This document shows positions 1-64,000 of a stretch of 64,000 nucleotides of DNA, one piece after another (position 1 is the stretch's first letter; the number at the start of each line of letters is the position of its first letter). The notes below the pieces were generated by a model. That model searched no databases. It was not told where the DNA came from and saw only the letters and a program-made list of their open reading frames with translations. The position numbers were made by a program, and so were the translations under genes. Source of the DNA: Bosea sp. (in: a-proteobacteria) (GTDB lineage: Bacteria; Pseudomonadota; Alphaproteobacteria; Rhizobiales; Beijerinckiaceae); NCBI GenBank assembly GCA_035998995.1, contig DASYHC010000112.1, positions 18,209-82,208 on the forward strand, written 5' to 3'.

Positions 1-1
1 C

Positions 2-445
2 CTCGCCACGCTGGCAGGCGTGGTCGGCAGGGATAATGTCGCCGACTTCCTCGTCTTCGGCGAACCCTCCGTCCAGACCCAGGACAAGTTCGCCATCGTT
101 GCCGGGCTGACGGGCTTCGAATATGTGCCGCCCGGCAGCGACGTACCGAAATGCTTCGAGCGGACCGCCCCGCAGACCGATCTCGCCATAGGAGCGAAAG
201 CTGCTGTCGAGGGGCCGCCTCCCCCCGTCGTGCCAAACCAGGCGACGGCGCTGAAGGAGGTGTCGATGAGCTGGTGGCTGTCGAAGCCTGTCCAGGAATA
301 TCTCGACCGGCAGACCTATCACCGGCGCAACTGCCAATCGCTTCTCAAGGCCCGCATGTGGCTCAACGAGCCTCTCTCCGCTCCCCAGCAGCGGACCATC
401 GCCGAGCAGCCGGCGAGCGCGCCGGTCAAGATGCCGGACCGTTGA
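2..445 (+). CDS. hypothetical protein, C-terminal part (5' end outside window)
   Basis: Frame is open from the window edge to the stop at 443-445. No motif recognised. Confidence 0.35.
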   Translation, partial: LATLAGVVGRDNVADFLVFGEPSVQTQDKFAIVAGLTGFEYVPPGSDVPKCFERTAPQTDLAIGAKAAVEGPPPPVVPNQATALKEVSMSWWLSKPVQEYLDRQTYHRRNCQSLLKARMWLNEPLSAPQQRTIAEQPASAPVKMPDR

Positions 446-812
446 CCCCGCGCCAGCGGCCATAGGCCCAGGGCTTGTACCAGGCGCCCTCGGGCGGCAG
501 TTCCTCGCAGACCAGGTCGATGCCGGAGGTGCCGAGCGGCGTGCAGCGGCAGATGCGGGCAAAGCCGACCCAGCCGCCGGCCCAGAGCCCGTGACGCTGG
601 ATCGCCTCGTCGGTGTATTCCGAACAGGTCGGCCAGTGCCGGCACTGACGGCCGATCAGCATGGAAAGGCTAAGCTGATAGCCGCGGATCAGCAGATGCG
701 CGCCCCGTCGTGGAGCAAGCGCAACGACGCGTCGCCATGAAAGGCTTTTTTCAGCATGTTTAGGCAGGTATGACTCAGGCGAACCCCGCCGCTCCCTCTC
801 ACCTCTCTCCAT
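426..812 (-). CDS. yidD: membrane protein insertion efficiency factor YidD
   Basis: CRHWPTCSEYTDEAIQRHG...RICRCTPLG matches the YidD Cys motifs. Start is uncertain: ATG 812 was chosen because the longer track ORF to 920 would overrun the divergent gene at 850. Confidence 0.75.
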   Translation of the reverse strand: MERGERERRGSPESYLPKHAEKSLSWRRVVALAPRRGAHLLIRGYQLSLSMLIGRQCRHWPTCSEYTDEAIQRHGLWAGGWVGFARICRCTPLGTSGIDLVCEELPPEGAWYKPWAYGRWRGVNGPAS

Positions 813-849
813 CGCCCCTCGCCGATTCTGCCCTTCCCACCCCCCGGTC

Positions 850-1581
850 ATGATGCGCGCACGTTTCCTTGCCTCCGCCACCGCCCTCTGCGGGCCGCTG
901 CTCGCCCTGGCCCTGGCCATGCCGGCGGCTGCACAACAGAGACCCTACCTGATCTGGCTCGACGCCGGCAAAATCGACGTCGCCAAGGTGATGGGCCTGC
1001 CGCCGGCCCAGAACTCCCCGGAGCACCGCGCCGAGTTCGAGAAGGTCCTTGCGATCTCCCAAGCCCGCACGCCCGAGCGCGAGAAGCAGGCGATCGCCGA
1101 CCAGTACCAGACGCTCAATGCCTTCCTGAACGGCATCGACCACGCCTATGTCGAAGGCACCCATCGCGAGACGCGGCTCCTGATGCGCGAGGCGCAGATC
1201 GAGCTCGCCATCCTGCTGAAGAGCGTCAACCGCATGACCAGCCGCATCCGACCGTTCCAGATGTGGAACAAGGTCAGGGTCAAGCCCTGCCCCGGCGGGC
1301 GGCCGGAAGGCACCTCCTTCCCCTCGGCCCATGCCGCGACCGCGGCGCTCTACGCTACGCTGCTCTCCGAGGCCGTGCCCGAGCTCGCCGACAAGTTCGA
1401 GGAGCGCGTCAAGAGCTATGACGAGAGCCGTCTTGTCTGCGGTTTCCATTATCCGACCGACCTGGAAGCCGGCGACAAGATCGGCCGCGTCGTCGCCAAG
1501 GCGCTGCTCGCCGAGAAAGCGTTCAAGGTCCGCTACGACGAGACGCGGGTCGAAACGCGGCAGGCCTTCGGGCTGAAATAG
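850..1581 (+). CDS. secreted PAP2-family (class A) acid phosphatase
   Basis: Signal peptide ending AMPAAAQ. PAP2 motifs present: KSVNRMTSRIRP (K-x6-RP), PSAH, SRLVCGFHYPTD. Confidence 0.8.
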   Translation: MMRARFLASATALCGPLLALALAMPAAAQQRPYLIWLDAGKIDVAKVMGLPPAQNSPEHRAEFEKVLAISQARTPEREKQAIADQYQTLNAFLNGIDHAYVEGTHRETRLLMREAQIELAILLKSVNRMTSRIRPFQMWNKVRVKPCPGGRPEGTSFPSAHAATAALYATLLSEAVPELADKFEERVKSYDESRLVCGFHYPTDLEAGDKIGRVVAKALLAEKAFKVRYDETRVETRQAFGLK

Positions 1582-1584
1582 CAC

Positions 1585-2046
1585 TCAGCCCGCGACGGTC
1601 TCGCGCCGCTTCGCCTCGATCTGGCCGATCGCGTCGACCACCGCGTCGAAGGTCAGCAAGGTCGAGGCGTGGCGGGCCTTGAAGTCGCGGACCGGCACGA
1701 GCACGGACAGATCCGCCCATTTGCCGTCCGGCGGCTCCGCTCCCTCCTTCAGGATCGCGCGCGCCTGCTCACGGACTTCGCGGAGCTCGGTGGCGGTCGA
1801 GCCGACGACATGTCGGGCCATGATCGAGGATGAAGCCTGGCCGAGCGCGCAGGCGCGGACATCGTGGCCGAAGCCGGTGACGACATCCTCGTGCATGGTC
1901 AGGTCGATGGTCACCGTCGAGCCACACAGCCGCGAATGGGCGGTCGCCGTCGCATCGGGCGCCGGCAAGCGCTCGAGCAACGGGATGTTTCCTGCCAATT
2001 CCAGGATTCGCTTGTTGTAGACGTCGTTCAGCATAAGCGAGCCCAT
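1585..2046 (-). CDS. NifU/IscU-like iron-sulfur cluster scaffold protein
   Basis: MLNDVYNKRILELAGNIP... with conserved Cys residues. ATG at 2046 or 2034. The rest of the 262-aa track ORF is upstream read-through. Confidence 0.75.
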   Translation of the reverse strand: MGSLMLNDVYNKRILELAGNIPLLERLPAPDATATAHSRLCGSTVTIDLTMHEDVVTGFGHDVRACALGQASSSIMARHVVGSTATELREVREQARAILKEGAEPPDGKWADLSVLVPVRDFKARHASTLLTFDAVVDAIGQIEAKRRETVAG

Positions 2047-2194
2047 GCGGGGGGGTGGATCGACCCGCCTTCCACTCCAATATAGAAAGGGCTCTCCCAA
2101 ATGGGGAGGGCCGTCTCGCCGCACCGGCTGACGAATTGATCCAACCCGGCTCTCCGCCCGTATGAAGGCGGGGTAGTAAAACGGAAGGCACCAC

Positions 2195-2836
2195 ATGGAC
2201 GCCGTGGTTAAGTCCTTGTCCGCCGACCAGGCCTTGCGCCCGGCCGCCGACACGTTCCTCGTCAGGAAGCCGACGCGGGAAGAAGCCGAGGAGGCGGTGC
2301 GGACGCTGCTTCTCTGGGCCGGCGACGATCCGTCGCGGGAGGGGCTGCTGGAGACGCCGCAGCGCGTCGCCAAGGCCTATCGCGAGTTCTACAAGGGTTA
2401 TGACGAGGACGCCGAAGAGATTCTCGAGCGCGTCTTCGAGGAGGTCGACGGCTACAAGGACATGGTCCTCGTCCGCGACATCCCATTCTATTCGCACTGC
2501 GAGCACCACATGGTGCCCTTCGTCGGCAAGGTCCATATCGGCTACTATCCGAATGGCGGCGTCGTCGGCCTGTCGAAGCTCGCGCGGGTCGTCGAGGTCT
2601 ATGCGCGCCGGTTGCAGACGCAGGAGACGATGACGGCACAGATCGCGCAGGCGATCGAGCGGTCGCTGAAGCCCGGCGGCGTCGCCGTCCTCGTCGAGGC
2701 CGAGCATATGTGCATGTCGATGCGCGGCGTGCAGAAGCAGGGCTCGTCGACGATGACGACGCAATACACCGGCCGCTTCCGCGATCCAGCCGAGCAGGTC
2801 CGCTTCTTCACCATGGTGAAGTCGCCGGGGCTGTGA
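2195..2836 (+). CDS. folE: GTP cyclohydrolase I
   Basis: [37 protein letters not shown]... is the typical FolE core. Confidence 0.95.
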
Positions 2837-2854
2837 TCCGGCTTGCCGAAGCGC

Positions 2855-2948
2855 GTCATGCTCGGGCTGGACCCGAGTATCTCGGCAATCAGTACCCTCT
2901 TGTCATGAGATTCTCGGGTCGGCGCTTTGCGCCGCCCGAGAATGACGG
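2855..2948. repeat. REP-A composite palindromic intergenic repeat, copy 1
   Basis: gtcatgctcgggctggacccgagtatc ... tcatgagattctcgggtc..cccgagaatgacgg. The same two-module element recurs at 13911-14017 and, inverted, at 26986-27092. Confidence 0.85.
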
Positions 2949-2995
2949 CGCGCATTCGGTGCCCTATATGCGAGACCCTATTCTCAGGATCCCCC

Positions 2996-3397
2996 ATGAC
3001 CGCCTTCCCCACCCTCTCAGCCAAGGCCGATATCGAAGAGGGCACGGTGCTCGCGCCCAAGTTCGATCGCGATGGCCTCGTCACCTGCGTCACCACCGAT
3101 GCCGTAACCGGCGAGGTGCTGATGGTCGCGCATATGAACGCCGAATCGCTGCGCCTCAGCATCGAGACCGGTGAGGCCTGGTACTGGTCGCGCTCGCGCA
3201 AGGCGCTCTGGCGCAAGGGCGAGACCTCCGGCCAGCTCCAGAGCATCGTGGAAATGCGGGTCGACTGCGACCAGGACGCGATCTGGATCAAGGTCAATGT
3301 CGGCGGCGACGGCGGTTGCTGCCATACCGGGCGGCACAGCTGCTTCTATCGGGTTAAGCCCATCGGAGCCGCAGCAAATGGTGCGTTGACCTTCTGA
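2996..3397 (+). CDS. hisI: phosphoribosyl-AMP cyclohydrolase
   Basis: [39 protein letters not shown]...[15 protein letters not shown] is the HisI signature. ATG at 2996 lies just after the REP-A copy. Confidence 0.9.
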
Positions 3398-3547
3398 ACC
3401 CCCAACTTCCTGCTTCGTTGGCGATCCTTTCACCACGCTTTCATGTTTTCTTCAAAGGCGACTGATAGCCGCCCAAGATCCCGGCGCCGTTCATCCTTCG
3501 CTCATCGGCCCGCGCGATCCTGAGCCTCCCGCGGAGGGATCGCGCCG

Positions 3548-4567
3548 ATGAGACTGGAGAACATCGCCAGACGGGCCTTCGGATTAGGCGGCGGCGGAGC
3601 TGCGATGAACGATCTCGTTTCCGAATCTGCTCCCCGGTTAAGCCGGCCGCGGATCGGCCTGGCGCTCGGCGGCGGCGCCGCGCGCGGCTGGGCCCATATC
3701 GGCGTCCTCGATGTCCTGACCGAGGCCGGCTATGCGCCGGAAGTCATCGCCGGCACCTCGATCGGCGCCGTGGTCGGCGGCTGCTACGCTGCCGACAAGC
3801 TGGAGCAACTGCGTGAATTCGCGCTCGGCCTGACCAAGCGACGCGTCGTCGGCCTGATGGATTTCCATCTCGGCGGCGCCGGGCTGATCTCGGGCGGCCG
3901 GCTGAAGCGCCTGCTGGAACGCGACCTTGCCGGCCTGCACATCAGCGATCTCAAGCAGACCTATGCCGCGGTCGCGACCGAACTCGGCACCGGTCACGAG
4001 ATCTGGCTGACCCGCGGCTCATTGGTCGACGCGCTGCGCGCCTCCTATGCGCTGCCGGGCGTGTTCGATCCGGTGAAGCTGGGCGGGCGCTGGCTGATGG
4101 ACGGGGCCCTGGTCAATCCGGTGCCGGTCACGGTGGCGCGGGCGCTCGGCGCCGACGTCGTGCTCTGCGTCAACCTCAATAGCGACATGACCGGCCGCGG
4201 CACGGTGATCCAGTCCTATGGCGCCGATCCCGACCCGGAACCCGTGGCCGAGCAGCGCCCGGCCAGCGGCTGGTTCGGCGGGATGCGCGATCGCATGCGC
4301 GGCATCGTCGGCAAGGCCAACCACGACCAGCAGCCGGGGCTTGCCGGTGTGATGGTCGACGCCTTCAACATCACGCAGGATAGGATCTCGCGCTCGCGCC
4401 TCGCCGGCGACCCGCCGGATGTGATGATCGGGCCCAAGCTCGGCCGCGTCGGCCTGTTCGACTTCCACCGTGCCGATGAGGCGATCGCGCTGGGCCGGCA
4501 GGCGGCCGAACGCGCGCTGGACGAGATCGCGGCGATCGTCGCGGCCAACCACCTGCCGCTGAACTAG
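3548..4567 (+). CDS. patatin-like phospholipase family protein
   Basis: GGGAARGWAHIGVL oxyanion motif, GTSIGA nucleophile elbow, DGALVNPVP Asp motif. Alternative start at 3605. Confidence 0.85.
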   Translation: MRLENIARRAFGLGGGGAAMNDLVSESAPRLSRPRIGLALGGGAARGWAHIGVLDVLTEAGYAPEVIAGTSIGAVVGGCYAADKLEQLREFALGLTKRRVVGLMDFHLGGAGLISGGRLKRLLERDLAGLHISDLKQTYAAVATELGTGHEIWLTRGSLVDALRASYALPGVFDPVKLGGRWLMDGALVNPVPVTVARALGADVVLCVNLNSDMTGRGTVIQSYGADPDPEPVAEQRPASGWFGGMRDRMRGIVGKANHDQQPGLAGVMVDAFNITQDRISRSRLAGDPPDVMIGPKLGRVGLFDFHRADEAIALGRQAAERALDEIAAIVAANHLPLN

Positions 4568-4589
4568 CGGCAGGTTGCGGGTCAGCGCC

Positions 4590-5021
4590 TCACGCCATCG
4601 CGATATAGTCGCGCATTGCCCGGCTTTCGGCCTCGATCTCGGCGACGCGATGCTTGACCACGTCACCGATCGAGACGATGCCGGCGATCCGGCCGTCATC
4701 GACCACCGGCACATGCCGGAAGCGGCCCGAGGTCATGATCTCCATCAGATCGTCGACGCTTGTGTCGGGCCGGCAGGTCACGACCTTGGCAGTCATCGCG
4801 CGGGACACCGGCGTGTCCAAGGCGGCGGCGCCGTCTGTGCCCAAGGCCTTGATGATGTCACGCTCGGACAGGATGCCGAGCAAGCCGCCATCGGCCCCGG
4901 TCACGACCACGGCGCCGATCCGCTTCTCGGCCAAGGTCCGCACCGCCTCGCCAAGCGTCCGATGCGGCTGCACCGAAACAACCTCGACGCCCTTGTTGCC
5001 GAGAATATGAACGACGTTCAT
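4590..5021 (-). CDS. CBS domain-containing protein
   Basis: Two CBS repeats (GILSERDIIKAL, GIVSIGDVVKH). GGAGGAG RBS precedes the ATG at 5021. Confidence 0.85.
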   Translation of the reverse strand: MNVVHILGNKGVEVVSVQPHRTLGEAVRTLAEKRIGAVVVTGADGGLLGILSERDIIKALGTDGAAALDTPVSRAMTAKVVTCRPDTSVDDLMEIMTSGRFRHVPVVDDGRIAGIVSIGDVVKHRVAEIEAESRAMRDYIAMA

Positions 5022-5207
5022 CGACTTCTCCTCCGACGGTAGCGACGCCGTTGGCCGGCGCTCGTTGATGAATTCGACGGGAGCAGCGCCGGAACGCGGA
5101 TCGTTGCATCCGCAATGCGACGCCACCTTGGACTCGTTCGACTGTGAGCGAAGTCTGAGGCGACGGCAAGGCGCTCGCGGCAGGAAAGCTGCCCGCTCCG
5201 GTTGCAG

Positions 5208-6026
5208 TCAGCGCCGAACCGGGCCGCGATCGAGCAACGGCAACAGCAGGAGCCCGGCGAGGAAGCCGCCGATATGCGCTTCCCAGGCGATGCTGGTCTC
5301 TTCGCCGAGGATCGGCACCAGCCCGGCGCCGAAGATGATGTTGGTGACGAACCAGATCACCACGAAGAGCATCGCCCGCGAGTTGCGCCAGAGGCCGCCG
5401 AGCGGCTCGGCCGGGATCATGCGCACGACCTCGTCATGGCCGAGGCCGCCGAAATGGACGCCGGGCGAGAAGACGAAGCGGATCGCAGCCGCCGTCGCGC
5501 CGGAAACACCGGCCGAGGCGCCGACGAGTGGCAGCACGTCGAGCTCGCGCGACCACCAGTGCAGCAGGGCGCCGGCGATCGTCGAGAGTGCCATCAGCAG
5601 CAGGAAGCGCCCGGCCCCGAGCCGGCGCGCGACCGGGCTGCCGAAGGCGGCCAGCCAGACGACATTCGAGATCAGGTGCAGCCAGGAGCCGTGCAGCAGG
5701 CCATAGCTGAGCAGGGTCCAGAGCTGGCCGTCGCCATCCGCCAGCAGGAGACGCACCAGTTGCAGGCGCTGGGCGATATCGGAGGCGCCGGACGTATCGA
5801 GCGTCCGGGCGATGTCCTCCAGGCGCTCGGGCGAGAACCAGAGCGTCAATCGCGCCGGCACGAAGGACAGCCAGGAGACGAGGAGAAAATCGTCGCGCGC
5901 GCTGAGCAGCTCGCGCGCGCCCTGGATCAGCGTCAAGGCCGCGATCAACCAGACGACGGCGCCGGGCAGGTTGAAGACCGGCTCGCGGGCCGGAGGCGCA
6001 TGGGGATCGTCTGGGTTCGCCGACAT
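5208..6026 (-). CDS. rhomboid family intramembrane serine protease
   Basis: Multi-TM protein with GASAGVSG (catalytic Ser) and AHIGGFLAGLL (catalytic His). GAGGG RBS precedes the ATG at 6026. Confidence 0.85.
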   Translation of the reverse strand: MSANPDDPHAPPAREPVFNLPGAVVWLIAALTLIQGARELLSARDDFLLVSWLSFVPARLTLWFSPERLEDIARTLDTSGASDIAQRLQLVRLLLADGDGQLWTLLSYGLLHGSWLHLISNVVWLAAFGSPVARRLGAGRFLLLMALSTIAGALLHWWSRELDVLPLVGASAGVSGATAAAIRFVFSPGVHFGGLGHDEVVRMIPAEPLGGLWRNSRAMLFVVIWFVTNIIFGAGLVPILGEETSIAWEAHIGGFLAGLLLLPLLDRGPVRR

Positions 6027-6210
6027 CACGCCCTCACTGGCGCATGGGCCTGCGGCAGGCAACAGAAAAGGGGAGAGCGATCGCTCTCCCCTCTCCTCCC
6101 CGGCCGGTCACGCCCCCGCGCCCCCGCCTTTTCCAGATGAGCCCCGACGCTTCACGCGGGCTCGAATTCGACAGCCGATTTATGGGGCATTTTAGGGATC
6201 TTCCACAAGC

Positions 6211-6226
6211 TTAACCCTTGCTTAAC
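6211..6226. promoter_or_regulatory. candidate CtrA-type box TTAA-N7-TTAAC
   Basis: TTAACCCTTGCTTAAC lies in the divergent region between the rhomboid and PAS genes. A third TTAA sits at 6228-6231. Confidence 0.35.
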
Positions 6227-6394
6227 CTTAACGACCCCTGCCGCCTCCCCCTGTCCGGGTCGCGTGGCAAGACGGCATGCGGGCTGCGTCCTCCCGATTC
6301 GCAAGGACCCGACAGTCCCCGCCTCGAACGAAAGCGATCCGAATTGACACGCATTCGCACGAACAGGGACAGCGCAGACCGGACAGGACAGGAT

Positions 6395-6967
6395 ATGAAG
6401 AACCCGAGCACCCGCCTGGTTTTCGACTACTGGGACACGTTGCGCGGCGATCGGAGCGCTCCCGAACGGGGCGAGATCGAGCCGGGAGCGCTGCGCCACG
6501 CGCTGGCCGACACCTTCGTGCTCGAGAACGAGCCAATCGGGCCGGTCTTCCGCCTCGCCGGCACGCGGCTCTGCGCTCTGTTCGGCCGCGAGCTGCGCGG
6601 ACGCGCCTTCACCGCGCTCTGGCCCGATGTCGAGGCGCAGGGCGACATGCGCCGCCTGGTCCAGACCGTGATGGACGAGACGGCGGGCGCCGTCGCCGGC
6701 CTCACGGCGCAGACTGAGAACGGCGCTACGGTGCATCTCGAGTTGCTTCTGCTGCCGCTCCGCTATCGCGGGCGGACCCATGCACGCATCCTCGGGGCGC
6801 TGTCGCCGGCCCTGTCGCCGGAATGGCTCGGCCTCGATACGCTCGATTCGATGCGGATGATCTCGCTCAGGATGATCTGGCCGGATGCGCGCGCGCTGCG
6901 CCCGGCCGACGCTACGACCCAGGACAAGCGGCCGAAATTGATGCTCCTGCCCGGCGGCCGTATCTGA
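6395..6967 (+). CDS. PAS domain-containing protein (alphaproteobacterial PAS_5-like)
   Basis: MKNPSTRLVFDYWDTLRGDRSAPERGEIEP..FRLAGTRLCALFGRELRG resembles the small PAS_5 family as I recall it. ATG at 6395. Confidence 0.65.
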   Translation: MKNPSTRLVFDYWDTLRGDRSAPERGEIEPGALRHALADTFVLENEPIGPVFRLAGTRLCALFGRELRGRAFTALWPDVEAQGDMRRLVQTVMDETAGAVAGLTAQTENGATVHLELLLLPLRYRGRTHARILGALSPALSPEWLGLDTLDSMRMISLRMIWPDARALRPADATTQDKRPKLMLLPGGRI

Positions 6968-7003
6968 TAGCACTAACCACCTCTTAACCGCCGAGCCGGT
7001 AGC

Positions 7004-7645
7004 ATGACCCTGTTAGGAACAAGGTCTGCAATGCTGACGGCGCCCCAAAATCCGAAGACGGGCTCGGTCCCGGTCGAGCGCCGGCGGCATCAGCGCATGA
7101 AAGTCGTCCTGCTCGGACGCTACATGCTGCCCAACCGCATGGAATATCCGTGCCAGACCACCGACATCTCGCCGGGTGGCCTGCATATGGTCGCGCCGGC
7201 CAAACCCATGGTCGGCGACCGCGTCATCGTCTACCTGGAGCATCTCGGCCGGATCGAGGGCACGGCGGTGCGGACCACGTCTGCCGGCTTTGCGATGACC
7301 ATCACCGCGACCAGCCGCAAGCGCGAGAAATTCACCGCACAGCTGACCTGGCTCGCCAATCGCGACGAGCTCGGCCTGCCGGAGGATCGGCGCCACGAAC
7401 GCATCGTGCCGCGCAATCCACGCTGCGTCGTCACCTTCGAAGACGGCACCGAGCATGCCGTGCGGCTGATCGACATCTCGCTGTCGGGCGCGGCCTTCGC
7501 CAGCGACCACCAGTTCGAGATGGGCACGGCGATCCGACTCGGCGGCACCGCGGCGATGATCGTGCGGCGCTTCGACGGCGGCTATGCCGCCCAGTTCCGC
7601 ATGCCGCTCTCGGCCGACGCGCTCGACGAGAATCTCGAGCTCTGA
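7004..7645 (+). CDS. PilZ domain-containing protein (two PilZ-like halves)
   Basis: ERRRHQRMKV...DISPGGL and DRRHERIVPR...DISLSGAAF match the RxxxR...D/NxSxxG PilZ motifs, present twice. Confidence 0.75.
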   Translation: MTLLGTRSAMLTAPQNPKTGSVPVERRRHQRMKVVLLGRYMLPNRMEYPCQTTDISPGGLHMVAPAKPMVGDRVIVYLEHLGRIEGTAVRTTSAGFAMTITATSRKREKFTAQLTWLANRDELGLPEDRRHERIVPRNPRCVVTFEDGTEHAVRLIDISLSGAAFASDHQFEMGTAIRLGGTAAMIVRRFDGGYAAQFRMPLSADALDENLEL

Positions 7646-7793
7646 GCCCGGATCAGGGCGCCGCTTCTTTCAACCGAACGCCTCGCCTGCCTTCGCGGAG
7701 CCGCGACCAGATCTCGGCAGCCACGGCCGAATCCATAAACTGATTGGCAACGCCGACTTCGGTGCGCCTCATGGCGTCCGGGAGGATGTCGTC

Positions 7794-8243
7794 ATGAGCG
7801 CATCCGTTGCACGAGCACTGAAGCTGGCAGGCGCGTTCGCGTCGCTCTCTGTCGTCGCCTGGTTTGCCATGGAGTGGTGGGTGACGCGATCGGCCGACAT
7901 CCTCGTCATCGAGAAGGGCTCCGGCACCCTGCAGCCCAATGGCCCGCATTTCGTCGTTGTCGACGGCGGCGAGGCATTCATGGTCGGCATCTCCACCGTT
8001 GGTAGCGAAGACCGCAACGCGCTTTGGGAGAAGCTCAAACCGGGTTGCCGATACAGCATTCGCTATATCGATCAGAGCCGCTACCCCGTCCCCAGTGGAA
8101 AGAGCGGAATGAGTGGCTACTTCATTTTCAGCGCATTGCCGCTCGATTGCCCCGGCCCGCCGGCCGAACCCGTCACGAAAGCGCCAACCGCGGAAGAGTT
8201 GCTCGACCGACTGACCGGCGCACGAAAAGCGCCCCGGCCCTAA
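7794..8243 (+). CDS. hypothetical membrane-anchored protein
   Basis: GGGAGGA RBS, N-terminal TM helix, GC3-rich frame. No motif recognised. Confidence 0.5.
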   Translation: MSASVARALKLAGAFASLSVVAWFAMEWWVTRSADILVIEKGSGTLQPNGPHFVVVDGGEAFMVGISTVGSEDRNALWEKLKPGCRYSIRYIDQSRYPVPSGKSGMSGYFIFSALPLDCPGPPAEPVTKAPTAEELLDRLTGARKAPRP

Positions 8244-8359
8244 GGCCGGCCTTGTACTGGACGCGCTCAGTGCAATCTCCGCAGACGGACAGCCTCGCCT
8301 TTGTCGGAGCGGCAAGGCGACCGTGCGACCAGCCCAGCTCCAACCACAGACACCGCCAT

Positions 8360-8398
8360 GGTTAAGAGACTGGATGGTTAAGGAAAGCCACGGTTAAG
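8360..8398 (+). promoter_or_regulatory. three direct GGTTAAG repeats with 16-bp period
   Basis: GGTTAAG at 8360, 8376 and 8392, about 170 bp upstream of the BTLCP gene. Confidence 0.5.
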
Positions 8399-8565
8399 AT
8401 TTCCTGACGTGAGCGCTGAGAATTCTTACCGTCGCTTTTATACCTGATTTTCTCTAAGTACTTTCATCGTCAATAGGCTCGATTTCAGTAAAATTGCTCG
8501 CTTTCACTTCAAGCGATCTCTACAGCCCAAGAGCATGGTCGTTCCCGGGACAGGAAAGGGACGAC

Positions 8566-9198
8566 ATGTTTTCGACTTACCGGGGACTTCGCGGCTTCGC
8601 CGCTGCCACCATCATCGCTCTTGCCGGCGTGACCGGCGCTGAAGCGCAGCAGACCGGCAACCTGCCGGTCGCCAGTGCGCCGATCGTCGCCGGCGGCGAC
8701 GCCCGTGCGCCTTACGCCTGGACGGATTTCTGCAAGCGCAGCCCGAGCGAATGCGCCGTCGACACCCGCGAAGCCGAGCAGGTCGAGCTGACGCCGAAGC
8801 TGTGGAAGCTGGTCGTCGCGGCCAATCTCAAGGCCAATCGCGAGATCGAGGCGATCACCGACCAGGATCACTGGGGCGTGGTCGACCGCTGGGACATCCC
8901 CACCGACGGCAAGGGCGATTGCGAGGACTATGTCCTGCTGAAGCGCCAGCGCCTGGCCGAGGCCGGCGTGCCGCGGCGGGCGATGCGCGTCACCGTGGTG
9001 ATCGACGAGGAGAATGCCGGCCACGCCGTGCTGATGATCCGCACCGACCGCGGCGACTTCATCCTCGACAACAAGCGCAACGCGATCCTGCCGTGGAGCC
9101 AGACCGGCTACACCTACGTCAAGCGTGAATCCCAGGCCCGCACCGGCTGGGCCTCGCTCGGCGGCCTCTCGACCTCGACGGTGGCCTCGCTGCGCTGA
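8566..9198 (+). CDS. transglutaminase-like cysteine peptidase (BTLCP/LapG family), secreted
   Basis: Signal peptide present. Cys-His-Asp triad context: GDCEDYVLLK, GHAVLMI, FILDN. Confidence 0.85.
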   Translation: MFSTYRGLRGFAAATIIALAGVTGAEAQQTGNLPVASAPIVAGGDARAPYAWTDFCKRSPSECAVDTREAEQVELTPKLWKLVVAANLKANREIEAITDQDHWGVVDRWDIPTDGKGDCEDYVLLKRQRLAEAGVPRRAMRVTVVIDEENAGHAVLMIRTDRGDFILDNKRNAILPWSQTGYTYVKRESQARTGWASLGGLSTSTVASLR

Positions 9199-9328
9199 GA
9201 AAGACAGCGCGCCGGGCGGGGACGAAACCCGGCGCGCATACCAGATCGGCGAAGTCCGGGCGGGCTTCGCCACCAGACGACGAGTCCGGTCACGTCCCCA
9301 CCCACCCGTCCCCGACCGGGCACGTCCA

Positions 9329-9357
9329 GGGCCGGCTCCTTCCCCAGGAGCCGGCCC
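9329..9357 (+). terminator. hairpin terminator candidate
   Basis: GGGCCGGCTCCT-tcccc-AGGAGCCGGCCC is a 12-bp perfect stem followed by a T-rich tract. A half copy recurs at about 10285-10315. Confidence 0.5.
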
Positions 9358-9567
9358 GATTCGTTAATTAATTGATTTTATTACGAAAATTCTCTTGCCG
9401 ATAAACTTATTCTAACAAGTTCCCTACGCCGCTAATGCCGGCAATGTCGCTACTGCCCGCCGTAAAATCGGAAATCCGTCATGTCGCTGGGCATATTGCG
9501 ACGCCGCTGCTTGCCGCAACGACCGCAACGATAAGGCTTTTGCGGCTGCCCCTAGTTCCATCTAGCT

Positions 9568-9592
9568 GGAACCTCAGCGCCGCATCTTGGTT
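9568..9592 (+). promoter_or_regulatory. candidate EcfG-type (general stress) promoter GGAAC-N17-GTT
   Basis: GGAAC at 9568-9572 and GTT at 9590-9592, about 35 nt upstream of the DUF1236 gene start. Confidence 0.4.
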
Positions 9593-9626
9593 GCTGCATC
9601 AAGCACGCAATACCGGGAGATCGGTC

Positions 9627-10025
9627 ATGAAGAAATTCGCATTCGCATTAGCGCTAGTCGTTTTGCCCGCAACGGCGTTCGCGCAGAATTCCGGGGTGGT
9701 CGTCCGTGATCCAGCTGGCGGTTCAACGCGCGATCCGGCGCTCGGCGTCGGCACGGTTGAGGCTCCCCTGAAGCGGGATCCGGCCGGTGGGGTCATGATC
9801 GACGATTCGCCGCGCTTCCGCACCTACGTGGTCGAGCAGCGCATCCCGTCCTACACCTATGCCGAGCCGATGGCGGTAGGCACCGTCCTGCCGGGCGAGG
9901 GGGGCATCGTCTACCGCGAGGTGCCGGTTGAATACGGCGCGCAGGGTTACAGCTACACGGTCGTGAATGGTCGCACCGTTCTGGTCGAGCCGCAGACCCG
10001 GCGCATCGTTCAAATCATCAACTGA
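9627..10025 (+). CDS. DUF1236-like secreted protein
   Basis: Signal peptide MKKFAFALALVVLPATAFA. C-terminal ...VVNGRTVLVEPQTRRIVQII is typical of DUF1236 as I recall it. Confidence 0.65.
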   Translation: MKKFAFALALVVLPATAFAQNSGVVVRDPAGGSTRDPALGVGTVEAPLKRDPAGGVMIDDSPRFRTYVVEQRIPSYTYAEPMAVGTVLPGEGGIVYREVPVEYGAQGYSYTVVNGRTVLVEPQTRRIVQIIN

Positions 10026-10345
10026 TCTCACGTACTGGCACCGCCAAGAGGCGCCAGCGAATGGGCGGCACGGCCTGAGCACCGTATTGGGTGTTTGGGG
10101 CGTCCTGTCTGTACCGGGCCGTCAACAGGGCTGGCTGCCGCCCTGTCGACGCCTGATCGGCTGCGCGCCATTCCGACCCAAGTCCTTTTCCCACTCCGTC
10201 CCTGTCGCTCGTCTCGCGAATGACGTTGAACGATTAGGAAAAGAGCCGAAATGCCACGCAAATATCAACAATATCAGCAGGTTGTCTCCTTCCCCGGGAG
10301 CCGGCCTGTTTCGTTATCAAGGACGGGTCCGGAGCCGCCGCGCGC

Positions 10346-10876
10346 TCAATCGATCCGCTTCATGCCCTTGGCGAACTGCTTCCAGCGCGCGGAATAGCCC
10401 GCGGCCGTACGGGCAATGCCGGCGATAGCGGCCTCGTCGAGGGTTCGGATGGCGCGCGCCGGCGCTCCAACGATCAGCGAATTGTCGGGGAATTCCTTGC
10501 CCTCGGTCACGAGCGCATTGGCGCCGACCAGACAGTTACGGCCGATCTTCACATGGTTGAGCACGGTCGCGCCCATGCCGATCAGGCTGTTCTCGCCGAT
10601 GATGCAGCCATGCAGGATGGCGCGGTGGCCGATGGTGCAGCCGGCACCGACTCTGAGCGGCGCTCCCGGATCGGTGTGGAATACGCAGCCTTCCTGGATA
10701 TTGGTGGCCTCGCCAATCTCGATCCATTCATTGTCGCCGCGCAGCACCGACCCGAACCAGATCCCGACATCGCGGGCGAGCCTGACGCGGCCGATGACAT
10801 GGGCGTCGGGTGCGAGCCACCATTGCCCTTCCGGCGGGGTCTCAGGCGCGGTTCCGTCGAGCGAATAGAGCGGCAT
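10346..10876 (-). CDS. gamma carbonic anhydrase family / hexapeptide-repeat protein
   Basis: Left-handed beta-helix hexapeptide repeats. VLRGDNEWIEIGEATNIQEGCVFH..GHRAILHGC is YrdA/PaaY-like. Confidence 0.9.
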   Translation of the reverse strand: MPLYSLDGTAPETPPEGQWWLAPDAHVIGRVRLARDVGIWFGSVLRGDNEWIEIGEATNIQEGCVFHTDPGAPLRVGAGCTIGHRAILHGCIIGENSLIGMGATVLNHVKIGRNCLVGANALVTEGKEFPDNSLIVGAPARAIRTLDEAAIAGIARTAAGYSARWKQFAKGMKRID

Positions 10877-10928
10877 GGCGTATCCTCCTTATTTCATTGG
10901 GAGGATTGCAGGGCGGGCGCCCTGCCCG

Positions 10929-11291
10929 TCAAGCGGCTCCGAGCATCACCAGCAGATCGAGCACGACCCGGCCGCTGATCAGGCTCCAGAGCGAGGCGAT
11001 CATGCTCGCCGCCATGACGAAGAAGAAGGGTCGCCCCTCGATCCTCCGGCCGCGCACGGTGTTGCGCAGGATCAGGAAGGGCGCGCTGAACACCACCACC
11101 GGTACGCTCGCCACCGCGCCGACGCCACCGCTCTGCAGCAATTCGAAGCCGGCGCGCTTCTGCGTGAACAATTCGAAGGCGCTCGCCAGCAAGCCGGCGA
11201 AGGCGAAGCCGAGGATCAACGATTTCAAGGCCTCGACGGCGGAGGGTTCGAGCGTCACGGGCGCGGCTTCCAGCGGATGCTGGCGAACCAT
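10929..11291 (-). CDS. hypothetical membrane protein
   Basis: Three predicted TM helices. ATG at 11291 is preferred so that the TTAA-N7-TTAA box stays in the promoter. Confidence 0.5.
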   Translation of the reverse strand: MVRQHPLEAAPVTLEPSAVEALKSLILGFAFAGLLASAFELFTQKRAGFELLQSGGVGAVASVPVVVFSAPFLILRNTVRGRRIEGRPFFFVMAASMIASLWSLISGRVVLDLLVMLGAA

Positions 11292-11323
11292 GACGCAGGG
11301 ACGCCAGCCGCGAAAGCGAAGCT

Positions 11324-11339
11324 TTAACCTTTGGTTAAC
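11324..11339. promoter_or_regulatory. candidate CtrA-type box TTAA-N7-TTAAC
   Basis: TTAACCTTTGGTTAAC lies in the divergent intergenic region between 10929-11291 (-) and 11431 (+). Confidence 0.35.
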
Positions 11340-11430
11340 CACGCCGGCCCGGTCATGGTTTACGGGGTGTTAAGGTGGCTCTGCTTCAGTTTCCTGACAG
11401 GGTCGCAAGCCGGCCCCGGGGACGAATCCG

Positions 11431-12156
11431 ATGAGCCTCTACGCCGCGCCTGACCAAAGCCAACCGCTCGGCAACGCCACCGATGTCGCGGCGCTGATCC
11501 GCAACCATCTGAAGCGCCGGCCGGCGCCGGTCCTGCCACGCGGCGACCGTGCGCTGCTAAAGCTCGCGGCCGCGATCGTCATGCTCGGGCTCGGCGGCAC
11601 CGGCCTCGCTCTGTTCGCCACCCGGCCCAATCCCGATGCCGGGACCGAATTGCAGACCTCGCGCGTCGGCGATGTGGTGCTGGCGATTCCGGAAAACCTG
11701 ACCGGCGCCGATTCGGATGAAGGCCGCCTCGTCGGCATGGCGCGCCTGCGCCTGGACTGGCCGAGCCTCGGCCCGGTGACGCCCGAAACCCGCAAGCGGC
11801 TCCTGATCACGCTGAGTCCGCCGGACAAGGTCAACGAGCCGGCGACGCAGCTCTCCACCTATGCCCGTTTCCTGACGCCGACGGTCTGGTCCAATCCGGG
11901 CGGACTGGTGGTGCGCGGCTTCCGCAAGAGCACGCCCTATGAGGGCGACGAGCTCTATGTCTCGGTGCCGGACGGGCGCGGCTTTGCGGCGCGCTGCCCG
12001 GTCGAGACCGCCCAGAGCGGCCTCGACGAGCCTTGCCGCGTGACGTTTCGCCATCGCGGCGTCGATGTGAACATCCGCTTTCCGCGCGCCATCGTCGCCG
12101 ATTGGCAGGTGATGCTCGGCGGCGTGCGCCGCACCATCGACGGGCTGATGCGCTGA
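11431..12156 (+). CDS. hypothetical membrane-anchored protein
   Basis: One N-terminal TM helix (LKLAAAIVMLGLGGTGLALFA), GC3-rich frame. No motif recognised. Confidence 0.5.
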   Translation: MSLYAAPDQSQPLGNATDVAALIRNHLKRRPAPVLPRGDRALLKLAAAIVMLGLGGTGLALFATRPNPDAGTELQTSRVGDVVLAIPENLTGADSDEGRLVGMARLRLDWPSLGPVTPETRKRLLITLSPPDKVNEPATQLSTYARFLTPTVWSNPGGLVVRGFRKSTPYEGDELYVSVPDGRGFAARCPVETAQSGLDEPCRVTFRHRGVDVNIRFPRAIVADWQVMLGGVRRTIDGLMR

Positions 12157-12166
12157 GCGCCTGGCC

Positions 12167-12379
12167 TCAGTCGTCGAGATCGACGTCGAGGATCGCCATG
12201 GTGAAGTTGAACGAGCGATCGCCGTCCTCGTCGTCGACATGGATGATGCCGATGAACTCGTCGGCGAGATAGACCTCGGCGGAATCGGTCTTCTTCAGCC
12301 GCGCGCGCACGCTGATGTTGTGGTTCGCGAAGGTGCGGCGGAGATAGGCTTCGAGCTTGGCGAGTTCGGTCTTGTCCAC
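12167..12379 (-). CDS. DUF3126 family protein
   Basis: VDKTELAKLEAYLRRTFANHNISVRARLKKTDSAEVYLADEFIGIIHVDDEDGDRSFNF. GTG start with AAGGA RBS. The long track ORF extension is a frame shadow of the + strand hydrolase gene. Confidence 0.7.
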   Translation of the reverse strand: MDKTELAKLEAYLRRTFANHNISVRARLKKTDSAEVYLADEFIGIIHVDDEDGDRSFNFTMAILDVDLDD

Positions 12380-12535
12380 GATGACGATCCTTATGTGTTG
12401 CGCGGACGGATGCCACGCGTGAGCGCTAAGGGCAAGGACGAAGGCGATCCGGCCACAGCGCATGGCCGCGCCGCTTTCCCGCGCTGACGCAGCACCAGCG
12501 CCCATGCCAAGCTGCAGGCCCCGCCCTGCTCGACG

Positions 12536-13927
12536 ATGGATTCTCCGATGAAGTCCTGGCTGCCCGCCGCGCTCGACTATGTCGCAAGCTGGCTCGAATT
12601 CCAGCGCCGTTTCCATGACCAGCCCGGCTGCGCAGTCGCGATCGCCAGCGAGGGCGAGATCGTGCTGGAGGCCGCCTTCGGCAGCGCCGACCTCTCGACC
12701 GGTGAGGCACTGACGCCACGCCACGGCTTCCGGATCGCCTCGCATTCGAAGAGCTTCACCGCCGGCGGCATCCTGCGGCTCGTCGAACAAGGCCGCCTGC
12801 GTCTCGACGACAAGGCCGGCGCCTATGTCGATGGCCTGCATTCCGAGGTCGCCGCGGTGACGCTGACCCAGCTTCTCTCCAACAGCGCCGGACTTCTCCG
12901 AGACGGCGTCGATTGCGGCCAGTTCTTCGACCGCAAGCCCTATCTGCGCAAGGACGAGTTGCTCGCCGATCTCGCCCGGCCGCCGGTCTTCCCGGCTTCG
13001 CAGCGCCTGAAATACTCCAATCACGGCTTCGGCCTGCTCGGCCTCGTCATCGAGGCGGTGACCGCCGAGACCTTTCCCGACTGGATCGCCCGCGAGATCG
13101 TCGCGCCCGCCGGGCTGAAGGAAACCACGCCCGACATCACGCTGTGGACCGGGCCGATGGCGAAGGGCCATAGCGGCAAACTTCCGCTCGGCCGGAGGGT
13201 GGTCATCCCGGCCGACAATCCCGGCAATGCGATGGTTTCGGCCGCCGGCTTCGTCGCGACCGCCGCCGACATCGCTCGCTACATCGCCCAGCTCTCACCG
13301 AAGGCCGAACGCAGCGTCCTGTCGGCGCTGAGCCGCCGCGAGATGACGCGCCGGCTCTGGCCAGATGCCGAGAGCAGTCTTGGCCGCCATTACGGTCTCG
13401 GCACCATCTCCGGCGGCGGCGATGGTTGGGACTGGGCGGGCCATTCCGGCGGCTTCCAGGGCTTCATCACCCGCACCGCCACCCTGCCGGAACAGGGCCT
13501 CACCATCTCGGTGCTGACAAACGCGATCGACGGCCTCGCCCATCCCTGGCTCGACGGCGTGATCCAGATCTTCAAGACCTTCGCCGAGCACGGGGCGCCG
13601 ACGGCGGCGACCGAGCGCTGGCGCACGCGGCATTGGACGATCTGGGGTGCAGGCGATCTCGTCCCGGTCGACGGCAAGGTACTGATGGCCAATCCGGCGT
13701 TGTTCAACCCGTTCCTCGACGCGGGCGAGATCGTGCCGGACGGCGAGGACCAGGGCCGCATCGTCAAGGCCTCGGCCTTCGCCAGCCCCGGCGAGCCGGT
13801 CCGCCTCGTCCGCAATGCCGCGGGCGAGATCGAGGAAGCCTGGCTCGGCGCGGCGCAGGTGATCGGGGAAGAGGCGCTGAAGGCCGAGATGCTGGGGCGG
13901 TATGACCAGCGTCATGCTCGGGCTTGA
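12536..13927 (+). CDS. serine hydrolase (beta-lactamase/class C transpeptidase-like family)
   Basis: SxxK motif in FRIASHSKSFTA and YSNHGF (YxN). The C-terminal codons run into REP-A copy 2. Confidence 0.85.
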   Translation: MDSPMKSWLPAALDYVASWLEFQRRFHDQPGCAVAIASEGEIVLEAAFGSADLSTGEALTPRHGFRIASHSKSFTAGGILRLVEQGRLRLDDKAGAYVDGLHSEVAAVTLTQLLSNSAGLLRDGVDCGQFFDRKPYLRKDELLADLARPPVFPASQRLKYSNHGFGLLGLVIEAVTAETFPDWIAREIVAPAGLKETTPDITLWTGPMAKGHSGKLPLGRRVVIPADNPGNAMVSAAGFVATAADIARYIAQLSPKAERSVLSALSRREMTRRLWPDAESSLGRHYGLGTISGGGDGWDWAGHSGGFQGFITRTATLPEQGLTISVLTNAIDGLAHPWLDGVIQIFKTFAEHGAPTAATERWRTRHWTIWGAGDLVPVDGKVLMANPALFNPFLDAGEIVPDGEDQGRIVKASAFASPGEPVRLVRNAAGEIEEAWLGAAQVIGEEALKAEMLGRYDQRHARA

Positions 13928-14017
13928 CCCGAGCATCTCCGGCCGGATGAGGCTCTATAAGGCGCCCCCTCGTCATGAGATTCTCGGGTCTGCGCTTCGC
14001 TCCGCCCGAGAATGACG
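13911..14017. repeat. REP-A composite palindromic repeat, copy 2
   Basis: gtcatgctcgggcttgacccgagcatc ... cgtcatgagattctcgggtc..cccgagaatgacg. Confidence 0.85.
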
Positions 14018-14023
14018 CCTGCG

Positions 14024-15355
14024 TCACCTCACATAATGCAGCTTGCCAAACCTCCGCCGGAACGCCGTTACGTCGCTGGCGATCGCCTCGTCCGGACGCG
14101 CGCCCGACAGCCCGTCGGCGATATAGCCGGCGAGTTCTGGCATGTGCTCGGGCTTCATGCCGAAGCGGACGATCTCGGGCGTGCCGAGGCGCAGACCGTT
14201 GACGTCGCCGTCGACCTCCGCGATCGGCAGGCCGATGCCGCAGCTCAGGATGTTCACCGCGCGCAGCCGCTTCGCCGCCGCCTGCCCGCCGCCGTAAGCG
14301 CCCGCCTCGATCGCGAACTGGTGCGAGGTCGTCATGCCGCGGTCGCGGGCGAAGACCGGCACCTGCCGCTCCGCCAGGGCCTCGGCCAGCGACTTCGCCG
14401 TCGCCGCCATCATCGCCGCGTAATCGCGGCCGAATTCCTGCCAGTCCATCATGGTGATCGCCAGCGCCGCCGACTTGGCCGCGTCGAAATTGGCGGTGAG
14501 ACCGGGATAGGCGATGGCGTCGAGCTTTTCGGCGAGGCCGGCATCGTTGGTGACGATCAGGCCGGAAGGCGGACCGCCCAGGCTCTTATAGGTGCTCATC
14601 GTCATGACGTGAGCCCCCTCCTCCAACGGCTGCTGCCAGCCTTGGCCGGCGATCATGCCGGAGAGATGGGCGGCGTCGAACAGCACGATCGCGCCGACCT
14701 CGTCGGCGATGGCGCGGATTTCGCGGATCGGATGCGGAAACAGGTTGAGGCTGCCACCGATGCTGATGACTTTGGGCTTGAGCCTCAGCGCATCGTTGCG
14801 CAGCTTGTCGACATCGACGGTGTAGCCGGTGGCATCGATCGGGGCGGGATGGCTGACGACGCCGTAGAGCCCGGCGGCGCCGGCGCCGTGATGGGTGACA
14901 TGGCCACCGATCGCGGGCGGCGGCGCGATCACCACATCGCCGGGCTTCGCCGCGGCCATGAAGACATAGAGATTGGCGATCGCGCCGGAGGGCACACGGA
15001 TTTCCGCAAAAGAGGCGCCGAAGACCTGTGCGGCTAGTTCGGCCGCAATCACCTCGATCTGCTCGATCGCCTCGAGGCCCATCTCGTATTTGTCGCCGGG
15101 ATAGCCGAGCGAGGGCCTGCTCCCCAGCCCCTGCCCCAGCACCGCCTCGGCGCGCGGGTTCATCACATTGGTCGCTGGGTTGAGGTTGACGCAATCGCGC
15201 TCATGGATGGTGCGGTTCTCGGTGATGAGGTTGGCGAGCCGCGTTTCGCGGGCCGCACGATCCTGACCGGCGACCTCGCCGGCGATCCTCAGCACATAAT
15301 CCTCGCTCGCCGCCGGCACCCAACTCCGCCGCGCCAATTTCACCGTCATCGCCAT
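14024..15355 (-). CDS. serine hydroxymethyltransferase family protein (glyA paralog-like)
   Basis: SHMT-type PLP region HVMTMSTYKSLGGPPSG and GGHVTHHG. Divergent from a GcvA-like LysR gene. Confidence 0.8.
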   Translation of the reverse strand: MAMTVKLARRSWVPAASEDYVLRIAGEVAGQDRAARETRLANLITENRTIHERDCVNLNPATNVMNPRAEAVLGQGLGSRPSLGYPGDKYEMGLEAIEQIEVIAAELAAQVFGASFAEIRVPSGAIANLYVFMAAAKPGDVVIAPPPAIGGHVTHHGAGAAGLYGVVSHPAPIDATGYTVDVDKLRNDALRLKPKVISIGGSLNLFPHPIREIRAIADEVGAIVLFDAAHLSGMIAGQGWQQPLEEGAHVMTMSTYKSLGGPPSGLIVTNDAGLAEKLDAIAYPGLTANFDAAKSAALAITMMDWQEFGRDYAAMMAATAKSLAEALAERQVPVFARDRGMTTSHQFAIEAGAYGGGQAAAKRLRAVNILSCGIGLPIAEVDGDVNGLRLGTPEIVRFGMKPEHMPELAGYIADGLSGARPDEAIASDVTAFRRRFGKLHYVR

Positions 15356-15426
15356 CCCTCGCCGAGCCGTGTTTCGTCAGGCCATTGCAGCGATTTGCCG
15401 GCGCTTATGCAAACCAGTTATCGTCG

Positions 15427-15457
15427 CCGGTAGGGCTAGAAAATCTAGGCCTACCGG
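15427..15457. promoter_or_regulatory. 31-bp near-perfect palindrome, candidate LysR operator
   Basis: CCGGTAGGGCTAGA-AAA-TCTAGGCCTACCGG, 13/14 arm matches, 10 nt upstream of the LysR start. Confidence 0.4.
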
Positions 15458-15467
15458 ATCGCTGTTC

Positions 15468-16349
15468 ATGCCCGTCAGACCGCCCCGCCCACCTCTGCCG
15501 CCGCTCAATGCGCTGCGCGCCTTCGAAGCCGCGGCGCGGCTCGGCAGCTTCTCAAAAGCGGCCGAGGAGATCGGCGTTACACAGGGCGCCATCGCCCAGC
15601 AGGTGCGTCATCTCGAGGCCTTCCTTGGGCTGACGCTGTTCCGGCGGCTACCGCAGGGCGTCGCGCTGACCGAGGCTGCGCAGGAAGCCCGGCCGCGGCT
15701 CAGCGCCGCCTTCGATGCGCTGGCGCTCACCGTACAGGAGCTCAAGGCGAGCCATGCCGGCCGGGCGCTGACCATCGCCGCACTGCCCTGCCTCGCCCAG
15801 CTCTGGCTGTCGCCGCGCTTGCCGGCGCTGCAGCGGGCCTTTCCCGGGCTGGCGATCTCGATCAGTGCGATGGAGGAGCCGCCGACGGGCAGGCACGACA
15901 ATTTCGATCTGGCGCTGTTCTATCTCCCCAGGCCGCCGGCCGGCGCGCTCACGCTCGGCGAGGACAGCCTGTTCCCGGTCTGCGCCCCGGCGCTCGCCCG
16001 CTCCTTACGGACCCCGGCCGATCTCGCCGGCCAGATTCTGCTGCACGACGCCGTCTGGCGCGACGACTGGGCGCGCTGGCTGCGCCATGCCGGCATAGGT
16101 GGGATCGATGCCGGCCGCGGCCCGTCCTACTCGCTCTACGCGCTGGCACTCGATGCTGCGCTCGGCGGCGCCGGCATACTGATCGGCCGCCGGAGCCTGG
16201 TCGCGCCGTATCTGGCGGATGGGCGGCTGGTCCAGCCATTCGCGGAAGAGCTTCCGAGCGGGGACCGGCTCACTATGCTCACCCCGCCGGCCGGCAAGCC
16301 GCATCCTCGGCGCGCCAAGATCGTCGCCTGGCTGGAAGCCAGCGCCTGA
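15468..16349 (+). CDS. LysR family transcriptional regulator (GcvA-like)
   Basis: PPLNALRAFEAAARLGSFSKAAEEIGVTQGAIAQQVRHLE is the HTH, followed by a LysR substrate-binding domain. Confidence 0.85.
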   Translation: MPVRPPRPPLPPLNALRAFEAAARLGSFSKAAEEIGVTQGAIAQQVRHLEAFLGLTLFRRLPQGVALTEAAQEARPRLSAAFDALALTVQELKASHAGRALTIAALPCLAQLWLSPRLPALQRAFPGLAISISAMEEPPTGRHDNFDLALFYLPRPPAGALTLGEDSLFPVCAPALARSLRTPADLAGQILLHDAVWRDDWARWLRHAGIGGIDAGRGPSYSLYALALDAALGGAGILIGRRSLVAPYLADGRLVQPFAEELPSGDRLTMLTPPAGKPHPRRAKIVAWLEASA

Positions 16350-16383
16350 ACGAACAGGGCCGTTCGCGAGAGCGCTCCTCGGC

Positions 16384-17169
16384 TCAGCCGTCGCCGGCCC
16401 TCTGGGTGCGCCGCTCGATCAACCGCTCGATGCCGTCGAGCACACGCTCGAGACCGAAGGCGAACATGTGGTCCACGCCGTACGCGCCCTGATGGGCAGC
16501 GCCGGCAGCAGCTCCGACGCGGGTCGCGGTCGGGTAGCGCGCCGGATCAAAGACGCGGGCCAGCAAGGGCGCATTCGCTTCCCACCAGCCGGCGTCGCTC
16601 ATCGCATCGGCCTGAGCGCGGGCGCGCGCGTCACCGCCGATGCGCGCGCAGTTCTCGACGAAGCCCAGCAGGAAGGTCAGCGCTGCGTCGGTTTCGACCT
16701 CGTCGAGACCGAGCCCGTCGAAGCCGCGCAGTTCGTACTCGTACTTCGCCATCAGGCCTGGGCCGAGCGGCGGACGTCCGGTCGCGACGGAGGCGATCCA
16801 GGGATGGGCCGAATACAGGGCGAGATTGTCCCGCGCGATCGCGGCAAGCCGGTCACGCCAGCCATCCCCTGCCGGCTCGGCCCGGCTCATGCCGAGGAAC
16901 AGGCTGTCGAGCATCAGGTCGAGCAGCTCGGCCTTGCTCGGCACATGGGTATAGAGCGCCATCGGCGCGGCGGAGAGAGCCAGCGCAACGGCCCGCATCG
17001 TCACGGCCTCCACGCCCTTCGCGTCGGCGATACCGATCGCAGCCGCGACGATGGCGTCGACCGTCAGCCCCGGTCGCGGTCCGCGCTGGCTCTGCGGCCG
17101 CTGGCGCCAGAGCAGGGTCAGGGTGGCGGCCGCGTCGCCCGCCCCGGTGCGTTCACGCGCCATGACCAT
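16384..17169 (-). CDS. TetR/AcrR family transcriptional regulator
   Basis: LTVDAIVAAAIGIADAKGVEAVTMRAVALALSAAPMALYTHVPSKAELL is a TetR HTH. Start is 17169 or 17163; the 17220 start would overlap the operator. Confidence 0.8.
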   Translation of the reverse strand: MVMARERTGAGDAAATLTLLWRQRPQSQRGPRPGLTVDAIVAAAIGIADAKGVEAVTMRAVALALSAAPMALYTHVPSKAELLDLMLDSLFLGMSRAEPAGDGWRDRLAAIARDNLALYSAHPWIASVATGRPPLGPGLMAKYEYELRGFDGLGLDEVETDAALTFLLGFVENCARIGGDARARAQADAMSDAGWWEANAPLLARVFDPARYPTATRVGAAAGAAHQGAYGVDHMFAFGLERVLDGIERLIERRTQRAGDG

Positions 17170-17198
17170 GGCTCCCAAGCTCGCAAGGGAAAAATACT

Positions 17199-17235
17199 GT
17201 ACATCGTACGCCATCCTCATTAACGTACGTTGTAC
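17199..17235. promoter_or_regulatory. candidate TetR operator (inverted repeat)
   Basis: GTACATCGTACG-N13-CGTACGTTGTAC, 11/12 arm matches, between the TetR gene and the divergent VOC gene. Confidence 0.45.
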
Positions 17236-17280
17236 GGATAAATTCTGTCCGCTTCCTATTGAGCCTCATCAGGACTTCCC

Positions 17281-17694
17281 ATGCGAATCTCAGCCTTCAC
17301 CGTCGCACTGACCGTCGACGACGTCCCCGCGTCACGCGACTTTCTCATCAATCATTTCGGCTTTCGCGAAGCGATGTCGGCCGATGGCTTCGTCTCGCTC
17401 GGGCGCGACGGAGCCGGCCTCAACATCGTCTATCTGCGGCGCGGGATCGAGGTCTTGCCGGAATCGGTCCGCGAGCAGACGGCACAAGGCGTGATCATCG
17501 CCTTCACGGTCGCAGACGCCAATGCCGAAGCTTCGCGACTGCAGGCCGAGGGGGTTCCGATCAGCCTGCCGATGCGCGACGAGCCCTGGGGCGAGCGCCT
17601 GTTTCAGGTTGCCGACAACAACGGCATTGCCTTCGAAATCGTCGAATGGCTTGCGGGAAGCGGCCAGGAAAGCGCGCCGGCGGCGGTCGTCTGA
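17281..17694 (+). CDS. VOC (glyoxalase/bleomycin-resistance) family protein
   Basis: About 137 aa with a VOC-like fold sequence (FTVALTVDDVPASRDFLINHFGF...PWGERLFQVADNNGIAFEIVEW). Confidence 0.8.
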   Translation: MRISAFTVALTVDDVPASRDFLINHFGFREAMSADGFVSLGRDGAGLNIVYLRRGIEVLPESVREQTAQGVIIAFTVADANAEASRLQAEGVPISLPMRDEPWGERLFQVADNNGIAFEIVEWLAGSGQESAPAAVV

Positions 17695-17718
17695 ATGCAG
17701 CTCCCGGGCACGTGACCA

Positions 17719-17747
17719 GAAAAAAGGGCGGCTCGCGAGAGCCGCCC
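17719..17747 (-). terminator. rho-independent terminator of rplM-rpsI (bidirectional hairpin)
   Basis: GGGCGGCTC-gcga-GAGCCGCCC with a T6 run on the minus strand. Confidence 0.6.
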
Positions 17748-17781
17748 TTCGGATCGATACCGACCAAAGCCGATACTGAAA

Positions 17782-18261
17782 TCAGCGCTTCGAGAACTGG
17801 AAGCTGCGGCGGGCCTTGGCCTTGCCGAACTTCTTGCGCTCGACGACACGCGAGTCGCGGGTCAGGAAGCCTTCCTTCTTGAGCGGGCTGCGCAGCTCCG
17901 GCTCATAATGGGTCAGCGCCTTCGAGATGCCGTGACGGACCGCGCCGGCCTGGCCGGAGAGGCCGCCGCCCTTGACCGTGACGATCACGTCGTACTGGGT
18001 CATGCGATCGACCAGCATCAGCGGCTGCTGCAGGATCAGGCGCAGCACCGGACGGGCGAAGTAGACTTCCTGGTCACGGGTGTTGACCGTGATCTTGCCG
18101 GAGCCCGGCTTGATCCAGACGCGGGCGATGGCGTTCTTGCGCTTGCCAGTGGCATAGGCGCGGCCCTGCGCATCGACCTTCTTGACGTGGACGGGAGCCT
18201 CGGGCTGGGTGCCCTTGGCGACCTGGCCGAGCTGCTCGAGAGACTGGAGAACCTCGGCCAT
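17782..18261 (-). CDS. rpsI: 30S ribosomal protein S9
   Basis: ...[19 protein letters not shown]...[18 protein letters not shown]. Confidence 0.97.
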
Positions 18262-18263
18262 CG

Positions 18264-18725
18264 TCAGACCCTCGCATTCTTGCGGTTGAGCGCCGCGACG
18301 TCGAGCGCCTCGGGCGACTGGGCGGCATGCGGATGCTCGGCGCCCTTGTAGACGCGCAGATTGCCGAGGATCTGGCGGAAGAGCGGGCCGCGGGGCAGCA
18401 TGCGCTCGACAGCCTTCTCGACGATGCGCTCAGGGAAGCGACCTTCGAGAATGAACTTGGCGGAGCGTTCCTTGATGCCGCCGGCATAGCCGGTGTGGTG
18501 GTAGTAGATCTTCTGGTCGCGCTTGCGACCGGTCAGCACCACCTTGTCGGCGTTGATAACGATGATGTTGTCGCCGCAGTCGACATGCGGGGTGTAAGCG
18601 GCCTTGTGCTTGCCGCGCAGACGCATCGCCACCAGGGAGGCGAGACGGCCGACGACGAGCCCGGAGGCGTCGATCACAACCCACTTCTTCTCGACATCGG
18701 CGGGCTTGAGCGAGATGGTCTTCAT
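18264..18725 (-). CDS. rplM: 50S ribosomal protein L13
   Basis: [43 protein letters not shown]. Confidence 0.97.
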
Positions 18726-18896
18726 CGCGGCACCCTTCGGCTGCTTGAAAAAAGGACAAGCCGCCGGCAGGCCGGCGGCGGTGTGGGCGCTGGATAGGCG
18801 GCTACCCCCTAGATGTCAAGCGAAGATAACGCATCGCTTTGACGAAAAGCGCATTGTTTTCAGCGCAATGCAAGAAACGGTATCAGGATACCGCAA

Positions 18897-19325
18897 TTAT
18901 CTCTCTGCCGGGATCGAATAGGTCCCCGTCGCATGGCAGACCATCTCGGCCTCGCCCTGCGAATAGAGGCTGACCTCTCCGACGGCGAGGCGCTTGCCGA
19001 GCTTGAGCAGCCTCGCCTCACCGATCAGCGCGGACTGCCCCGGCTTGCGCAAGAAATTGTAGTTGAGGCTGGTAGTGACCGCGAGTGCGACCGGGCCGAT
19101 CTGGGCAAGGATCGCGACGTAGAGCGCAAGATCAGCCAGCGCCATCATGGTCGGGCCGGAGATGGTGCCGCCCGGCCGCAGATGCTTCTCATGGTAGTCG
19201 CAGCGCATGCGCGCGCAGAGCGGCCCGACCTCCTCGACGAAATAAGTGCGGCCGCCATAGTGGAGCTGCGGGAAGACCTGATCGAGATAGGCCTCGATCT
19301 CGGCGGCGCTCATGCGGGTCGTCAT
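18897..19325 (-). CDS. PaaI family (hotdog-fold) thioesterase
   Basis: HLRPGGTISGPTMMALADLALY...GKRLAVGEVSLY. ATG at 19325. Confidence 0.85.
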   Translation of the reverse strand: MTTRMSAAEIEAYLDQVFPQLHYGGRTYFVEEVGPLCARMRCDYHEKHLRPGGTISGPTMMALADLALYVAILAQIGPVALAVTTSLNYNFLRKPGQSALIGEARLLKLGKRLAVGEVSLYSQGEAEMVCHATGTYSIPAER

Positions 19326-19419
19326 CGTGCGGAAAACCAAGGGCTGATCGGACGTTAGCCCCCTTGCAGCACGCCCCCCGCCTCCCGACAATAGGACAAA
19401 CAGCGAAAGGCCCGTCGCC

Positions 19420-20226
19420 ATGAACGCCCATGCCAAGGCGCAAATCCTGCTGCGCGAGGATGCCGACGGCATCGCGACCCTGACCCTGAACCGGCCGGAA
19501 GCGCGCAATCCGCTCAGCGAGACGATGCTGTCGGCCCTGTCGGAGACGCTGACCGCAATCGCGGTAGACCACAGCATCCGCGCCGTCGTGCTGGCAGCGG
19601 CCGGCCCGGTCTTTTCCGCCGGGCACGACCTCAAGGAGATGAGCGCGCGTCGGGCCGATCCTGATCGCGGCCGCGCCTATTTCGCCGAGGTCCTCGGGCG
19701 CTGCTCCGGCGTGATGCAGCAGATCACTGCCCTGCCCCAGCCGGTCATCGCCGCGGTTGAAGGCACCGCGACCGCCGCCGGTTGCCAGCTCGTCGCCTCC
19801 TGCGACCTCGCCGTCGCCGGCGAAGCTGCGCGCTTCTGCACACCGGGCGTCCATATCGGCCTGTTCTGCTCGACGCCGATGGTCGCGCTCTCGCGCAACC
19901 TCTCCGCCAAGCATGCGATGGAGATGCTGCTGCTCGGCGAGATGGTGCCAGCGCAGGAGGCCGCGCGAATGGGCCTAGTCAACCGCGTCGTGCCGGCGGG
20001 CGACGCCCCGGCCGAGGCCAAGCGGCTCGCGGCGGTGATCGCCTCGAAATCGGCGGCGACCGTCAAGACCGGCAAGCGCGCCTTCTACGAGCAGCGCGAG
20101 ATGGGGCTGAAGGCGGCCTATGACCACGCCTCGGCGGTGATGGTCGAGAACATGCTGGCGCGCGATGCGCAGGAGGGCATCGGCGCCTTCATGGAGAAGC
20201 GCCAACCGGACTGGCGTCACAGCTGA
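19420..20226 (+). CDS. enoyl-CoA hydratase/isomerase family protein
   Basis: Crotonase fold: LTLNRPEARNPLS, FSAGHDLKE, AVEGTATAAGCQLV. Confidence 0.9.
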   Translation: MNAHAKAQILLREDADGIATLTLNRPEARNPLSETMLSALSETLTAIAVDHSIRAVVLAAAGPVFSAGHDLKEMSARRADPDRGRAYFAEVLGRCSGVMQQITALPQPVIAAVEGTATAAGCQLVASCDLAVAGEAARFCTPGVHIGLFCSTPMVALSRNLSAKHAMEMLLLGEMVPAQEAARMGLVNRVVPAGDAPAEAKRLAAVIASKSAATVKTGKRAFYEQREMGLKAAYDHASAVMVENMLARDAQEGIGAFMEKRQPDWRHS

Positions 20227-20292
20227 GAGGGCGGGCCCGCCAGACGACGAGACCGCCATCGGCATGCAGGTTCACGCGCCAATTCCGTCCGG

Positions 20293-20733
20293 TCAGATGC
20301 CGAAAAGCGGGATCGGTTCCTGTTCCGCTCGCGCCGGCTCTGCTTCGGAGTGCGCCGCCCGCTGCGCTTGCTCATCAGCCGGCAATTGCAGCACGGTCGC
20401 GGTCTGGCCCTGCGAGAGGTTGGTCAGCAATTCGATCCGCCCATTGGGCAGTTCGATTGCGTCGTGATGGGCGTAAGGCTTGTCGAGATCGACCTGGCGA
20501 AAGCGCGCCAGCGTCGCCCCGAGACGGCGACGCGGCAAGAAGCCGATCGCCCTGTCGCATTCGATCTCGGCCGAGAACGCCAGCTCCGTGCCGGGCAGCA
20601 CGCAGACCGCGACATTGGGCTGAGCCGCGGAGCAGAAGCCCCTGGTGCTCGATCCGGCGAAGCTGGTGGTCTTGAGGACGTCGCCGACTTTGGCAGGAGT
20701 CGACATAACATGGTGCAGACTGTAGTCGCACAT
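20293..20733 (-). CDS. hypothetical protein
   Basis: 146-aa GC3-rich ORF starting MCDYSLHHV. No motif recognised. Confidence 0.5.
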   Translation of the reverse strand: MCDYSLHHVMSTPAKVGDVLKTTSFAGSSTRGFCSAAQPNVAVCVLPGTELAFSAEIECDRAIGFLPRRRLGATLARFRQVDLDKPYAHHDAIELPNGRIELLTNLSQGQTATVLQLPADEQAQRAAHSEAEPARAEQEPIPLFGI

Positions 20734-20888
20734 GGCAGGCCCTCCTCACTGGTGAAGAACAGGATTTGCTCTTCCTCTTCCAAGATGGGGAATGCGCTTG
20801 CCGACGCTATGTTCCGGGCATCGGCGCGCTTTCGGCGTCGATTCAGGAACGCCGGGCAACAGGTTCAATTCGCTGGGATTTTGGCTCC

Positions 20889-21419
20889 GTGAATCACGAT
20901 GCTTACGATGATGCGCTCATTCGCCGCATCCTGCGCGAGGTGAAGACCGTCGCGCTGGTCGGCGCCTCCGCCAATGAGGCGCGCCCGAGCTGGATCGTCA
21001 CCAAATACCTGCTCGATCGCGACTACGATGTGATCCCGGTCAATCCCGGGCTCGCCGGGCAGACGCTGCTGGGCAAGACCGTCTATGGCTCGCTCAAGGA
21101 GATTCCCCGGCCGGTCGACATGGTCGAGATCTTCAGAAACTCGGAAGCGGCCGGGCCGATCACCGACGAGGCGCTCGGCCTCTCACCGCTTCCGAAGGTG
21201 ATCTGGATGCAGCTTTCAGTGCGCAATGACGAGGCCGCGGCCAAGGCCGAGGCCAAGGGCGTCACCGTGATCATGAACCGCTGCCCGAAGATCGAATATG
21301 GCCGGCTCTCCGGCGAGATCGGCTGGCAGGGCATCAATTCACGCATTCTCTCGGCGAAGAAGCCGGTGCTGGCCGGCAAGGGCTTCCAGAAGCTGACGAT
21401 CAACCGGCCGGGCACTTAA
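20889..21419 (+). CDS. CoA-binding protein (YccU-like)
   Basis: VKTVALVGASANEARPSWIV..YDVIPVNP...VDMVEIFR..VIWMQ. GTG at 20889 is preferred over the TTG at 20766 because coding character upstream is poor. Confidence 0.7.
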   Translation: MNHDAYDDALIRRILREVKTVALVGASANEARPSWIVTKYLLDRDYDVIPVNPGLAGQTLLGKTVYGSLKEIPRPVDMVEIFRNSEAAGPITDEALGLSPLPKVIWMQLSVRNDEAAAKAEAKGVTVIMNRCPKIEYGRLSGEIGWQGINSRILSAKKPVLAGKGFQKLTINRPGT

Positions 21420-21493
21420 AGGCGGGGCGCCCCCTTTCCTGCTGGCAGACGATCGCTAATCTCGCCGCTTCCGCTCATCGCCGGAGAAGGCCG

Positions 21494-22468
21494 ATGCCCC
21501 GTCTCGATCGCCGCACCGTCCTGTTCGCCGGCCTCGCCAGCACGCTCGGTGCCGGCAGCGCCCACGCCGCCTTCCCCGAGCGACCGATCCAGCTCGTCGT
21601 ACCCTTTGCACCGGCCGGCGGCACCGACATCGCGGCGCGCCGGCTCGGCGAGACGCTGGCGCGGCAACTCGGCCAATCGGTGATCATCGACAACCGGCCA
21701 GGCGCCAACGGCATCGTCGCCGGGCAGGCCGTGGTCAAGGCACCGGCCGACGGCCATACGCTCCTGGTCGCGACCGCGGCCAGCTTCGCCGCCGCCCCGG
21801 CGCTCGGGCAGAAGCTGCCCTATGACGTCGAGCATGACTTCGTGCCGGTCGGCATGCTCGGCCTGTTCCCGCTGGTGCTGAACGCGTCACCAACCCTGCC
21901 GGTCTCCTCGCTCGCCGAATTCCTCGCTTACGCCAAGCAGCGCCCCGGCCAGCTCAATTTCGCCTCGGCCGGGATCGGCGGCACCAACCACCTCGTCTTC
22001 GAGATGATCATGCAGGCGGCCGGGATCAGGCTGGCGCATGTGCCCTATCGCGGCGCCGGGCTCGCCGCGGCAGACCTGATGTCGGGCCAGGTCCATGTCA
22101 TGATCGATAGCCTCGCCGCCAGCCTCGGCAACATCCAGGGCGGCAAGTTGAAGGCGCTGGCCGTGACGACCGATACACGTCAGCCGCAGCTCCCCGATTT
22201 GCCAACGCTGAAGGAGCAGGGCGTCGACATGGTCTATCCCGGTTGGGCCTCGATCGTCGCGCCGGCCGGCATCGCGCCCGACAAGTTGCGTATCCTCAGC
22301 ACCGCGATCAATGCGGCGATGACCGATGCCGAGCTCGTCGCGCGCTATCGCGAGCTGGTGATCGAGCCCGTCGCCTGGAGCCCGCAGGAGACCGGCGCCT
22401 TCATGGGTCGCGACCGCGCAATCCTGACCGAGCTGGTGGCGAAGACCGGGATCAAGCTGACCGAATAG
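21494..22468 (+). CDS. tripartite tricarboxylate transporter substrate-binding protein (Bug/TctC family)
   Basis: Tat/Sec leader followed by FPERPIQLVVPFAPAGGTDIAAR, the hallmark Bug motif. Confidence 0.9.
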   Translation: MPRLDRRTVLFAGLASTLGAGSAHAAFPERPIQLVVPFAPAGGTDIAARRLGETLARQLGQSVIIDNRPGANGIVAGQAVVKAPADGHTLLVATAASFAAAPALGQKLPYDVEHDFVPVGMLGLFPLVLNASPTLPVSSLAEFLAYAKQRPGQLNFASAGIGGTNHLVFEMIMQAAGIRLAHVPYRGAGLAAADLMSGQVHVMIDSLAASLGNIQGGKLKALAVTTDTRQPQLPDLPTLKEQGVDMVYPGWASIVAPAGIAPDKLRILSTAINAAMTDAELVARYRELVIEPVAWSPQETGAFMGRDRAILTELVAKTGIKLTE

Positions 22469-22480
22469 GCGGAGGCAGGC

Positions 22481-23704
22481 ATGCGCCAGGAGAACACGAC
22501 CTGCTGCATCGCCGGCGGCGGCCCGGCCGGAATGATGCTCGGCTTCCTGCTGGCGCGCGCCGGTGTCGACGTGATCGTGCTGGAGAAGCACGCCGATTTC
22601 CTGCGCGACTTTCGCGGCGATACCATCCATCCCTCGACCATGGAGGTGATGCACGAGCTCGGCCTGCTCGACGAGTTCCTGAGGCTGCCGCATGTCAGGG
22701 AGGACGATCTCGTCGCCCGCTTCGGCAACGAGGACATCACTGTCGCCGATTTCAGCCATTTGCCGGTCAAGGCGCCGTTCATCGCCTTCATGCCGCAATG
22801 GGATTTTCTCGACTTCCTCGCCGATCATGGGCGGGCCTTTTCGAATTTCCGGCTGCTGATGCAGACCAGGGCGACCGGACTGATCGAGGAGGCCGGACGT
22901 GTCGTCGGACTGACTGCGGAGGGCCCCGATGGCCCGCTGGAGGTCCGCGCCGATCTCGTCGTCGCGGCGGATGGCCGGCGCTCCGATCTCCGCGCTGCAG
23001 CGGGCTTCAACCCCACCGAACTCGGCGCACCGATGGACGTGCTCTGGTTCCGGCTCAGCCGCCGAACGGACGAGCCAGCGCAGGCCTTCGGGCAGGTCGC
23101 GGCGGGGCGCTTCTTCATCCGGCTCAACCGCGGCGACTACTGGCAATGCGCCTTCATCATCCCGAAGGGCTCGCTTGAGACATTGCAGGCAGCCGGGCTC
23201 GATGCCTTCAAGACCGGGCTCCTGACGCTCGCGCCGGAGCTCGCCGATCGGACTGGTGAACTCGCCTCCTGGGACGACATCAAGCTGCTTTCGGTCGCGG
23301 TCGACCGGCTGGAGCGCTGGTGGCGGCCGGGGCTGATCTGCATCGGCGACGCCGCGCATGCCATGTCGCCGATCGGCGGCGTCGGCATCAACCTGGCGAT
23401 CCAGGATGCTGTCGCGGCCGCCAATCTCCTGGCCAAGCCGCTACGCGAGAAGGCATTGGCGGATGCCGATCTCGCCGCCGTTCAGACGCGGCGCGAATGG
23501 CCTGCCAAGCTCACGCAAACCGCCCAGATCGCGATCCAGAACCGGGTGATCACGCCGCTGCTCGCAGCGGACAAGCCGATCGTACCACCCTGGCCGCTCA
23601 GGCTGTTGCAACGTTTCCCGCTGCTGCGACGACTGCCGGCGCGGATGGTCGGCATGGGCGTGCGGCCGGAGCATGTCGGGCCGGAGCTTGGGCCGCGCCG
23701 CTGA
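22481..23704 (+). CDS. FAD-dependent monooxygenase/oxidoreductase (UbiH-like)
   Basis: GxGxxG in CCIAGGGPAGMMLGFLLARAGVDVIVLEK, and GDAAHAMSPIGGVGINLAIQDA. Confidence 0.85.
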   Translation: MRQENTTCCIAGGGPAGMMLGFLLARAGVDVIVLEKHADFLRDFRGDTIHPSTMEVMHELGLLDEFLRLPHVREDDLVARFGNEDITVADFSHLPVKAPFIAFMPQWDFLDFLADHGRAFSNFRLLMQTRATGLIEEAGRVVGLTAEGPDGPLEVRADLVVAADGRRSDLRAAAGFNPTELGAPMDVLWFRLSRRTDEPAQAFGQVAAGRFFIRLNRGDYWQCAFIIPKGSLETLQAAGLDAFKTGLLTLAPELADRTGELASWDDIKLLSVAVDRLERWWRPGLICIGDAAHAMSPIGGVGINLAIQDAVAAANLLAKPLREKALADADLAAVQTRREWPAKLTQTAQIAIQNRVITPLLAADKPIVPPWPLRLLQRFPLLRRLPARMVGMGVRPEHVGPELGPRR

Positions 23705-23776
23705 ATTGACGCTCGGGATAGCGTTCGTTAAACCGAACAAGACCGTTTCACGATCAGAATTGTCAGGGAGCACGCC

Positions 23777-25054
23777 ATGTCAGACCGCGCACCGGGTTTC
23801 CATACGCTCGCCGTCCATGCCGGCGCTGCTCCCGACGCAGCCACCGGCGCGCGCGCCACGCCGATCTACCAGACGACCTCCTTCGTCTTCGACGATGTCG
23901 ACCACGCCGCCTCGCTGTTCGGGCTGCAGGCCTTCGGCAACATTTACACCCGCATCGGCAACCCGACCAACGCGGTGCTGGAAGAGCGCGTCGCGGCGCT
24001 GGAGGGCGGCACGGCGGCTCTGGCGGTGGCATCGGGCCACGCCGCCGAGTTCCTCTGCTTCCACGCGTTGCTGCAGCCGGGCGACGAGTTCGTCGCCGCC
24101 AAGAAGCTCTATGGCGGCTCGATCAACCAGTTCAATCACTCCTACAAGAACTTCGGTTGGAACGTGATCTGGGCCGATTCCGATGATCTGGAGGCCTTCG
24201 CCGCGGCGGTGACGCCGAAGACCAAGGCGATCTTCATCGAATCCATCGCCAACCCGGGCGGCGTCATCGTCGACATCGCGGGCATCTCAAAGATCGCCAG
24301 GAAGCACAACATCCCGCTGATCGTCGACAACACGATGGCTAGCCCCTATCTGATCCGTCCGTTCGAGCACGGCGCCGACATCGTTGTGCATTCGGCGACC
24401 AAGTTCCTGGGCGGCCATGGCAATTCGATCGGCGGCCTGATCGTCGATGGCGGCTCGTTCAACTGGACCGGCGACGAGCGCTACCCGATGCTGTCCAAGC
24501 CACGGCCGGAATATAACGGCATGGTGCTGGGCGAGACCTTCGGCAATTTCGCCTTCGCGATCGCGACCCGCGTGCTCGGCCTGCGCGACATGGGCCCGGC
24601 GCTCTCGCCCTTCAACGCCTTCATGATCCTGACCGGCATCGAGACGCTGCCGCTGCGTATGCAGCGCCATTGCGAGAATACGCTCAAGGTGGCGACGCAT
24701 CTGTCCAAGCACCCGGCGGTCGAATGGGTGAACTATGCCGGCCTACCGGATAACAAATACCACGCTCTCGCCCAGCGCTATTGCCCCAAGGGCGCCGGCG
24801 CGGTCTTCACTTTCGGCCTCAAGGGCGGCTACGACGCCGGCGTCCAGCTGGTCTCGAAGCTGTCGCTATTCTCGCATCTCGCCAATATCGGCGATACGCG
24901 CTCTCTGGTGATCCACCCGGCCTCGACCACGCACCGCCAGCTCTCGGACGCACAGAAGACGGCATCGGGCGCCGGCCCGGAGGTGGTGCGCCTGTCGATC
25001 GGCATCGAGGATGTCGAGGATCTGATCGCTGATCTCGATCAGGCGCTGGCCTGA
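23777..25054 (+). CDS. metY: O-acetylhomoserine aminocarboxypropyltransferase (sulfhydrylase)
   Basis: Cys/Met-metabolism PLP enzyme. PLP-Lys context [13 protein letters not shown], about 425 aa, MetY-like. Confidence 0.9.
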
Positions 25055-25060
25055 GCCCTT

Positions 25061-25150
25061 CCGTCATTGCGAGCGTAGCGAAGCAATCCAGAGGCGGCAG
25101 AGCTCTTCGCCAGCTGGATTGCTTCGTCGCTTCGCTCCTCGCAATGACGG
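25061..25150. repeat. REP-B long palindromic intergenic repeat
   Basis: ccgtcattgcgagcg.agcgaagcaatccag ... ctggattgcttcgtcgcttcgctcctcgcaatgacgg, between convergent metY and the HIT gene. Confidence 0.8.
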
Positions 25151-25591
25151 TTAGGCCTGATCCATTTCCTCGCGGATGCGGCGGGCCGTCGCCTGCTGCT
25201 CATCCGCGGGCGGGTGCGGGCAATCGCGATAGGTCACGACCTCCTCGGCGATATAGCGCCGGGAGGTCACATCGTCCGAACGCACCATCGGGATGAGATG
25301 GGCGTGGGCATGGGCGATGTCGTTGCCGGTGAACATGAAGGCGACTTTCGGTACGCCGTAGATCCGCTTCAGGGCTTTGGCCAGGCGCTGGCCGAGCTGG
25401 ATGGCTTCGGCCGCGAGCTCCGCCGGCATCTCCTCGAAATAGGGGTGATGCGCCCGCGGCACGATCTGGACATGGCCCGGCCGCACCGGCGCGATATCAA
25501 GGAAAGCGACGAGGTTCTCGGTTTCGGCGACGCGATGCGACGGGACCTTCCCGGCCGTGATCGCGCAGAACAGACAGCCGTCAGGCCGCAT
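25151..25591 (-). CDS. HIT family protein
   Basis: CLFCAI..., HVQIVPR, histidine triad HAHAHLIP. Confidence 0.85.
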   Translation of the reverse strand: MRPDGCLFCAITAGKVPSHRVAETENLVAFLDIAPVRPGHVQIVPRAHHPYFEEMPAELAAEAIQLGQRLAKALKRIYGVPKVAFMFTGNDIAHAHAHLIPMVRSDDVTSRRYIAEEVVTYRDCPHPPADEQQATARRIREEMDQA

Positions 25592-26648
25592 CCTTCTCTC
25601 CCTGCTCCGTGCGGGTCAGATGCACCACGCCCATCGCCAATACGGTGAAGCCGAGCGCCTGATGGGCGAGGCCGGCCCAGAGCGGCACGACCAAGAGCAA
25701 CGTCACGATGCCGAGCGCAGATTGCGCGAGCACAAGCCCGGCAATGGCAGTAGCGCGCTTGGCGGCGCCTGAGCCCGGCGCAGAGCGGCGGAGATTCAGT
25801 ACCTGCCAGAGTGCGAAGGCGAACAGGATGTAGGCGCCGATGCGGTGGTTGAACTGCACCAGCGCGACATTGTCGACGAAGTTCTCCCAGACCGGCGTCC
25901 CGGCGAAGAGCGTCGTGGACGACGGCACCAGCGCCCCGTCCATCAATGGCCAGGTGTTGAAGGTGAAGCCGGCCTTGGAGCCGGCGACGAGGCCGCCGAG
26001 CGCGATCTGGACGAAGAGTAGCAGGAGCAGAAGCCACGCCGCCGCCCTGCCCCGCATCGGCTCGGTCCGGCGCAGAGGGGTGAGCCAGGTGGCGAAAGCG
26101 ATCACGCTGGCGAAGAAGAAGCCGGCGAAGGTCAGGTGCAGCGTCAGCTTGACCGGCGCGACCGCGACCATGCCGGGCTGCAAGCCCGAGGCGACCATGA
26201 TCCAGCCGATCGTGCCCTGCAGGCCGAGCAGCAGGCCCATGCCGAACAGGATCGCCGTTTCACGCCACGGCATCGACCGCCGCAGCAGGACGACGAGGAA
26301 GCCTGCGAGATAGAGCACGCCGATGAAGCGGCCAAGCTGGCGATGGCCCCATTCCCACCAGTAGATGAACTTGAAGTCGGCGAGCTCCATCCCCGAGTTG
26401 AGGAGCTGAAATTGCGGGCTCAGCTGATACTTCTCGAATTCGAGCGCCCAGGCGGCATCGCTGAGCGGCGGGATCGCGCCGGTGACGGGGCGCCATTCGG
26501 TGATCGAGAGGCCGGAGCCGGTCAGCCGCGTCGCGCCGCCGACCACGACCATGACGAAGACCAGGAAGGCGACGGCCCAGAGCCAGCGGCGAATGCCGGC
26601 ATGGCCGGTGGCGGCCGGAACGGCAGGCTGATCGAGCGCGATCGTCAC
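25581..26648 (-). CDS. ctaA: heme A synthase (COX15/CtaA family)
   Basis: VVGGATRLTGSGLSITEWRPVTG... in a multi-TM protein. GTG at 26648 was chosen because the longer track ORF overlaps the divergent DUF2842 gene. 11-nt overlap with the HIT gene start. Confidence 0.85.
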   Translation of the reverse strand: MTIALDQPAVPAATGHAGIRRWLWAVAFLVFVMVVVGGATRLTGSGLSITEWRPVTGAIPPLSDAAWALEFEKYQLSPQFQLLNSGMELADFKFIYWWEWGHRQLGRFIGVLYLAGFLVVLLRRSMPWRETAILFGMGLLLGLQGTIGWIMVASGLQPGMVAVAPVKLTLHLTFAGFFFASVIAFATWLTPLRRTEPMRGRAAAWLLLLLLFVQIALGGLVAGSKAGFTFNTWPLMDGALVPSSTTLFAGTPVWENFVDNVALVQFNHRIGAYILFAFALWQVLNLRRSAPGSGAAKRATAIAGLVLAQSALGIVTLLLVVPLWAGLAHQALGFTVLAMGVVHLTRTEQGEKDAA

Positions 26649-26750
26649 GTTGGCGGGACCTCGGGTCGCAGGCAGCGGAGTTGATTGCGCTTCACAAGCG
26701 CGGCGGCGGGTGACAGATAGTCCGCCCGCAAGACCTGAACAACGCCCGCA

Positions 26751-26984
26751 ATGCCGCAGCCCGGACAGACGATCGCCATGAGGCAGACCCATCGCAAGCT
26801 CATCGGCACGGTCGTGATGATCGTCTTCGTCTGCGTCTACGCGCTCGTCGCCATGGCGCTGGCGCAAGGGCGGATCACCGAAGCTTCGAAGCCGGTGCAG
26901 ACCATCGCCTATATCGCGCTCGGCCTGGTCTGGGTGCTGCCGCTGCTGCCGCTGATCAAGTGGATGGAGCGGAAGGACGGGTAG
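26751..26984 (+). CDS. DUF2842-like small membrane protein
   Basis: Two TM helices, LIGTVVMIVFVCVYAL...LPLLPLIKWM. Usual divergent partner of ctaA in alphaproteobacteria (from memory). Confidence 0.6.
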   Translation: MPQPGQTIAMRQTHRKLIGTVVMIVFVCVYALVAMALAQGRITEASKPVQTIAYIALGLVWVLPLLPLIKWMERKDG

Positions 26985-26985
26985 C

Positions 26986-27092
26986 CGTCATTCTCGGACG
27001 CAGCGAAGCGGAGATCCGAGAATCTCATGACGAGAAGGCGTTCAGCAGAGCCTCATTCGGCCTGAGATGCTCGGGTCAAGCCCGAGCATGAC
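26986..27092. repeat. REP-A composite palindromic repeat, copy 3 (inverted orientation)
   Basis: cgtcattctcgg..ccgagaatctcatgacg ... gatgctcgggtcaagcccgagcatgac. Confidence 0.85.
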
Positions 27093-27099
27093 GGCTAAT

Positions 27100-28155
27100 C
27101 TACCCGACATTTACCTTCCGCCCTCGATTCCACAGCAGGAACGGCAACCCCGACAGCAGCGCCTTCAGCGCTGCATCGCTCTGGTGCAGGCCGTTGAGCG
27201 AGACGCGCGGCAGCGCATGCAGATGCTCCGCGTGTTCGGCGAAGAGATGGCCCGGCCGCGTCGTCACGGCGCTGGCAAAGCCTGCCTCCTTTGCAAAAGC
27301 GAACTCGCGTGGGCCAGCGGAGCCGGGATCGCCGACCGGATAGGCGAAATGGCGGATCGGCATCTCCAATGTCGCCTCAAGCCAGGCTTTGCTCTCGGCG
27401 ATCTCGCGCCGCGCGACATCTTCCGGATGCTTGGCCAGCATCGGATGGCTCAGCGTATGCGCGCCAATGGTGACGCCGGGCGCGCCGGCGAGCGAGCGCA
27501 GCGTCTCGGTCGGCAGGCACTCGCGCTCGACCAATGCCTCAGGGTCGATGCCGGCCTGCGTCGTCAGCTCGGAAATCGCTGAAAGCAGAATCGCTTCCGG
27601 CCCCTTGCGCAGACGCCAGTAGAGCCGGTCGAACGCAGTCTGCTTCTCGGCGTCGGTTCCAGCCGCAGCGTCGAAGCGGCCATCGGGAAGCTCGACAGAG
27701 ACGCGCGGCAAGGCCCGGATCGCCTCCTCCAGCTCCAGCCACCAGAGCCGGGCCGTGCGCTCGGCGAAGCCGCGCACGACATAGAGCGTCCAGGGCGCCT
27801 GATGCTTCGCCAGCACCGGCCAGGCATGGTCGAGATTGTCGCGATAGCCGTCGTCGAAGGCGAGCGCGACGAAGAAGCGGCCGGGCGTGGGATCGGCCAG
27901 CCGCGCCAGCGCCTCGTCGAGCGAGACGATGTCGTAGCCTTCAGCCCGGATCAGGGTCAGTGCCCGGTCGAGGAACTCAGGCGTGACCTCCAGCAGCCCG
28001 TTCGGACGGAAGCCACTACCGGCAGCAGCCTGGCGGACATGGTGCAGCGTCAGGATCGCGCCCTTGCCCTGCGCGAGCCCTCTGCCCCAGCGGTCGGCGC
28101 CGGTCGCCGCGATGGCCGCGAAGGCGGCTGAAAAAGCCTTGTGGCGCAGGCTCAT
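27100..28155 (-). CDS. polysaccharide deacetylase family protein
   Basis: NodB-homology motifs: ALAFDDGYRDN, HTLSHP. Confidence 0.85.
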   Translation of the reverse strand: MSLRHKAFSAAFAAIAATGADRWGRGLAQGKGAILTLHHVRQAAAGSGFRPNGLLEVTPEFLDRALTLIRAEGYDIVSLDEALARLADPTPGRFFVALAFDDGYRDNLDHAWPVLAKHQAPWTLYVVRGFAERTARLWWLELEEAIRALPRVSVELPDGRFDAAAGTDAEKQTAFDRLYWRLRKGPEAILLSAISELTTQAGIDPEALVERECLPTETLRSLAGAPGVTIGAHTLSHPMLAKHPEDVARREIAESKAWLEATLEMPIRHFAYPVGDPGSAGPREFAFAKEAGFASAVTTRPGHLFAEHAEHLHALPRVSLNGLHQSDAALKALLSGLPFLLWNRGRKVNVG

Positions 28156-28271
28156 GCCCGGCGTCTCCGAGAGATCGATTCAACCCTTCGCTAACGCTGT
28201 TTCGCGATGGCGTCATGCAACGTCCGCGACAGTGGCAGGTCCGTTCACAATGCCGGGTTAAGGAGGACGGC

Positions 28272-29507
28272 ATGTCCGCCGTCGCCGACCGCGCGCCCAG
28301 CACGTCCAGCGCCCCCGCCTTGCCGCGGGAGGTGGAGGCACGTCCCTGGGCCAGAGTGGTGGCCGGCAGCGACCTTGCCGCTCTCGAAGCCGACTGGCGC
28401 GCGCTCGAAGCAGAGGCGCTCGTGACGCCCTATCAGTCCTATGACTGGGTCCGGCCCTTCGCCGCGACGATCGGCCGGGCCGAGCGCATGGAGTTCCGCT
28501 TCGTCCGGGTCGAAGACAGCCAAGGCGGGCTGCTGGCGCTGTTCCCGCTGGTGATCACCCGGCGGCTCGGCACCCGCTTCGCCGAGTTCATCGGCGGCAA
28601 GCACGCCAATTACCACATGGCGCTCTACCAGCCGGATTTCGCCGGGACGCTCGATACGGCGGCGACGCAATTGCTGCTGCAGGAGATCGGCGCGGCGATC
28701 GGCGGGATCGACGCCCTGTTCCTGATCAACCAGCCGACCGCCTGGCAAGGTATCGCCAACCCGCCGGCCGGCCTCGCCGCGGGACAGAGCCCGAGCCGCG
28801 CCTACAAGCTCGCCCTCGATCCAGGCGACGGCGACGGCACGCTCAGGCGCTCGATGAGCAAGCATGCCCGCAAGAAGCTGACGACGAAGCGCAATCGCTT
28901 CGCCGAGTTCGGCCCGTCCGCGCTGGTCCAGGCCCATAGCGACGCCGAGATCGCGCGCGTGCTCGACGCCTTCCTGGCGCAGAAGGCCGCCCGCTTCGCC
29001 CAGATGGGCGTTCCGGACCCGTTCGCAGCGCCGGCGATCCGCAGCTTCCTGCGCGAGGGTGCGGCCGGACAGCCCGGCCGGCCACCGGCGATCGAACTCT
29101 ATTCGCTTGACCTCGCCGGCCGCTCGGTCGCGACCTATGTCGGCGCCGTGCAGGGCGCGCGCTTTTCCGGCATGGCGACCTCCTTCGACCTCGGCTCGGA
29201 GACGGCGCGCACCAGCCCGGGCGAGATCCTGCTGGTCGAGCTGATCAAGCGCAAATGCCGGGCCGGCTTCACCATGTTCGACCTCGGCGTCGGCGAAGCC
29301 CGCTACAAGACGACGATCTGCGACGACAGCGACGAGCTGGTCGACACCTTCTTCCCGTTGACCGCCAAGGGGCGGGCCTATGCCGGCTACAGCCAGGCCA
29401 AGCGCGCGCTGAAGCGGCGGATCAAGGCCTCGCCTCTCGCCTTGAAGGCGGCGCAGCGCATCCTCGGCCTGCTGAAGCGCCGCAAGCCGGCGGAGGCGGA
29501 CGAGTAG
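28272..29507 (+). CDS. GNAT-fold acetyltransferase (FemAB/CelD-BcsL-like)
   Basis: AGGAGGA RBS. LEADWRALEAEALVTPYQSYDWVRPF... is typical of the CelD/BioF2-like acetyltransferase family as I recall it. Confidence 0.7.
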   Translation: MSAVADRAPSTSSAPALPREVEARPWARVVAGSDLAALEADWRALEAEALVTPYQSYDWVRPFAATIGRAERMEFRFVRVEDSQGGLLALFPLVITRRLGTRFAEFIGGKHANYHMALYQPDFAGTLDTAATQLLLQEIGAAIGGIDALFLINQPTAWQGIANPPAGLAAGQSPSRAYKLALDPGDGDGTLRRSMSKHARKKLTTKRNRFAEFGPSALVQAHSDAEIARVLDAFLAQKAARFAQMGVPDPFAAPAIRSFLREGAAGQPGRPPAIELYSLDLAGRSVATYVGAVQGARFSGMATSFDLGSETARTSPGEILLVELIKRKCRAGFTMFDLGVGEARYKTTICDDSDELVDTFFPLTAKGRAYAGYSQAKRALKRRIKASPLALKAAQRILGLLKRRKPAEADE

Positions 29508-29578
29508 TCCGCTCCTGACATATGCTAACAAGCGATCGGGTTTGATCGGCTCCGCAACATCCTCACGGAGCGGGCGAG

Positions 29579-29950
29579 ATGACGATCATCAGCGGTAACT
29601 GCCATTGCGGCGCGACCAGGTTCGAAGTCCTGGAGCCGGTGACGGAGGTCGTCGCCTGCACCTGCTCGATCTGCTCGAAGCGCGGCGCGCTGTGGAGCTA
29701 CCACAAGCCGGCCCAGTTCAAGCTGCTGACGCCGCGCGAGAACCTCTCGACCTATCGCTGGCAGAGCCGGATGGTGGCGCATCATTTCTGCGGCAGCTGC
29801 GGCTGCACCACCTTCACCGAATCGCCCGACTGGTCGAGCGGCGAGCCCGATTTCGACAATCCCAAGGTCGCGGTGAATGCACGCGTGCTCGACGATTTCG
29901 ATCTCGCCGCCGTCCCGGTCACGGTGATCGACGGCAAGAACCTGTGGTAG
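29579..29950 (+). CDS. GFA family (CENP-V-like) zinc protein
   Basis: CHCGATRFEV...CTCSICSKRGALW...HHFCGSCG Cys clusters. Confidence 0.85.
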   Translation: MTIISGNCHCGATRFEVLEPVTEVVACTCSICSKRGALWSYHKPAQFKLLTPRENLSTYRWQSRMVAHHFCGSCGCTTFTESPDWSSGEPDFDNPKVAVNARVLDDFDLAAVPVTVIDGKNLW

Positions 29951-29956
29951 CCGTGA

Positions 29957-32143
29957 TCAGGCCGGAACCGGTTCCTTGTCCGGCATGGGGAGCTCGAGTT
30001 GCTCCTCTGGCGCCTCGACCATGACGAGCGCGATCGGGGCTCCCATCAGATCGGTCAGGCGATAGGCGACCTCGACTGCATGGCCGTTGCCGATATGGCC
30101 GGCCATGACCAGCGCGCCCTGGGCGCGTCCGAGCAGCGGCGCCAGCGTCTCGGCGTCGTCGCTCGTGGCGGCGGCGACCAGCACCCAGTCATAGGTCTCG
30201 CAGAGCGCATCGAGCGCGACATCGACGATGTCGGACGCCGCCAGCACCGCCGCGCGCCCGGCCCGGCCCGCCGCGATCTCGTGCAAACGCGAATCCGGCT
30301 CGCGGGTGATGATGTCGGAGAACATCGCCTCGCCGGCGAGCAGTTCGGAGAAGCCGGCCTGGTCGCGATCGCCATCGCTGGCGAGATCGACCAGGATGCA
30401 GCGGCTACGCTCGGAGAGAAGCTGCGCCAGCGCCCGCGGCGAGGCCTCACCGGGTTCGGCCCCGTCGAGCACCACGACGAGCGGCGCATGGCCCTCGCTC
30501 GCCTTGTTGACGCACGCGGCAAGATCGGCCGCGCCGGCCTCGGGATCGGCGAGATCGAGATGAAGCTGGCCGACGCGCCCGCCATGGGTCAGGAGCCCGG
30601 CAATGCGTTCGCGACGCGGCGGCGGCGCGGCCTTGACCTCGCTCTCGGGCCGATCTTCCTCCTCGTCCTTCGGCGCGCCGAAGCCCGGCTCGCCACGATT
30701 CGGCCCCTTGCGGCGCGGTGCGTCCTGAGCGGGCGCCGACGCGCCGCCATTCAGGAGCTCGCGCGAGACCACCGCCGCCAGGGCGACCAGGAAGGTCGCG
30801 AGCGTCGCGACAACCATGGTCGGCAGCTTCTTCGGGAAGGAAGGCTGGGTCGGCTCGATGGCGCGCGAGATGATGCGGGCATCGGCGGGCGTCGCGTTCT
30901 GGGCGTCGCGGGCGAGCGCCTCGCGATAGCGCAACATGTACTGCTCGAGCTGCTCGCGCTGGGTGCGGGCCTCGCGTTCGAGCGCGCGCAGCTGGACCTC
31001 GTCGTCATTGGCGCCGGAGACGGTCTTCTTCTGGCCGTCGAGCGCCGCCGTGACGCTCTCGACGCGCTGGCCGGCGATCTTGGCCTCGTTCTCAAGCGTG
31101 CGCACGGCGCGCTCGGCGGCGGCGCGGATCTGGCCTTCGAGATCAGCGAGCTGGGCGTTCAGTTCCTTGATGCGCGGATGTTCCGACAGGAGGTTGCGCG
31201 ATTCGAGCGCGATCTGGGCGCGCAGGTTGACGCGCTGCTCGATCAGCCGGCGAACCAGCTCGTTGTTGGCGACATCGGGGATCTCGAAGGTGCGGCCAGC
31301 CTTGATCGCATCACGGATGATCGCGGCCTTGGCCTGGGCCTCGGACTGCTGGTTGCGCGCATTGGAGAGCTGCGTCGACAGGTCGGCGAGTTGCTGGGCG
31401 GTGATGGTCGTATTGTTGGAGCCAACCAGCAGGCCGTGGCGGGAGCGGAACACCTCGACCTTGGCCTCCGATTCGGCCAGCTTCTTGCGCAGCGGGTCGA
31501 TCATGGTGGAGAGCCAGGACGAGGCGCTGCGAGCGGTGTCCTGCTTGGCCGCCTCCTCCATTTCGAGATAGACGGCCGCGATCTCGTTGGCGGCCCTGGC
31601 GGCGAGCGCCGGATCCTGTGAGGTGAACTCGACCGCGACGATACGCGAGCGACCGACCGGGAAGACCAGAAGCCGGTCGTAATAGGCCTCCAGCACCCGA
31701 TCCTCGGGCGAGCGATCAGCCGGATGGGCGCCGATGCCGACCAGCACGCCGATCTTCTTCAGCGCACCCAGCGCGCCGGCGCCGGAGTCGAATTCAGGAT
31801 TGCCGACTAGGCCGATGCGCTTGATCGCCTCGCGTGCCAGATCGCGCGACAGGACGACCTGGACCTGGCTCTGCACGGCCTCCGGATCGAATTGCTGGCC
31901 GGACACCTCCGACTGGCCCGGCCGGGTGAAATAGCTGTCGCGGCTCTGTAGCAGGAGCTGGGCCTGGCCGGTGTAGCGCGGCGGAATCACGTTGACCGCG
32001 ACGAAGGACAAGCCCAGCGCCGCCAGAGTCGGCCCGATGATCCAGAGTTTCTTCGCCTTGATCGCGGCCCACAGGGCCGGCAGATCGAGCAGGTCGGAGC
32101 GGCTCTCGCCGGCGGCCGCAACGGTATCGTAGCGAGCGGTCAT
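29957..32143 (-). CDS. exopolysaccharide transport / chain-length determinant protein (ExoP/GumC-like) with degenerate kinase-like C-terminus
   Basis: Wzz-type N-terminal TM plus periplasmic coiled coil and a second TM. The C-terminal domain has EPGEASPR where BY-kinases have PGEGKS/T. ATG at 32143; alternative at 32206. Confidence 0.8.
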   Translation of the reverse strand: MTARYDTVAAAGESRSDLLDLPALWAAIKAKKLWIIGPTLAALGLSFVAVNVIPPRYTGQAQLLLQSRDSYFTRPGQSEVSGQQFDPEAVQSQVQVVLSRDLAREAIKRIGLVGNPEFDSGAGALGALKKIGVLVGIGAHPADRSPEDRVLEAYYDRLLVFPVGRSRIVAVEFTSQDPALAARAANEIAAVYLEMEEAAKQDTARSASSWLSTMIDPLRKKLAESEAKVEVFRSRHGLLVGSNNTTITAQQLADLSTQLSNARNQQSEAQAKAAIIRDAIKAGRTFEIPDVANNELVRRLIEQRVNLRAQIALESRNLLSEHPRIKELNAQLADLEGQIRAAAERAVRTLENEAKIAGQRVESVTAALDGQKKTVSGANDDEVQLRALEREARTQREQLEQYMLRYREALARDAQNATPADARIISRAIEPTQPSFPKKLPTMVVATLATFLVALAAVVSRELLNGGASAPAQDAPRRKGPNRGEPGFGAPKDEEEDRPESEVKAAPPPRRERIAGLLTHGGRVGQLHLDLADPEAGAADLAACVNKASEGHAPLVVVLDGAEPGEASPRALAQLLSERSRCILVDLASDGDRDQAGFSELLAGEAMFSDIITREPDSRLHEIAAGRAGRAAVLAASDIVDVALDALCETYDWVLVAAATSDDAETLAPLLGRAQGALVMAGHIGNGHAVEVAYRLTDLMGAPIALVMVEAPEEQLELPMPDKEPVPA

Positions 32144-32311
32144 GAGGCTTCCATTCACGCAGAACTCTCGCGCCCCCACGAGAGACGCAGCGTCATGTGA
32201 GCCCATTAAGGTTAGTGGCCGGTTAAGAGCGGCCGTTTCGAATATGCCGCGAAGGATCAGCGCGATCAGGTTTTGTTAACCATGACGACCTATCCCTAGG
32301 GGCATGTCTCG

Positions 32312-32887
32312 ATGGGTCCGCCGGTGATGATGAGTAGACATCCCGTCTGTCTGGCGCTTGCCGCCGCGCTCGCTTTGGCGGGCTGCGCGCCGCGCGTCGT
32401 CGCGCCGGAGTTCGCGGTCGAGAGCTCAGCGCCTTACCAGCTCGCCAGTGGCGACCGGCTGCGCGTCATCGTTTTCGGGCAGGACAATCTTTCCAACATC
32501 TATGCCGTCGACGGCTCCGGCCGCATCTCCATGCCGCTGATCGGTGCGGTCGAGGTGCAGGGGCGCACCACGCAGCAGCTCGAGCGGGCGATCGAGGCGA
32601 AGCTGCGCGGCGGCTATCTGCGCGAACCCAAGGTCTCGGTCGAGGTCGACGCCTACCGGCCGTTCTTCGTGCTCGGCGAGGTCACCACTTCCGGCCAGTT
32701 CCCGTTCGTGAACGGCATGACCGTGCAGACCGCGGTGGCGATCGCCGGCGGCTTCACCCCGCGCGGCCAGCGCAACTATGCCGAGGTCACCCGCCTGATG
32801 GACGGCCAGCTCGTCACCGGCACGGTGCCGATCACCTATCCGGTCCGCCCCGGTGACACGATCGTGATCAAGGAACGCTGGTTCTGA
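32312..32887 (+). CDS. polysaccharide export outer-membrane lipoprotein (Wza/ExoF-like)
   Basis: Lipobox LALAGC. Poly_export motif YQLASGDRLRVIVFGQDNLS plus an SLBB-like C-terminus. Confidence 0.85.
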   Translation: MGPPVMMSRHPVCLALAAALALAGCAPRVVAPEFAVESSAPYQLASGDRLRVIVFGQDNLSNIYAVDGSGRISMPLIGAVEVQGRTTQQLERAIEAKLRGGYLREPKVSVEVDAYRPFFVLGEVTTSGQFPFVNGMTVQTAVAIAGGFTPRGQRNYAEVTRLMDGQLVTGTVPITYPVRPGDTIVIKERWF

Positions 32888-32913
32888 CCTCCCCTGCCCG
32901 GGACCTTGCGACC

Positions 32914-34077
32914 ATGTCCGCTGCGGCCGGCTCCGCTCCCCTGACGATCCTGCATGTCTTCCGGGCGCCGCTCGGCGGGCTCTTCCGGCATGTGCTCGAC
33001 CTCGCCCGCGGCCAGATCGCCCGCGGCCATGCGGTCGGCATCTTCTGCGATTCGACCACGGGCGGGCCACGCGCCGACCAGATCTTCGCCGAGCTTGGCC
33101 CGCAGCTTTCGCTCGGCGTCACCCGCGTGCCGATGTCGCGCTATCCCAGTCTCACCGACATGCGCGCGCAGGCTTCGGCGGTCTCGACCCGCAAGCGGAT
33201 CGCGCCGCAGATCGTGCATGCGCATGGCTCCAAGGGCGGCGTCTATGCCCGCCTACCGGCGCTGGTCTCGCCCGGGCGGCGCTATGTCACCGCCTATACG
33301 CCGCATGGCGGCAGCTTCAACTACAAGCCGGGCAGCGCCGAGCACCGCGTCTACATGGCGATCGAGCGCCTGCTCGAACCGGCGACCGACATGTTCCTGT
33401 TCGAGAGCGCCTTCATCGCCGGGCGCTTCGAGGCCCATATCGGGCACAAGCCACGCACCGACCATCGCATCGTGCTCAACGGCATCTCGGAGGCCGAGTT
33501 CGAGCCGATCGATCATGCCGAGGCGGCGTTCGACCTCGTCTATCTCGGCGAATTGCGCTCGGCCAAGGGCGTCGACACGCTGATCGAGGCGCTCGCGCTG
33601 CTGAAGCGCAGGGACGGTTTGACACCGCGCATCCTGATCGTCGGCTCCGGCCCGGACGAGGCGCTGCTGCGACAGATGACGGTCGACCAGGGTGTCGCGA
33701 GCCAGTGCGTGTTCGAGCCGCCGGGCCCGATCCGTGCGGCGCTCGCCAAGGCGCATGTCATGGTGATCCCGTCGCGGGCCGAGTCCCTGCCCTATGTGAT
33801 CCTGGAGGCGGCGGCGGCGGCGCAGCCGCTGATCGCGACCGATGTCGGCGGCATCAAGGAGATCTACGGACCAAAGCATGCCGGCCGGCTGATCGCTCCG
33901 AACGAGCCGACCATCCTGGCCGATGCGATCCGCAAGGCCCTGGCGACGCCGGCGACGGAGCGCCTCGCCGAGGCCGCCGATCTCGCCTCGCATGTCCGGG
34001 CGAATTTCCGTCTCGACACCATGGTCGACGGCGTCCTCGATGCCTATCGCGCCGCGCTCGCTAGGCGCATCGGCTGA
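32914..34077 (+). CDS. glycosyltransferase family 4
   Basis: GT-B fold with E-x7-E region PSRAESLPYVILEAAAAAQPLIATDVGG. Confidence 0.85.
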   Translation: MSAAAGSAPLTILHVFRAPLGGLFRHVLDLARGQIARGHAVGIFCDSTTGGPRADQIFAELGPQLSLGVTRVPMSRYPSLTDMRAQASAVSTRKRIAPQIVHAHGSKGGVYARLPALVSPGRRYVTAYTPHGGSFNYKPGSAEHRVYMAIERLLEPATDMFLFESAFIAGRFEAHIGHKPRTDHRIVLNGISEAEFEPIDHAEAAFDLVYLGELRSAKGVDTLIEALALLKRRDGLTPRILIVGSGPDEALLRQMTVDQGVASQCVFEPPGPIRAALAKAHVMVIPSRAESLPYVILEAAAAAQPLIATDVGGIKEIYGPKHAGRLIAPNEPTILADAIRKALATPATERLAEAADLASHVRANFRLDTMVDGVLDAYRAALARRIG

Positions 34078-34203
34078 CGATCGACAGCCGAGCGGGCGCT
34101 GTCGGTTCCGCTTTCGCGAATCCTCCCCTATGCTCGCCTTGTCGCGGGCTCTCGGCGTTGGCCCTGTCCGCCCGCGACGCGAACCGGTTCGGATGGCGCG
34201 AGC

Positions 34204-34731
34204 ATGTGGCGCGACGGACGCAAGGCGAGCGCGCGCCGCGCGCGGCTCGAACGCGAATGGGCGCGGCTGTTCCGCTATGCCTGCGCGCTGACGCGCGACC
34301 GGGAGCGGGCCGCCGATGCCGCGCAGGAAGCCGCCTTGCGGATTCTGACGGCCAAGAGCGAGCCGGCGGACGATCCCGCCTATCGCCGCTGGCTCTACAG
34401 CATCCTGCGTAACCTGCTGATCGATCAGGTCCGGCGGCAGCAGCGCGAGCAAGGCACGCCGGCGCCCGAACCGGCCGACTGGTGTTTCGACGAACGCGCG
34501 CTCAGCGCGATCACGGTGCGGCAGGCTTTGGAGCAACTGCCCGGCGCGATGAAGGAGGTGGTGGTCTTGGTCGATCTCGACGGCTTCAGCTATGCGGAGG
34601 CGGCGGCGCTGATCGGCGTACCGGCCGGCACCGTGATGAGCCGCCTGTCGCGAGCCCGGGCCATGCTGCTGACAATCATAGGGGGAGCCAATATCCGCGT
34701 GCTCCCGATCCGCCATGCCGCATCGAGCTGA
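34204..34731 (+). CDS. ECF-type RNA polymerase sigma factor
   Basis: Sigma-2 (LFRYACALTRDRERAADAAQEAALRI) and sigma-4 (FSYAEAAALIGVPAGTVMSRLSRARAML) regions. Confidence 0.85.
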   Translation: MWRDGRKASARRARLEREWARLFRYACALTRDRERAADAAQEAALRILTAKSEPADDPAYRRWLYSILRNLLIDQVRRQQREQGTPAPEPADWCFDERALSAITVRQALEQLPGAMKEVVVLVDLDGFSYAEAAALIGVPAGTVMSRLSRARAMLLTIIGGANIRVLPIRHAASS

Positions 34732-35476
34732 TCTGCCGCTTCCATCGGATTGGGAGAAGCTCAACGCCTTCGCCGATGGCGAGCTGGCGCCGGCCGAGCA
34801 GCGTGCCCTGGCGGAACGGCTCGCGACCTCGCCGGAGACGGCTGAGACGCTGCGTGGCATCGTCAGGCTGAAGCAGGAATTGCAGGCGCTGCCGGCTGGC
34901 GATGCGCCGCCCCTCCCTGCGCTCCCGGCATCAGCGCGCCTGCGCTGGCGACAAGTCGCAGCCATCGCGGCCGCGCTCGTCATCGCCACAGCCGTCGCCT
35001 TTACGCCGATCCTGCTACGGCCCGATGCCTCCGACGCCTTCCTCTCGGCGTCGATGGCGGCGCATGAGCAATTCGCGAGCGCGCCGGCCCAGCCTGCGGC
35101 GATGGTCGCGCCAGCCGCGGCCTTGCCAGTCGCCAACGAGCTCGCTCGTCTTGGCCTGCAGCCGGTCTGGCAGACGGGTGCGGTAACCGGTGAGATCCGG
35201 ATCGGCTTCGTCGGCGCGCGCGGCTGCCGGCTCAGCCTGCATGTCAGCTCGCATGACGAGCCGGCGCCGGTACCCGTTCGGGCCGACGCTGCTCTGACAG
35301 GCTGGAATGCCGGTGGAAACGGCTATCTCGTGATCGCAACCGGAATGCCGCAGGCGCGTTTCGAGATGATCGCCGGCTTCATCAAGGCCCTGACCAGCGA
35401 GCCTGCCGACAAGGTCGAGCCGCTGCGCACCGCCCTCCAGAACGACTGGCGCAACGCGCAGCCCTGCCTCGCCTAG
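34715..35476 (+). CDS. anti-sigma factor (putative)
   Basis: 17-nt overlap with the sigma gene. N-terminal LNAFADGELAPAEQRALAERL motif and a central TM helix. Confidence 0.6.
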   Translation: MPHRADLPLPSDWEKLNAFADGELAPAEQRALAERLATSPETAETLRGIVRLKQELQALPAGDAPPLPALPASARLRWRQVAAIAAALVIATAVAFTPILLRPDASDAFLSASMAAHEQFASAPAQPAAMVAPAAALPVANELARLGLQPVWQTGAVTGEIRIGFVGARGCRLSLHVSSHDEPAPVPVRADAALTGWNAGGNGYLVIATGMPQARFEMIAGFIKALTSEPADKVEPLRTALQNDWRNAQPCLA

Positions 35477-35567
35477 AATCTTTTTTGCCCAGATGGAATG
35501 AACTGAGCTCCTCACCCGTCTTGTTACCAGAAGCCGGCGCAATGGCGACGCCGCGAGGGAGGACAGC

Positions 35568-36938
35568 ATGGCGAAGCAGGAACGGTCCCTGGGCGAACTC
35601 TATGGCGACGATCCGGAGCGCGGCGATGCGCTCGCCTTCGGCCGCCGCACCGGCTCCTCCCGCCGCGGCTTCCTCGGTGGTGCCGGGCTCGCGACGATGG
35701 GCGCAGCTGTCGGCGGCTCGATCCCGTTCTCCGATCATATGCCTGGCGGACTGATCCCGGCCGCACTGGCGCAGGGCACCCCGCCCGCCTCGCCGGCTCC
35801 CTCCGCCGCTCCGGCAGCGGCTGCGCCCAAGGGTCCGCAGATCCTCGACTTCCCCGGCAAGGCCAAGGGCCTCGTACTGCTCGGCGACCGGCCGCTCGTC
35901 GCCGAGACGCCGGAGCACATGCTCGACGACGACACCACGCCGTTCGAGAAGTTCTACGTCCGCAATAACGGCCAGACGCCGGAGCCCTTCACCGAAGGCG
36001 ACGCGTGGGAACTGACCATCGACGGCGAGGTCAATACGCCGCTGAAGATCAAGCTCGGCGAGCTCAAGCAGAAATTCACGCACAAGACCTTCCGCATGGT
36101 GCTGGAATGCGGCGGCAATGGCCGCTCCTTCTTCCAGCCGCAGGCGCGCGGCAACCAGTGGACCAATGGCGGCGCCGGCTGCGCCGAGTGGACCGGCGTG
36201 CCGCTCGCCGACGTGCTGCAGAGCGCCGGCCTGAAGTCGACCGCCGTCCACACCGGCAATTTCGGCGCCGACCAGCATCTCTCGGGCGATGCCACGAAGG
36301 ATGCGATCTCGCGCGGCGTGCCGATCGCGGCGGCGCTGGAGCCGCATGCGCTCCTGGTCTGGGGGATGAACGGCCAGCCGCTCCCGGCCATTCATGGCGG
36401 ACCACTGCGCGTGATCATCCCCGGCTTCCCGGCCTCGGTCTCGCATAAATGGCTGAAGCGGATCGCGATCCGCGACAAGGTGCATGACGGCCAGGGCATG
36501 GGCGGCACCTCTTATTCGGTCGCGATCAAGCCGATGATCCCCGGCGGCAAGACCGACGATGCCAACATGCGCACGATGACCGACATGCCGGTGCGCGGCA
36601 TCATCACCAACCCGGCCAACGGCACGCGCCTCGCCGCCGGCACCCGCAAGCTCGCTCTGCGCGGCGCGGCCTGGGACGGGCATGAGGGCGTCTCGCGCGT
36701 CGATGTCTCGATCGATTTCGGAGCGACCTGGCAGCCGGCGAAAGCCGCCGAGCCGAAGAACCGCTATGACTGGCGGCGCTGGACCGCCGATGTCGAACTC
36801 CCGTCCGACGGCTATTACGAGCTCTGGGTCCGCGCCACCGACAGCAAGGGCCGGGCGCAGCCGCATGTTGCCGGCGGCTGGAACCCGCAAGGCTATGGCG
36901 CCAACCCGATGCACCGGGTCGCGGTCCTGGTCGGGTGA
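35568..36938 (+). CDS. sorA: sulfite dehydrogenase, molybdopterin subunit (SorA-like)
   Basis: Tat signal SRRGFLGGAGLATMGAAV. Sulfite-oxidase family Mo-domain (LECGGNGR, Cys ligand) plus a dimerisation domain. Confidence 0.85.
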   Translation: MAKQERSLGELYGDDPERGDALAFGRRTGSSRRGFLGGAGLATMGAAVGGSIPFSDHMPGGLIPAALAQGTPPASPAPSAAPAAAAPKGPQILDFPGKAKGLVLLGDRPLVAETPEHMLDDDTTPFEKFYVRNNGQTPEPFTEGDAWELTIDGEVNTPLKIKLGELKQKFTHKTFRMVLECGGNGRSFFQPQARGNQWTNGGAGCAEWTGVPLADVLQSAGLKSTAVHTGNFGADQHLSGDATKDAISRGVPIAAALEPHALLVWGMNGQPLPAIHGGPLRVIIPGFPASVSHKWLKRIAIRDKVHDGQGMGGTSYSVAIKPMIPGGKTDDANMRTMTDMPVRGIITNPANGTRLAAGTRKLALRGAAWDGHEGVSRVDVSIDFGATWQPAKAAEPKNRYDWRRWTADVELPSDGYYELWVRATDSKGRAQPHVAGGWNPQGYGANPMHRVAVLVG

Positions 36939-37303
36939 GCGCCATGATCGCACGCATTCGCCGTGCCGGGTTCATGCTCGGCGCGGGGCTTCTCTTCGTC
37001 GCGTCATCGGCGCTGGCGCAGGTCCCCGCCCCATCCGAAGAGACGCCGGAGATGTTCCCGGCCGGGCCGAACCGCGACGAGGCCTTCTATGCCTGCATCG
37101 CCTGCCACAACTTCAAGCTGGTCGCGGCCCAGGGCTTGAGCCGCGAGAAATGGGGCGAGACGCTCGACTGGATGGTGAGCAAGCACAACATGCCGGCCCT
37201 CGCCGCAGACGAACGCGGCAAGGTGCTCGACTATCTCGCCGAGGTGTTTCCGCCGAAGGCGCCGTCGCAACAGGGCGGGTGGAAGAACCCGTTCCTGAAC
37301 TGA
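36935..37303 (+). CDS. sorB: cytochrome c subunit (SorB-like)
   Basis: Overlaps the sorA stop. Signal peptide and CIACH heme-binding motif. Confidence 0.75.
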   Translation: MSAMIARIRRAGFMLGAGLLFVASSALAQVPAPSEETPEMFPAGPNRDEAFYACIACHNFKLVAAQGLSREKWGETLDWMVSKHNMPALAADERGKVLDYLAEVFPPKAPSQQGGWKNPFLN

Positions 37304-37318
37304 GACGGCGCCGTCCGG

Positions 37319-37657
37319 TCAGAACAGCTTGAGCGCGACCACACCGGCGACGACCAGCGCGATGCCGAGCCAGCCGGCCGGGCGGATGCGCTGGCCGAAG
37401 GCGAGCGAGCCGACCACGGCCGTCAGCACCAGGCCGACGCCGCCCCAGACGGCGTAGGCGACCGAGAGGTCCATGCCACGGATCGCCTGCGCCAGGGCGG
37501 CAAAGGCGCCGACGACACAGAGCACGCCGAGGGCGCCGACGAGCCGGCGCTTCAGCCCGTCGGAGAGCTTGAGCAGGCTGGTGCCGATCACCTCGAGGGC
37601 GACGGCCAGGCCCAGCCAGGCAAGCGCGAAGGCTTGCGCGGAGGCAGCGAAGGTCAC
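37319..37657 (-). CDS. SMR family multidrug efflux protein (paired subunit)
   Basis: Four TM helices, LEVIGTSLLKLS (conserved Glu), AYAVWGGVG. GTG start overlaps the upstream stop (GTGA). Confidence 0.8.
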   Translation of the reverse strand: MTFAASAQAFALAWLGLAVALEVIGTSLLKLSDGLKRRLVGALGVLCVVGAFAALAQAIRGMDLSVAYAVWGGVGLVLTAVVGSLAFGQRIRPAGWLGIALVVAGVVALKLF

Positions 37658-38022
37658 ACCAGCCTCCGCTCGTCCTCCTTGGACGCCACATGGTCGGCGT
37701 CGTGACCGACGCCGCGTTCGAGCAGCACGATGCCGCCGATGATCAGGGCCAGCGCCAGGATGCGCGAGACCGTCAGATGCTCGGCGAAGAAGGCATGGCC
37801 GATCAGGGCGATGCCGACGATGCCGAGGCCTTCCCAGACCGCATAGGCGACCGCCATCGGGATGACCCGGAGGGCGACGCTGAGCAGGGCGAAGGATAAT
37901 CCGATCAGCACGAGCGGCAGGACCGCGACGAGGACCGGGGCCGCGACGAAGGCTTTCAGAGCCGAGGTCGCGGCAAGCTCCACGGCAATGGCCGCGAGCA
38001 GGATCAACCAATGAAAAGACAT
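37654..38022 (-). CDS. SMR family multidrug efflux protein (paired subunit)
   Basis: IAVELAATSALK (conserved Glu), AYAVWEGLG. 4-nt overlap with the downstream SMR gene. Confidence 0.8.
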   Translation of the reverse strand: MSFHWLILLAAIAVELAATSALKAFVAAPVLVAVLPLVLIGLSFALLSVALRVIPMAVAYAVWEGLGIVGIALIGHAFFAEHLTVSRILALALIIGGIVLLERGVGHDADHVASKEDERRLV

Positions 38023-38539
38023 AAGTCACACAGGGGCGCTGGCCCAGGGCGCAGGCGGCGCGGGTGCGGCGTCTGCGGGGTGCGCATCGTTAGCGTTCAA
38101 AAGACGATGTTCGAGATGAAGGGAGCGTTCAGGCTTTCGCCGGAGGCCAGCACACCACCATGCCCAAATGTAACGGAAATACCGTGGGCAAAGCCGGTGA
38201 AATATGTGCTTCTCAGACACTCATCGAGGCCCTAAGTGCCTGAATCTATGCTTTTTGTCAACTCGATCACAACTTTCAGCGGCTTTCACGTTCGTTTTTC
38301 GGGTACTGAAACCCTGCGCTAATACCTTGAAGGCCCGAGCGAAAATCGATCTTTCCAGACGTCTGAAAAAAGGTGCTCGGAGGGCGTGCCTCCAGGGCGC
38401 TCGCGACGCCCTAAAATCACTTCAAATCCCGATCGCTTCCGCAGAGTCCGATTAAGTCTTCCGAGAGCAATTTGCGCTAGGTCGAGATGGCTTTCTGCGC
38501 GGCTGGCGTGCCAGTCGCCGCGCGCGAGGACTGGACGAG

Positions 38540-40081
38540 ATGGGCGCTTTCGACGTTCGCGACCTGATCAAGGCGGATTCAGCCGGCTCTGCTCCGACGA
38601 GCGGAGACCCCGGCACCACCCGCGCCTTTCACCCGCTGGCCGAGCGCATCGCCGCCATGCCGGTCAAGCAGACGCTGTCGCCGGTGCTGATCGAGGGGCT
38701 GGTGCGCCTCGCCGACGTGCTGGTGATCCTCGGCGTCGGCGGGCTGGTCTTCGCGTTCTATATCGCCGGCAAGGTCGATTACGCGCTGCCCTATCAGGTC
38801 ACCGTGCCATTGATGGCAGTCGGTGCGCTCGGCATCTTCCAGGCGCTGCACCTCTACCATGTCGGCGCATTGCGCAATTTCATCGGCATGGTGGTGCGGG
38901 TCTCGGCCGGCTGGACCGTCATGTTCCTGCTGGCGCTCGCCGCCTTCTTCTTCCTCAAGATCAGCGACCAGGTCTCGCGCGTCTGGCTCGCCAGCTTCTA
39001 TGCCGTCGGCCTCGTGCTGCTGCTGGGCGAGCGCCTGGCGGTCTCGCTCGTCGTGCTGCGCCTGACCCGAATGGGCCGCCTGGAACGGCGCACTGCGATC
39101 GTCGGCGGCGGTCCGGCCGGCGAGGAGCTGATCAAGGCGCTGGAGGCCCAGCGCGACACGGGTTTTCGCATCTGCGGCGTGTTCGACGACCGCAATGACG
39201 AGCGCTCGCCCGATCTCGTCGCCGGCTACCCCAAGCTCGGCACGATCGACGATCTCGTCGAGTTCGCGCGCCGCACCAAGCTCGACCTGGTGATCTTCAC
39301 CCTGCCGATCTCGGCGGAGGCGCGCCTGCTCGCCATGCTGCGCAAGCTCTGGGTGCTGCCGATCGACATCCGGCTCTCGGCCCATATGTCGAAACTGCGC
39401 TTCCGGCCGCGCTCCTATTCCTATATCGGCGCGGTCCCGGTGCTCGACGTGTTCGACCGGCCGATCGCCGACTGGGACATCGTCGTCAAATGGGTGTTCG
39501 ACAAGATCGTCGGCACGCTGGCACTGATCGCGCTCTCGCCGCTGATGCTGGCGACCGCCGTCGCGGTCAAGCTCAATTCCAAGGGACCGATCCTGTTCCG
39601 CCAGAAGCGCTACGGCTTCAACAACGAGATGATCGAGGTGCTGAAATTCCGCTCGCTCTATCACGAGATGAGCGACTTCACCGCCGCCAAGCAGGTGACC
39701 AAGGACGACCCACGCGTCACCCGCGTCGGCCGCTTCATCCGCAAGACCTCGATCGACGAGCTGCCACAGCTGCTCAACGTCGTGTTCAAGGGCAATCTCT
39801 CGCTGGTCGGCCCGCGCCCGCACGCCGTGCACGCCACCATGCAGAACCGCGCCTATGAGCAGGTCGTCGACGGCTATTTCGCCCGGCACAAGGTCAAGCC
39901 CGGCATCACCGGCTGGGCCCAGGTGCATGGCTGGCGCGGCGAGACCGACACCGAGGACAAGATCCAGCGCCGCGTCGAGCATGATCTCTATTACATCGAG
40001 AACTGGTCGGTGCTGCTCGACCTCTACATCCTGATCAAGACGCCGTTCTCGCTCATGACCAAGAACGAGAACGCCTATTGA
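38540..40081 (+). CDS. undecaprenyl-phosphate glycosyl-1-phosphate transferase (WcaJ/ExoY-type priming enzyme)
   Basis: N-terminal TM bundle plus bacterial sugar-transferase domain: KFRSL.., [23 protein letters not shown]. Confidence 0.9.
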
Positions 40082-41331
40082 GCACGCTGGCGCAGCGGCA
40101 GGGTGATGCGCCCCGGCGCAGGGGGCTGACGATCTCCCATGCCGCGATCAAGCGCGGCACGCTGTGGCTCTTGCTGGCGGTGAGCTTCGTCGCGCTGGTC
40201 GAGCCCTCGCCTTACGAATTCGTCTTCCCGATCACGCTGCTGGTTTTTGCGATCACCGGCATCCGCTTCTCGCAGAAACTGCTGCCGATGGCGGTGCTTC
40301 TGCTCGTCTATAATATCGGCGGCGTGATCGCGCTGATCCCCTGGATGGACGAGGCGCCCTCGGTGCGCTTCACCGCCGTCTCGGTCTATCTGATGATCAC
40401 GGCGATCTTCTTCGCGGCGATCATGGCGGAGGACCCGCTCGGCCGGCTTGAGACGCTGCGCAAGGGCTATCTCTTCGCCGCCTGGTGCGCCGGCCTTGCC
40501 GCCGTGCTCGGCTATTTCGATGTCGGCGGTCTCTCAGGCGTCTTCACCTACGCCTCGCGGGCCTCGGGCACGTTCAAGGACCCGAACGTGCTCGGCCCCT
40601 TCCTGGTGCTGCCGCTGATCTACTTGCTGCATGCCGTGATCGTCGGCCGGATCGGGCTGGTGAAGGGCTTTCTGCTGCTGAGCATCCCGCTGCTGGCGCT
40701 GTTCCTGTCGTTCTCCCGCGGCGCCTGGGTCAATCTTGCGGTGTCGGCGCTGCTGATGACGGGGCTGACCTTCCTGACCTCGAGCAGCACGGCGCAGCGT
40801 GCCCGCATCGTCTTCCTGACGCTGGTGATGCTGGTGCTGCTGGTCGTGGCGCTCCTGATCGCGCTCTCCTTCGAGAACATCCGCGCCATCTTCGAGCTGC
40901 GCGCCAATCTCGACCAGGACTACGACCAGGGCGTCACCGGCCGCTTCGGCAATCAGCTGCGCTCGCTGCCGATGCTGCTCGACCTGCCGAACGGCTTCGG
41001 GCCGCTGCGCTTCCGCTTCCATTTCCCGGAAGACCCGCACAACGTCTACATCAACGGCTTTGCTTCCTATGGCTGGCTCGGCGGCTTCGCCTATCTGGCG
41101 CTGACCGCTGCGACCTGCATCGCCGGCTGGCGCGTCGTCTTCCGGCGCACGCCCTGGCAGGGCCATGCGATCGTGCTCTGGTCGGTGCTGTTCGTCACCA
41201 TCCTGCAGGGCTTCCAGATCGACACCGACCACTGGCGGCATTTCTACCTGATGCTCGGCCTGATCTGGGGCATGGCGGCTTTGCCCTCGCCTGCGCCAGG
41301 CGCTCAGCCTGCCTCGCGGTCGAGCGCGTAG
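40078..41331 (+). CDS. O-antigen ligase/polymerase family membrane protein (Wzy_C-like)
   Basis: About 10 TM helices with loop FLSFSRGAWVN typical of Wzy_C. TTG start overlaps the upstream stop. Confidence 0.8.
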   Translation: MSTLAQRQGDAPRRRGLTISHAAIKRGTLWLLLAVSFVALVEPSPYEFVFPITLLVFAITGIRFSQKLLPMAVLLLVYNIGGVIALIPWMDEAPSVRFTAVSVYLMITAIFFAAIMAEDPLGRLETLRKGYLFAAWCAGLAAVLGYFDVGGLSGVFTYASRASGTFKDPNVLGPFLVLPLIYLLHAVIVGRIGLVKGFLLLSIPLLALFLSFSRGAWVNLAVSALLMTGLTFLTSSSTAQRARIVFLTLVMLVLLVVALLIALSFENIRAIFELRANLDQDYDQGVTGRFGNQLRSLPMLLDLPNGFGPLRFRFHFPEDPHNVYINGFASYGWLGGFAYLALTAATCIAGWRVVFRRTPWQGHAIVLWSVLFVTILQGFQIDTDHWRHFYLMLGLIWGMAALPSPAPGAQPASRSSA

Positions 41332-41394
41332 CCAGAAGCTGTCGCCAAGCTCCGCGCCGACGTGGCCCAGAGCGAGCGGCATCCCACCGGTGGA

Positions 41395-41535
41395 TCAGTT
41401 GCACTCCGTCAGCTCGCCATTGCTGACCTTGTGGCTGTGGCAGGTCACGGGCGGTGTCGGCTCCTGCGCGCAAGCGGAGAGCGCGAAAGCGGCGAGCAGG
41501 AGGGCGGTTCTGATTCTGGCTGACCGGAACAGCAT
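41395..41535 (-). CDS. small putative lipoprotein
   Basis: MLFRSARIRTALLLAAFALSAC lipobox. Only 46 aa, so weak. Confidence 0.3.
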   Translation of the reverse strand: MLFRSARIRTALLLAAFALSACAQEPTPPVTCHSHKVSNGELTECN

Positions 41536-41775
41536 GCGACCGCATATCGGGAATTGGCGAAGGCGTTCGCACGTTGGCGCCGCCCGAGCCGGTTTCGTGC
41601 AAAGCCTATGGGCCAGCAACGGCGCTCATCGCGCCACGGGTCGAGATCGCCAAGCGGGGGCCGGCATCAGCCCCGCAGCGACCCTAGTCATCAGGCGTAT
41701 GGCGTTAACACCTATGTGTGGCTGACCGGAGCCCACTGGCCTGCCATTGTACTCATGCCCTTCGGGCGTTCCTCC

Positions 41776-41826
41776 CCAAAAAACTAGCCCGGCTCCGCTT
41801 CTGCGGACCGGGCTTCTTTCGTTTCA
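41776..41826 (-). terminator. bidirectional hairpin terminator, probable original terminator of the split tRNA-Pro gene
   Basis: AGCCCGGCTCCGC-ttct-GCGGACCGGGCT (12 bp, 1 bulge). T6 on the minus strand and a T-rich tract on the plus strand. Confidence 0.5.
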
Positions 41827-41952
41827 ACTGGTGGCCTTGCTTGCGCCAATCGATCTCGCGGACCGGCAGAGTCACGCTACCGTTTCGGTCCGAATCCGGA
41901 CCTGCCAGCCGGCACGGCGGCTGTTCTAATCTACTGAAAGAAGGGAATAAAA

Positions 41953-41978
41953 TGGTCGGAGCGAGAGGATTTGAACCT
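41953..41978 (-). pseudogene. 3' fragment of chromosomal tRNA-Pro(GGG): T-loop, T-stem, acceptor, CCA
   Basis: The minus strand reads AGGTTCAAATCCTCTCGCTCCGACCA. This complements the 5' fragment at 53179-53236. Confidence 0.85.
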
Positions 41979-42000
41979 TATACGCCCTGGTTGTGTTCAG
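41978..42000 (+). repeat. left terminal inverted repeat of the element
   Basis: TTATACGCcctggttGTGTTCAG compared with the reverse complement of 53155-53177, TTATACGCgatcgaaGTGTTCAG (18/23 identical). Confidence 0.7.
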
Positions 42001-42035
42001 TGTGTATGTAGATGCATGATCGCCTCGCGGCGTTC

Positions 42036-42245
42036 TCAACGCAAGGGGCCTCGCCTAATGGGCTCCTCGTCGTCGCGAGGAGGGAGCGGCACTCGGTCTT
42101 CGAACCGTGGCAACGGTGGAATGCCCTTCAGCCGGTGGAAGCGGTCGGAGATGGCCCTGACTGTCCGCCTATAGTTTTCGTGCCGCATCGGGTCGAATGT
42201 GGAGAGACCCGAAGGACTGTCACCATGGTCGCGGATGGTCGACAT
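42036..42245 (-). CDS. small hypothetical ORF (doubtful)
   Basis: 69-aa ORF overlapping the GNAT gene end. No motif and poor support. Confidence 0.2.
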   Translation of the reverse strand: MSTIRDHGDSPSGLSTFDPMRHENYRRTVRAISDRFHRLKGIPPLPRFEDRVPLPPRDDEEPIRRGPLR

Positions 42246-43032
42246 CGTGAGCCTCCTTGTAGGTGTCGAACAGATCAAACCCATGCGTGTCCCTGAAACT
42301 GAACGCACCGAGCCATCTGGTGCCTCGGTGTAGCATAATAGCCTTGCACAGGGACACAGACGTATTCGTGCCTTGTGGGCCCGGCCCGGGCACGCTTTGC
42401 GTGAAGACCAGGAGATCGCGCGCCGCCCGTCTGTCCTTCAGTGCAAGCACGGCGGCGACCGCGGCGTGCGTTTCCTCGTCGATCTCGCCTTGGGCGAGGC
42501 AGAGTGCGATCTTCTGGGTTGCCGACGGCACGATGTGGAAACGCCACGACGTCTCGTCCGGGAGGAAACCCATACTGAGCCAAGCGTAGCGCCCGATGTC
42601 CTCGGCCTCGATGTCGATGCTTTCCAGGCCGATCTTCCGACCGAGCTCGATGAGATTGATCATGAGCCCCGTCCCGATGCCCCGGCCTTGCAGATCCGGG
42701 TTGACCTGCGTCTCCCCGTCGCGAGCGATGGCTTCCGTGACCTCGAACCGCTTCGATTTCAGGAAGAGACGCGTGGTGTCGGGAGCGATGCCGCTGATCT
42801 CGATCTCGAACATCTCGGCCTCATGATCCAGGTTCGAGATCACGCCACGGATCGCGCCGGGAGCCCCGTCAGCGATCGCGTCGACGAACTGCTCCGGGAA
42901 CAGGCCGGCGGTTTCGAGGAAGCGGTCGTTCCACCACCGGGCGGCCTCGACGGACAGAGGCGGGTCGAAGCTCACGTACTGGTTGTCCGTGAAGCGGTCC
43001 GGCCATCCCTTCGGCGTTGCGTCGTCTGTCAT
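42220..43032 (-). CDS. GNAT-like acetyltransferase-fold protein (island cargo)
   Basis: LQGRGIGTGLM fits the GNAT motif A Q/R-x-x-G-x-G/A, followed by GRYAWLSMGF. The long N- and C-terminal extensions have no recognisable motifs. Confidence 0.55.
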   Translation of the reverse strand: MTDDATPKGWPDRFTDNQYVSFDPPLSVEAARWWNDRFLETAGLFPEQFVDAIADGAPGAIRGVISNLDHEAEMFEIEISGIAPDTTRLFLKSKRFEVTEAIARDGETQVNPDLQGRGIGTGLMINLIELGRKIGLESIDIEAEDIGRYAWLSMGFLPDETSWRFHIVPSATQKIALCLAQGEIDEETHAAVAAVLALKDRRAARDLLVFTQSVPGPGPQGTNTSVSLCKAIMLHRGTRWLGAFSFRDTHGFDLFDTYKEAHDVDHPRPW

Positions 43033-43252
43033 GGCCCTATGATATGGGGATGATCGAAAGCGACAATCGCGCAGATGCCGCAGAAGGCCGCTCCGGGCTC
43101 ACCAGGGATCATGGGCCCGCCTGACCCGCTGCGCCGCGCCCCGGCTCCTTCCCTTGCACCGAGGTGCTCGCCGGCAAGGGACGCTGCGCTCTTCGCCCTT
43201 GCCGGCTCCGCGCCTCGATGACCGCGGGACGCCGCGACGGCGGCTCCGGGGA

Positions 43253-45298
43253 TCAGGCTACGGCGACCTGGGATGCGGGCGGGGACATCCCTACCCAATC
43301 GAAGCCGACCCGCCGGCGGTCGGATGCCCATGGCCTCTCCAGAGCGGTCGCCAACGCCGACCGTTCCCCGACGACGACGACTTGCCTCTCGGCCCGGGTC
43401 ACTGCGGTGTAGAGCCACGATGGATCCAGCACCATCGATCGGTAGACCGGCACGATGACCCGCGCGGCCTGGCTGCCCTGGCACTTGTGGCAGGTCACCG
43501 CGTAGGCGAGGGCAAGGTCGATGAGCGCCCCCATTTCCGCAGGCGGGCGCCGTTCGAGGTCGCCGGACAGGAATCGGAATGTCCTCCCGTCGATCTCGGC
43601 GACGACCACGCGCTCAACCTCGTCGACCTCGACGACCTTTCCCATCGACCCGTTGAACAGGCCCAGCTTGTAGTCGTTCCGGAGATGGATGCAGGGGTCG
43701 CCCGGGCTGAACCACTCGCCGAGATGGCCCTTGATGACCGGGAGCCGCCGGGCCTGCTGCCGCGATCGCTGGAACATCCTGTTGAGGGGCCCGACGCCGG
43801 CGGGGCCGTCGTTGGTCGCGGTCACGACGACGAGCTCGCCGGCGTCGAAGCCGCCCAGATCGGCGGCCACCTTCGCAACGACGTCCGGGATGCCGTCCAA
43901 CGGGGATTCGACGAAGGAGACGCCGTCGACGGCACCGGCGTATTCCGGCAAGGGCGGCCACCTGCGATCGCGGACGGCCGCCGCCACCGCCGGGATGCCC
44001 GAGGCCTCGGTCTGACGGTGCACGACGCGCAGCCTCGCCGCGATGGCGTCGTCCATGACGAGCCGGTGATAGACAAGGCCGAACGAGATCGGAGGCAGCT
44101 GGGCCGGGTCGCCGACAAACAGGATGCGGGCACGATCGGGCACGTGACGCAGGAGGCGGTAGAGCGTGGAGAGATCCACCATCGACGCCTCGTCGATCAC
44201 GATCAGGGTGCGGTCGTCGATGCTGGCCAGGGCCGCGAGCTTCGTCCGGATGCGCCCGGCCCGCTCGGGCTCGGCGTCCTGGAGCTCATCTTCCAGCCGC
44301 CGCGTCTCGTCGAGCTCCCCGAGCAATCGGGCGAGCGTCCGCGCGAGGCGTCCGGACGCCCGCGAGAGCCGCAACGCGGCCTTGCCGGACAGCGCCGCGA
44401 GCAGCGTCGAGCCGCCCGTCGCCTCCCACGCCCGACAGACCGCACGGGTCGTGTGGGTCTTGCCTACGCCCGCGCCGCCGAGAAGGCAGGACACCGGGTT
44501 GGCGAGAACCTTGAACACCGCCGCGGCCTGCTCCGGATGAAGCCCCGCGAAATCGATGAGGGAGCCCTTCTGGAGGTCCTTAAGGACGCTTCGCGGCAGG
44601 GGCTCGGCCAAGCGCTGGATGACGGCCAGCTTGGCGACGACGTCCTCTTCCATCGTCGCGCAGCCCGGGAACCGGAGGGTGCCGTCCGCATCGACGAGCG
44701 CGCCGTTGCGCAATCCCGCGGCGATGGCCTCGCCGACGATCGCATCGGCCTCGCGCGCCCCGAGGAGGCGGGCGACCTCGCCCGGCAGGTCGGACAGGGA
44801 AATGGCGGTGTCGCCCCGCGAGATACCGGCCTTCGCGACCGCGTCGATCGAGCCGACCAGCCGCCGGAGATCCCTGCGCGGGTCCGGGACGCCTTCCTCA
44901 CGCAGGACGGCAAGCCCCAGCCGGTCGACCTTGGACCAGGGGAGGAGCGGCACGAGACAGTAGGGGTTTGCCGAAAGCCGCGTCGCCGCGTCGTCGCCCA
45001 GGATGCGGCAGAGCCGGCGCGCGAAGGCCAGGCCGTCCACGCCCCGCTCGGACAGCCACGAGATCGTCGCGGCCTCCCCGGCGGCCTCCTTCCAGGCCGA
45101 GACGGCCATGGCGGCGAGGCGGAGGGCCAGCAGGGGCCGATCGCGATCGAGCGCGGCGGCGATGGCGGGCACCTTCGATTCGTCGGAGAGGACGGATGGA
45201 AGGCTATCGCCGAAGGCCTCGCCCAGGCGCCGCGCACGCTCGGGCCCGATGCCCTGCACCCGTGAGGCGACGTAGTCCCGGACAAGCGTCCCCGGCAT
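43253..45298 (-). CDS. RecD-like SF1 DNA helicase
   Basis: N-terminal HhH-like VQGIGPERARRLGEAFG. Walker A LLGGAGVGKTHT, Walker B LIVIDEASMVD, FVGDPAQLPPI, and C-terminal AYAVTCHKCQGSQA...LYTAVTRA. The ATG overlaps the upstream stop (ATGA). Confidence 0.85.
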   Translation of the reverse strand: MPGTLVRDYVASRVQGIGPERARRLGEAFGDSLPSVLSDESKVPAIAAALDRDRPLLALRLAAMAVSAWKEAAGEAATISWLSERGVDGLAFARRLCRILGDDAATRLSANPYCLVPLLPWSKVDRLGLAVLREEGVPDPRRDLRRLVGSIDAVAKAGISRGDTAISLSDLPGEVARLLGAREADAIVGEAIAAGLRNGALVDADGTLRFPGCATMEEDVVAKLAVIQRLAEPLPRSVLKDLQKGSLIDFAGLHPEQAAAVFKVLANPVSCLLGGAGVGKTHTTRAVCRAWEATGGSTLLAALSGKAALRLSRASGRLARTLARLLGELDETRRLEDELQDAEPERAGRIRTKLAALASIDDRTLIVIDEASMVDLSTLYRLLRHVPDRARILFVGDPAQLPPISFGLVYHRLVMDDAIAARLRVVHRQTEASGIPAVAAAVRDRRWPPLPEYAGAVDGVSFVESPLDGIPDVVAKVAADLGGFDAGELVVVTATNDGPAGVGPLNRMFQRSRQQARRLPVIKGHLGEWFSPGDPCIHLRNDYKLGLFNGSMGKVVEVDEVERVVVAEIDGRTFRFLSGDLERRPPAEMGALIDLALAYAVTCHKCQGSQAARVIVPVYRSMVLDPSWLYTAVTRAERQVVVVGERSALATALERPWASDRRRVGFDWVGMSPPASQVAVA

Positions 45299-45762
45299 CA
45301 GGCGAGGTCGCCGGTGCGGAGGACCATGCCCGTCTCGCCGAGGAGCCGGATCTGCTCCGTCAGCGAGGCGATCGTCCGCCGCTGACGCTCGATCAGGGCC
45401 TCCCGTTCGGCCAACGCCCGGGCCAGGTCGTCCCTGTCGGACTGGGCCCGGCCCAGGCGATCCTTGGCGGCCTTGTCGATGACGTCGGTCAACGCACGTG
45501 CCCCGATCGGCTTGACGCCTTGCCGGACGGCGACCGAGTTCACCAGCGCGGCGAGCTCGGGCTTCTTGTAGAAGTGCTGCTCCTGGGCCTGTGTGAGCCC
45601 GCAGACCTCGACGGCGAAGGCGCGGACGTTGACCTTGCCGTCGTCGGTCATCGGCAGCGTCGGTCGCCGTCCCTCCTCGGGCTGCGCCTCCCACGCCGCG
45701 TCGAGCGCCTCCAGCCGCTCGCCGACGAGAGGGACGAGGGTTTCGAGGATCGAGCGCGGCAT
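45298..45762 (-). CDS. small HTH-like/coiled-coil protein (second ginD-like gene)
   Basis: 154 aa. VNVRAFAVEVCGLTQAQEQHFYKKPELAALV, then heptad-rich LARALAEREALIERQRRTIASLTEQIRLL. Start shares 1 nt with the upstream stop (TGATG). Confidence 0.6.
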   Translation of the reverse strand: MPRSILETLVPLVGERLEALDAAWEAQPEEGRRPTLPMTDDGKVNVRAFAVEVCGLTQAQEQHFYKKPELAALVNSVAVRQGVKPIGARALTDVIDKAAKDRLGRAQSDRDDLARALAEREALIERQRRTIASLTEQIRLLGETGMVLRTGDLA

Positions 45763-46271
45763 CAGCCGTCCTCTCTCAACTGGACGACCGGTGCGGAAGG
45801 AGCCAGGCCGACGACATGGTCGGGGCGACCATTCCGGGCGTTCCGACCGGCACGGCGAGCCATGCTCTTGGCGTGCTGGATCTGCTTGTGTGCCACGTTG
45901 ACCGCGTCCTGGAGACGAGTGGCCAGGATCGCCTTTTCCTGCCGGAGCAGCGCGTTTTCCTGTCGGAGCGCGGCGATGGTGCTCTGGGCGTCGAGCTTCG
46001 GCGTGGGCGCCCGTGGTGCGGCGACCTGAGCCTCCATGCAGGCGAGCACTTCCCGCCGGACATCGGGGTAGGCGCAGCCCTCGATGCCGATCAGCGTCCG
46101 GCTGCGGTTGGCTTCCTTGGCGACGGAGGCGACGCTGATCCGAAGCCTGCCTTCGCGCTTTGCCTTGACGTTGTCCGGATGGAGCGGCTGCCCGCGCCGC
46201 AGACGACCCAGCGCCGCGCGCAGGTCGGCTCCGGCGTCGGGACCGGTTTGGATGTTCGTCTCACGCGGCAT
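45762..46271 (-). CDS. small HTH-like/coiled-coil protein (ginD-like position)
   Basis: GGGAGG RBS precedes the ATG at 46271 (GTG at 46277 also possible). ISVASVAKEANRSRTLIG, then the zipper IAALRQENALLRQEKAILATRL. Overlaps the recombinase C stop. Confidence 0.6.
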   Translation of the reverse strand: MPRETNIQTGPDAGADLRAALGRLRRGQPLHPDNVKAKREGRLRISVASVAKEANRSRTLIGIEGCAYPDVRREVLACMEAQVAAPRAPTPKLDAQSTIAALRQENALLRQEKAILATRLQDAVNVAHKQIQHAKSMARRAGRNARNGRPDHVVGLAPSAPVVQLREDG

Positions 46272-48288
46272 CGGCACCTCCCATCACGACATTCATCTTG
46301 CGAAGGATCGCCTCCGCGGTCGCCACGCGCTCGGCGGCCACCGCGGCGATGGCGTGCTCGCCGGCGGCGCGGCCCTCGTCCCGAAGCCGGAGGTTCGTCG
46401 CGAGCCGCTCCTTCCAGAAGGGTTCGTGGGTCTCGGCGACGAGCAGGTTTGAGCAGGAGCAGCAGACGCCCGGCTGCCGGTGCGAATAGCGCGGCCGTCG
46501 CGCGGCGAGGTCGAAGGCGCCGACGGCCTGATGGTGGCAACGGGCGGTCTCCGGCCGGAACAGGCAGGCGCCCCATGCCGCCCCCCAGACGCGCACGTCG
46601 TCCTCCGCCACCGCGGAGGTGAGCCGGGCGAGGCGGTCGGCATCGGTGCCTTCGGTTCCCATCAGCGCCTCGATCGATCCGGCGTTCTCCCGGATCGTGT
46701 CGGCCATCTTGCCGGCGACGCGACCGGTCCCGTTGACGGCGTCGAACAGGAGGCGGGCGGCCTCGCGAGTCGCGACGTCGTCGAGCAGGCCTAGGAGCTC
46801 GGGGTCCGATCCGAGGTATCCCTGCTCAGTCATGGCCAGGGACATGTGCTTGAAGTGGTCGGACAAGGCGGGCAGCAACCTCTCGTCCGAGCGGACGACG
46901 TATTGCGCGAAGGACTTGCGCCATTGGTGTGTGCTCAAACGCCAATCCCGGAAGCCGTCCGGCAAGTCCACGAAGTCTCGCATGAACCGGACCTGGCCTT
47001 CGCGTAGGTCGTCGCTCAATACGCCGGCGGGCCGGGACTCGGCCGCCGGGTCGTGCCAGAAGGCTCTGGACGACAGGATGAGGTCCGACAGGCTCCGCGC
47101 TTCGCGCCAACGCCGGAAAAGGCGCTCCAGCACCAGGATCGCCTCGACGGGCGGCGGGATCACCGCCGTGCCGACCGGGCGGGAGCCCGCCACCCACTCG
47201 ACCTCCTGCCATTGGTGCCGTCCCTTGAAGACGCGACCGCGGACGTAGAAGATCTCGTTGAGGCCGCTCGCCGAGGGCCTGACCTCTACGCAGGCCGGCC
47301 AGCCCGTTTCCGGATCGACCGGCTCGGCCTTCAGGCCGGCGACCTCGCTGATGCGCATCCCGAGCATGGACTGGAGCACGATGGTGCACGCCGAGCGCAG
47401 GTCGTGGATGAGCCGGCGCATGCGCCGGATCTCGCTTAGTTCCAGCTCCTCGCCCGACTTAGTCCATCCAAGCAACGGATCGATCGCGGGGTTGCGGTCC
47501 TCGCTCCACATCCGGTTGAGGTCGCGATTGAGGCGGTAGCTGTAGGAATTGGACATGCGGGAGGTCTCGCCGTTCTTGGCGTGATAGGCCCGCGCCCACT
47601 CCACGATCAGGTCCGCGCGCTTCCCGAGCCAGCACAGGGCCTCGGGGACGACGGCGAGGAAGACGGGGTCCGGCACGGGCGGGATCGCCCCGGCGACCCG
47701 GGAGCCCAGCGTCCTCGCGACGGCGTAGGCGGCCTCGCCGCCAAAAGGATGCTCGGGCATGACCGCGCCGTCCGTGCCCGACAGCGCGGCGCGCTGTTCA
47801 TGGATGCGGACCAAGACGTCGAGATGGACGGCGAGCTTGATGGCCGTGACGTCTTCCTCCGAGCCGTTCGCCTTGTCGGCGACGAGATGCGCGACGAAGT
47901 CCCGCGCTAGATCGGCGTCGAGCTCCGCGAAGCTCGACACGCCCGCCGTCGCCATCCAGCGGACCAGGTAGCGAAGGCCGAACCCGATATCGGCGATCGT
48001 GGCGTCCTTGAGCTGCGCCCCGCGGTTGTTGGCCGATCTCAAGGACCAGACGAAGCGTCGGCACATTTCGAGCAGCCGGGACCACTTCGGATCGGTGAAG
48101 ACCGACCCGTCGGGCATGTCGAAGTCCCAGAGCACGACGGGCTCGCGCTTTCCCGCCGTTGTGGACGGAAATCGCCAAGAAGGATCTCCCCAGAGGCTCT
48201 TCGCGGAGACCTGGATGATACTGATCGGCATCCTCGCGATGCGCACGGGAGCCTGTTGGCGGTCGAGCGTGACGAGCCTGTTTACCAT
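46261..48288 (-). CDS. tyrosine recombinase C (large, 675 aa)
   Basis: SMLGMRISEVAGL (Arg I), STHQWRKSFAQY (H-x-x-R), DHFKHMSLAMTEQGYLG (His/Tyr). Cys-rich C-terminal tail (C..C-H-H...CCSC). Confidence 0.85.
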   Translation of the reverse strand: MVNRLVTLDRQQAPVRIARMPISIIQVSAKSLWGDPSWRFPSTTAGKREPVVLWDFDMPDGSVFTDPKWSRLLEMCRRFVWSLRSANNRGAQLKDATIADIGFGLRYLVRWMATAGVSSFAELDADLARDFVAHLVADKANGSEEDVTAIKLAVHLDVLVRIHEQRAALSGTDGAVMPEHPFGGEAAYAVARTLGSRVAGAIPPVPDPVFLAVVPEALCWLGKRADLIVEWARAYHAKNGETSRMSNSYSYRLNRDLNRMWSEDRNPAIDPLLGWTKSGEELELSEIRRMRRLIHDLRSACTIVLQSMLGMRISEVAGLKAEPVDPETGWPACVEVRPSASGLNEIFYVRGRVFKGRHQWQEVEWVAGSRPVGTAVIPPPVEAILVLERLFRRWREARSLSDLILSSRAFWHDPAAESRPAGVLSDDLREGQVRFMRDFVDLPDGFRDWRLSTHQWRKSFAQYVVRSDERLLPALSDHFKHMSLAMTEQGYLGSDPELLGLLDDVATREAARLLFDAVNGTGRVAGKMADTIRENAGSIEALMGTEGTDADRLARLTSAVAEDDVRVWGAAWGACLFRPETARCHHQAVGAFDLAARRPRYSHRQPGVCCSCSNLLVAETHEPFWKERLATNLRLRDEGRAAGEHAIAAVAAERVATAEAILRKMNVVMGGADAA

Positions 48289-48292
48289 CGTC

Positions 48293-50152
48293 TCACTCCA
48301 GATCCGGCAGCGGCGGCAAAGTCACCGACGAAGCCTTGTGCACCGTCGCGGCGGGGAACCGCGGCAGCCAAACCGACCGCAGGGCCTCGGCCTGGGGCAG
48401 CCAGACATCCATCCACCGGACGGGATGCACGCGCGACCGGGCGACTTCCATCTGCGCCGCAAGCTGGGACAGGCGCAGGAAAACCTTGGGATCGCCGACG
48501 TCGACGCAGGCGAGCGGACACGCCGGGCATTGCCCGTAGGCGGTGCAAGCCTGCCCATCGCGCTGACCGGGCAACGGCGAGAACAGCGGCTCGAAACAGG
48601 AGAAGCCCGGCGTCGCTGCGCTGCCCCGGCCAGCGTCGAGGAAGCCGTTTCGCGTGTCGGCACGACCGCCGGTGGCGACGAAGCGCTCCCGCCACGCCAT
48701 GGCGGTGGCGAGCGCCTCACGGCCACGCTCCCTCATGGTGGACGTCTCGTAGGAGCGGTGTGTCGTCGACACCGTAGCATGGCCCAGCAAGACCTGGTTC
48801 GCCTTGATGTCGCCTCCGCTCGCGATATCGACCAGATCGGATGCCGTCTTGCGCATCATCGACATCGTGAAGGCCGGCAGCCCATAGTCCGCGATGAAGG
48901 TGGCGAGGCCGCGATGCCAGAAACCGTCGCCGGCGGCGCCTTCCCCCGCGTCGAAGCCGCCATATGTCTCGGCGCGCGGGGTCCAGAAGACGAACACCCG
49001 GTCCCGGTGGCGCTCGTCCACGTGCCGGCGCGTGAAGCGGGTGAGCCGTTCCAGGGTCCGAAGCAAGTTGACCGGCGCCTCGGGGGCCGAGAGCCCTGCC
49101 GCAAATGAGCGGTAGTGCTTCCGCTTGGCTCGCGCCTTCCGCGCGCCGACCCGCCATCTCGCTTCGCCGAAAAGCGGATGGCTCCGTTCGACGTCATGCC
49201 ATTCCAAGGTCAACAGGCCTTCGGGGTTGAAGGCCCCGTCTATGGCCAGGAGCAATGCGAAGGGCACGATCGCGCGCGGCGAGAGATGCAGCGCGGACGC
49301 GACCTCCGCGTAGGAGCCGTAAGGGGACACCATCGAACGGGCGAGGCCGTAATCGCTCGCGGCGAGCAGGTCGCGCGCGGGGATGCGCGAGTCGTAGCGC
49401 TGGACGAGCGCGGCGAGCCGCACGACGGGGTCGCGATAGGGCGTTACGGAGCGGGCGCCGGGAGATGGCAACCTATCCGGAGACATCAGTTCGGCCCTGT
49501 CCGCGATCTCCATCCGCGCGACCGTCTCCGCGATATCGTCGATGCATGCCCTCCTGATCAGGGACAGGTCGAGATGGGAAACGGCCTCGCGCGGCCGGAC
49601 CTGACGGTGGTTCAGAGGCCAGGGATTGCGCCTGAAGCCGAAGTCCCGATCGCGGATGGGTGCGCCTCGCGCCGATGACCGCAGATGGTCGAACAGGTCC
49701 GCGACCGCACGGTAGCGCTGCGTCTTGGTCAGCCCCGACCAAGGTGTCCCATCCGACTCGCCGGTGTTCAGCCACGCCTCGAAGCGTGCGATCGCGTCCG
49801 CGTCGATGTCAGCCAACGTTTCGACGGACGAGCCTTCGAGCAGGAAGGCAAGAAAGGGGTTCAGGATCTTCGCGATGCCCTGCCGGGTCGACCGGGCGAG
49901 AAGCCCCTTGGTCGACAAGTACTCAGCGACGGCGAGACCGATGTCGCGCCTGATCAGCCAGTTCGATAGGTCGATCTCCTGCACGCCTCCGGCGCAGGTC
50001 GCGTCGCGGAAGCGCACCAACAGCCGATCCGGCTGCTCCACGACGCCGAAGATGACCGGCAGCCTCGCGGGAACCGCTTCCTTCGCCTTCGGCAGCAGAT
50101 GGGCGGGAACGGCGCGCCCGGCGCGTCGCCTGAGCGGTTCAGGCGAGCGCAT
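48293..50152 (-). CDS. tyrosine recombinase-family protein B (619 aa, atypical active site)
   Basis: MSMMRKTASDL and LLGHATVSTTHRSYE give a recombinase box II. Box I reads DGAFNPEGLL with no Arg. Cys-rich tail C..C..C..C. Confidence 0.75.
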   Translation of the reverse strand: MRSPEPLRRRAGRAVPAHLLPKAKEAVPARLPVIFGVVEQPDRLLVRFRDATCAGGVQEIDLSNWLIRRDIGLAVAEYLSTKGLLARSTRQGIAKILNPFLAFLLEGSSVETLADIDADAIARFEAWLNTGESDGTPWSGLTKTQRYRAVADLFDHLRSSARGAPIRDRDFGFRRNPWPLNHRQVRPREAVSHLDLSLIRRACIDDIAETVARMEIADRAELMSPDRLPSPGARSVTPYRDPVVRLAALVQRYDSRIPARDLLAASDYGLARSMVSPYGSYAEVASALHLSPRAIVPFALLLAIDGAFNPEGLLTLEWHDVERSHPLFGEARWRVGARKARAKRKHYRSFAAGLSAPEAPVNLLRTLERLTRFTRRHVDERHRDRVFVFWTPRAETYGGFDAGEGAAGDGFWHRGLATFIADYGLPAFTMSMMRKTASDLVDIASGGDIKANQVLLGHATVSTTHRSYETSTMRERGREALATAMAWRERFVATGGRADTRNGFLDAGRGSAATPGFSCFEPLFSPLPGQRDGQACTAYGQCPACPLACVDVGDPKVFLRLSQLAAQMEVARSRVHPVRWMDVWLPQAEALRSVWLPRFPAATVHKASSVTLPPLPDLE

Positions 50153-51614
50153 CGAGTCGCTCCTTCAAGAGGCGCGCGAAGGTGTCGGAGATCTCCGGCT
50201 CCCGGGTCTCGACGTGGCGCAGGTAGATGTCCTGGGTCGTGCTCAGGCGCTTGTGGCCCAGCCGCGCCTGGAGCTTCTTCCAGGGGGCGGGGTTGCCGGC
50301 CTGGATTTCGGCCCAATAGAATTGGCAGGCGAAGGTGTGCCGCAGGTCGTGAAAGCTGTGCTTCGCGACGTCGCGCGCTTCGAGGATCTCCTCGCCGTGT
50401 TCGTCGATGGCCGGCGACCCCGTCGAAGGATCGATCCGATAGGTGGTCTCCGTCCGCGTCAGCCCGGATGCGAGCACGGAGGCATGGAAGGCGCGCATCG
50501 CCGTCGCCGGCGACGTCTTGCCTCCGACGTCCCGGCTTGTGGATCGAATTCCGTTCAGGAAGAGCGCATTGGAGGCGTTGCGGCCACGCTGCTTCGCCGA
50601 CCTGACGACCGACGCGCGCTCGCCATCGATGTAGGCTAGCAGAGCCTTCACAAGGAAAGCTGGGATCACGACCGTGCGGGGAACCCCGCCCTTGGCGACG
50701 GTGATCCGCAAGGGCAAGGGCCGCCAGCGATCGGACAGGTCCTCGCCCCGTGCGACGTCGAGGATCTGGTAGATCGTCAGGCCGACGACTTCCTCAACGC
50801 GCATGCCGGTGTAGAGCGATGTCTCGGCGATCAGCCGGTCACGGGTCGCGCGAGCGTCGTTGTCGTCGATGTCGTATGGGGAGGCCCCTAAACCGTCGAG
50901 GATGGCCGTGAGGTCTCCCATCGCGATCGGGTTCACGTGCTCGTCCACCGCCGCCGGTCGTGGACGGAGAGGGCTCGCCGCGGCGACGCGGATGCCGCCG
51001 GTATGAGGCAGGAACGCCCTGTCGATGTCCACTAGGCGCTTGGTCCCCGCTTCCACGACAGGGCATTCCTCGACAAGGCCGTGCCGGTGCGACCAGCGAT
51101 ACAGCGCCTCGACCGTGCCGATCCGGCGCGAGATCGTCGCGGACGAAAAACGGCGGCCACGGGTGGATACCCCCTCGACCAAGGCTTGCGCATAGGCGCG
51201 CAGGTCATCCGCCCCTACCGCGTCCCATCCCAGGCCGTGCAAGCGCAGATACGTCCACCAATGGACGAGATCGTCGGCATAGGCGGTCTGGGTCTTCTGC
51301 CACCGTCCGCGGCGGGCGGGGACGTGGCAGTGGTCCAGCAGAAACAAGTTGGCCGGCTCGATAGGATTGAGATCGTCGTCGAAGAGCATGACGAACCCCG
51401 CCGGCGTGCGGAGTCCCCGCATGGTAGCGCCGTCGAAATCGCCGGCCTCGTCGACGGAGTAGTCGACGGCCCTGATGCGATGGATCGTCGCCATGGCGAA
51501 GTTCTGATTGTCGTTGTCGCCGTCCACGCCCCGCACCGCGCATTGCTTCCCGAGGCGAGAGACGTCGACGACGCTCGCGTTCCGTTCGGGTTCGATCCTC
51601 GCTCGGGCGACCAT
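50139..51614 (-). CDS. tyrosine recombinase A (491 aa)
   Basis: SLYTGMRVEEVVGL (Arg I), HSFHDLRHTFA (H-x-x-R), ARLGHKRLSTTQDIYL (His, Tyr). 14-nt overlap with the recombinase B start. Confidence 0.85.
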   Translation of the reverse strand: MVARARIEPERNASVVDVSRLGKQCAVRGVDGDNDNQNFAMATIHRIRAVDYSVDEAGDFDGATMRGLRTPAGFVMLFDDDLNPIEPANLFLLDHCHVPARRGRWQKTQTAYADDLVHWWTYLRLHGLGWDAVGADDLRAYAQALVEGVSTRGRRFSSATISRRIGTVEALYRWSHRHGLVEECPVVEAGTKRLVDIDRAFLPHTGGIRVAAASPLRPRPAAVDEHVNPIAMGDLTAILDGLGASPYDIDDNDARATRDRLIAETSLYTGMRVEEVVGLTIYQILDVARGEDLSDRWRPLPLRITVAKGGVPRTVVIPAFLVKALLAYIDGERASVVRSAKQRGRNASNALFLNGIRSTSRDVGGKTSPATAMRAFHASVLASGLTRTETTYRIDPSTGSPAIDEHGEEILEARDVAKHSFHDLRHTFACQFYWAEIQAGNPAPWKKLQARLGHKRLSTTQDIYLRHVETREPEISDTFARLLKERLDALA

Positions 51615-51637
51615 GACTCGCGCAGCTCCAGAAACCG

Positions 51638-52600
51638 TTACGATCGAGCCCGGCCCAAGGGCCGAATTCGGTCATGGTTATCGAAATCGAGGCCCGCGAG
51701 CGTCGTCGCAGGGGCGAGCGCCGTCGATCGCTCGATCAGTCTCGCCAACTCGACGGCCACCAAGGCGGCGTCGCGTGCGTGCTCGCTGCCGAGCGACACG
51801 GCCTGCGCCGACTTCAGCACGGCATGGGCTGTCGGATCGAGCGTCGCGACCGGCGCCGCCAGCCCGTCCCGTCCGACGACGAAGCCAGCGCGCGGCGCTC
51901 CTTCGAGCGCCGAGGAGACGGCCCGGATCGCGTCGAGCTCGGGGAGCGTGGCGATGAAGGCTTCCAGCACTTCCGAGGCGTCGTGGACGTGGATGCGGAG
52001 GCCGCTGGATCCGACGATGGCGGTGCCATCGGCGTGCCAGGCTTCGTCGGGCCGGGCCGCCCGAAGGGCTCCGCCAATCGAAGGCAGGACGTCCGACACC
52101 AACCCGTCCGGTACGAGAAGGTCGATGTCGGCCAGCTCTGCCTCGACCCGAACGCGGGCCTCGACGGCATGGGCGTGGGTGGCGCAGCCTCCTAGGAGCA
52201 TGCATGCCTGCCAGAGGCCCGCGCGGTCGAAGGCGCGAAAGACGTCGGCGACCGGTTGGGGCACCAGCGCGAGGCGGAACGCACGCGCGGCGCGCGACAC
52301 ATCGGCCATGCGGGGGCCGAGGCTGCGACGCTCGGCTGCGACGCTCTCGCGAGCGGCATAGAAATCGCCATACTCGGCCTCCGTCGCCGGCGAACGACGA
52401 CCGCGAGACCGCGCCTGCTTCTTCTTGGTGGTCGGATCGGTCCAGAAGCGGGTCAGGTAGTCCTGCCCGGCGACGTTCTTCCACTGAAAGCCGCCGCCCA
52501 ACCCTTCCTCGCGCTGAAGGAGGGATCGATGCAGGCGATCGACCGTCATCACGTCGTCGAGAACGCGAGACTGCTCGGCAGAGAAGGGAATGAAATGCAT
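51638..52600 (-). CDS. nucleotidyltransferase-fold protein (GSU2403-family-like, from memory)
   Basis: GGGFQWKNVAGQDYLTRFW...SRGRRSPATE...LLGGCATHAHAVE...ADIDLLV resembles that family as I recall it. ATG at 52600 or 52612. First gene of the recombinase operon. Confidence 0.5.
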   Translation of the reverse strand: MHFIPFSAEQSRVLDDVMTVDRLHRSLLQREEGLGGGFQWKNVAGQDYLTRFWTDPTTKKKQARSRGRRSPATEAEYGDFYAARESVAAERRSLGPRMADVSRAARAFRLALVPQPVADVFRAFDRAGLWQACMLLGGCATHAHAVEARVRVEAELADIDLLVPDGLVSDVLPSIGGALRAARPDEAWHADGTAIVGSSGLRIHVHDASEVLEAFIATLPELDAIRAVSSALEGAPRAGFVVGRDGLAAPVATLDPTAHAVLKSAQAVSLGSEHARDAALVAVELARLIERSTALAPATTLAGLDFDNHDRIRPLGRARS

Positions 52601-52641
52601 TTTGATACCCATAATGGATCGAACCAATATTGGGTATCAAA
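52601..52641. promoter_or_regulatory. perfect 11-bp inverted repeat flanking a T-loop-like core
   Basis: TTTGATACCCA-taatGGATCGAACCaatat-TGGGTATCAAA, directly at the 5' end of the recombinase operon. Confidence 0.6.
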
Positions 52642-52692
52642 TCGCTCCAGACAATGCGCGTCGCGGTTGTTCGTTAACGGGTGGTGAAGAAG

Positions 52693-52767
52693 TGGTCTGG
52701 GATCTCGGGATCGAACCGAGGGCCTGCACGCCCCAAACGCGCCGCTCTACCGCTGAGCTAATCCCAG
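52693..52767 (-). tRNA. tRNA-Pro (anticodon UGG), island-borne
   Basis: The minus strand folds as CTGGGAT TA GCTC AGCGGTA GAGC G GCGCG TTTGGGG CGTGC AGGCC CTCGG TTCGATC CCGAG ATCCCAG A CCA. C1-G72 and A73 are Pro identity elements. Confidence 0.9.
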
Positions 52768-52964
52768 GAAAGGGATCGCCGAAACGGAATTAGGAGTGTT
52801 CAGTCAAGGCGAGAGAAGGCGGGCGTCTGAGCACCTGCAATCTCGAAAAAGCCGTTCAGGATGAATGGAGTAGCGCCGATTGAACATGTGCAGAGCATGT
52901 TCAATAATTGCAGATCGCTGTGCGAACTGGGCGGCAAATTCAGGCCAGTGGTGGTGGAGGGGGA

Positions 52965-53006
52965 GATGATGGGCTGGACCCACATAAAGCAGTCCAGCCC
53001 ATCATC
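52965..53006. other. 15-bp perfect stem hairpin between the two island tRNAs
   Basis: GATGATGGGCTGGAC-N12-GTCCAGCCCATCATC. No U-tract, so function is unknown. Confidence 0.5.
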
Positions 53007-53052
53007 AGCAGAGCGGCGATTTCCAGCCAAGTGCTTGAAATCATTGACTTTT

Positions 53053-53130
53053 TGGTCGGAGTAGCAGGATTTGAACCTGCGACCCCATGTCCCCCAGACA
53101 TGTGCGCTAACCGGGCTGCGCTATACTCCG
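53053..53130 (-). tRNA. tRNA-Pro (anticodon GGG), island-borne replacement copy
   Basis: CGGAGTA TA GCGC AGCCCGGTTA GCGC A CATGT CTGGGGG ACATG GGGTC GCAGG TTCAAAT CCTGC TACTCCG A CCA. It differs from the split host copy only by compensated stem changes. Confidence 0.9.
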
Positions 53131-53154
53131 TCAAGGAAACCGCTCTGAAAACTC

Positions 53155-53177
53155 CTGAACACTTCGATCGCGTATAA
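53155..53177 (-). repeat. right terminal inverted repeat of the element
   Basis: Plus strand is ctgaacacttcgatcgcgtataa. See the left repeat at 41978-42000. Confidence 0.7.
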
Positions 53178-53178
53178 C

Positions 53179-53236
53179 GAACCTCCGACCCCTTGTCCCC
53201 CAGACAAGTGCGCTAACCGGGCTGCGCTACGCTCCG
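53179..53236 (-). pseudogene. 5' fragment (nt 1-58) of chromosomal tRNA-Pro(GGG)
   Basis: The minus strand reads CGGAGCG TA GCGC AGCCCGGTTA GCGC A CTTGT CTGGGGG ACAAG GGGTC GGAGG TTC and then breaks. Confidence 0.85.
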
Positions 53237-53245
53237 ACGGGTCGG

Positions 53246-53274
53246 CTTATAGAGCGAGCGTCGCCGCGATGCAA
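53246..53274 (-). promoter_or_regulatory. sigma-70-like promoter of the (now split) tRNA-Pro gene
   Basis: Minus strand TTGCAT-N17-TATAAG. The -10 element ends 9 nt before tRNA nt 1. Confidence 0.55.
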
Positions 53275-53495
53275 CGCGGCAATTGCCGGTAGACAGCGCT
53301 CGATTCACAGCGGCCTGCCATGATGTGGCCGCGGCGCGACTTCGGCCGGCGTGATGCCTCTCCGGAAGGATGTTGGTCATGCCGGCGACCATCCGGCCAC
53401 GGCGCGGCAACGCGGCGAGGCGAAAAGCCGCGCGGCGGCCAATCCAGAGTTCAGCCGACCGACCATGTCCCCGACTTTCCTGGCGGCACAGATCG

Positions 53496-53777
53496 TCAAG
53501 CGAAGTTCAGGGCCGGGCGATGGCTCCGGGGCGAGCGGGGTTTGGCTGTGCGCTGCGTCTTGCGCCGGCTGCGCCGCTCGCTCTTCAGCCGGGGCGGCCG
53601 CAATTCGGTGCCGGCGGTCGGCGCGGGGACCGGCGCAGCACCAGCGATCGCCGAGGCCATCCCCAAGGGATCCATGACATCACTGAGCGTGCGCGTCCCG
53701 ATTCGCGCCTGCGCCTTGGCATAGTCGTCGGCCTGCTCGCGCACCTTGTCGGCGAAGATCTCGAACAACCTGAACAT
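53496..53777 (-). CDS. hypothetical small protein with basic C-terminus
   Basis: AAGGAGAGAG RBS. MFRLFEIFADKVREQADDYAKAQ... with no motif recognised. Confidence 0.5.
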   Translation of the reverse strand: MFRLFEIFADKVREQADDYAKAQARIGTRTLSDVMDPLGMASAIAGAAPVPAPTAGTELRPPRLKSERRSRRKTQRTAKPRSPRSHRPALNFA

Positions 53778-53950
53778 CGTCTCTCTCCTTGCCGCAAGGC
53801 GCGGCTCGGAGGTTACAACGCGCCAAATGCCGATCGGTGCCCGAGCGGCACGATGGTCTCGGTCCGGACCTGTCTTTTGACCGCTGCCGCCGCGCGTAAC
53901 CCGTGGTACAGATTCGCAAAGCGGATAATCGGAAGCGGCGGCACGACACT

Positions 53951-56665
53951 ATGGGGGATGGAGTTTCAAGGCCCGCCGGGATTCCCGCGCGCTGGGTGAT
54001 CCTTGCGCTCTTCGCCGTGATCGTCCTGCCCGGCATCGCCTTCGCCGGCATCCTGCTGCAGCGCTACGCCGTCGCCGAGACCGAGCGCTACGAGCAGGAG
54101 GCGCGAGAGGTCGCCAGTTCCGCGACCTCGGTGCTCGATCGCCATCTCAACGGCTGGCGGACGACTTTGCAGACGCTCGCCACATCGCAGAACCTGCAGA
54201 ACCGCGACCTTGAGGCATTCTATCGCCAGGCCACGCTGGTGAAGCGCTTCATCGGCGCAGATATCGGCTTGCGCAGTCCCGACGGCCAGCAATTGCTGAA
54301 CACCCGCGTCGCCCACGGCACGCCGCTGCCGAAGACGCCGCTTGATCGCGATACCGAGGTGGTCGCCGAACAGCGCGCGCTGATCACGAACGTCTTCACC
54401 GGCGCGATCGCGCAGGCGCCGCTGTTCGCGCTGATCGTGCCGGTCCGGGTCGACGGCAAGGTCGAATATCTCCTGCATATCAGCGCCGGGACCGAGCTGC
54501 TCTACCAGGTCCTCAAGCCGATCGTTCCTGCCGGCTGGCTCGTCGCCGTGGGGGATCGCAACGGCGCTTATGTCATGCGCTCGGACGATCACGCAGCTTT
54601 CGCCGGAAAGCCGGGTGTGCCGGCCTTCCTCGCCAAGGCCACGGGCCAGAGCGGCAACTTCACAGGCCAGAGCGCGCTCGGCGAGAACGTGCTGGTCGGC
54701 TATGTCCGCTCGAACGTCGCGGACTGGCTGGTGGCGGCGAGCATCCGCGAGAGCGTCGTTCGCCAGCCTCTGCAGCAGGCGATACTGATGCTTACAGCGG
54801 GAGGGCTCGCGGCCCTTCTCGCCAGCTCGCTGATCGCGCTGTCGCTCTGGCGGCTTTTCGCCCGGCCCTTGTCCGTCCTGACGAAATCCGGAAGCCAGAT
54901 CGGTAGAACCGACGAACCGATCCCGCTGAAGACCCGCCTGCGCGAATTCATCGTGCTGCGCGACACTCTGTCGGATGCCTCGATGCAAATCCGGCAGGAT
55001 AGCGCGACGCTGGAGCGGCGCGTCGCCGACCGTACCGCCGAGCTCGAGGCCAGCAATATCCGCCTCGCCAGCGAGATCGAACAGCGCACCCGGGCGGAAG
55101 GCATGCTCGTCCAGGCGCAGAAGATGGAGGCGATCGGCAATCTGACGGGCGGGGTGGCGCACGATTTCAACAACCTGCTCCAGGTCGTCAGCGGCAATCT
55201 GCAGCTGCTCTCGCGCGAGGTCGCCAGCAACGAGAAGGCGCAGCTTCGCATCGAGAAGGCGATGGCGGGTGTCGCGCGCGGGTCCTATCTCGCCTCGCAG
55301 CTGCTCGCCTTCGGCCGGCGCCAGCCGCTGGAGCCGCGCGTCGTCAATATCGGCCGCCTGATCCGGGGCATGGACGACCTGCTGCGGCGCACGCTCGGCG
55401 AGGCGGTCGAAATCGAGACCGCGATCGCAGGCGGCCTGTGGAACACGCTGGTCGACCCGACCAATCTCGAGAACGCGATCCTGAACCTCGCGATCAATGC
55501 ACGCGATGCCATGGATGGGGCGGGCAAGCTCACGATCGAAGCCGGCAATGCCTTCCTCGACGACGGCTATGCCGCCAGCCACCCTGAAGTGAATGCGGGG
55601 CAGTATGTGATGGTCGCGGTGACCGATACCGGCAGCGGCATGACGCGCGAGGTCATCGAGAAGATCTTTGAACCATTCTTCTCGACCAAGCCCGAAGGCA
55701 AAGGCACCGGCCTTGGCCTGTCGATGGTCTACGGCTTCCTCAAGCAGTCCGGCGGCCATGTGAAGGTCTATTCGGAGCCCGGCCAAGGCACGACGGTAAA
55801 GCTCTATCTGCCGCGCTCGCTGCAGGCCGAGGACGTGCCGGTGGAGGTCGAAAACGGCCCCATCATCGGCGGCCACGAGACGATCCTCGTCGTCGAGGAT
55901 GACGCAGCGGTCCGCGACACCGTCGTCGCGATGCTCGACGAGCTCGGCTATCGCGTGCTGCGGGCGAACGACGCGCAAAGCGCCCTGGTCGTGATCGAGA
56001 GCGGCGTCGCCATCGACCTGCTCTTCACCGATGTCGTCATGCCCGGCCCGCTTCGCAGTCCGGAACTCGCGCGCAAGGCGAAGGAGCGCCTGCCGCAGCT
56101 CAGCATCCTCTTCACCTCCGGCTATACCGAGAATGCGATCGTCCATGGCGGGCGGCTCGACAGCGGCGTAAACCTGCTCTCGAAGCCCTATTCGCGCGAT
56201 GTCCTCGCGCGGAAGATCCGGCAAGTGCTGGCGCGCGACGGCAAGCTGCCGCGCCCGGTCGGCGACGATGGGCCTGCTGAGACGGATGCCGGGCAGCCAT
56301 CGCCGGCGCCGGCAGCGCTCACCATTCTGATCTGCGAGGATGACGCACTGATCCGGATGGACATGGCCGACATGGTCGGCGAGCTCGGCCATGCCGTGCG
56401 CGAGGCCGGCAGCGCGAAACAGGCGCTGGATGTCGCGGCCGCCGAGCCGATCGACCTGCTGCTGACCGATATCGGCTTGCCTGACATGGCGGGAACCGAA
56501 CTCGCCCGCCGCCTGCGCGAAGATCGGCCGGGCTTTCCGGTGATCTTCGTCACCGGACATGGCCGGGTCGAGGGCTTCCAGGACGAGGCTGGGACGGCTG
56601 TGATCGGCAAGCCGTTCGACTTCGAGCGCCTGAAGCGAGCCATCGAGGCGCTCCGCTCCGGCTAG
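53951..56665 (+). CDS. hybrid sensor histidine kinase/response regulator (periplasmic sensor, HisKA, HATPase, two REC domains)
   Basis: Two TM helices flank a periplasmic domain. H-box [15 protein letters not shown]-boxes [23 protein letters not shown]1 [21 protein letters not shown]2 [21 protein letters not shown]. Alternative GTG start at 53903. Confidence 0.9.
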
Positions 56666-56788
56666 GGCCGGAGCTTTATGAAGGCGCAGCCGCAACAGCA
56701 AGGATTCATTAACGAATTCTGTTCAAATGCGGTTCACAGGGTGAAGGTTATCTTCATGATACTGGCACCGATTCGTGGAGGCCCCGTC

Positions 56789-56938
56789 ATGACTATGGAC
56801 TGGCGCAACAGCCTGATGCTCGGCTTCATCGCGGCCGTGTTCGTCGCCTGCCTGTTCGGCCCCTATATGATCTCGGTGATGCTCGGCGGGCTCGGCCTGA
56901 CGTGCTATCTCTCGAAGCACATCAGGCCTGAAGCCTGA
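56789..56938 (+). CDS. small putative membrane protein (doubtful)
   Basis: About 49 aa with two hydrophobic helices. Weak support. Confidence 0.25.
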   Translation: MTMDWRNSLMLGFIAAVFVACLFGPYMISVMLGGLGLTCYLSKHIRPEA

Positions 56939-56943
56939 CCCTA

Positions 56944-57573
56944 TCAGGCCGCGAGCGCCGGCCGCTTCGACAGCCAGGCCCGCACCAAGCCAAGATCCGC
57001 CTGCGACAGGCCATGCCCGGTCGGCAGGCTGCGGTGCTCGACTGAAGCCCCCGCCCCGCTGAGCGTCGCCGCCAGCCGCGCCGCATTCTCCTCCGGGATG
57101 ATCGGGTCGAAGCTGCCAGAGACGATCAGCACGGGCTTGCCGCCCAGCGCCGCTGCCGGCGGCTTGGCGAAGGGCGACATCGCTCGCAACAGGACCGCCC
57201 CCGACAGCACCTCCGGCCGCAGCAGCAGCATCGCGGCGGCGATGTTGGCGCCGTTCGAGAAGCCGAGCGCGATCGGCGCCGGCAACCCGTACTCCGCCCG
57301 CGCCTGCTCGACGAAATCGGCAAGCTCATGCGTGCGCCGGGTGAGATCGTCCTCGTCGAAGACGCCCTCGGCCAGACGGCGGAAGAAGCGCGGCATGCCG
57401 GCTTCGAGCGTGCGCCCGCGCGGCGAGAGCAGCGCCGCCCCTGGCGCGAGCGTGCGCCCGAGCGGCAGAAGGTCGTTCTCGTCGCCGCCGGTGCCATGCA
57501 GCAGCAGGAGCGGCGCCTGGCTGGCAGCGCTCGCCGGCTCGAAGCGATGAATGAAGGTTTCGGTCGTGCTCAT
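56944..57573 (-). CDS. alpha/beta hydrolase (phospholipase/carboxylesterase family, MhqD-like)
   Basis: LLLLHGTGGDENDL and GFSNGANIAA (nucleophile elbow). Confidence 0.85.
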   Translation of the reverse strand: MSTTETFIHRFEPASAASQAPLLLLHGTGGDENDLLPLGRTLAPGAALLSPRGRTLEAGMPRFFRRLAEGVFDEDDLTRRTHELADFVEQARAEYGLPAPIALGFSNGANIAAAMLLLRPEVLSGAVLLRAMSPFAKPPAAALGGKPVLIVSGSFDPIIPEENAARLAATLSGAGASVEHRSLPTGHGLSQADLGLVRAWLSKRPALAA

Positions 57574-57638
57574 GGCACGCCTCCTTTCTGAGAGTTTTCG
57601 CAAAGGCGCCCCGCCCGAAGGCGGGGCGCCTGTACGGT

Positions 57639-58571
57639 TCAGGCGAGTGCCGGCAGCACAGCCTCGATCTCGGCGCGGCGTGTCTCGTACTGCGCCGGCA
57701 GCTTGAGCGTTCCGCCGAGGTCGTCCGCCGGCTCGTCGACAGCGAAGCCGGGGGCGTCAGTCGCGATCTCGAACAGCACGCCGCCGGGCTCACGGACGTA
57801 GACGGAGCGGAAATAGTTCCGATCCTTCTGCTCGGTGGGGCGCAGGCCGAATGTGTCGGCCAGCGTCTTCACCATGCGGGCCTGCTCCGCGTCGTCGCCG
57901 GCGCGGAAGGCGATGTGATGCACCGAGCCCGCGCCCATCCTGGCCGGCAGGAAGCCGCCGGCGGCGCGCAGGTCGACGACGCCGCCATGGGCAGCACCTT
58001 CGGCCCGCATGCGGACAGTGTCGCCCTCGCGACCGGCCTCGACGAAGCCGAACACGTCACGCAGGATCGCGGCGGTCGTCTCGGTCTTGTCGAGCAGCAG
58101 CGTGACGCCGTGGAAGCCGCGGATCGCGGATTCGGCCGGCACCTCGCCATTGTCCCAGGCCGGCTCGATCTCGCTGCCGGGCACCGCGACCAAAGCGAGC
58201 CGCATGCCGTCCGGATCGCGGAAGCTCAGCACGGTCTCGCCGAAGCGCTTCTGCGGCGCATCATGGGCGACGCCGTTGGCGACGAGGCGATGCGTCCAGT
58301 AGCCGACCGCTGCTTCCGGGATGCGGAAGGTGGTCAACTCCGTCTCGCCGACGCCAAGCCGGCCGGGCGCGACATGCTCCCAGGGAAAGAAGGTCAGGAT
58401 GGTGCCCGGATTGCCGCCGGCATCGCCGAAATAGAGATGCCAGGTGGTCGGATCGTCGAAGTTCACCGTCTTCTTCACCAGGCGCAGGCCAAGCACGCGG
58501 CTGTAGAAGTCGAGGTTGCGACGCGCCGGGCCGGCGATGGCGGTGACGTGGTGGATGCCGTTGATCTGCAT
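57639..58571 (-). CDS. ring-cleaving dioxygenase (tandem VOC domains, MhqO-like)
   Basis: MQINGIHHVTAIAGPARRNLDFYSRVLGLRLVKKTVNFDDP..WHLYFGD and a second VOC half, GSVHHIAFR. Confidence 0.85.
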   Translation of the reverse strand: MQINGIHHVTAIAGPARRNLDFYSRVLGLRLVKKTVNFDDPTTWHLYFGDAGGNPGTILTFFPWEHVAPGRLGVGETELTTFRIPEAAVGYWTHRLVANGVAHDAPQKRFGETVLSFRDPDGMRLALVAVPGSEIEPAWDNGEVPAESAIRGFHGVTLLLDKTETTAAILRDVFGFVEAGREGDTVRMRAEGAAHGGVVDLRAAGGFLPARMGAGSVHHIAFRAGDDAEQARMVKTLADTFGLRPTEQKDRNYFRSVYVREPGGVLFEIATDAPGFAVDEPADDLGGTLKLPAQYETRRAEIEAVLPALA

Positions 58572-58756
58572 GATGTCGTCCTCCGGGCTGCAGGACGCTG
58601 CCCTCGTTGGGCACAAAGATGATTGCGGTTCGGCAAAATGCCAGATCGAGTTCATTGCACCATAGCAATGTTATTCTCTGAAATTGCCAATTTGAATTGC
58701 CAAATCGAAATCGCCATTCTCTGCCGCAGACCAAACCGGTCCTTCGGAGAAAGACC

Positions 58757-59182
58757 ATGATCGACACCCGTTTCGCCCCTTATGGCGCCCTGACCCTGCG
58801 AGTCGCCCTCGGCGTCATGTTCATCGCCCACGCCTATCTGAAGCTTGCCGTCTTCACGGTTCCCGGCTTCGCCGGCTTCCTTGGCCAGGTCGGCCTGCCC
58901 GGTTTCCTCGCCTGGCCGATCATCCTGGCGGAAGTGATCGGCGGCCTTGCCATCCTCACCGGCTTCTATGGCCGCTATGTCTCGGTCCTGCTGCTGCCGG
59001 TCCTGCTGGGCGCTCTCGTCATCCACGCCCCCAATGGCTGGGTCTTCAACGCCCCGAACGGCGGCTGGGAATATCCCGCCTTCCTCGCCCTCACCGCCTT
59101 CGCCCATGTCCTGATCGGCGACGGCGCGCTGGCGCTACGTCCGGCCGGTGTTTCGGTCGCCGCCAAGCCCGCTTTGGCCTGA
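58757..59182 (+). CDS. DoxX family membrane protein (MhqP-like)
   Basis: LRVALGVMFIAHAYLKL...AEVIGGLAILTG. Confidence 0.85.
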   Translation: MIDTRFAPYGALTLRVALGVMFIAHAYLKLAVFTVPGFAGFLGQVGLPGFLAWPIILAEVIGGLAILTGFYGRYVSVLLLPVLLGALVIHAPNGWVFNAPNGGWEYPAFLALTAFAHVLIGDGALALRPAGVSVAAKPALA

Positions 59183-59277
59183 GCTTCCCCTGCTCATCAC
59201 GACAGAACGGGCGACAGGTTGCTGCAACCTGTCGCCCGTACCATGTTCAGGGAGCTGACTTCCCTGGAGCCGCCCGC

Positions 59278-60231
59278 TTGCCGAACGCCGCCTCTTCCGT
59301 CGCCTGGGACGATTTCCGGCTGATCAAGGCCATCGCCGAGGCGCGCAGCCTGCCGGCGGCCGCCGAGCTGATCGGCCTCAACCATTCGACCGTGTTCCGC
59401 CGCCTCGGCCAGATCGAGGAAAGCCTCGGCACGCGCTTGTTCGAGCGGCACCGCTCCGGCTATGTGCCGACGCCCGCGGGCGAAGAGATGGCCGTCCTGG
59501 CCGAGCGGCTGGAGACCGACATCGCCGGATTTACCCGCCGACTCGCCGGCCGCGAAATCCTGCCGGCCGGCGAACTGCGCGTCACCACCAATGATTCGCT
59601 GCTGGCCGAATTGCTGACGCCGCTCTTCGCCGCCTTCATGCGGCAATGCCCGGACATCAAGCTCGACATCCTGCTCGGCAACCAAGCGCTCAATCTGAGC
59701 AAGCGCGACGCCGATGTCGCGATCCGCGCCACCGACAGCCCACCGGAAAACCTGATCGGCCGGCGCGTCGCCCAGATCGGCTGGGCACTCTATGGCCGCG
59801 CCACGGATTTTCCGGAAGGCGCACCGGCTGATCAGGCCGAGCTTGCGCAGCAGCGCTGGATCTCGCTCGGCGACCAGTTCAGCAACTTCAAGGTCGTGCA
59901 GTATCGGCAAAAGCACATCCCGGCCGACCAGACCGTCTACAAGCTCAACACGGTGCTGGGCCTCGCGGAAGCGGTCGAGGCCGGCATCGGCATCGGCTTC
60001 CTGCCCTGCTTCATCGCCGACAAGCGTCCGGCGCTGGTCCGGCTGGCGCAACCACAGACCGGCTACGCCGCCGATCTGTGGCTGCTGACCCATCCCGACC
60101 TGCGCCACTCGCCGCGGGTGCGGCTCTTCCTCGATTTCATGGCCCAGGAGCTGACCAAGCTGCGGCCGCTGATGGAAGGTGGCGCGACAAGCCGGGAGAG
60201 CGCCGAGGCGCCCTCGCCGGCCAACGCGTAG
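59278..60231 (+). CDS. LysR family transcriptional regulator
   Basis: WDDFRLIKAIAEARSLPAAAELIGLNHSTVFRRLGQIEESLG is the HTH. TTG start as given in the track. Confidence 0.85.
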   Translation: MPNAASSVAWDDFRLIKAIAEARSLPAAAELIGLNHSTVFRRLGQIEESLGTRLFERHRSGYVPTPAGEEMAVLAERLETDIAGFTRRLAGREILPAGELRVTTNDSLLAELLTPLFAAFMRQCPDIKLDILLGNQALNLSKRDADVAIRATDSPPENLIGRRVAQIGWALYGRATDFPEGAPADQAELAQQRWISLGDQFSNFKVVQYRQKHIPADQTVYKLNTVLGLAEAVEAGIGIGFLPCFIADKRPALVRLAQPQTGYAADLWLLTHPDLRHSPRVRLFLDFMAQELTKLRPLMEGGATSRESAEAPSPANA

Positions 60232-60238
60232 CGAGCCG

Positions 60239-60742
60239 TCAGGCGGCCTGACGGTTGATCCCGGATTCCGCCAGCTTGGTCAGCTTGCTGTCGGCGGCAT
60301 GCTCCTCGTCGAGGTTCTGCTGCAGCAACGCAGCACAATCCTCGCGGCCGAGCTGCTTGGCCCAAGCGGTCAGCGTGCCGTAGCGGGTGATCTCGTAGTG
60401 CTCGACCGCCTGCGCCGCCGCGATGATCGCCGCATCCAGCACCTGCTTGTCCTCGACCTCGCCGGTGACCTCGTCCGCTTCTTCGAGGATGCCGTCGATC
60501 GCCGGGCAATCGGTCCCCTTGGCCTCGACGCCATGTTGCTGGAAGACCTGCTCCAGCCGGCGGATATGGCCCTCGGTCTCGCCGAGATGGGCCTGCAGGC
60601 CGTTCCGCAGCTGCGTATCCGTCGCCTTCTCGATCATGGTCGGCAAAGCTTTCCTGATCTGCTTCTCGGCGTAGTAGATGTCCTGGAGCTGATGCACGAA
60701 GAGATCGTCCATCGTCTTGATATCCTTGGAAAACAGGCCCAT
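60239..60742 (-). CDS. ferritin-like DUF892 (YciE/YciF family) stress protein
   Basis: MDDLFVHQLQDIYYAEKQIRKALPTMIEKA...AQAVEHYEITRYGTL. Confidence 0.85.
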   Translation of the reverse strand: MGLFSKDIKTMDDLFVHQLQDIYYAEKQIRKALPTMIEKATDTQLRNGLQAHLGETEGHIRRLEQVFQQHGVEAKGTDCPAIDGILEEADEVTGEVEDKQVLDAAIIAAAQAVEHYEITRYGTLTAWAKQLGREDCAALLQQNLDEEHAADSKLTKLAESGINRQAA

Positions 60743-60817
60743 GCCTTCCTCCTGCTCGCATTGTCGGGATTGATGAAACCGATGCCGCCTGCCGACGACA
60801 TGCTTCCCTGTCGCTGC

Positions 60818-60842
60818 AACGTGCGCCGCGGCGAACTGTTCC
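60818..60842 (-). promoter_or_regulatory. EcfG-type general stress promoter GGAAC-N16-CGTT
   Basis: Minus strand GGAAC (60842-60838), 16 nt, CGTT (60821-60818). It lies about 75 nt upstream of the DUF892 start. Confidence 0.6.
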
Positions 60843-60895
60843 GGAGATGTGCGAAGGCGGATGCGGCCTGCCGGCATCTACGCTAGGCTCGCGTC

Positions 60896-61066
60896 ATGGA
60901 ACTCCTCATTCCCCTTATCGCGGGCTTGGCCCTGATCTGGCTGATAGGCCGCGGCGTGCCCTGGAACGCCAAGCTGACGACAGTCGTCGTCACGCTGGCG
61001 GTCATCGTCGCGATCCTGCTGATCGAGCGCGCCGGCCTCTGGCCCGAGGCGTTCCGGCGGCAGTAA
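60896..61066 (+). CDS. small putative membrane protein (56 aa)
   Basis: MELLIPLIAGLALIWLIGRG...VVVTLAVIVAILLIERAG gives two TM helices. Below the track cutoff, read from the sequence. Confidence 0.3.
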   Translation: MELLIPLIAGLALIWLIGRGVPWNAKLTTVVVTLAVIVAILLIERAGLWPEAFRRQ

Positions 61067-61097
61067 ACCGCCGCCGGTTGAGCTCGGCGAGCTGCTC

Positions 61098-61412
61098 TCA
61101 GGAAACGAGCTTCAGCCCGACGATACCGGCGACGATCAAGCCGACGCAGGCCAAGCGCAGCGCCGTCGCCGGCTCTCCGAACAGGATGATGCCGAGGACG
61201 GCGGTGCCGATCGTGCCGATTCCGGTCCAGATCGCATAGGCGGTGCCGAGCGGCAGGCTCTTCAAGGCGAGGCCGAGCAGGCCGAGGCTCACCGCCATGC
61301 TGGCGACAGTCAGCACTGTCGGGACGAGGCGAGTGAAGCCGTGCGTGTATTTCAGGCCGATGGCCCAGCCGATCTCGAACAGGCCGGCGAAGAAGAGATA
61401 AGTCCAGGCCAT
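61098..61412 (-). CDS. sugE: SMR-family guanidinium/quaternary ammonium exporter SugE (Gdx)
   Basis: [23 protein letters not shown]...[13 protein letters not shown], 104 aa. Confidence 0.9.
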
Positions 61413-61432
61413 GGCGGCCCTCCGTTCAGAAG

Positions 61433-61492
61433 GGCGGGGTCGTCCACGCCTAGGGGAAACGCGGGCGAAAGGCCTGCGGAGGTCGTCCTCGC
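61433..61492 (-). ncRNA. guanidine-II (mini-ykkC) riboswitch candidate
   Basis: Two hairpins with ACGA loops on the minus strand, GCGAGG-ACGA-CCTCCGC and GGCGTGG-ACGA-CCCCGCC, joined by a 25-nt linker. GGAGGG SD and the sugE ATG follow directly. Confidence 0.6.
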
Positions 61493-61546
61493 CGGCTGAT
61501 CTAGCGAGCCGGGAGCGAAGGTTCAAGTCGTCGGAAGGCCGTGAAG

Positions 61547-62143
61547 CTAGCCGTCTTCCCCGGCGCTCGCGGTGGCCAAGGCGCCGTGCAGCAAGCGGCG
61601 GCATTCGATCAGCTCGGAGAGCGTCGCCTTAAGGAAGGCGAGATCATCGGCGCCGATCAGCGGCTGCGCCGAGCGTGGCAAGGAAGAAAGAAGCGCCTTC
61701 GCAGCGAAGCCGGGTTCGGCCAGGCTCGCCGGGCGATGCTGCTGAGCCGCCGGCATCGGCTCGGCGCGCGAGGGGGACGCATGGGCTGCCGCAGCCGAAG
61801 GAGCCGGCGCATTGGCGCCGGTGATCTCGCCGCCGCGACCGATCGCCTGGACATAGCGCGGCCCCTGTTCCTTCAGGATGCGCTGCAGGCCCTTGATGGT
61901 ATAGCCCTCGCCATAGAGCAGGCGGCGGATGCCCTTGAGCAGGGCGACATCGTCGGGCCGGTAATAGCGCCGGCCGCCGCCGCGCTTCAGCGGCTTGATC
62001 TGGGAGAAGCGCGTTTCCCAGAAACGCAGGACGTGTTGGGGAATGTCGAGGTCTTCGGCGACCTCGCTGATGGTTCTGAATGCGTCTGGGCTCTTGTTAT
62101 CCAATTCGGCCTCGAATCCGCCGTCGTGGAACTCCAGAATCAC
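61547..62143 (-). CDS. MerR family transcriptional regulator
   Basis: [56 protein letters not shown]. Overlaps the ihfA stop. Confidence 0.85.
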
Positions 62144-62454
62144 TCCTCCTCACCCACGCCGTTCAGTCCGTTGATCCGCGCCTTCATCACGTTGGACGGC
62201 TTGAACACCATCACGCGACGCGGCTCGATCGGGACTTCGACGCCGGTTTTCGGATTACGCCCGATTCGCTCGCCTTTGTCGCGCACCACGAACGAGCCGA
62301 ACGAGGACAACTTGACGTTTTCCCCACGCGCGACCGCGTCGCAGATCTCGTCCAGCACCGCCTCGACCAGCTTGGACGACTCCGTCCGCGACAGGCCGAT
62401 CTTCTGGTAGACAGCCTCGCACAGATCAGCCCGCGTAATCGTTTGCCCCGCCAT
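62140..62454 (-). CDS. ihfA: integration host factor subunit alpha
   Basis: [26 protein letters not shown]...GFGSF-type core [35 protein letters not shown]. Confidence 0.95.
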
Positions 62455-62655
62455 CAATTCCTCCAAGGCGTTTCTTCAAACAGCGGCGTCCCCGTTAACC
62501 TAACCCCACCGGAGGCGGACGCTAGGCGGCGAGGCGATTGCGGTCAATCCTCGCCGTGCTCGCACAGGTTGAAAAACGCGGAAAATCCGCGCTGACAGCC
62601 GCTAAGAAAATGTCATAGATCAAAAGCGCTTAGCTTGGACGGCGAATCCGCGCCA

Positions 62656-63633
62656 CTACCAGCGGATCAGCGCCGAGCCCCAGGTGAAGCCGCCGCCCAT
62701 CGCCTCGATCAGCACGAGCTGGCCGGGCTTGATCCGGCCGTCGGCATGAGCCTCGGCGAGCGCCAGCGGAATCGAAGCGGCCGAGGTGTTGCCGTGCCTG
62801 TCGACGGTGACGACGACCCGGTCCTCGCCGATGCCGAGCTTGTGGGCTGTGGCGTCGATGATGCGGCGATTGGCCTGATGCGGCACGAACCAGTCGATGT
62901 CGTCGCCGGAGAGCCCGGTCTCCTCGAAGGTGTGGCGCACCGTCTCGGCCAGGTTGACCACAGCGTGCTTGAAGACCTCCCGGCCTTCCATGCGCAGGAA
63001 GCCCACGGTCTTGGTCGAGCCCGGCCCGCCATCGACATAGAGCTTGTTGGCATAGCGGCCGTCGGAGCGGACATGGGTCGTCAGCACGCCGCGATCGGCG
63101 AGCGTGCCGGTGCCCTCCTCCGCCTGGAGCACGACGGCGCCGGCGCCGTCGCCGAACAGCACGCAGGTGGCGCGGTCGTCCCAGTCGAGGATGCGCGAGA
63201 AGGTCTCGGCGCCGATGACGATGGCGGTCTTGGCCGCGCCGCTCACCAGGAACTTGTCGGCGGTGGCGAGTCCGAAGACGAAGCCGGAGCAGACGGCCTG
63301 CAGGTCGAAGGCGGCGCCTTGCGTGATGCCGAGCTCGGCCTGGATATAGGTCGCAGTGGCCGGAAAGGTGTGGTCGGGCGTCGCGGTCGCGACGATGATG
63401 AGGTCGACCTCGCTCGCCGGGATGCCTGCGTCGGCGAGCGCAGCCTGCGCCGCCTTCAGGCCGAGCATGCCGGTGGTTTCACCTTCCGCCGCGATGTGGC
63501 GGGCGCGGATACCAGTGCGCTGGACGATCCACTCGTCGCTGGTGTCGACCTTCGCCGCCAATTCGGCGTTGGTCATGATGCGCGCCGGCAGATAGGAGCC
63601 GCAGCCGCGCAGGACGGATCGCATTCTGGACAA
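62656..63633 (-). CDS. fabH: beta-ketoacyl-ACP synthase III
   Basis: [15 protein letters not shown] (active Cys), [23 protein letters not shown]. Confidence 0.95.
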
Positions 63634-63647
63634 GGACGTTCTCTTCC

Positions 63648-64000
63648 CTACTCGCCTGCGGCGACTTGAGGCTCTGCCGGCGCCGCGCTGGGCCGCGCCG
63701 TCGCGGCGACCATCTCGCGCACCTTGGCCATCAGATTCTCGCGCGCCATCTCGTAGCCGAGTTCGGTCGCGCTGGCGAACCCGACGGCATCGGTGCCGCC
63801 ATGGCTCTTGATTACGATGCCCTCGAGCCCGAGGAAGACGCCGCCATTGACCTTGCGCGGATCCATCTTGTCCTTCAGCGCGGCGAAGGCACCACGTGCG
63901 AAAAGATAGCCGATTTTCGACATCAGCGAGCGGCCCATCGCCGCCCGCAGGTATTCGCCGATCTGCTTGGCCGTGCCCTCGGCCGTCTTCAGGGCGATGT
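63648..64000 (-). CDS. plsX: phosphate acyltransferase PlsX (C-terminal part; 5' end outside window)
   Basis: ...[32 protein letters not shown]... The frame stays open to the window edge. Confidence 0.85.

Follow-up and report, generated by a model that had tools for sequence, protein, structure and literature searches.

GInts (genomic islands that bear three integrases), also named Tn6571-family elements (PMC5385486, PMC10121019), have at one end three consecutive tyrosine-recombinase-like genes together with a fourth, smaller gene, and the cargo lies beyond them. They insert site-specifically and are flanked by short direct repeats; the published examples occupy protein-coding genes (ssb, an ABC transporter gene, and others) and have repeats of 10-14 nt (PMC5385486). 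These direct repeats are imperfect, the distal end is AT-rich, and circular excision requires all four genes. In the third protein, GinC, the catalytic motif is reportedly missing in part or completely, and two papers disagree on the extent of this loss. Bardaji et al. (2017) recognized GInt homology by three consecutive BlastP hits to GinA, GinB, and GinC (PMC5385486). Neither the GInt paper and its tables (PMC5385486) nor the paper that compares SEs with GInts mentions tRNA.

In the classical tRNA-targeting islands, a tyrosine-recombinase element splits a tRNA gene, the island carries the segment from the crossover to the 3' end, and integration regenerates a hybrid gene, leaving a working tRNA and a displaced fragment that marks one end (Islander, PMC4383910). 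SEs, reported from Gammaproteobacteria, have the order intA-tfp-intB-srap with a non-catalytic second protein, and Tn554, reported from Staphylococcus and Enterococcus (Firmicutes), has two recombinases (TnpA and TnpB) and TnpC. Both combine a multi-recombinase module and a small TnpC/Srap-like protein with imperfect inverted repeats at their termini and with a junction sequence of 6 bp, which does not necessarily match the target. RIT elements consist of three adjacent tyrosine recombinase genes, each encoding approximately 300-400 aa, between long terminal inverted repeats; to our knowledge, they have no small fourth gene. For SEs and Tn554, the SE/GInt comparison paper reports neither a tRNA target nor a carried tRNA. 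A full-text literature search, which covered journals other than subscription-only ones, found no description of whole-tRNA replacement in GInts, SEs, RIT elements, or Tn554, in agreement with the preliminary description of the present locus, whose author knew of no disrupt-and-replace logic in three-recombinase islands.

We analyzed a 64-kb stretch of DNA (hereafter the window) and found that a mobile island of 11.2 kb (41978-53178, genes on the minus strand) cuts a host tRNA-Pro(GGG) gene in the T-arm without rebuilding it. The parts of the host gene and the ends of the island are as follows.

53179-53236, minus strand: 5' fragment of the host tRNA-Pro(GGG), tRNA positions 1-58 (CGGAGCG...GGAGGTTC), ending in the T-arm
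41953-41977, minus strand: displaced 3' fragment of the host tRNA-Pro(GGG), GGTTCAAATCCTCTCGCTCCGACCA, identified by exact match and by stems complementary to the 5' fragment
53155-53178, minus strand: left end of the island, a variable base R (here G) followed by the terminal inverted repeat TTATACG-N8-GTGTTCAG, a motif present at this junction in all related loci
41978-42000, minus strand: right end of the island, CTGAACAC-N8-CGTATAA, which repeats the left end in inverted orientation

The acceptor strands CGGAGCG and CGCTCCG pair across the two host fragments, which lie 11.2 kb apart, and ARAGORN called a tRNA-Pro(GGG) when the fragments were rejoined in silico. The 25-mer GGTTCAAATCCTCTCGCTCCGACCA is unique in the 64-kb window and had 0 matches in 100 shuffles. 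The start of the 5' fragment at 53236 was implicit in the preliminary description. At the left junction, the host sequence ...GGAGGTTC is followed by G and then TTATACG, so that the 5' fragment passes straight into non-tRNA sequence (GTTATACGCG...); ARAGORN called no tRNA in this fragment joined to the island spacer, and the regeneration by which Islander-type islands are recognized was thus not found. The order at the right junction is CGTATAA, GGTTC, AAATCC.... The insertion lies in the T-arm at GGTTC, tRNA positions 53-57.

The island ends are imperfect inverted repeats of approximately 23 bp, the left one proper running from 53177 to 53155 after the junction G. In the family, the ends TTATAYG and GTGTTCAG flank a 5-6-bp overlap, (G/A)GTTC(R). 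The base following GGTTC at the left junction is A or G across loci and the first base at the right junction is G or A, in both cases independently of the host sequence; AGTTCG occurs at the right junction in L002, L006, and L025. Such variation is expected of a 5-6-bp crossover or coupling region, and the variable bases resemble the 6-bp footprints of SEs and Tn554. In one relative with 43% identity in recombinase C (L096), an undivided site follows directly after gene D (CTGAACA...CCATATAA-GATTCA-TTATATG...TGTTCA), and this end-core-end arrangement is what an unintegrated attachment site would look like. This contig showed no terminal overlap and no ORF running across its ends as signs of circularity, and scans of viral contigs for attP-type junctions and for the left junction returned only chance matches in AT-rich contigs. 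The GC content is the same in the island and its flanks and is therefore uninformative on foreign origin; the distal end is mildly AT-richer than the island.

Inside the end that meets the host 5' fragment, the island carries a complete tRNA-Pro(GGG) gene, followed by a hairpin and a second tRNA-Pro gene.

53053-53130, minus strand: intact island tRNA-Pro(GGG), 78 nt, with CCA encoded, identified by ARAGORN, Rfam, and covariation
52965-53006, minus strand: strong hairpin 3' of the island tRNA-Pro(GGG), without a U-tract
52693-52767, minus strand: second island tRNA, tRNA-Pro(UGG), called by ARAGORN, with an Rfam score of 56.2 bits

These two are the only tRNA genes that ARAGORN called in the 64-kb window, and both are tRNA-Pro genes on the minus strand. 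The tRNA-Pro(GGG) scored 63.7 bits (E 3e-12) against the Rfam tRNA family RF00005, for which the gathering score is 29, and a spacer of 48 nt (53178-53131) separates it from the host 5' fragment. It differs from the host tRNA at 9 of 78 positions (6, 7, 30, 44, 52, and 66-69); all nine lie in the acceptor, anticodon, and T stems, and pairing is kept throughout. The identity elements of bacterial tRNA-Pro are C1-G72, A73, G35, G36, and G37, and reading of the sequence and alignment revealed every one of them in the island tRNA. Two copies of the target sequence GGATTTGAACCT are present in the window, one within the host 3' fragment and the other within the island tRNA. These results bear out the preliminary description, which had placed an intact tRNA-Pro(GGG) on the same strand as the truncated host copy and 48 nt downstream of it, with compensated differences confined to stems, C1-G72 and A73 kept, and the targeted sequence retained. 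We also considered that the intact tRNA might be the gene of the host and the two fragments parts of the element. This reading was rejected: the fragments pair with each other rather than with the intact tRNA, and they enclose the inverted-repeat ends.

We then compared island tRNAs from related loci. The tRNA-Pro(GGG) of L023 is identical to that of the window, and those of L025 and L028 have one T-loop base changed. The acceptor strand varies by lineage (CGGAGTA, CGGGCAG, CGGAGTG, and CGGAATG). When five distinct island tRNAs were aligned with two host tRNA-Pro(GGG) sequences, all 147 pair cells were paired and 10 pairs were changed on both sides; neither the 500 shuffles nor any slid register approached this result. 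Identical island tRNAs were found in islands from different host contexts, which indicates that the tRNA is an island gene and moves with the island. When island variants are compared, the two island tRNAs form the most conserved stretch of the region and the intervening DNA diverges. These findings support structural constraint on the island tRNA-Pro(GGG). The hairpin that follows the tRNA is also maintained: the 101-nt stretch that contains it has a minimum free energy of -41.3 kcal/mol (z -4.6), and its stem is held by compensating changes in L025 and L028.

Two promoter-like sites bear on how the island tRNA may be expressed.

53246-53274, minus strand: promoter-like site of the host, TTGCAT-N17-TATAAG, which ends 9 nt ahead of the start of the host tRNA
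52611-52640, minus strand: promoter-like site TTGATA-N18-CATTAT inside a palindrome (TTGATACC...GGGTATCAA) that is conserved and lies immediately upstream of the first ORF of the island

The host site was present exactly as first described. Its hexamers and spacing are kept upstream of the orthologous fragment in the related host L028, and the spacer sequence has diverged. A generic sigma-70 scan did not flag the host site, since the scan requires T at the last -10 position, which is G here; the same scan found no sigma-70-like site in the 48-nt spacer of the window, and a generic terminator scan found no terminator. In all islands with this layout, the tRNA is co-oriented with the host gene and lies on its promoter side, and in insertions into tRNA arrays it is co-oriented with the array. 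Capture of the host promoter by the island tRNA-Pro(GGG), as suggested in the preliminary description, is thus plausible from orientation, promoter side, and the spacer. The accompanying suggestion that the recombinase operon might be read from the same promoter did not hold up equally well: the hairpin after the tRNA and the palindrome with its promoter-like site before the first ORF weaken it, and the recombinase genes appear to be under their own control region.

The genes of the island, in order from the tRNA end, are as follows.

51638-52627, minus strand: ORF of 329 aa with an NTP_transf_8 nucleotidyltransferase domain (Pfam PF12281, 28.1 bits)
50139-51614, minus strand: recombinase A (IntA), a tyrosine recombinase of 491 aa with Pfam Phage_integrase and SAM-like domains
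48293-50152, minus strand: recombinase-like protein B, 619 aa, with family-conserved R434, H458, and Y468 and a C-terminal Cys cluster
46261-48288, minus strand: recombinase-like protein C, 675 aa, with R312, K355, R457, H481, and Y491 and a Cys cluster
45762-46277, minus strand: small fourth protein D, approximately 170 aa, in the GinD/TnpC position and collinear in relatives
43253-45762, minus strand: ORF of 154 aa and RecD2-like SF1B helicase, cargo or accessory (Pfam, NCBIfam)
42220-43032, minus strand: distal cargo ORF of 270 aa with a weak GNAT match (Pfam; gene calls in relatives)

Genes A to D overlap or abut, and the block is collinear in more than 20 loci of Alpha-, Beta-, and Gammaproteobacteria. 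The family alignment of IntA revealed the full catalytic set (R272, K308, H422-x-x-R425, H454, and Y464). B, collinear in at least 20 loci, and C both show a conserved Arg...Arg...His...Tyr pattern with a conserved cysteine cluster after it, and the five listed residues of C are invariant across 22-27 homologues. The nucleotidyltransferase ORF was found in L001 and in all close relatives, and the 154-aa ORF/helicase segment is conserved after D in L001, L009, L031, and L097; the helicase is an 813-aa ORF in the window and 681 aa as called in relatives.

Searches with B, C, and D against Pfam, NCBIfam, and PDB gave only sub-threshold matches. Profile-profile comparison linked C to B (92% probability) and each of B and C weakly to A, and the C profile matched 37 unnamed or generically named proteins in a set of 5.8 billion, matches that gave no information on GInt membership. 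Full-length but distant matches to C lie on Pseudomonas aeruginosa megaplasmids, in a module whose first gene encodes a recombinase, whose second gene is split, and whose third and fourth genes encode a recombinase of 637 aa and a protein of 125 aa; C is 24% identical to the third gene product over 93% of the length (E 1e-21). The profiles of A, B, C, and D matched the collinear plasmid genes with E values of 1.5e-43, 8e-32, 9e-45, and 1e-5, respectively. By these matches, the four-gene module is collinear with, and distantly homologous to, a Pseudomonas module of GInt/Tn6571-like architecture.

The window element shares with GInts the three consecutive tyrosine-recombinase-like genes with a small fourth gene at one end, the cargo that follows, and site-specific insertion with short flanking direct repeats. 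It differs in its target, the T-arm of a tRNA gene, in its 5-6-bp overlap and repeat in place of 10-14-nt repeats, in its clear terminal inverted repeats, and in carrying a whole tRNA; in addition, C keeps the Arg/Lys/Arg/His/Tyr set that GinC is reported to lack in part or in full. We therefore describe the element as GInt-like and not as a proven GInt member, the comparison having been made with the P. aeruginosa plasmid module and not with the type GinABCD sequences. Like the classical islands, it is a tyrosine-recombinase element that splits a tRNA gene, here at the T-loop sublocation, with a complete tRNA gene present and a displaced fragment marking one end; unlike them, it leaves a host 5' half that runs into non-tRNA DNA and places a separate complete gene 48 nt downstream. 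It resembles SEs and Tn554 in its multi-recombinase module with a small TnpC/Srap-like protein and in its imperfect terminal inverted repeats, but the second protein keeps R434, H458, and Y468, unlike that of SEs, and there are three recombinase-like genes and D, unlike the two recombinases and TnpC of Tn554. Three adjacent recombinase genes between inverted repeats recall RIT elements, from which the element differs in protein lengths of 491, 619, and 675 aa, a conserved D, and repeats of approximately 23 bp.

A survey of homologous islands, set beforehand in the preliminary description, asked for a conserved tRNA near the island end. The same order, consisting of a host 5' fragment, the TTATAYG end, a 36-50-nt spacer, and an intact co-oriented tRNA-Pro(GGG), was found in at least four island lineages, in which IntA is 37-96% identical to that of the window.

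L001, Microvirga arvi: IntA 52% identical, same tRNA layout
L002, alphaproteobacterial MAG: IntA 43% identical, same tRNA layout
L004, Sinorhizobium saheli: IntA 37% identical, same tRNA layout
L063, metagenome contig: same tRNA layout
L023-L030 and L036, close relatives in the window clade: IntA 77-96% identical, same tRNA layout

L063 came from a metagenome scan with the left-junction pattern, which returned 31 stretches, the others being chance matches; here the tRNA end is followed by 7 kb of cargo, including a TOTE system, without recombinases. L001, L002, L004, and L063 each have a single tRNA, which is of the isoacceptor that was broken. Genomes that carry these islands include Microvirga arvi BT689, Sinorhizobium saheli LMG 7837, Oricola nitratireducens NBU1457, Neorhizobium alkalisoli, and Brucella tritici LMG 18957. 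In an inverted group (L006, L007, L013, and L015), the recombinase end adjoins the tRNA 3' fragment, so that the module runs in the inverted direction with respect to the tRNA. The small element L004 belongs to this type and is the only one seen whole, with both ends visible: its only recombinase gene lies at the 3'-fragment end on the opposite strand, and its intact tRNA adjoins the host 5' fragment and is co-oriented with it. Together with L063, this layout indicates that the position of the tRNA follows the promoter side of the host gene rather than the recombinase operon. A search for mmgR in L028 found none and thus did not explain the inversion. Of the four module genes, A and B are left in L002, which has lost the other two, and only A is left in L004; the island tRNA is intact in both. 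In these two decayed islands, the tRNA has outlived the mobility genes.

No tRNA or tRNA fragment was seen in the available sequence of the more distant relatives L005, L008-L012, L014, L016-L019, L031-L035, and L096-L098, some of which are contigs that end near the module. L037 has a contig end close to the module or lacks tRNA features. No nested or tandem insertion was seen among approximately 20 informative loci, and the only end-to-end junction, that of L096, is without a tRNA. The outcome of the survey was positive: the end-proximal tRNA-Pro(GGG) next to the host 5' fragment is a family trait, conserved in at least four lineages.

We further compared the second island tRNA and the genes targeted by close relatives. 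The tRNA-Pro(UGG) is identical in the window, L023, L025, L027, and L036. In L028-L030, the anticodon of the second tRNA is CGG, one D-stem position is unpaired, and the score is lower (40.9 bits in L028); the mismatch and the lower score suggest looser constraint on the second tRNA. By standard wobble, tRNA-Pro GGG and UGG would together read all four proline codons. In L023-L026 and L036, the window-type island lies inside a tRNA-Pro(CGG) gene of a tRNA array, and one exact IntA protein (P0002) is found in tRNA-Pro(CGG) in L025 and L026 and in tRNA-Pro(GGG) in L027, which fits a two-tRNA kit. The gene interrupted in L023 and L025 is CGG, and approximately 90 nt beyond the island there is an intact tRNA-Pro(GGG) of the host; the carried GGG gene is redundant there. 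Replacement is thus not always like-for-like, with two tRNA-Pro genes aboard and close relatives in tRNA-Pro(CGG). The built-in replacement first proposed is supported by the layout conserved in at least four lineages; the element is better described as carrying a tRNA-Pro kit and targeting a T-arm common to proline tRNAs.

On the basis of these findings, built-in replacement of the broken tRNA is a well-supported core interpretation of the sequence comparisons. The element, with three tyrosine-recombinase-like proteins and a small fourth protein, is inserted in the T-arm, and with inverted-repeat ends flanking a 5-6-bp overlap, the insertion splits the tRNA without rebuilding it. The chimera of 5' fragment and island is not a tRNA, and this is not classical gene restoration. 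To judge from the related islands, compensation would come from the complete tRNA-Pro(GGG) carried 36-50 nt inside the end that meets the host 5' fragment, to which the window lineage adds a second tRNA-Pro with anticodon UGG or CGG. The asymmetric overlap would fix the orientation of insertion, and a fixed orientation would always place the carried tRNA immediately downstream of the promoter of the broken gene and in the same direction as that gene. Most likely, transcription would start at the host promoter and yield a precursor of host fragment, spacer, and tRNA, which RNase P and 3' processing would trim; the recombinase and cargo genes would be served by the control region further in. Excision by precise attL x attR recombination would make the host tRNA whole again. 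We consider it likely that the complete tRNA carried by the 11.2-kb element, which splits the host tRNA-Pro(GGG) and has a four-gene module, compensates for the loss, most probably through the host promoter.

Other explanations of the carried tRNA were weighed against this one. Island tRNAs could be ordinary cargo, unrelated to the broken gene, that aids translation or counters tRNA-targeting defences, as has been proposed for phage tRNAs. Two tRNA-Pro genes in the window island, carried GGG genes that duplicate a nearby intact host gene in L023 and L025, and defence-like cargo in related islands, such as the TOTE system of L063, would suit such a role. We nevertheless regard it as unlikely: every carried tRNA shares the amino-acid type of its target, the position and orientation by the host 5' half are fixed in four lineages and with both operon orientations, the single tRNAs of L001, L002, L004, and L063 are those of the broken isoacceptor, and the tRNA is retained after the mobility genes decay.

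The island tRNA may instead act mainly as DNA, serving as an accessory recombinase site, a decoy or immunity copy, or a landing pad, and it does keep the target T-arm GGTTCRAATCC approximately 50-100 bp from the recombination core. For such a purpose, the T-arm alone would do, yet all four stems co-vary to hold the cloverleaf and the proline identity elements C1-G72, A73, and G35-G37 are kept; the lack of nested or tandem insertions and the tRNA-free junction of L096 also speak against this reading, which appears quite improbable. Approximately 40 nt after the island tRNA (AATGATTTCAAG..TTAGCT) resemble DNA found downstream of tRNA-Pro genes on the chromosomes of L023 and L013, which suggests a chromosomal source, and the tRNA could be a neutral relic of ancestral capture of flanking host DNA. 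Capture would account for its origin but not for its maintenance: the tRNA is intact, with compensatory changes, down to 37% IntA identity, the neighbouring non-coding DNA diverges freely, and the tRNA outlives the recombinase genes. Neutral persistence therefore seems highly improbable. Another host tRNA-Pro(GGG), or a tRNA-Pro(UGG), may cover the loss of the broken gene and make replacement dispensable; in Salmonella, only the UGG isoacceptor of tRNA-Pro is essential.

Extended from this locus to its relatives, the break-and-replace reading would describe an alphaproteobacterial GInt-like lineage that inserts into tRNA-Pro genes of more than one isoacceptor, never rebuilds them, supplies one or two complete tRNA-Pro genes, uses the promoter of the broken gene to express the carried tRNAs, and brings about horizontal tRNA replacement after its own decay, a generalization to which we give roughly even chances. 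Textbook islands rebuild a tRNA through a copy of its 3' part; if the present reading is true, this family brings a whole gene behind the promoter of the broken one. Island finders that seek a regenerated tRNA and a displaced fragment could misplace the boundaries of such an island, and the short defined target and fixed orientation may be of use in alphaproteobacterial genome engineering. If confirmed, the finding would widen the target range and design logic of multi-recombinase (GInt-type) islands and would explain how one short T-arm target serves several isoacceptor genes. After decay of the recombinases, as in L002 and L004, the foreign tRNA would stay as a resident gene, which would provide a concrete mechanism for the horizontal turnover of core tRNA genes.

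The host regions on both sides of the island were compared between the window (30746-41285 and 56978-59108) and L028, a locus carrying a close relative of the island (8-7339 and 19333-21475), and the two were found to be syntenic, with 75-79% nucleotide identity. In L028, however, the split tRNA gene and the island are oppositely oriented relative to the flanking genes, which reflects either an inversion of the locus or a different local history of the tRNA gene. Just past the host tRNA 3' fragment, the window also exhibited a match to mmgR, an alphaproteobacterial sRNA family (Rfam RF00519), at 41750-41828 on the plus strand; its score of 36.8 bits (E 1e-4) lies under the gathering score of 41. 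The match suggests that the host belongs to the Rhizobiales or lies close to them.

Close relatives of the island are inserted within a tRNA gene array (L023 8012-8364 and 19740-21203; L036 6682-6856), the order of which is Tyr, Leu, Leu, Pro(CGG, broken), island, Pro(GGG), His, Leu, Leu, Leu, and Pro(UGG). A small HisRS-like ORF also lies in the array, and in L036 an IS605-type TnpB gene is additionally inserted there.

The island carries a second tRNA, which was located in the window and in L028 as follows:
window 52693-52767, minus strand: second island tRNA, tRNA-Pro(UGG)
L028 8848-8922: counterpart of the second island tRNA

The tRNA-Pro(UGG) sequence is the same in five related islands. 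In L028-L030, this tRNA has a CGG anticodon and one broken D-stem pair, and the Rfam score falls from 56 bits for the UGG form to 41 bits for the CGG form. The T-loop of the second tRNA (GGTTCGATCC) is distinct from the insertion target.

We further analyzed L002, a decayed island in an alphaproteobacterial MAG, and L003, an Oricola island, in which the following features were identified:
L002 8856-8913: tRNA feature
L002 8960-9036: tRNA feature
L002 19763-19786: tRNA feature
L003 8970-9230: island feature
L003 16021-16052: island feature

The tRNA carried by L002 matches the host fragments on either side at 100% identity, both along the 58-nt 5' fragment and along 24 nt of the 3' fragment, which points to gene conversion or to a very closely related donor. 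The resulting 58-nt direct repeat could permit deletion of the left end of the island. The right junction of the Oricola island is clean and falls in a tRNA-Pro 3' fragment. The left side of this island holds a minus-strand ORF, which by eye we take to resemble an IS transposase, and the 10 kb upstream yielded neither a carried tRNA nor a host 5' fragment.

At L096 9380-9470, immediately following gene D in a related module, we identified an undivided attachment-like site composed of the right-end repeat, GATTCA, and the left-end repeat; no tRNA is present. This arrangement, on a contig without demonstrable circularity, could represent an unintegrated form or a tandem junction.

In several divergent islands (L001, L009, L031, and L097), gene D is followed by a 154-aa ORF and a RecD2-like SF1B helicase (window 43253-45762, minus strand), and these two genes may belong to the element backbone rather than to the cargo. 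The cargo adjoining the tRNA end of the related island on metagenome contig L063 (110-6137, minus strand) encodes TOTE conflict-system domains (DUF7017, S1CSD-TOTE-2, TBP-TOTE, and a NERD helicase) and a SMEK-domain protein, and looks like defence cargo.

A conserved palindrome, TTGATACC-N20-GGGTATCAA, lies just 5' of the first island ORF (window 52611-52680, minus strand) and overlaps a promoter-like site; it resembles an operator controlling genes of the island itself. Recombinase-like proteins B and C (48293-50152 and 46261-48288, minus strand) each exhibit a conserved C-terminal cysteine cluster (C519, C536, C542, and C545 in B; C575, C584, C609, and C612 in C) covered by no Pfam model, and these clusters may be zinc-binding domains. 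Between L025, another close relative, and the window, protein C (46261-48288) is 99% identical, but IntA (50139-51614) is only 87% identical, a disparity that indicates recombination between island variants.
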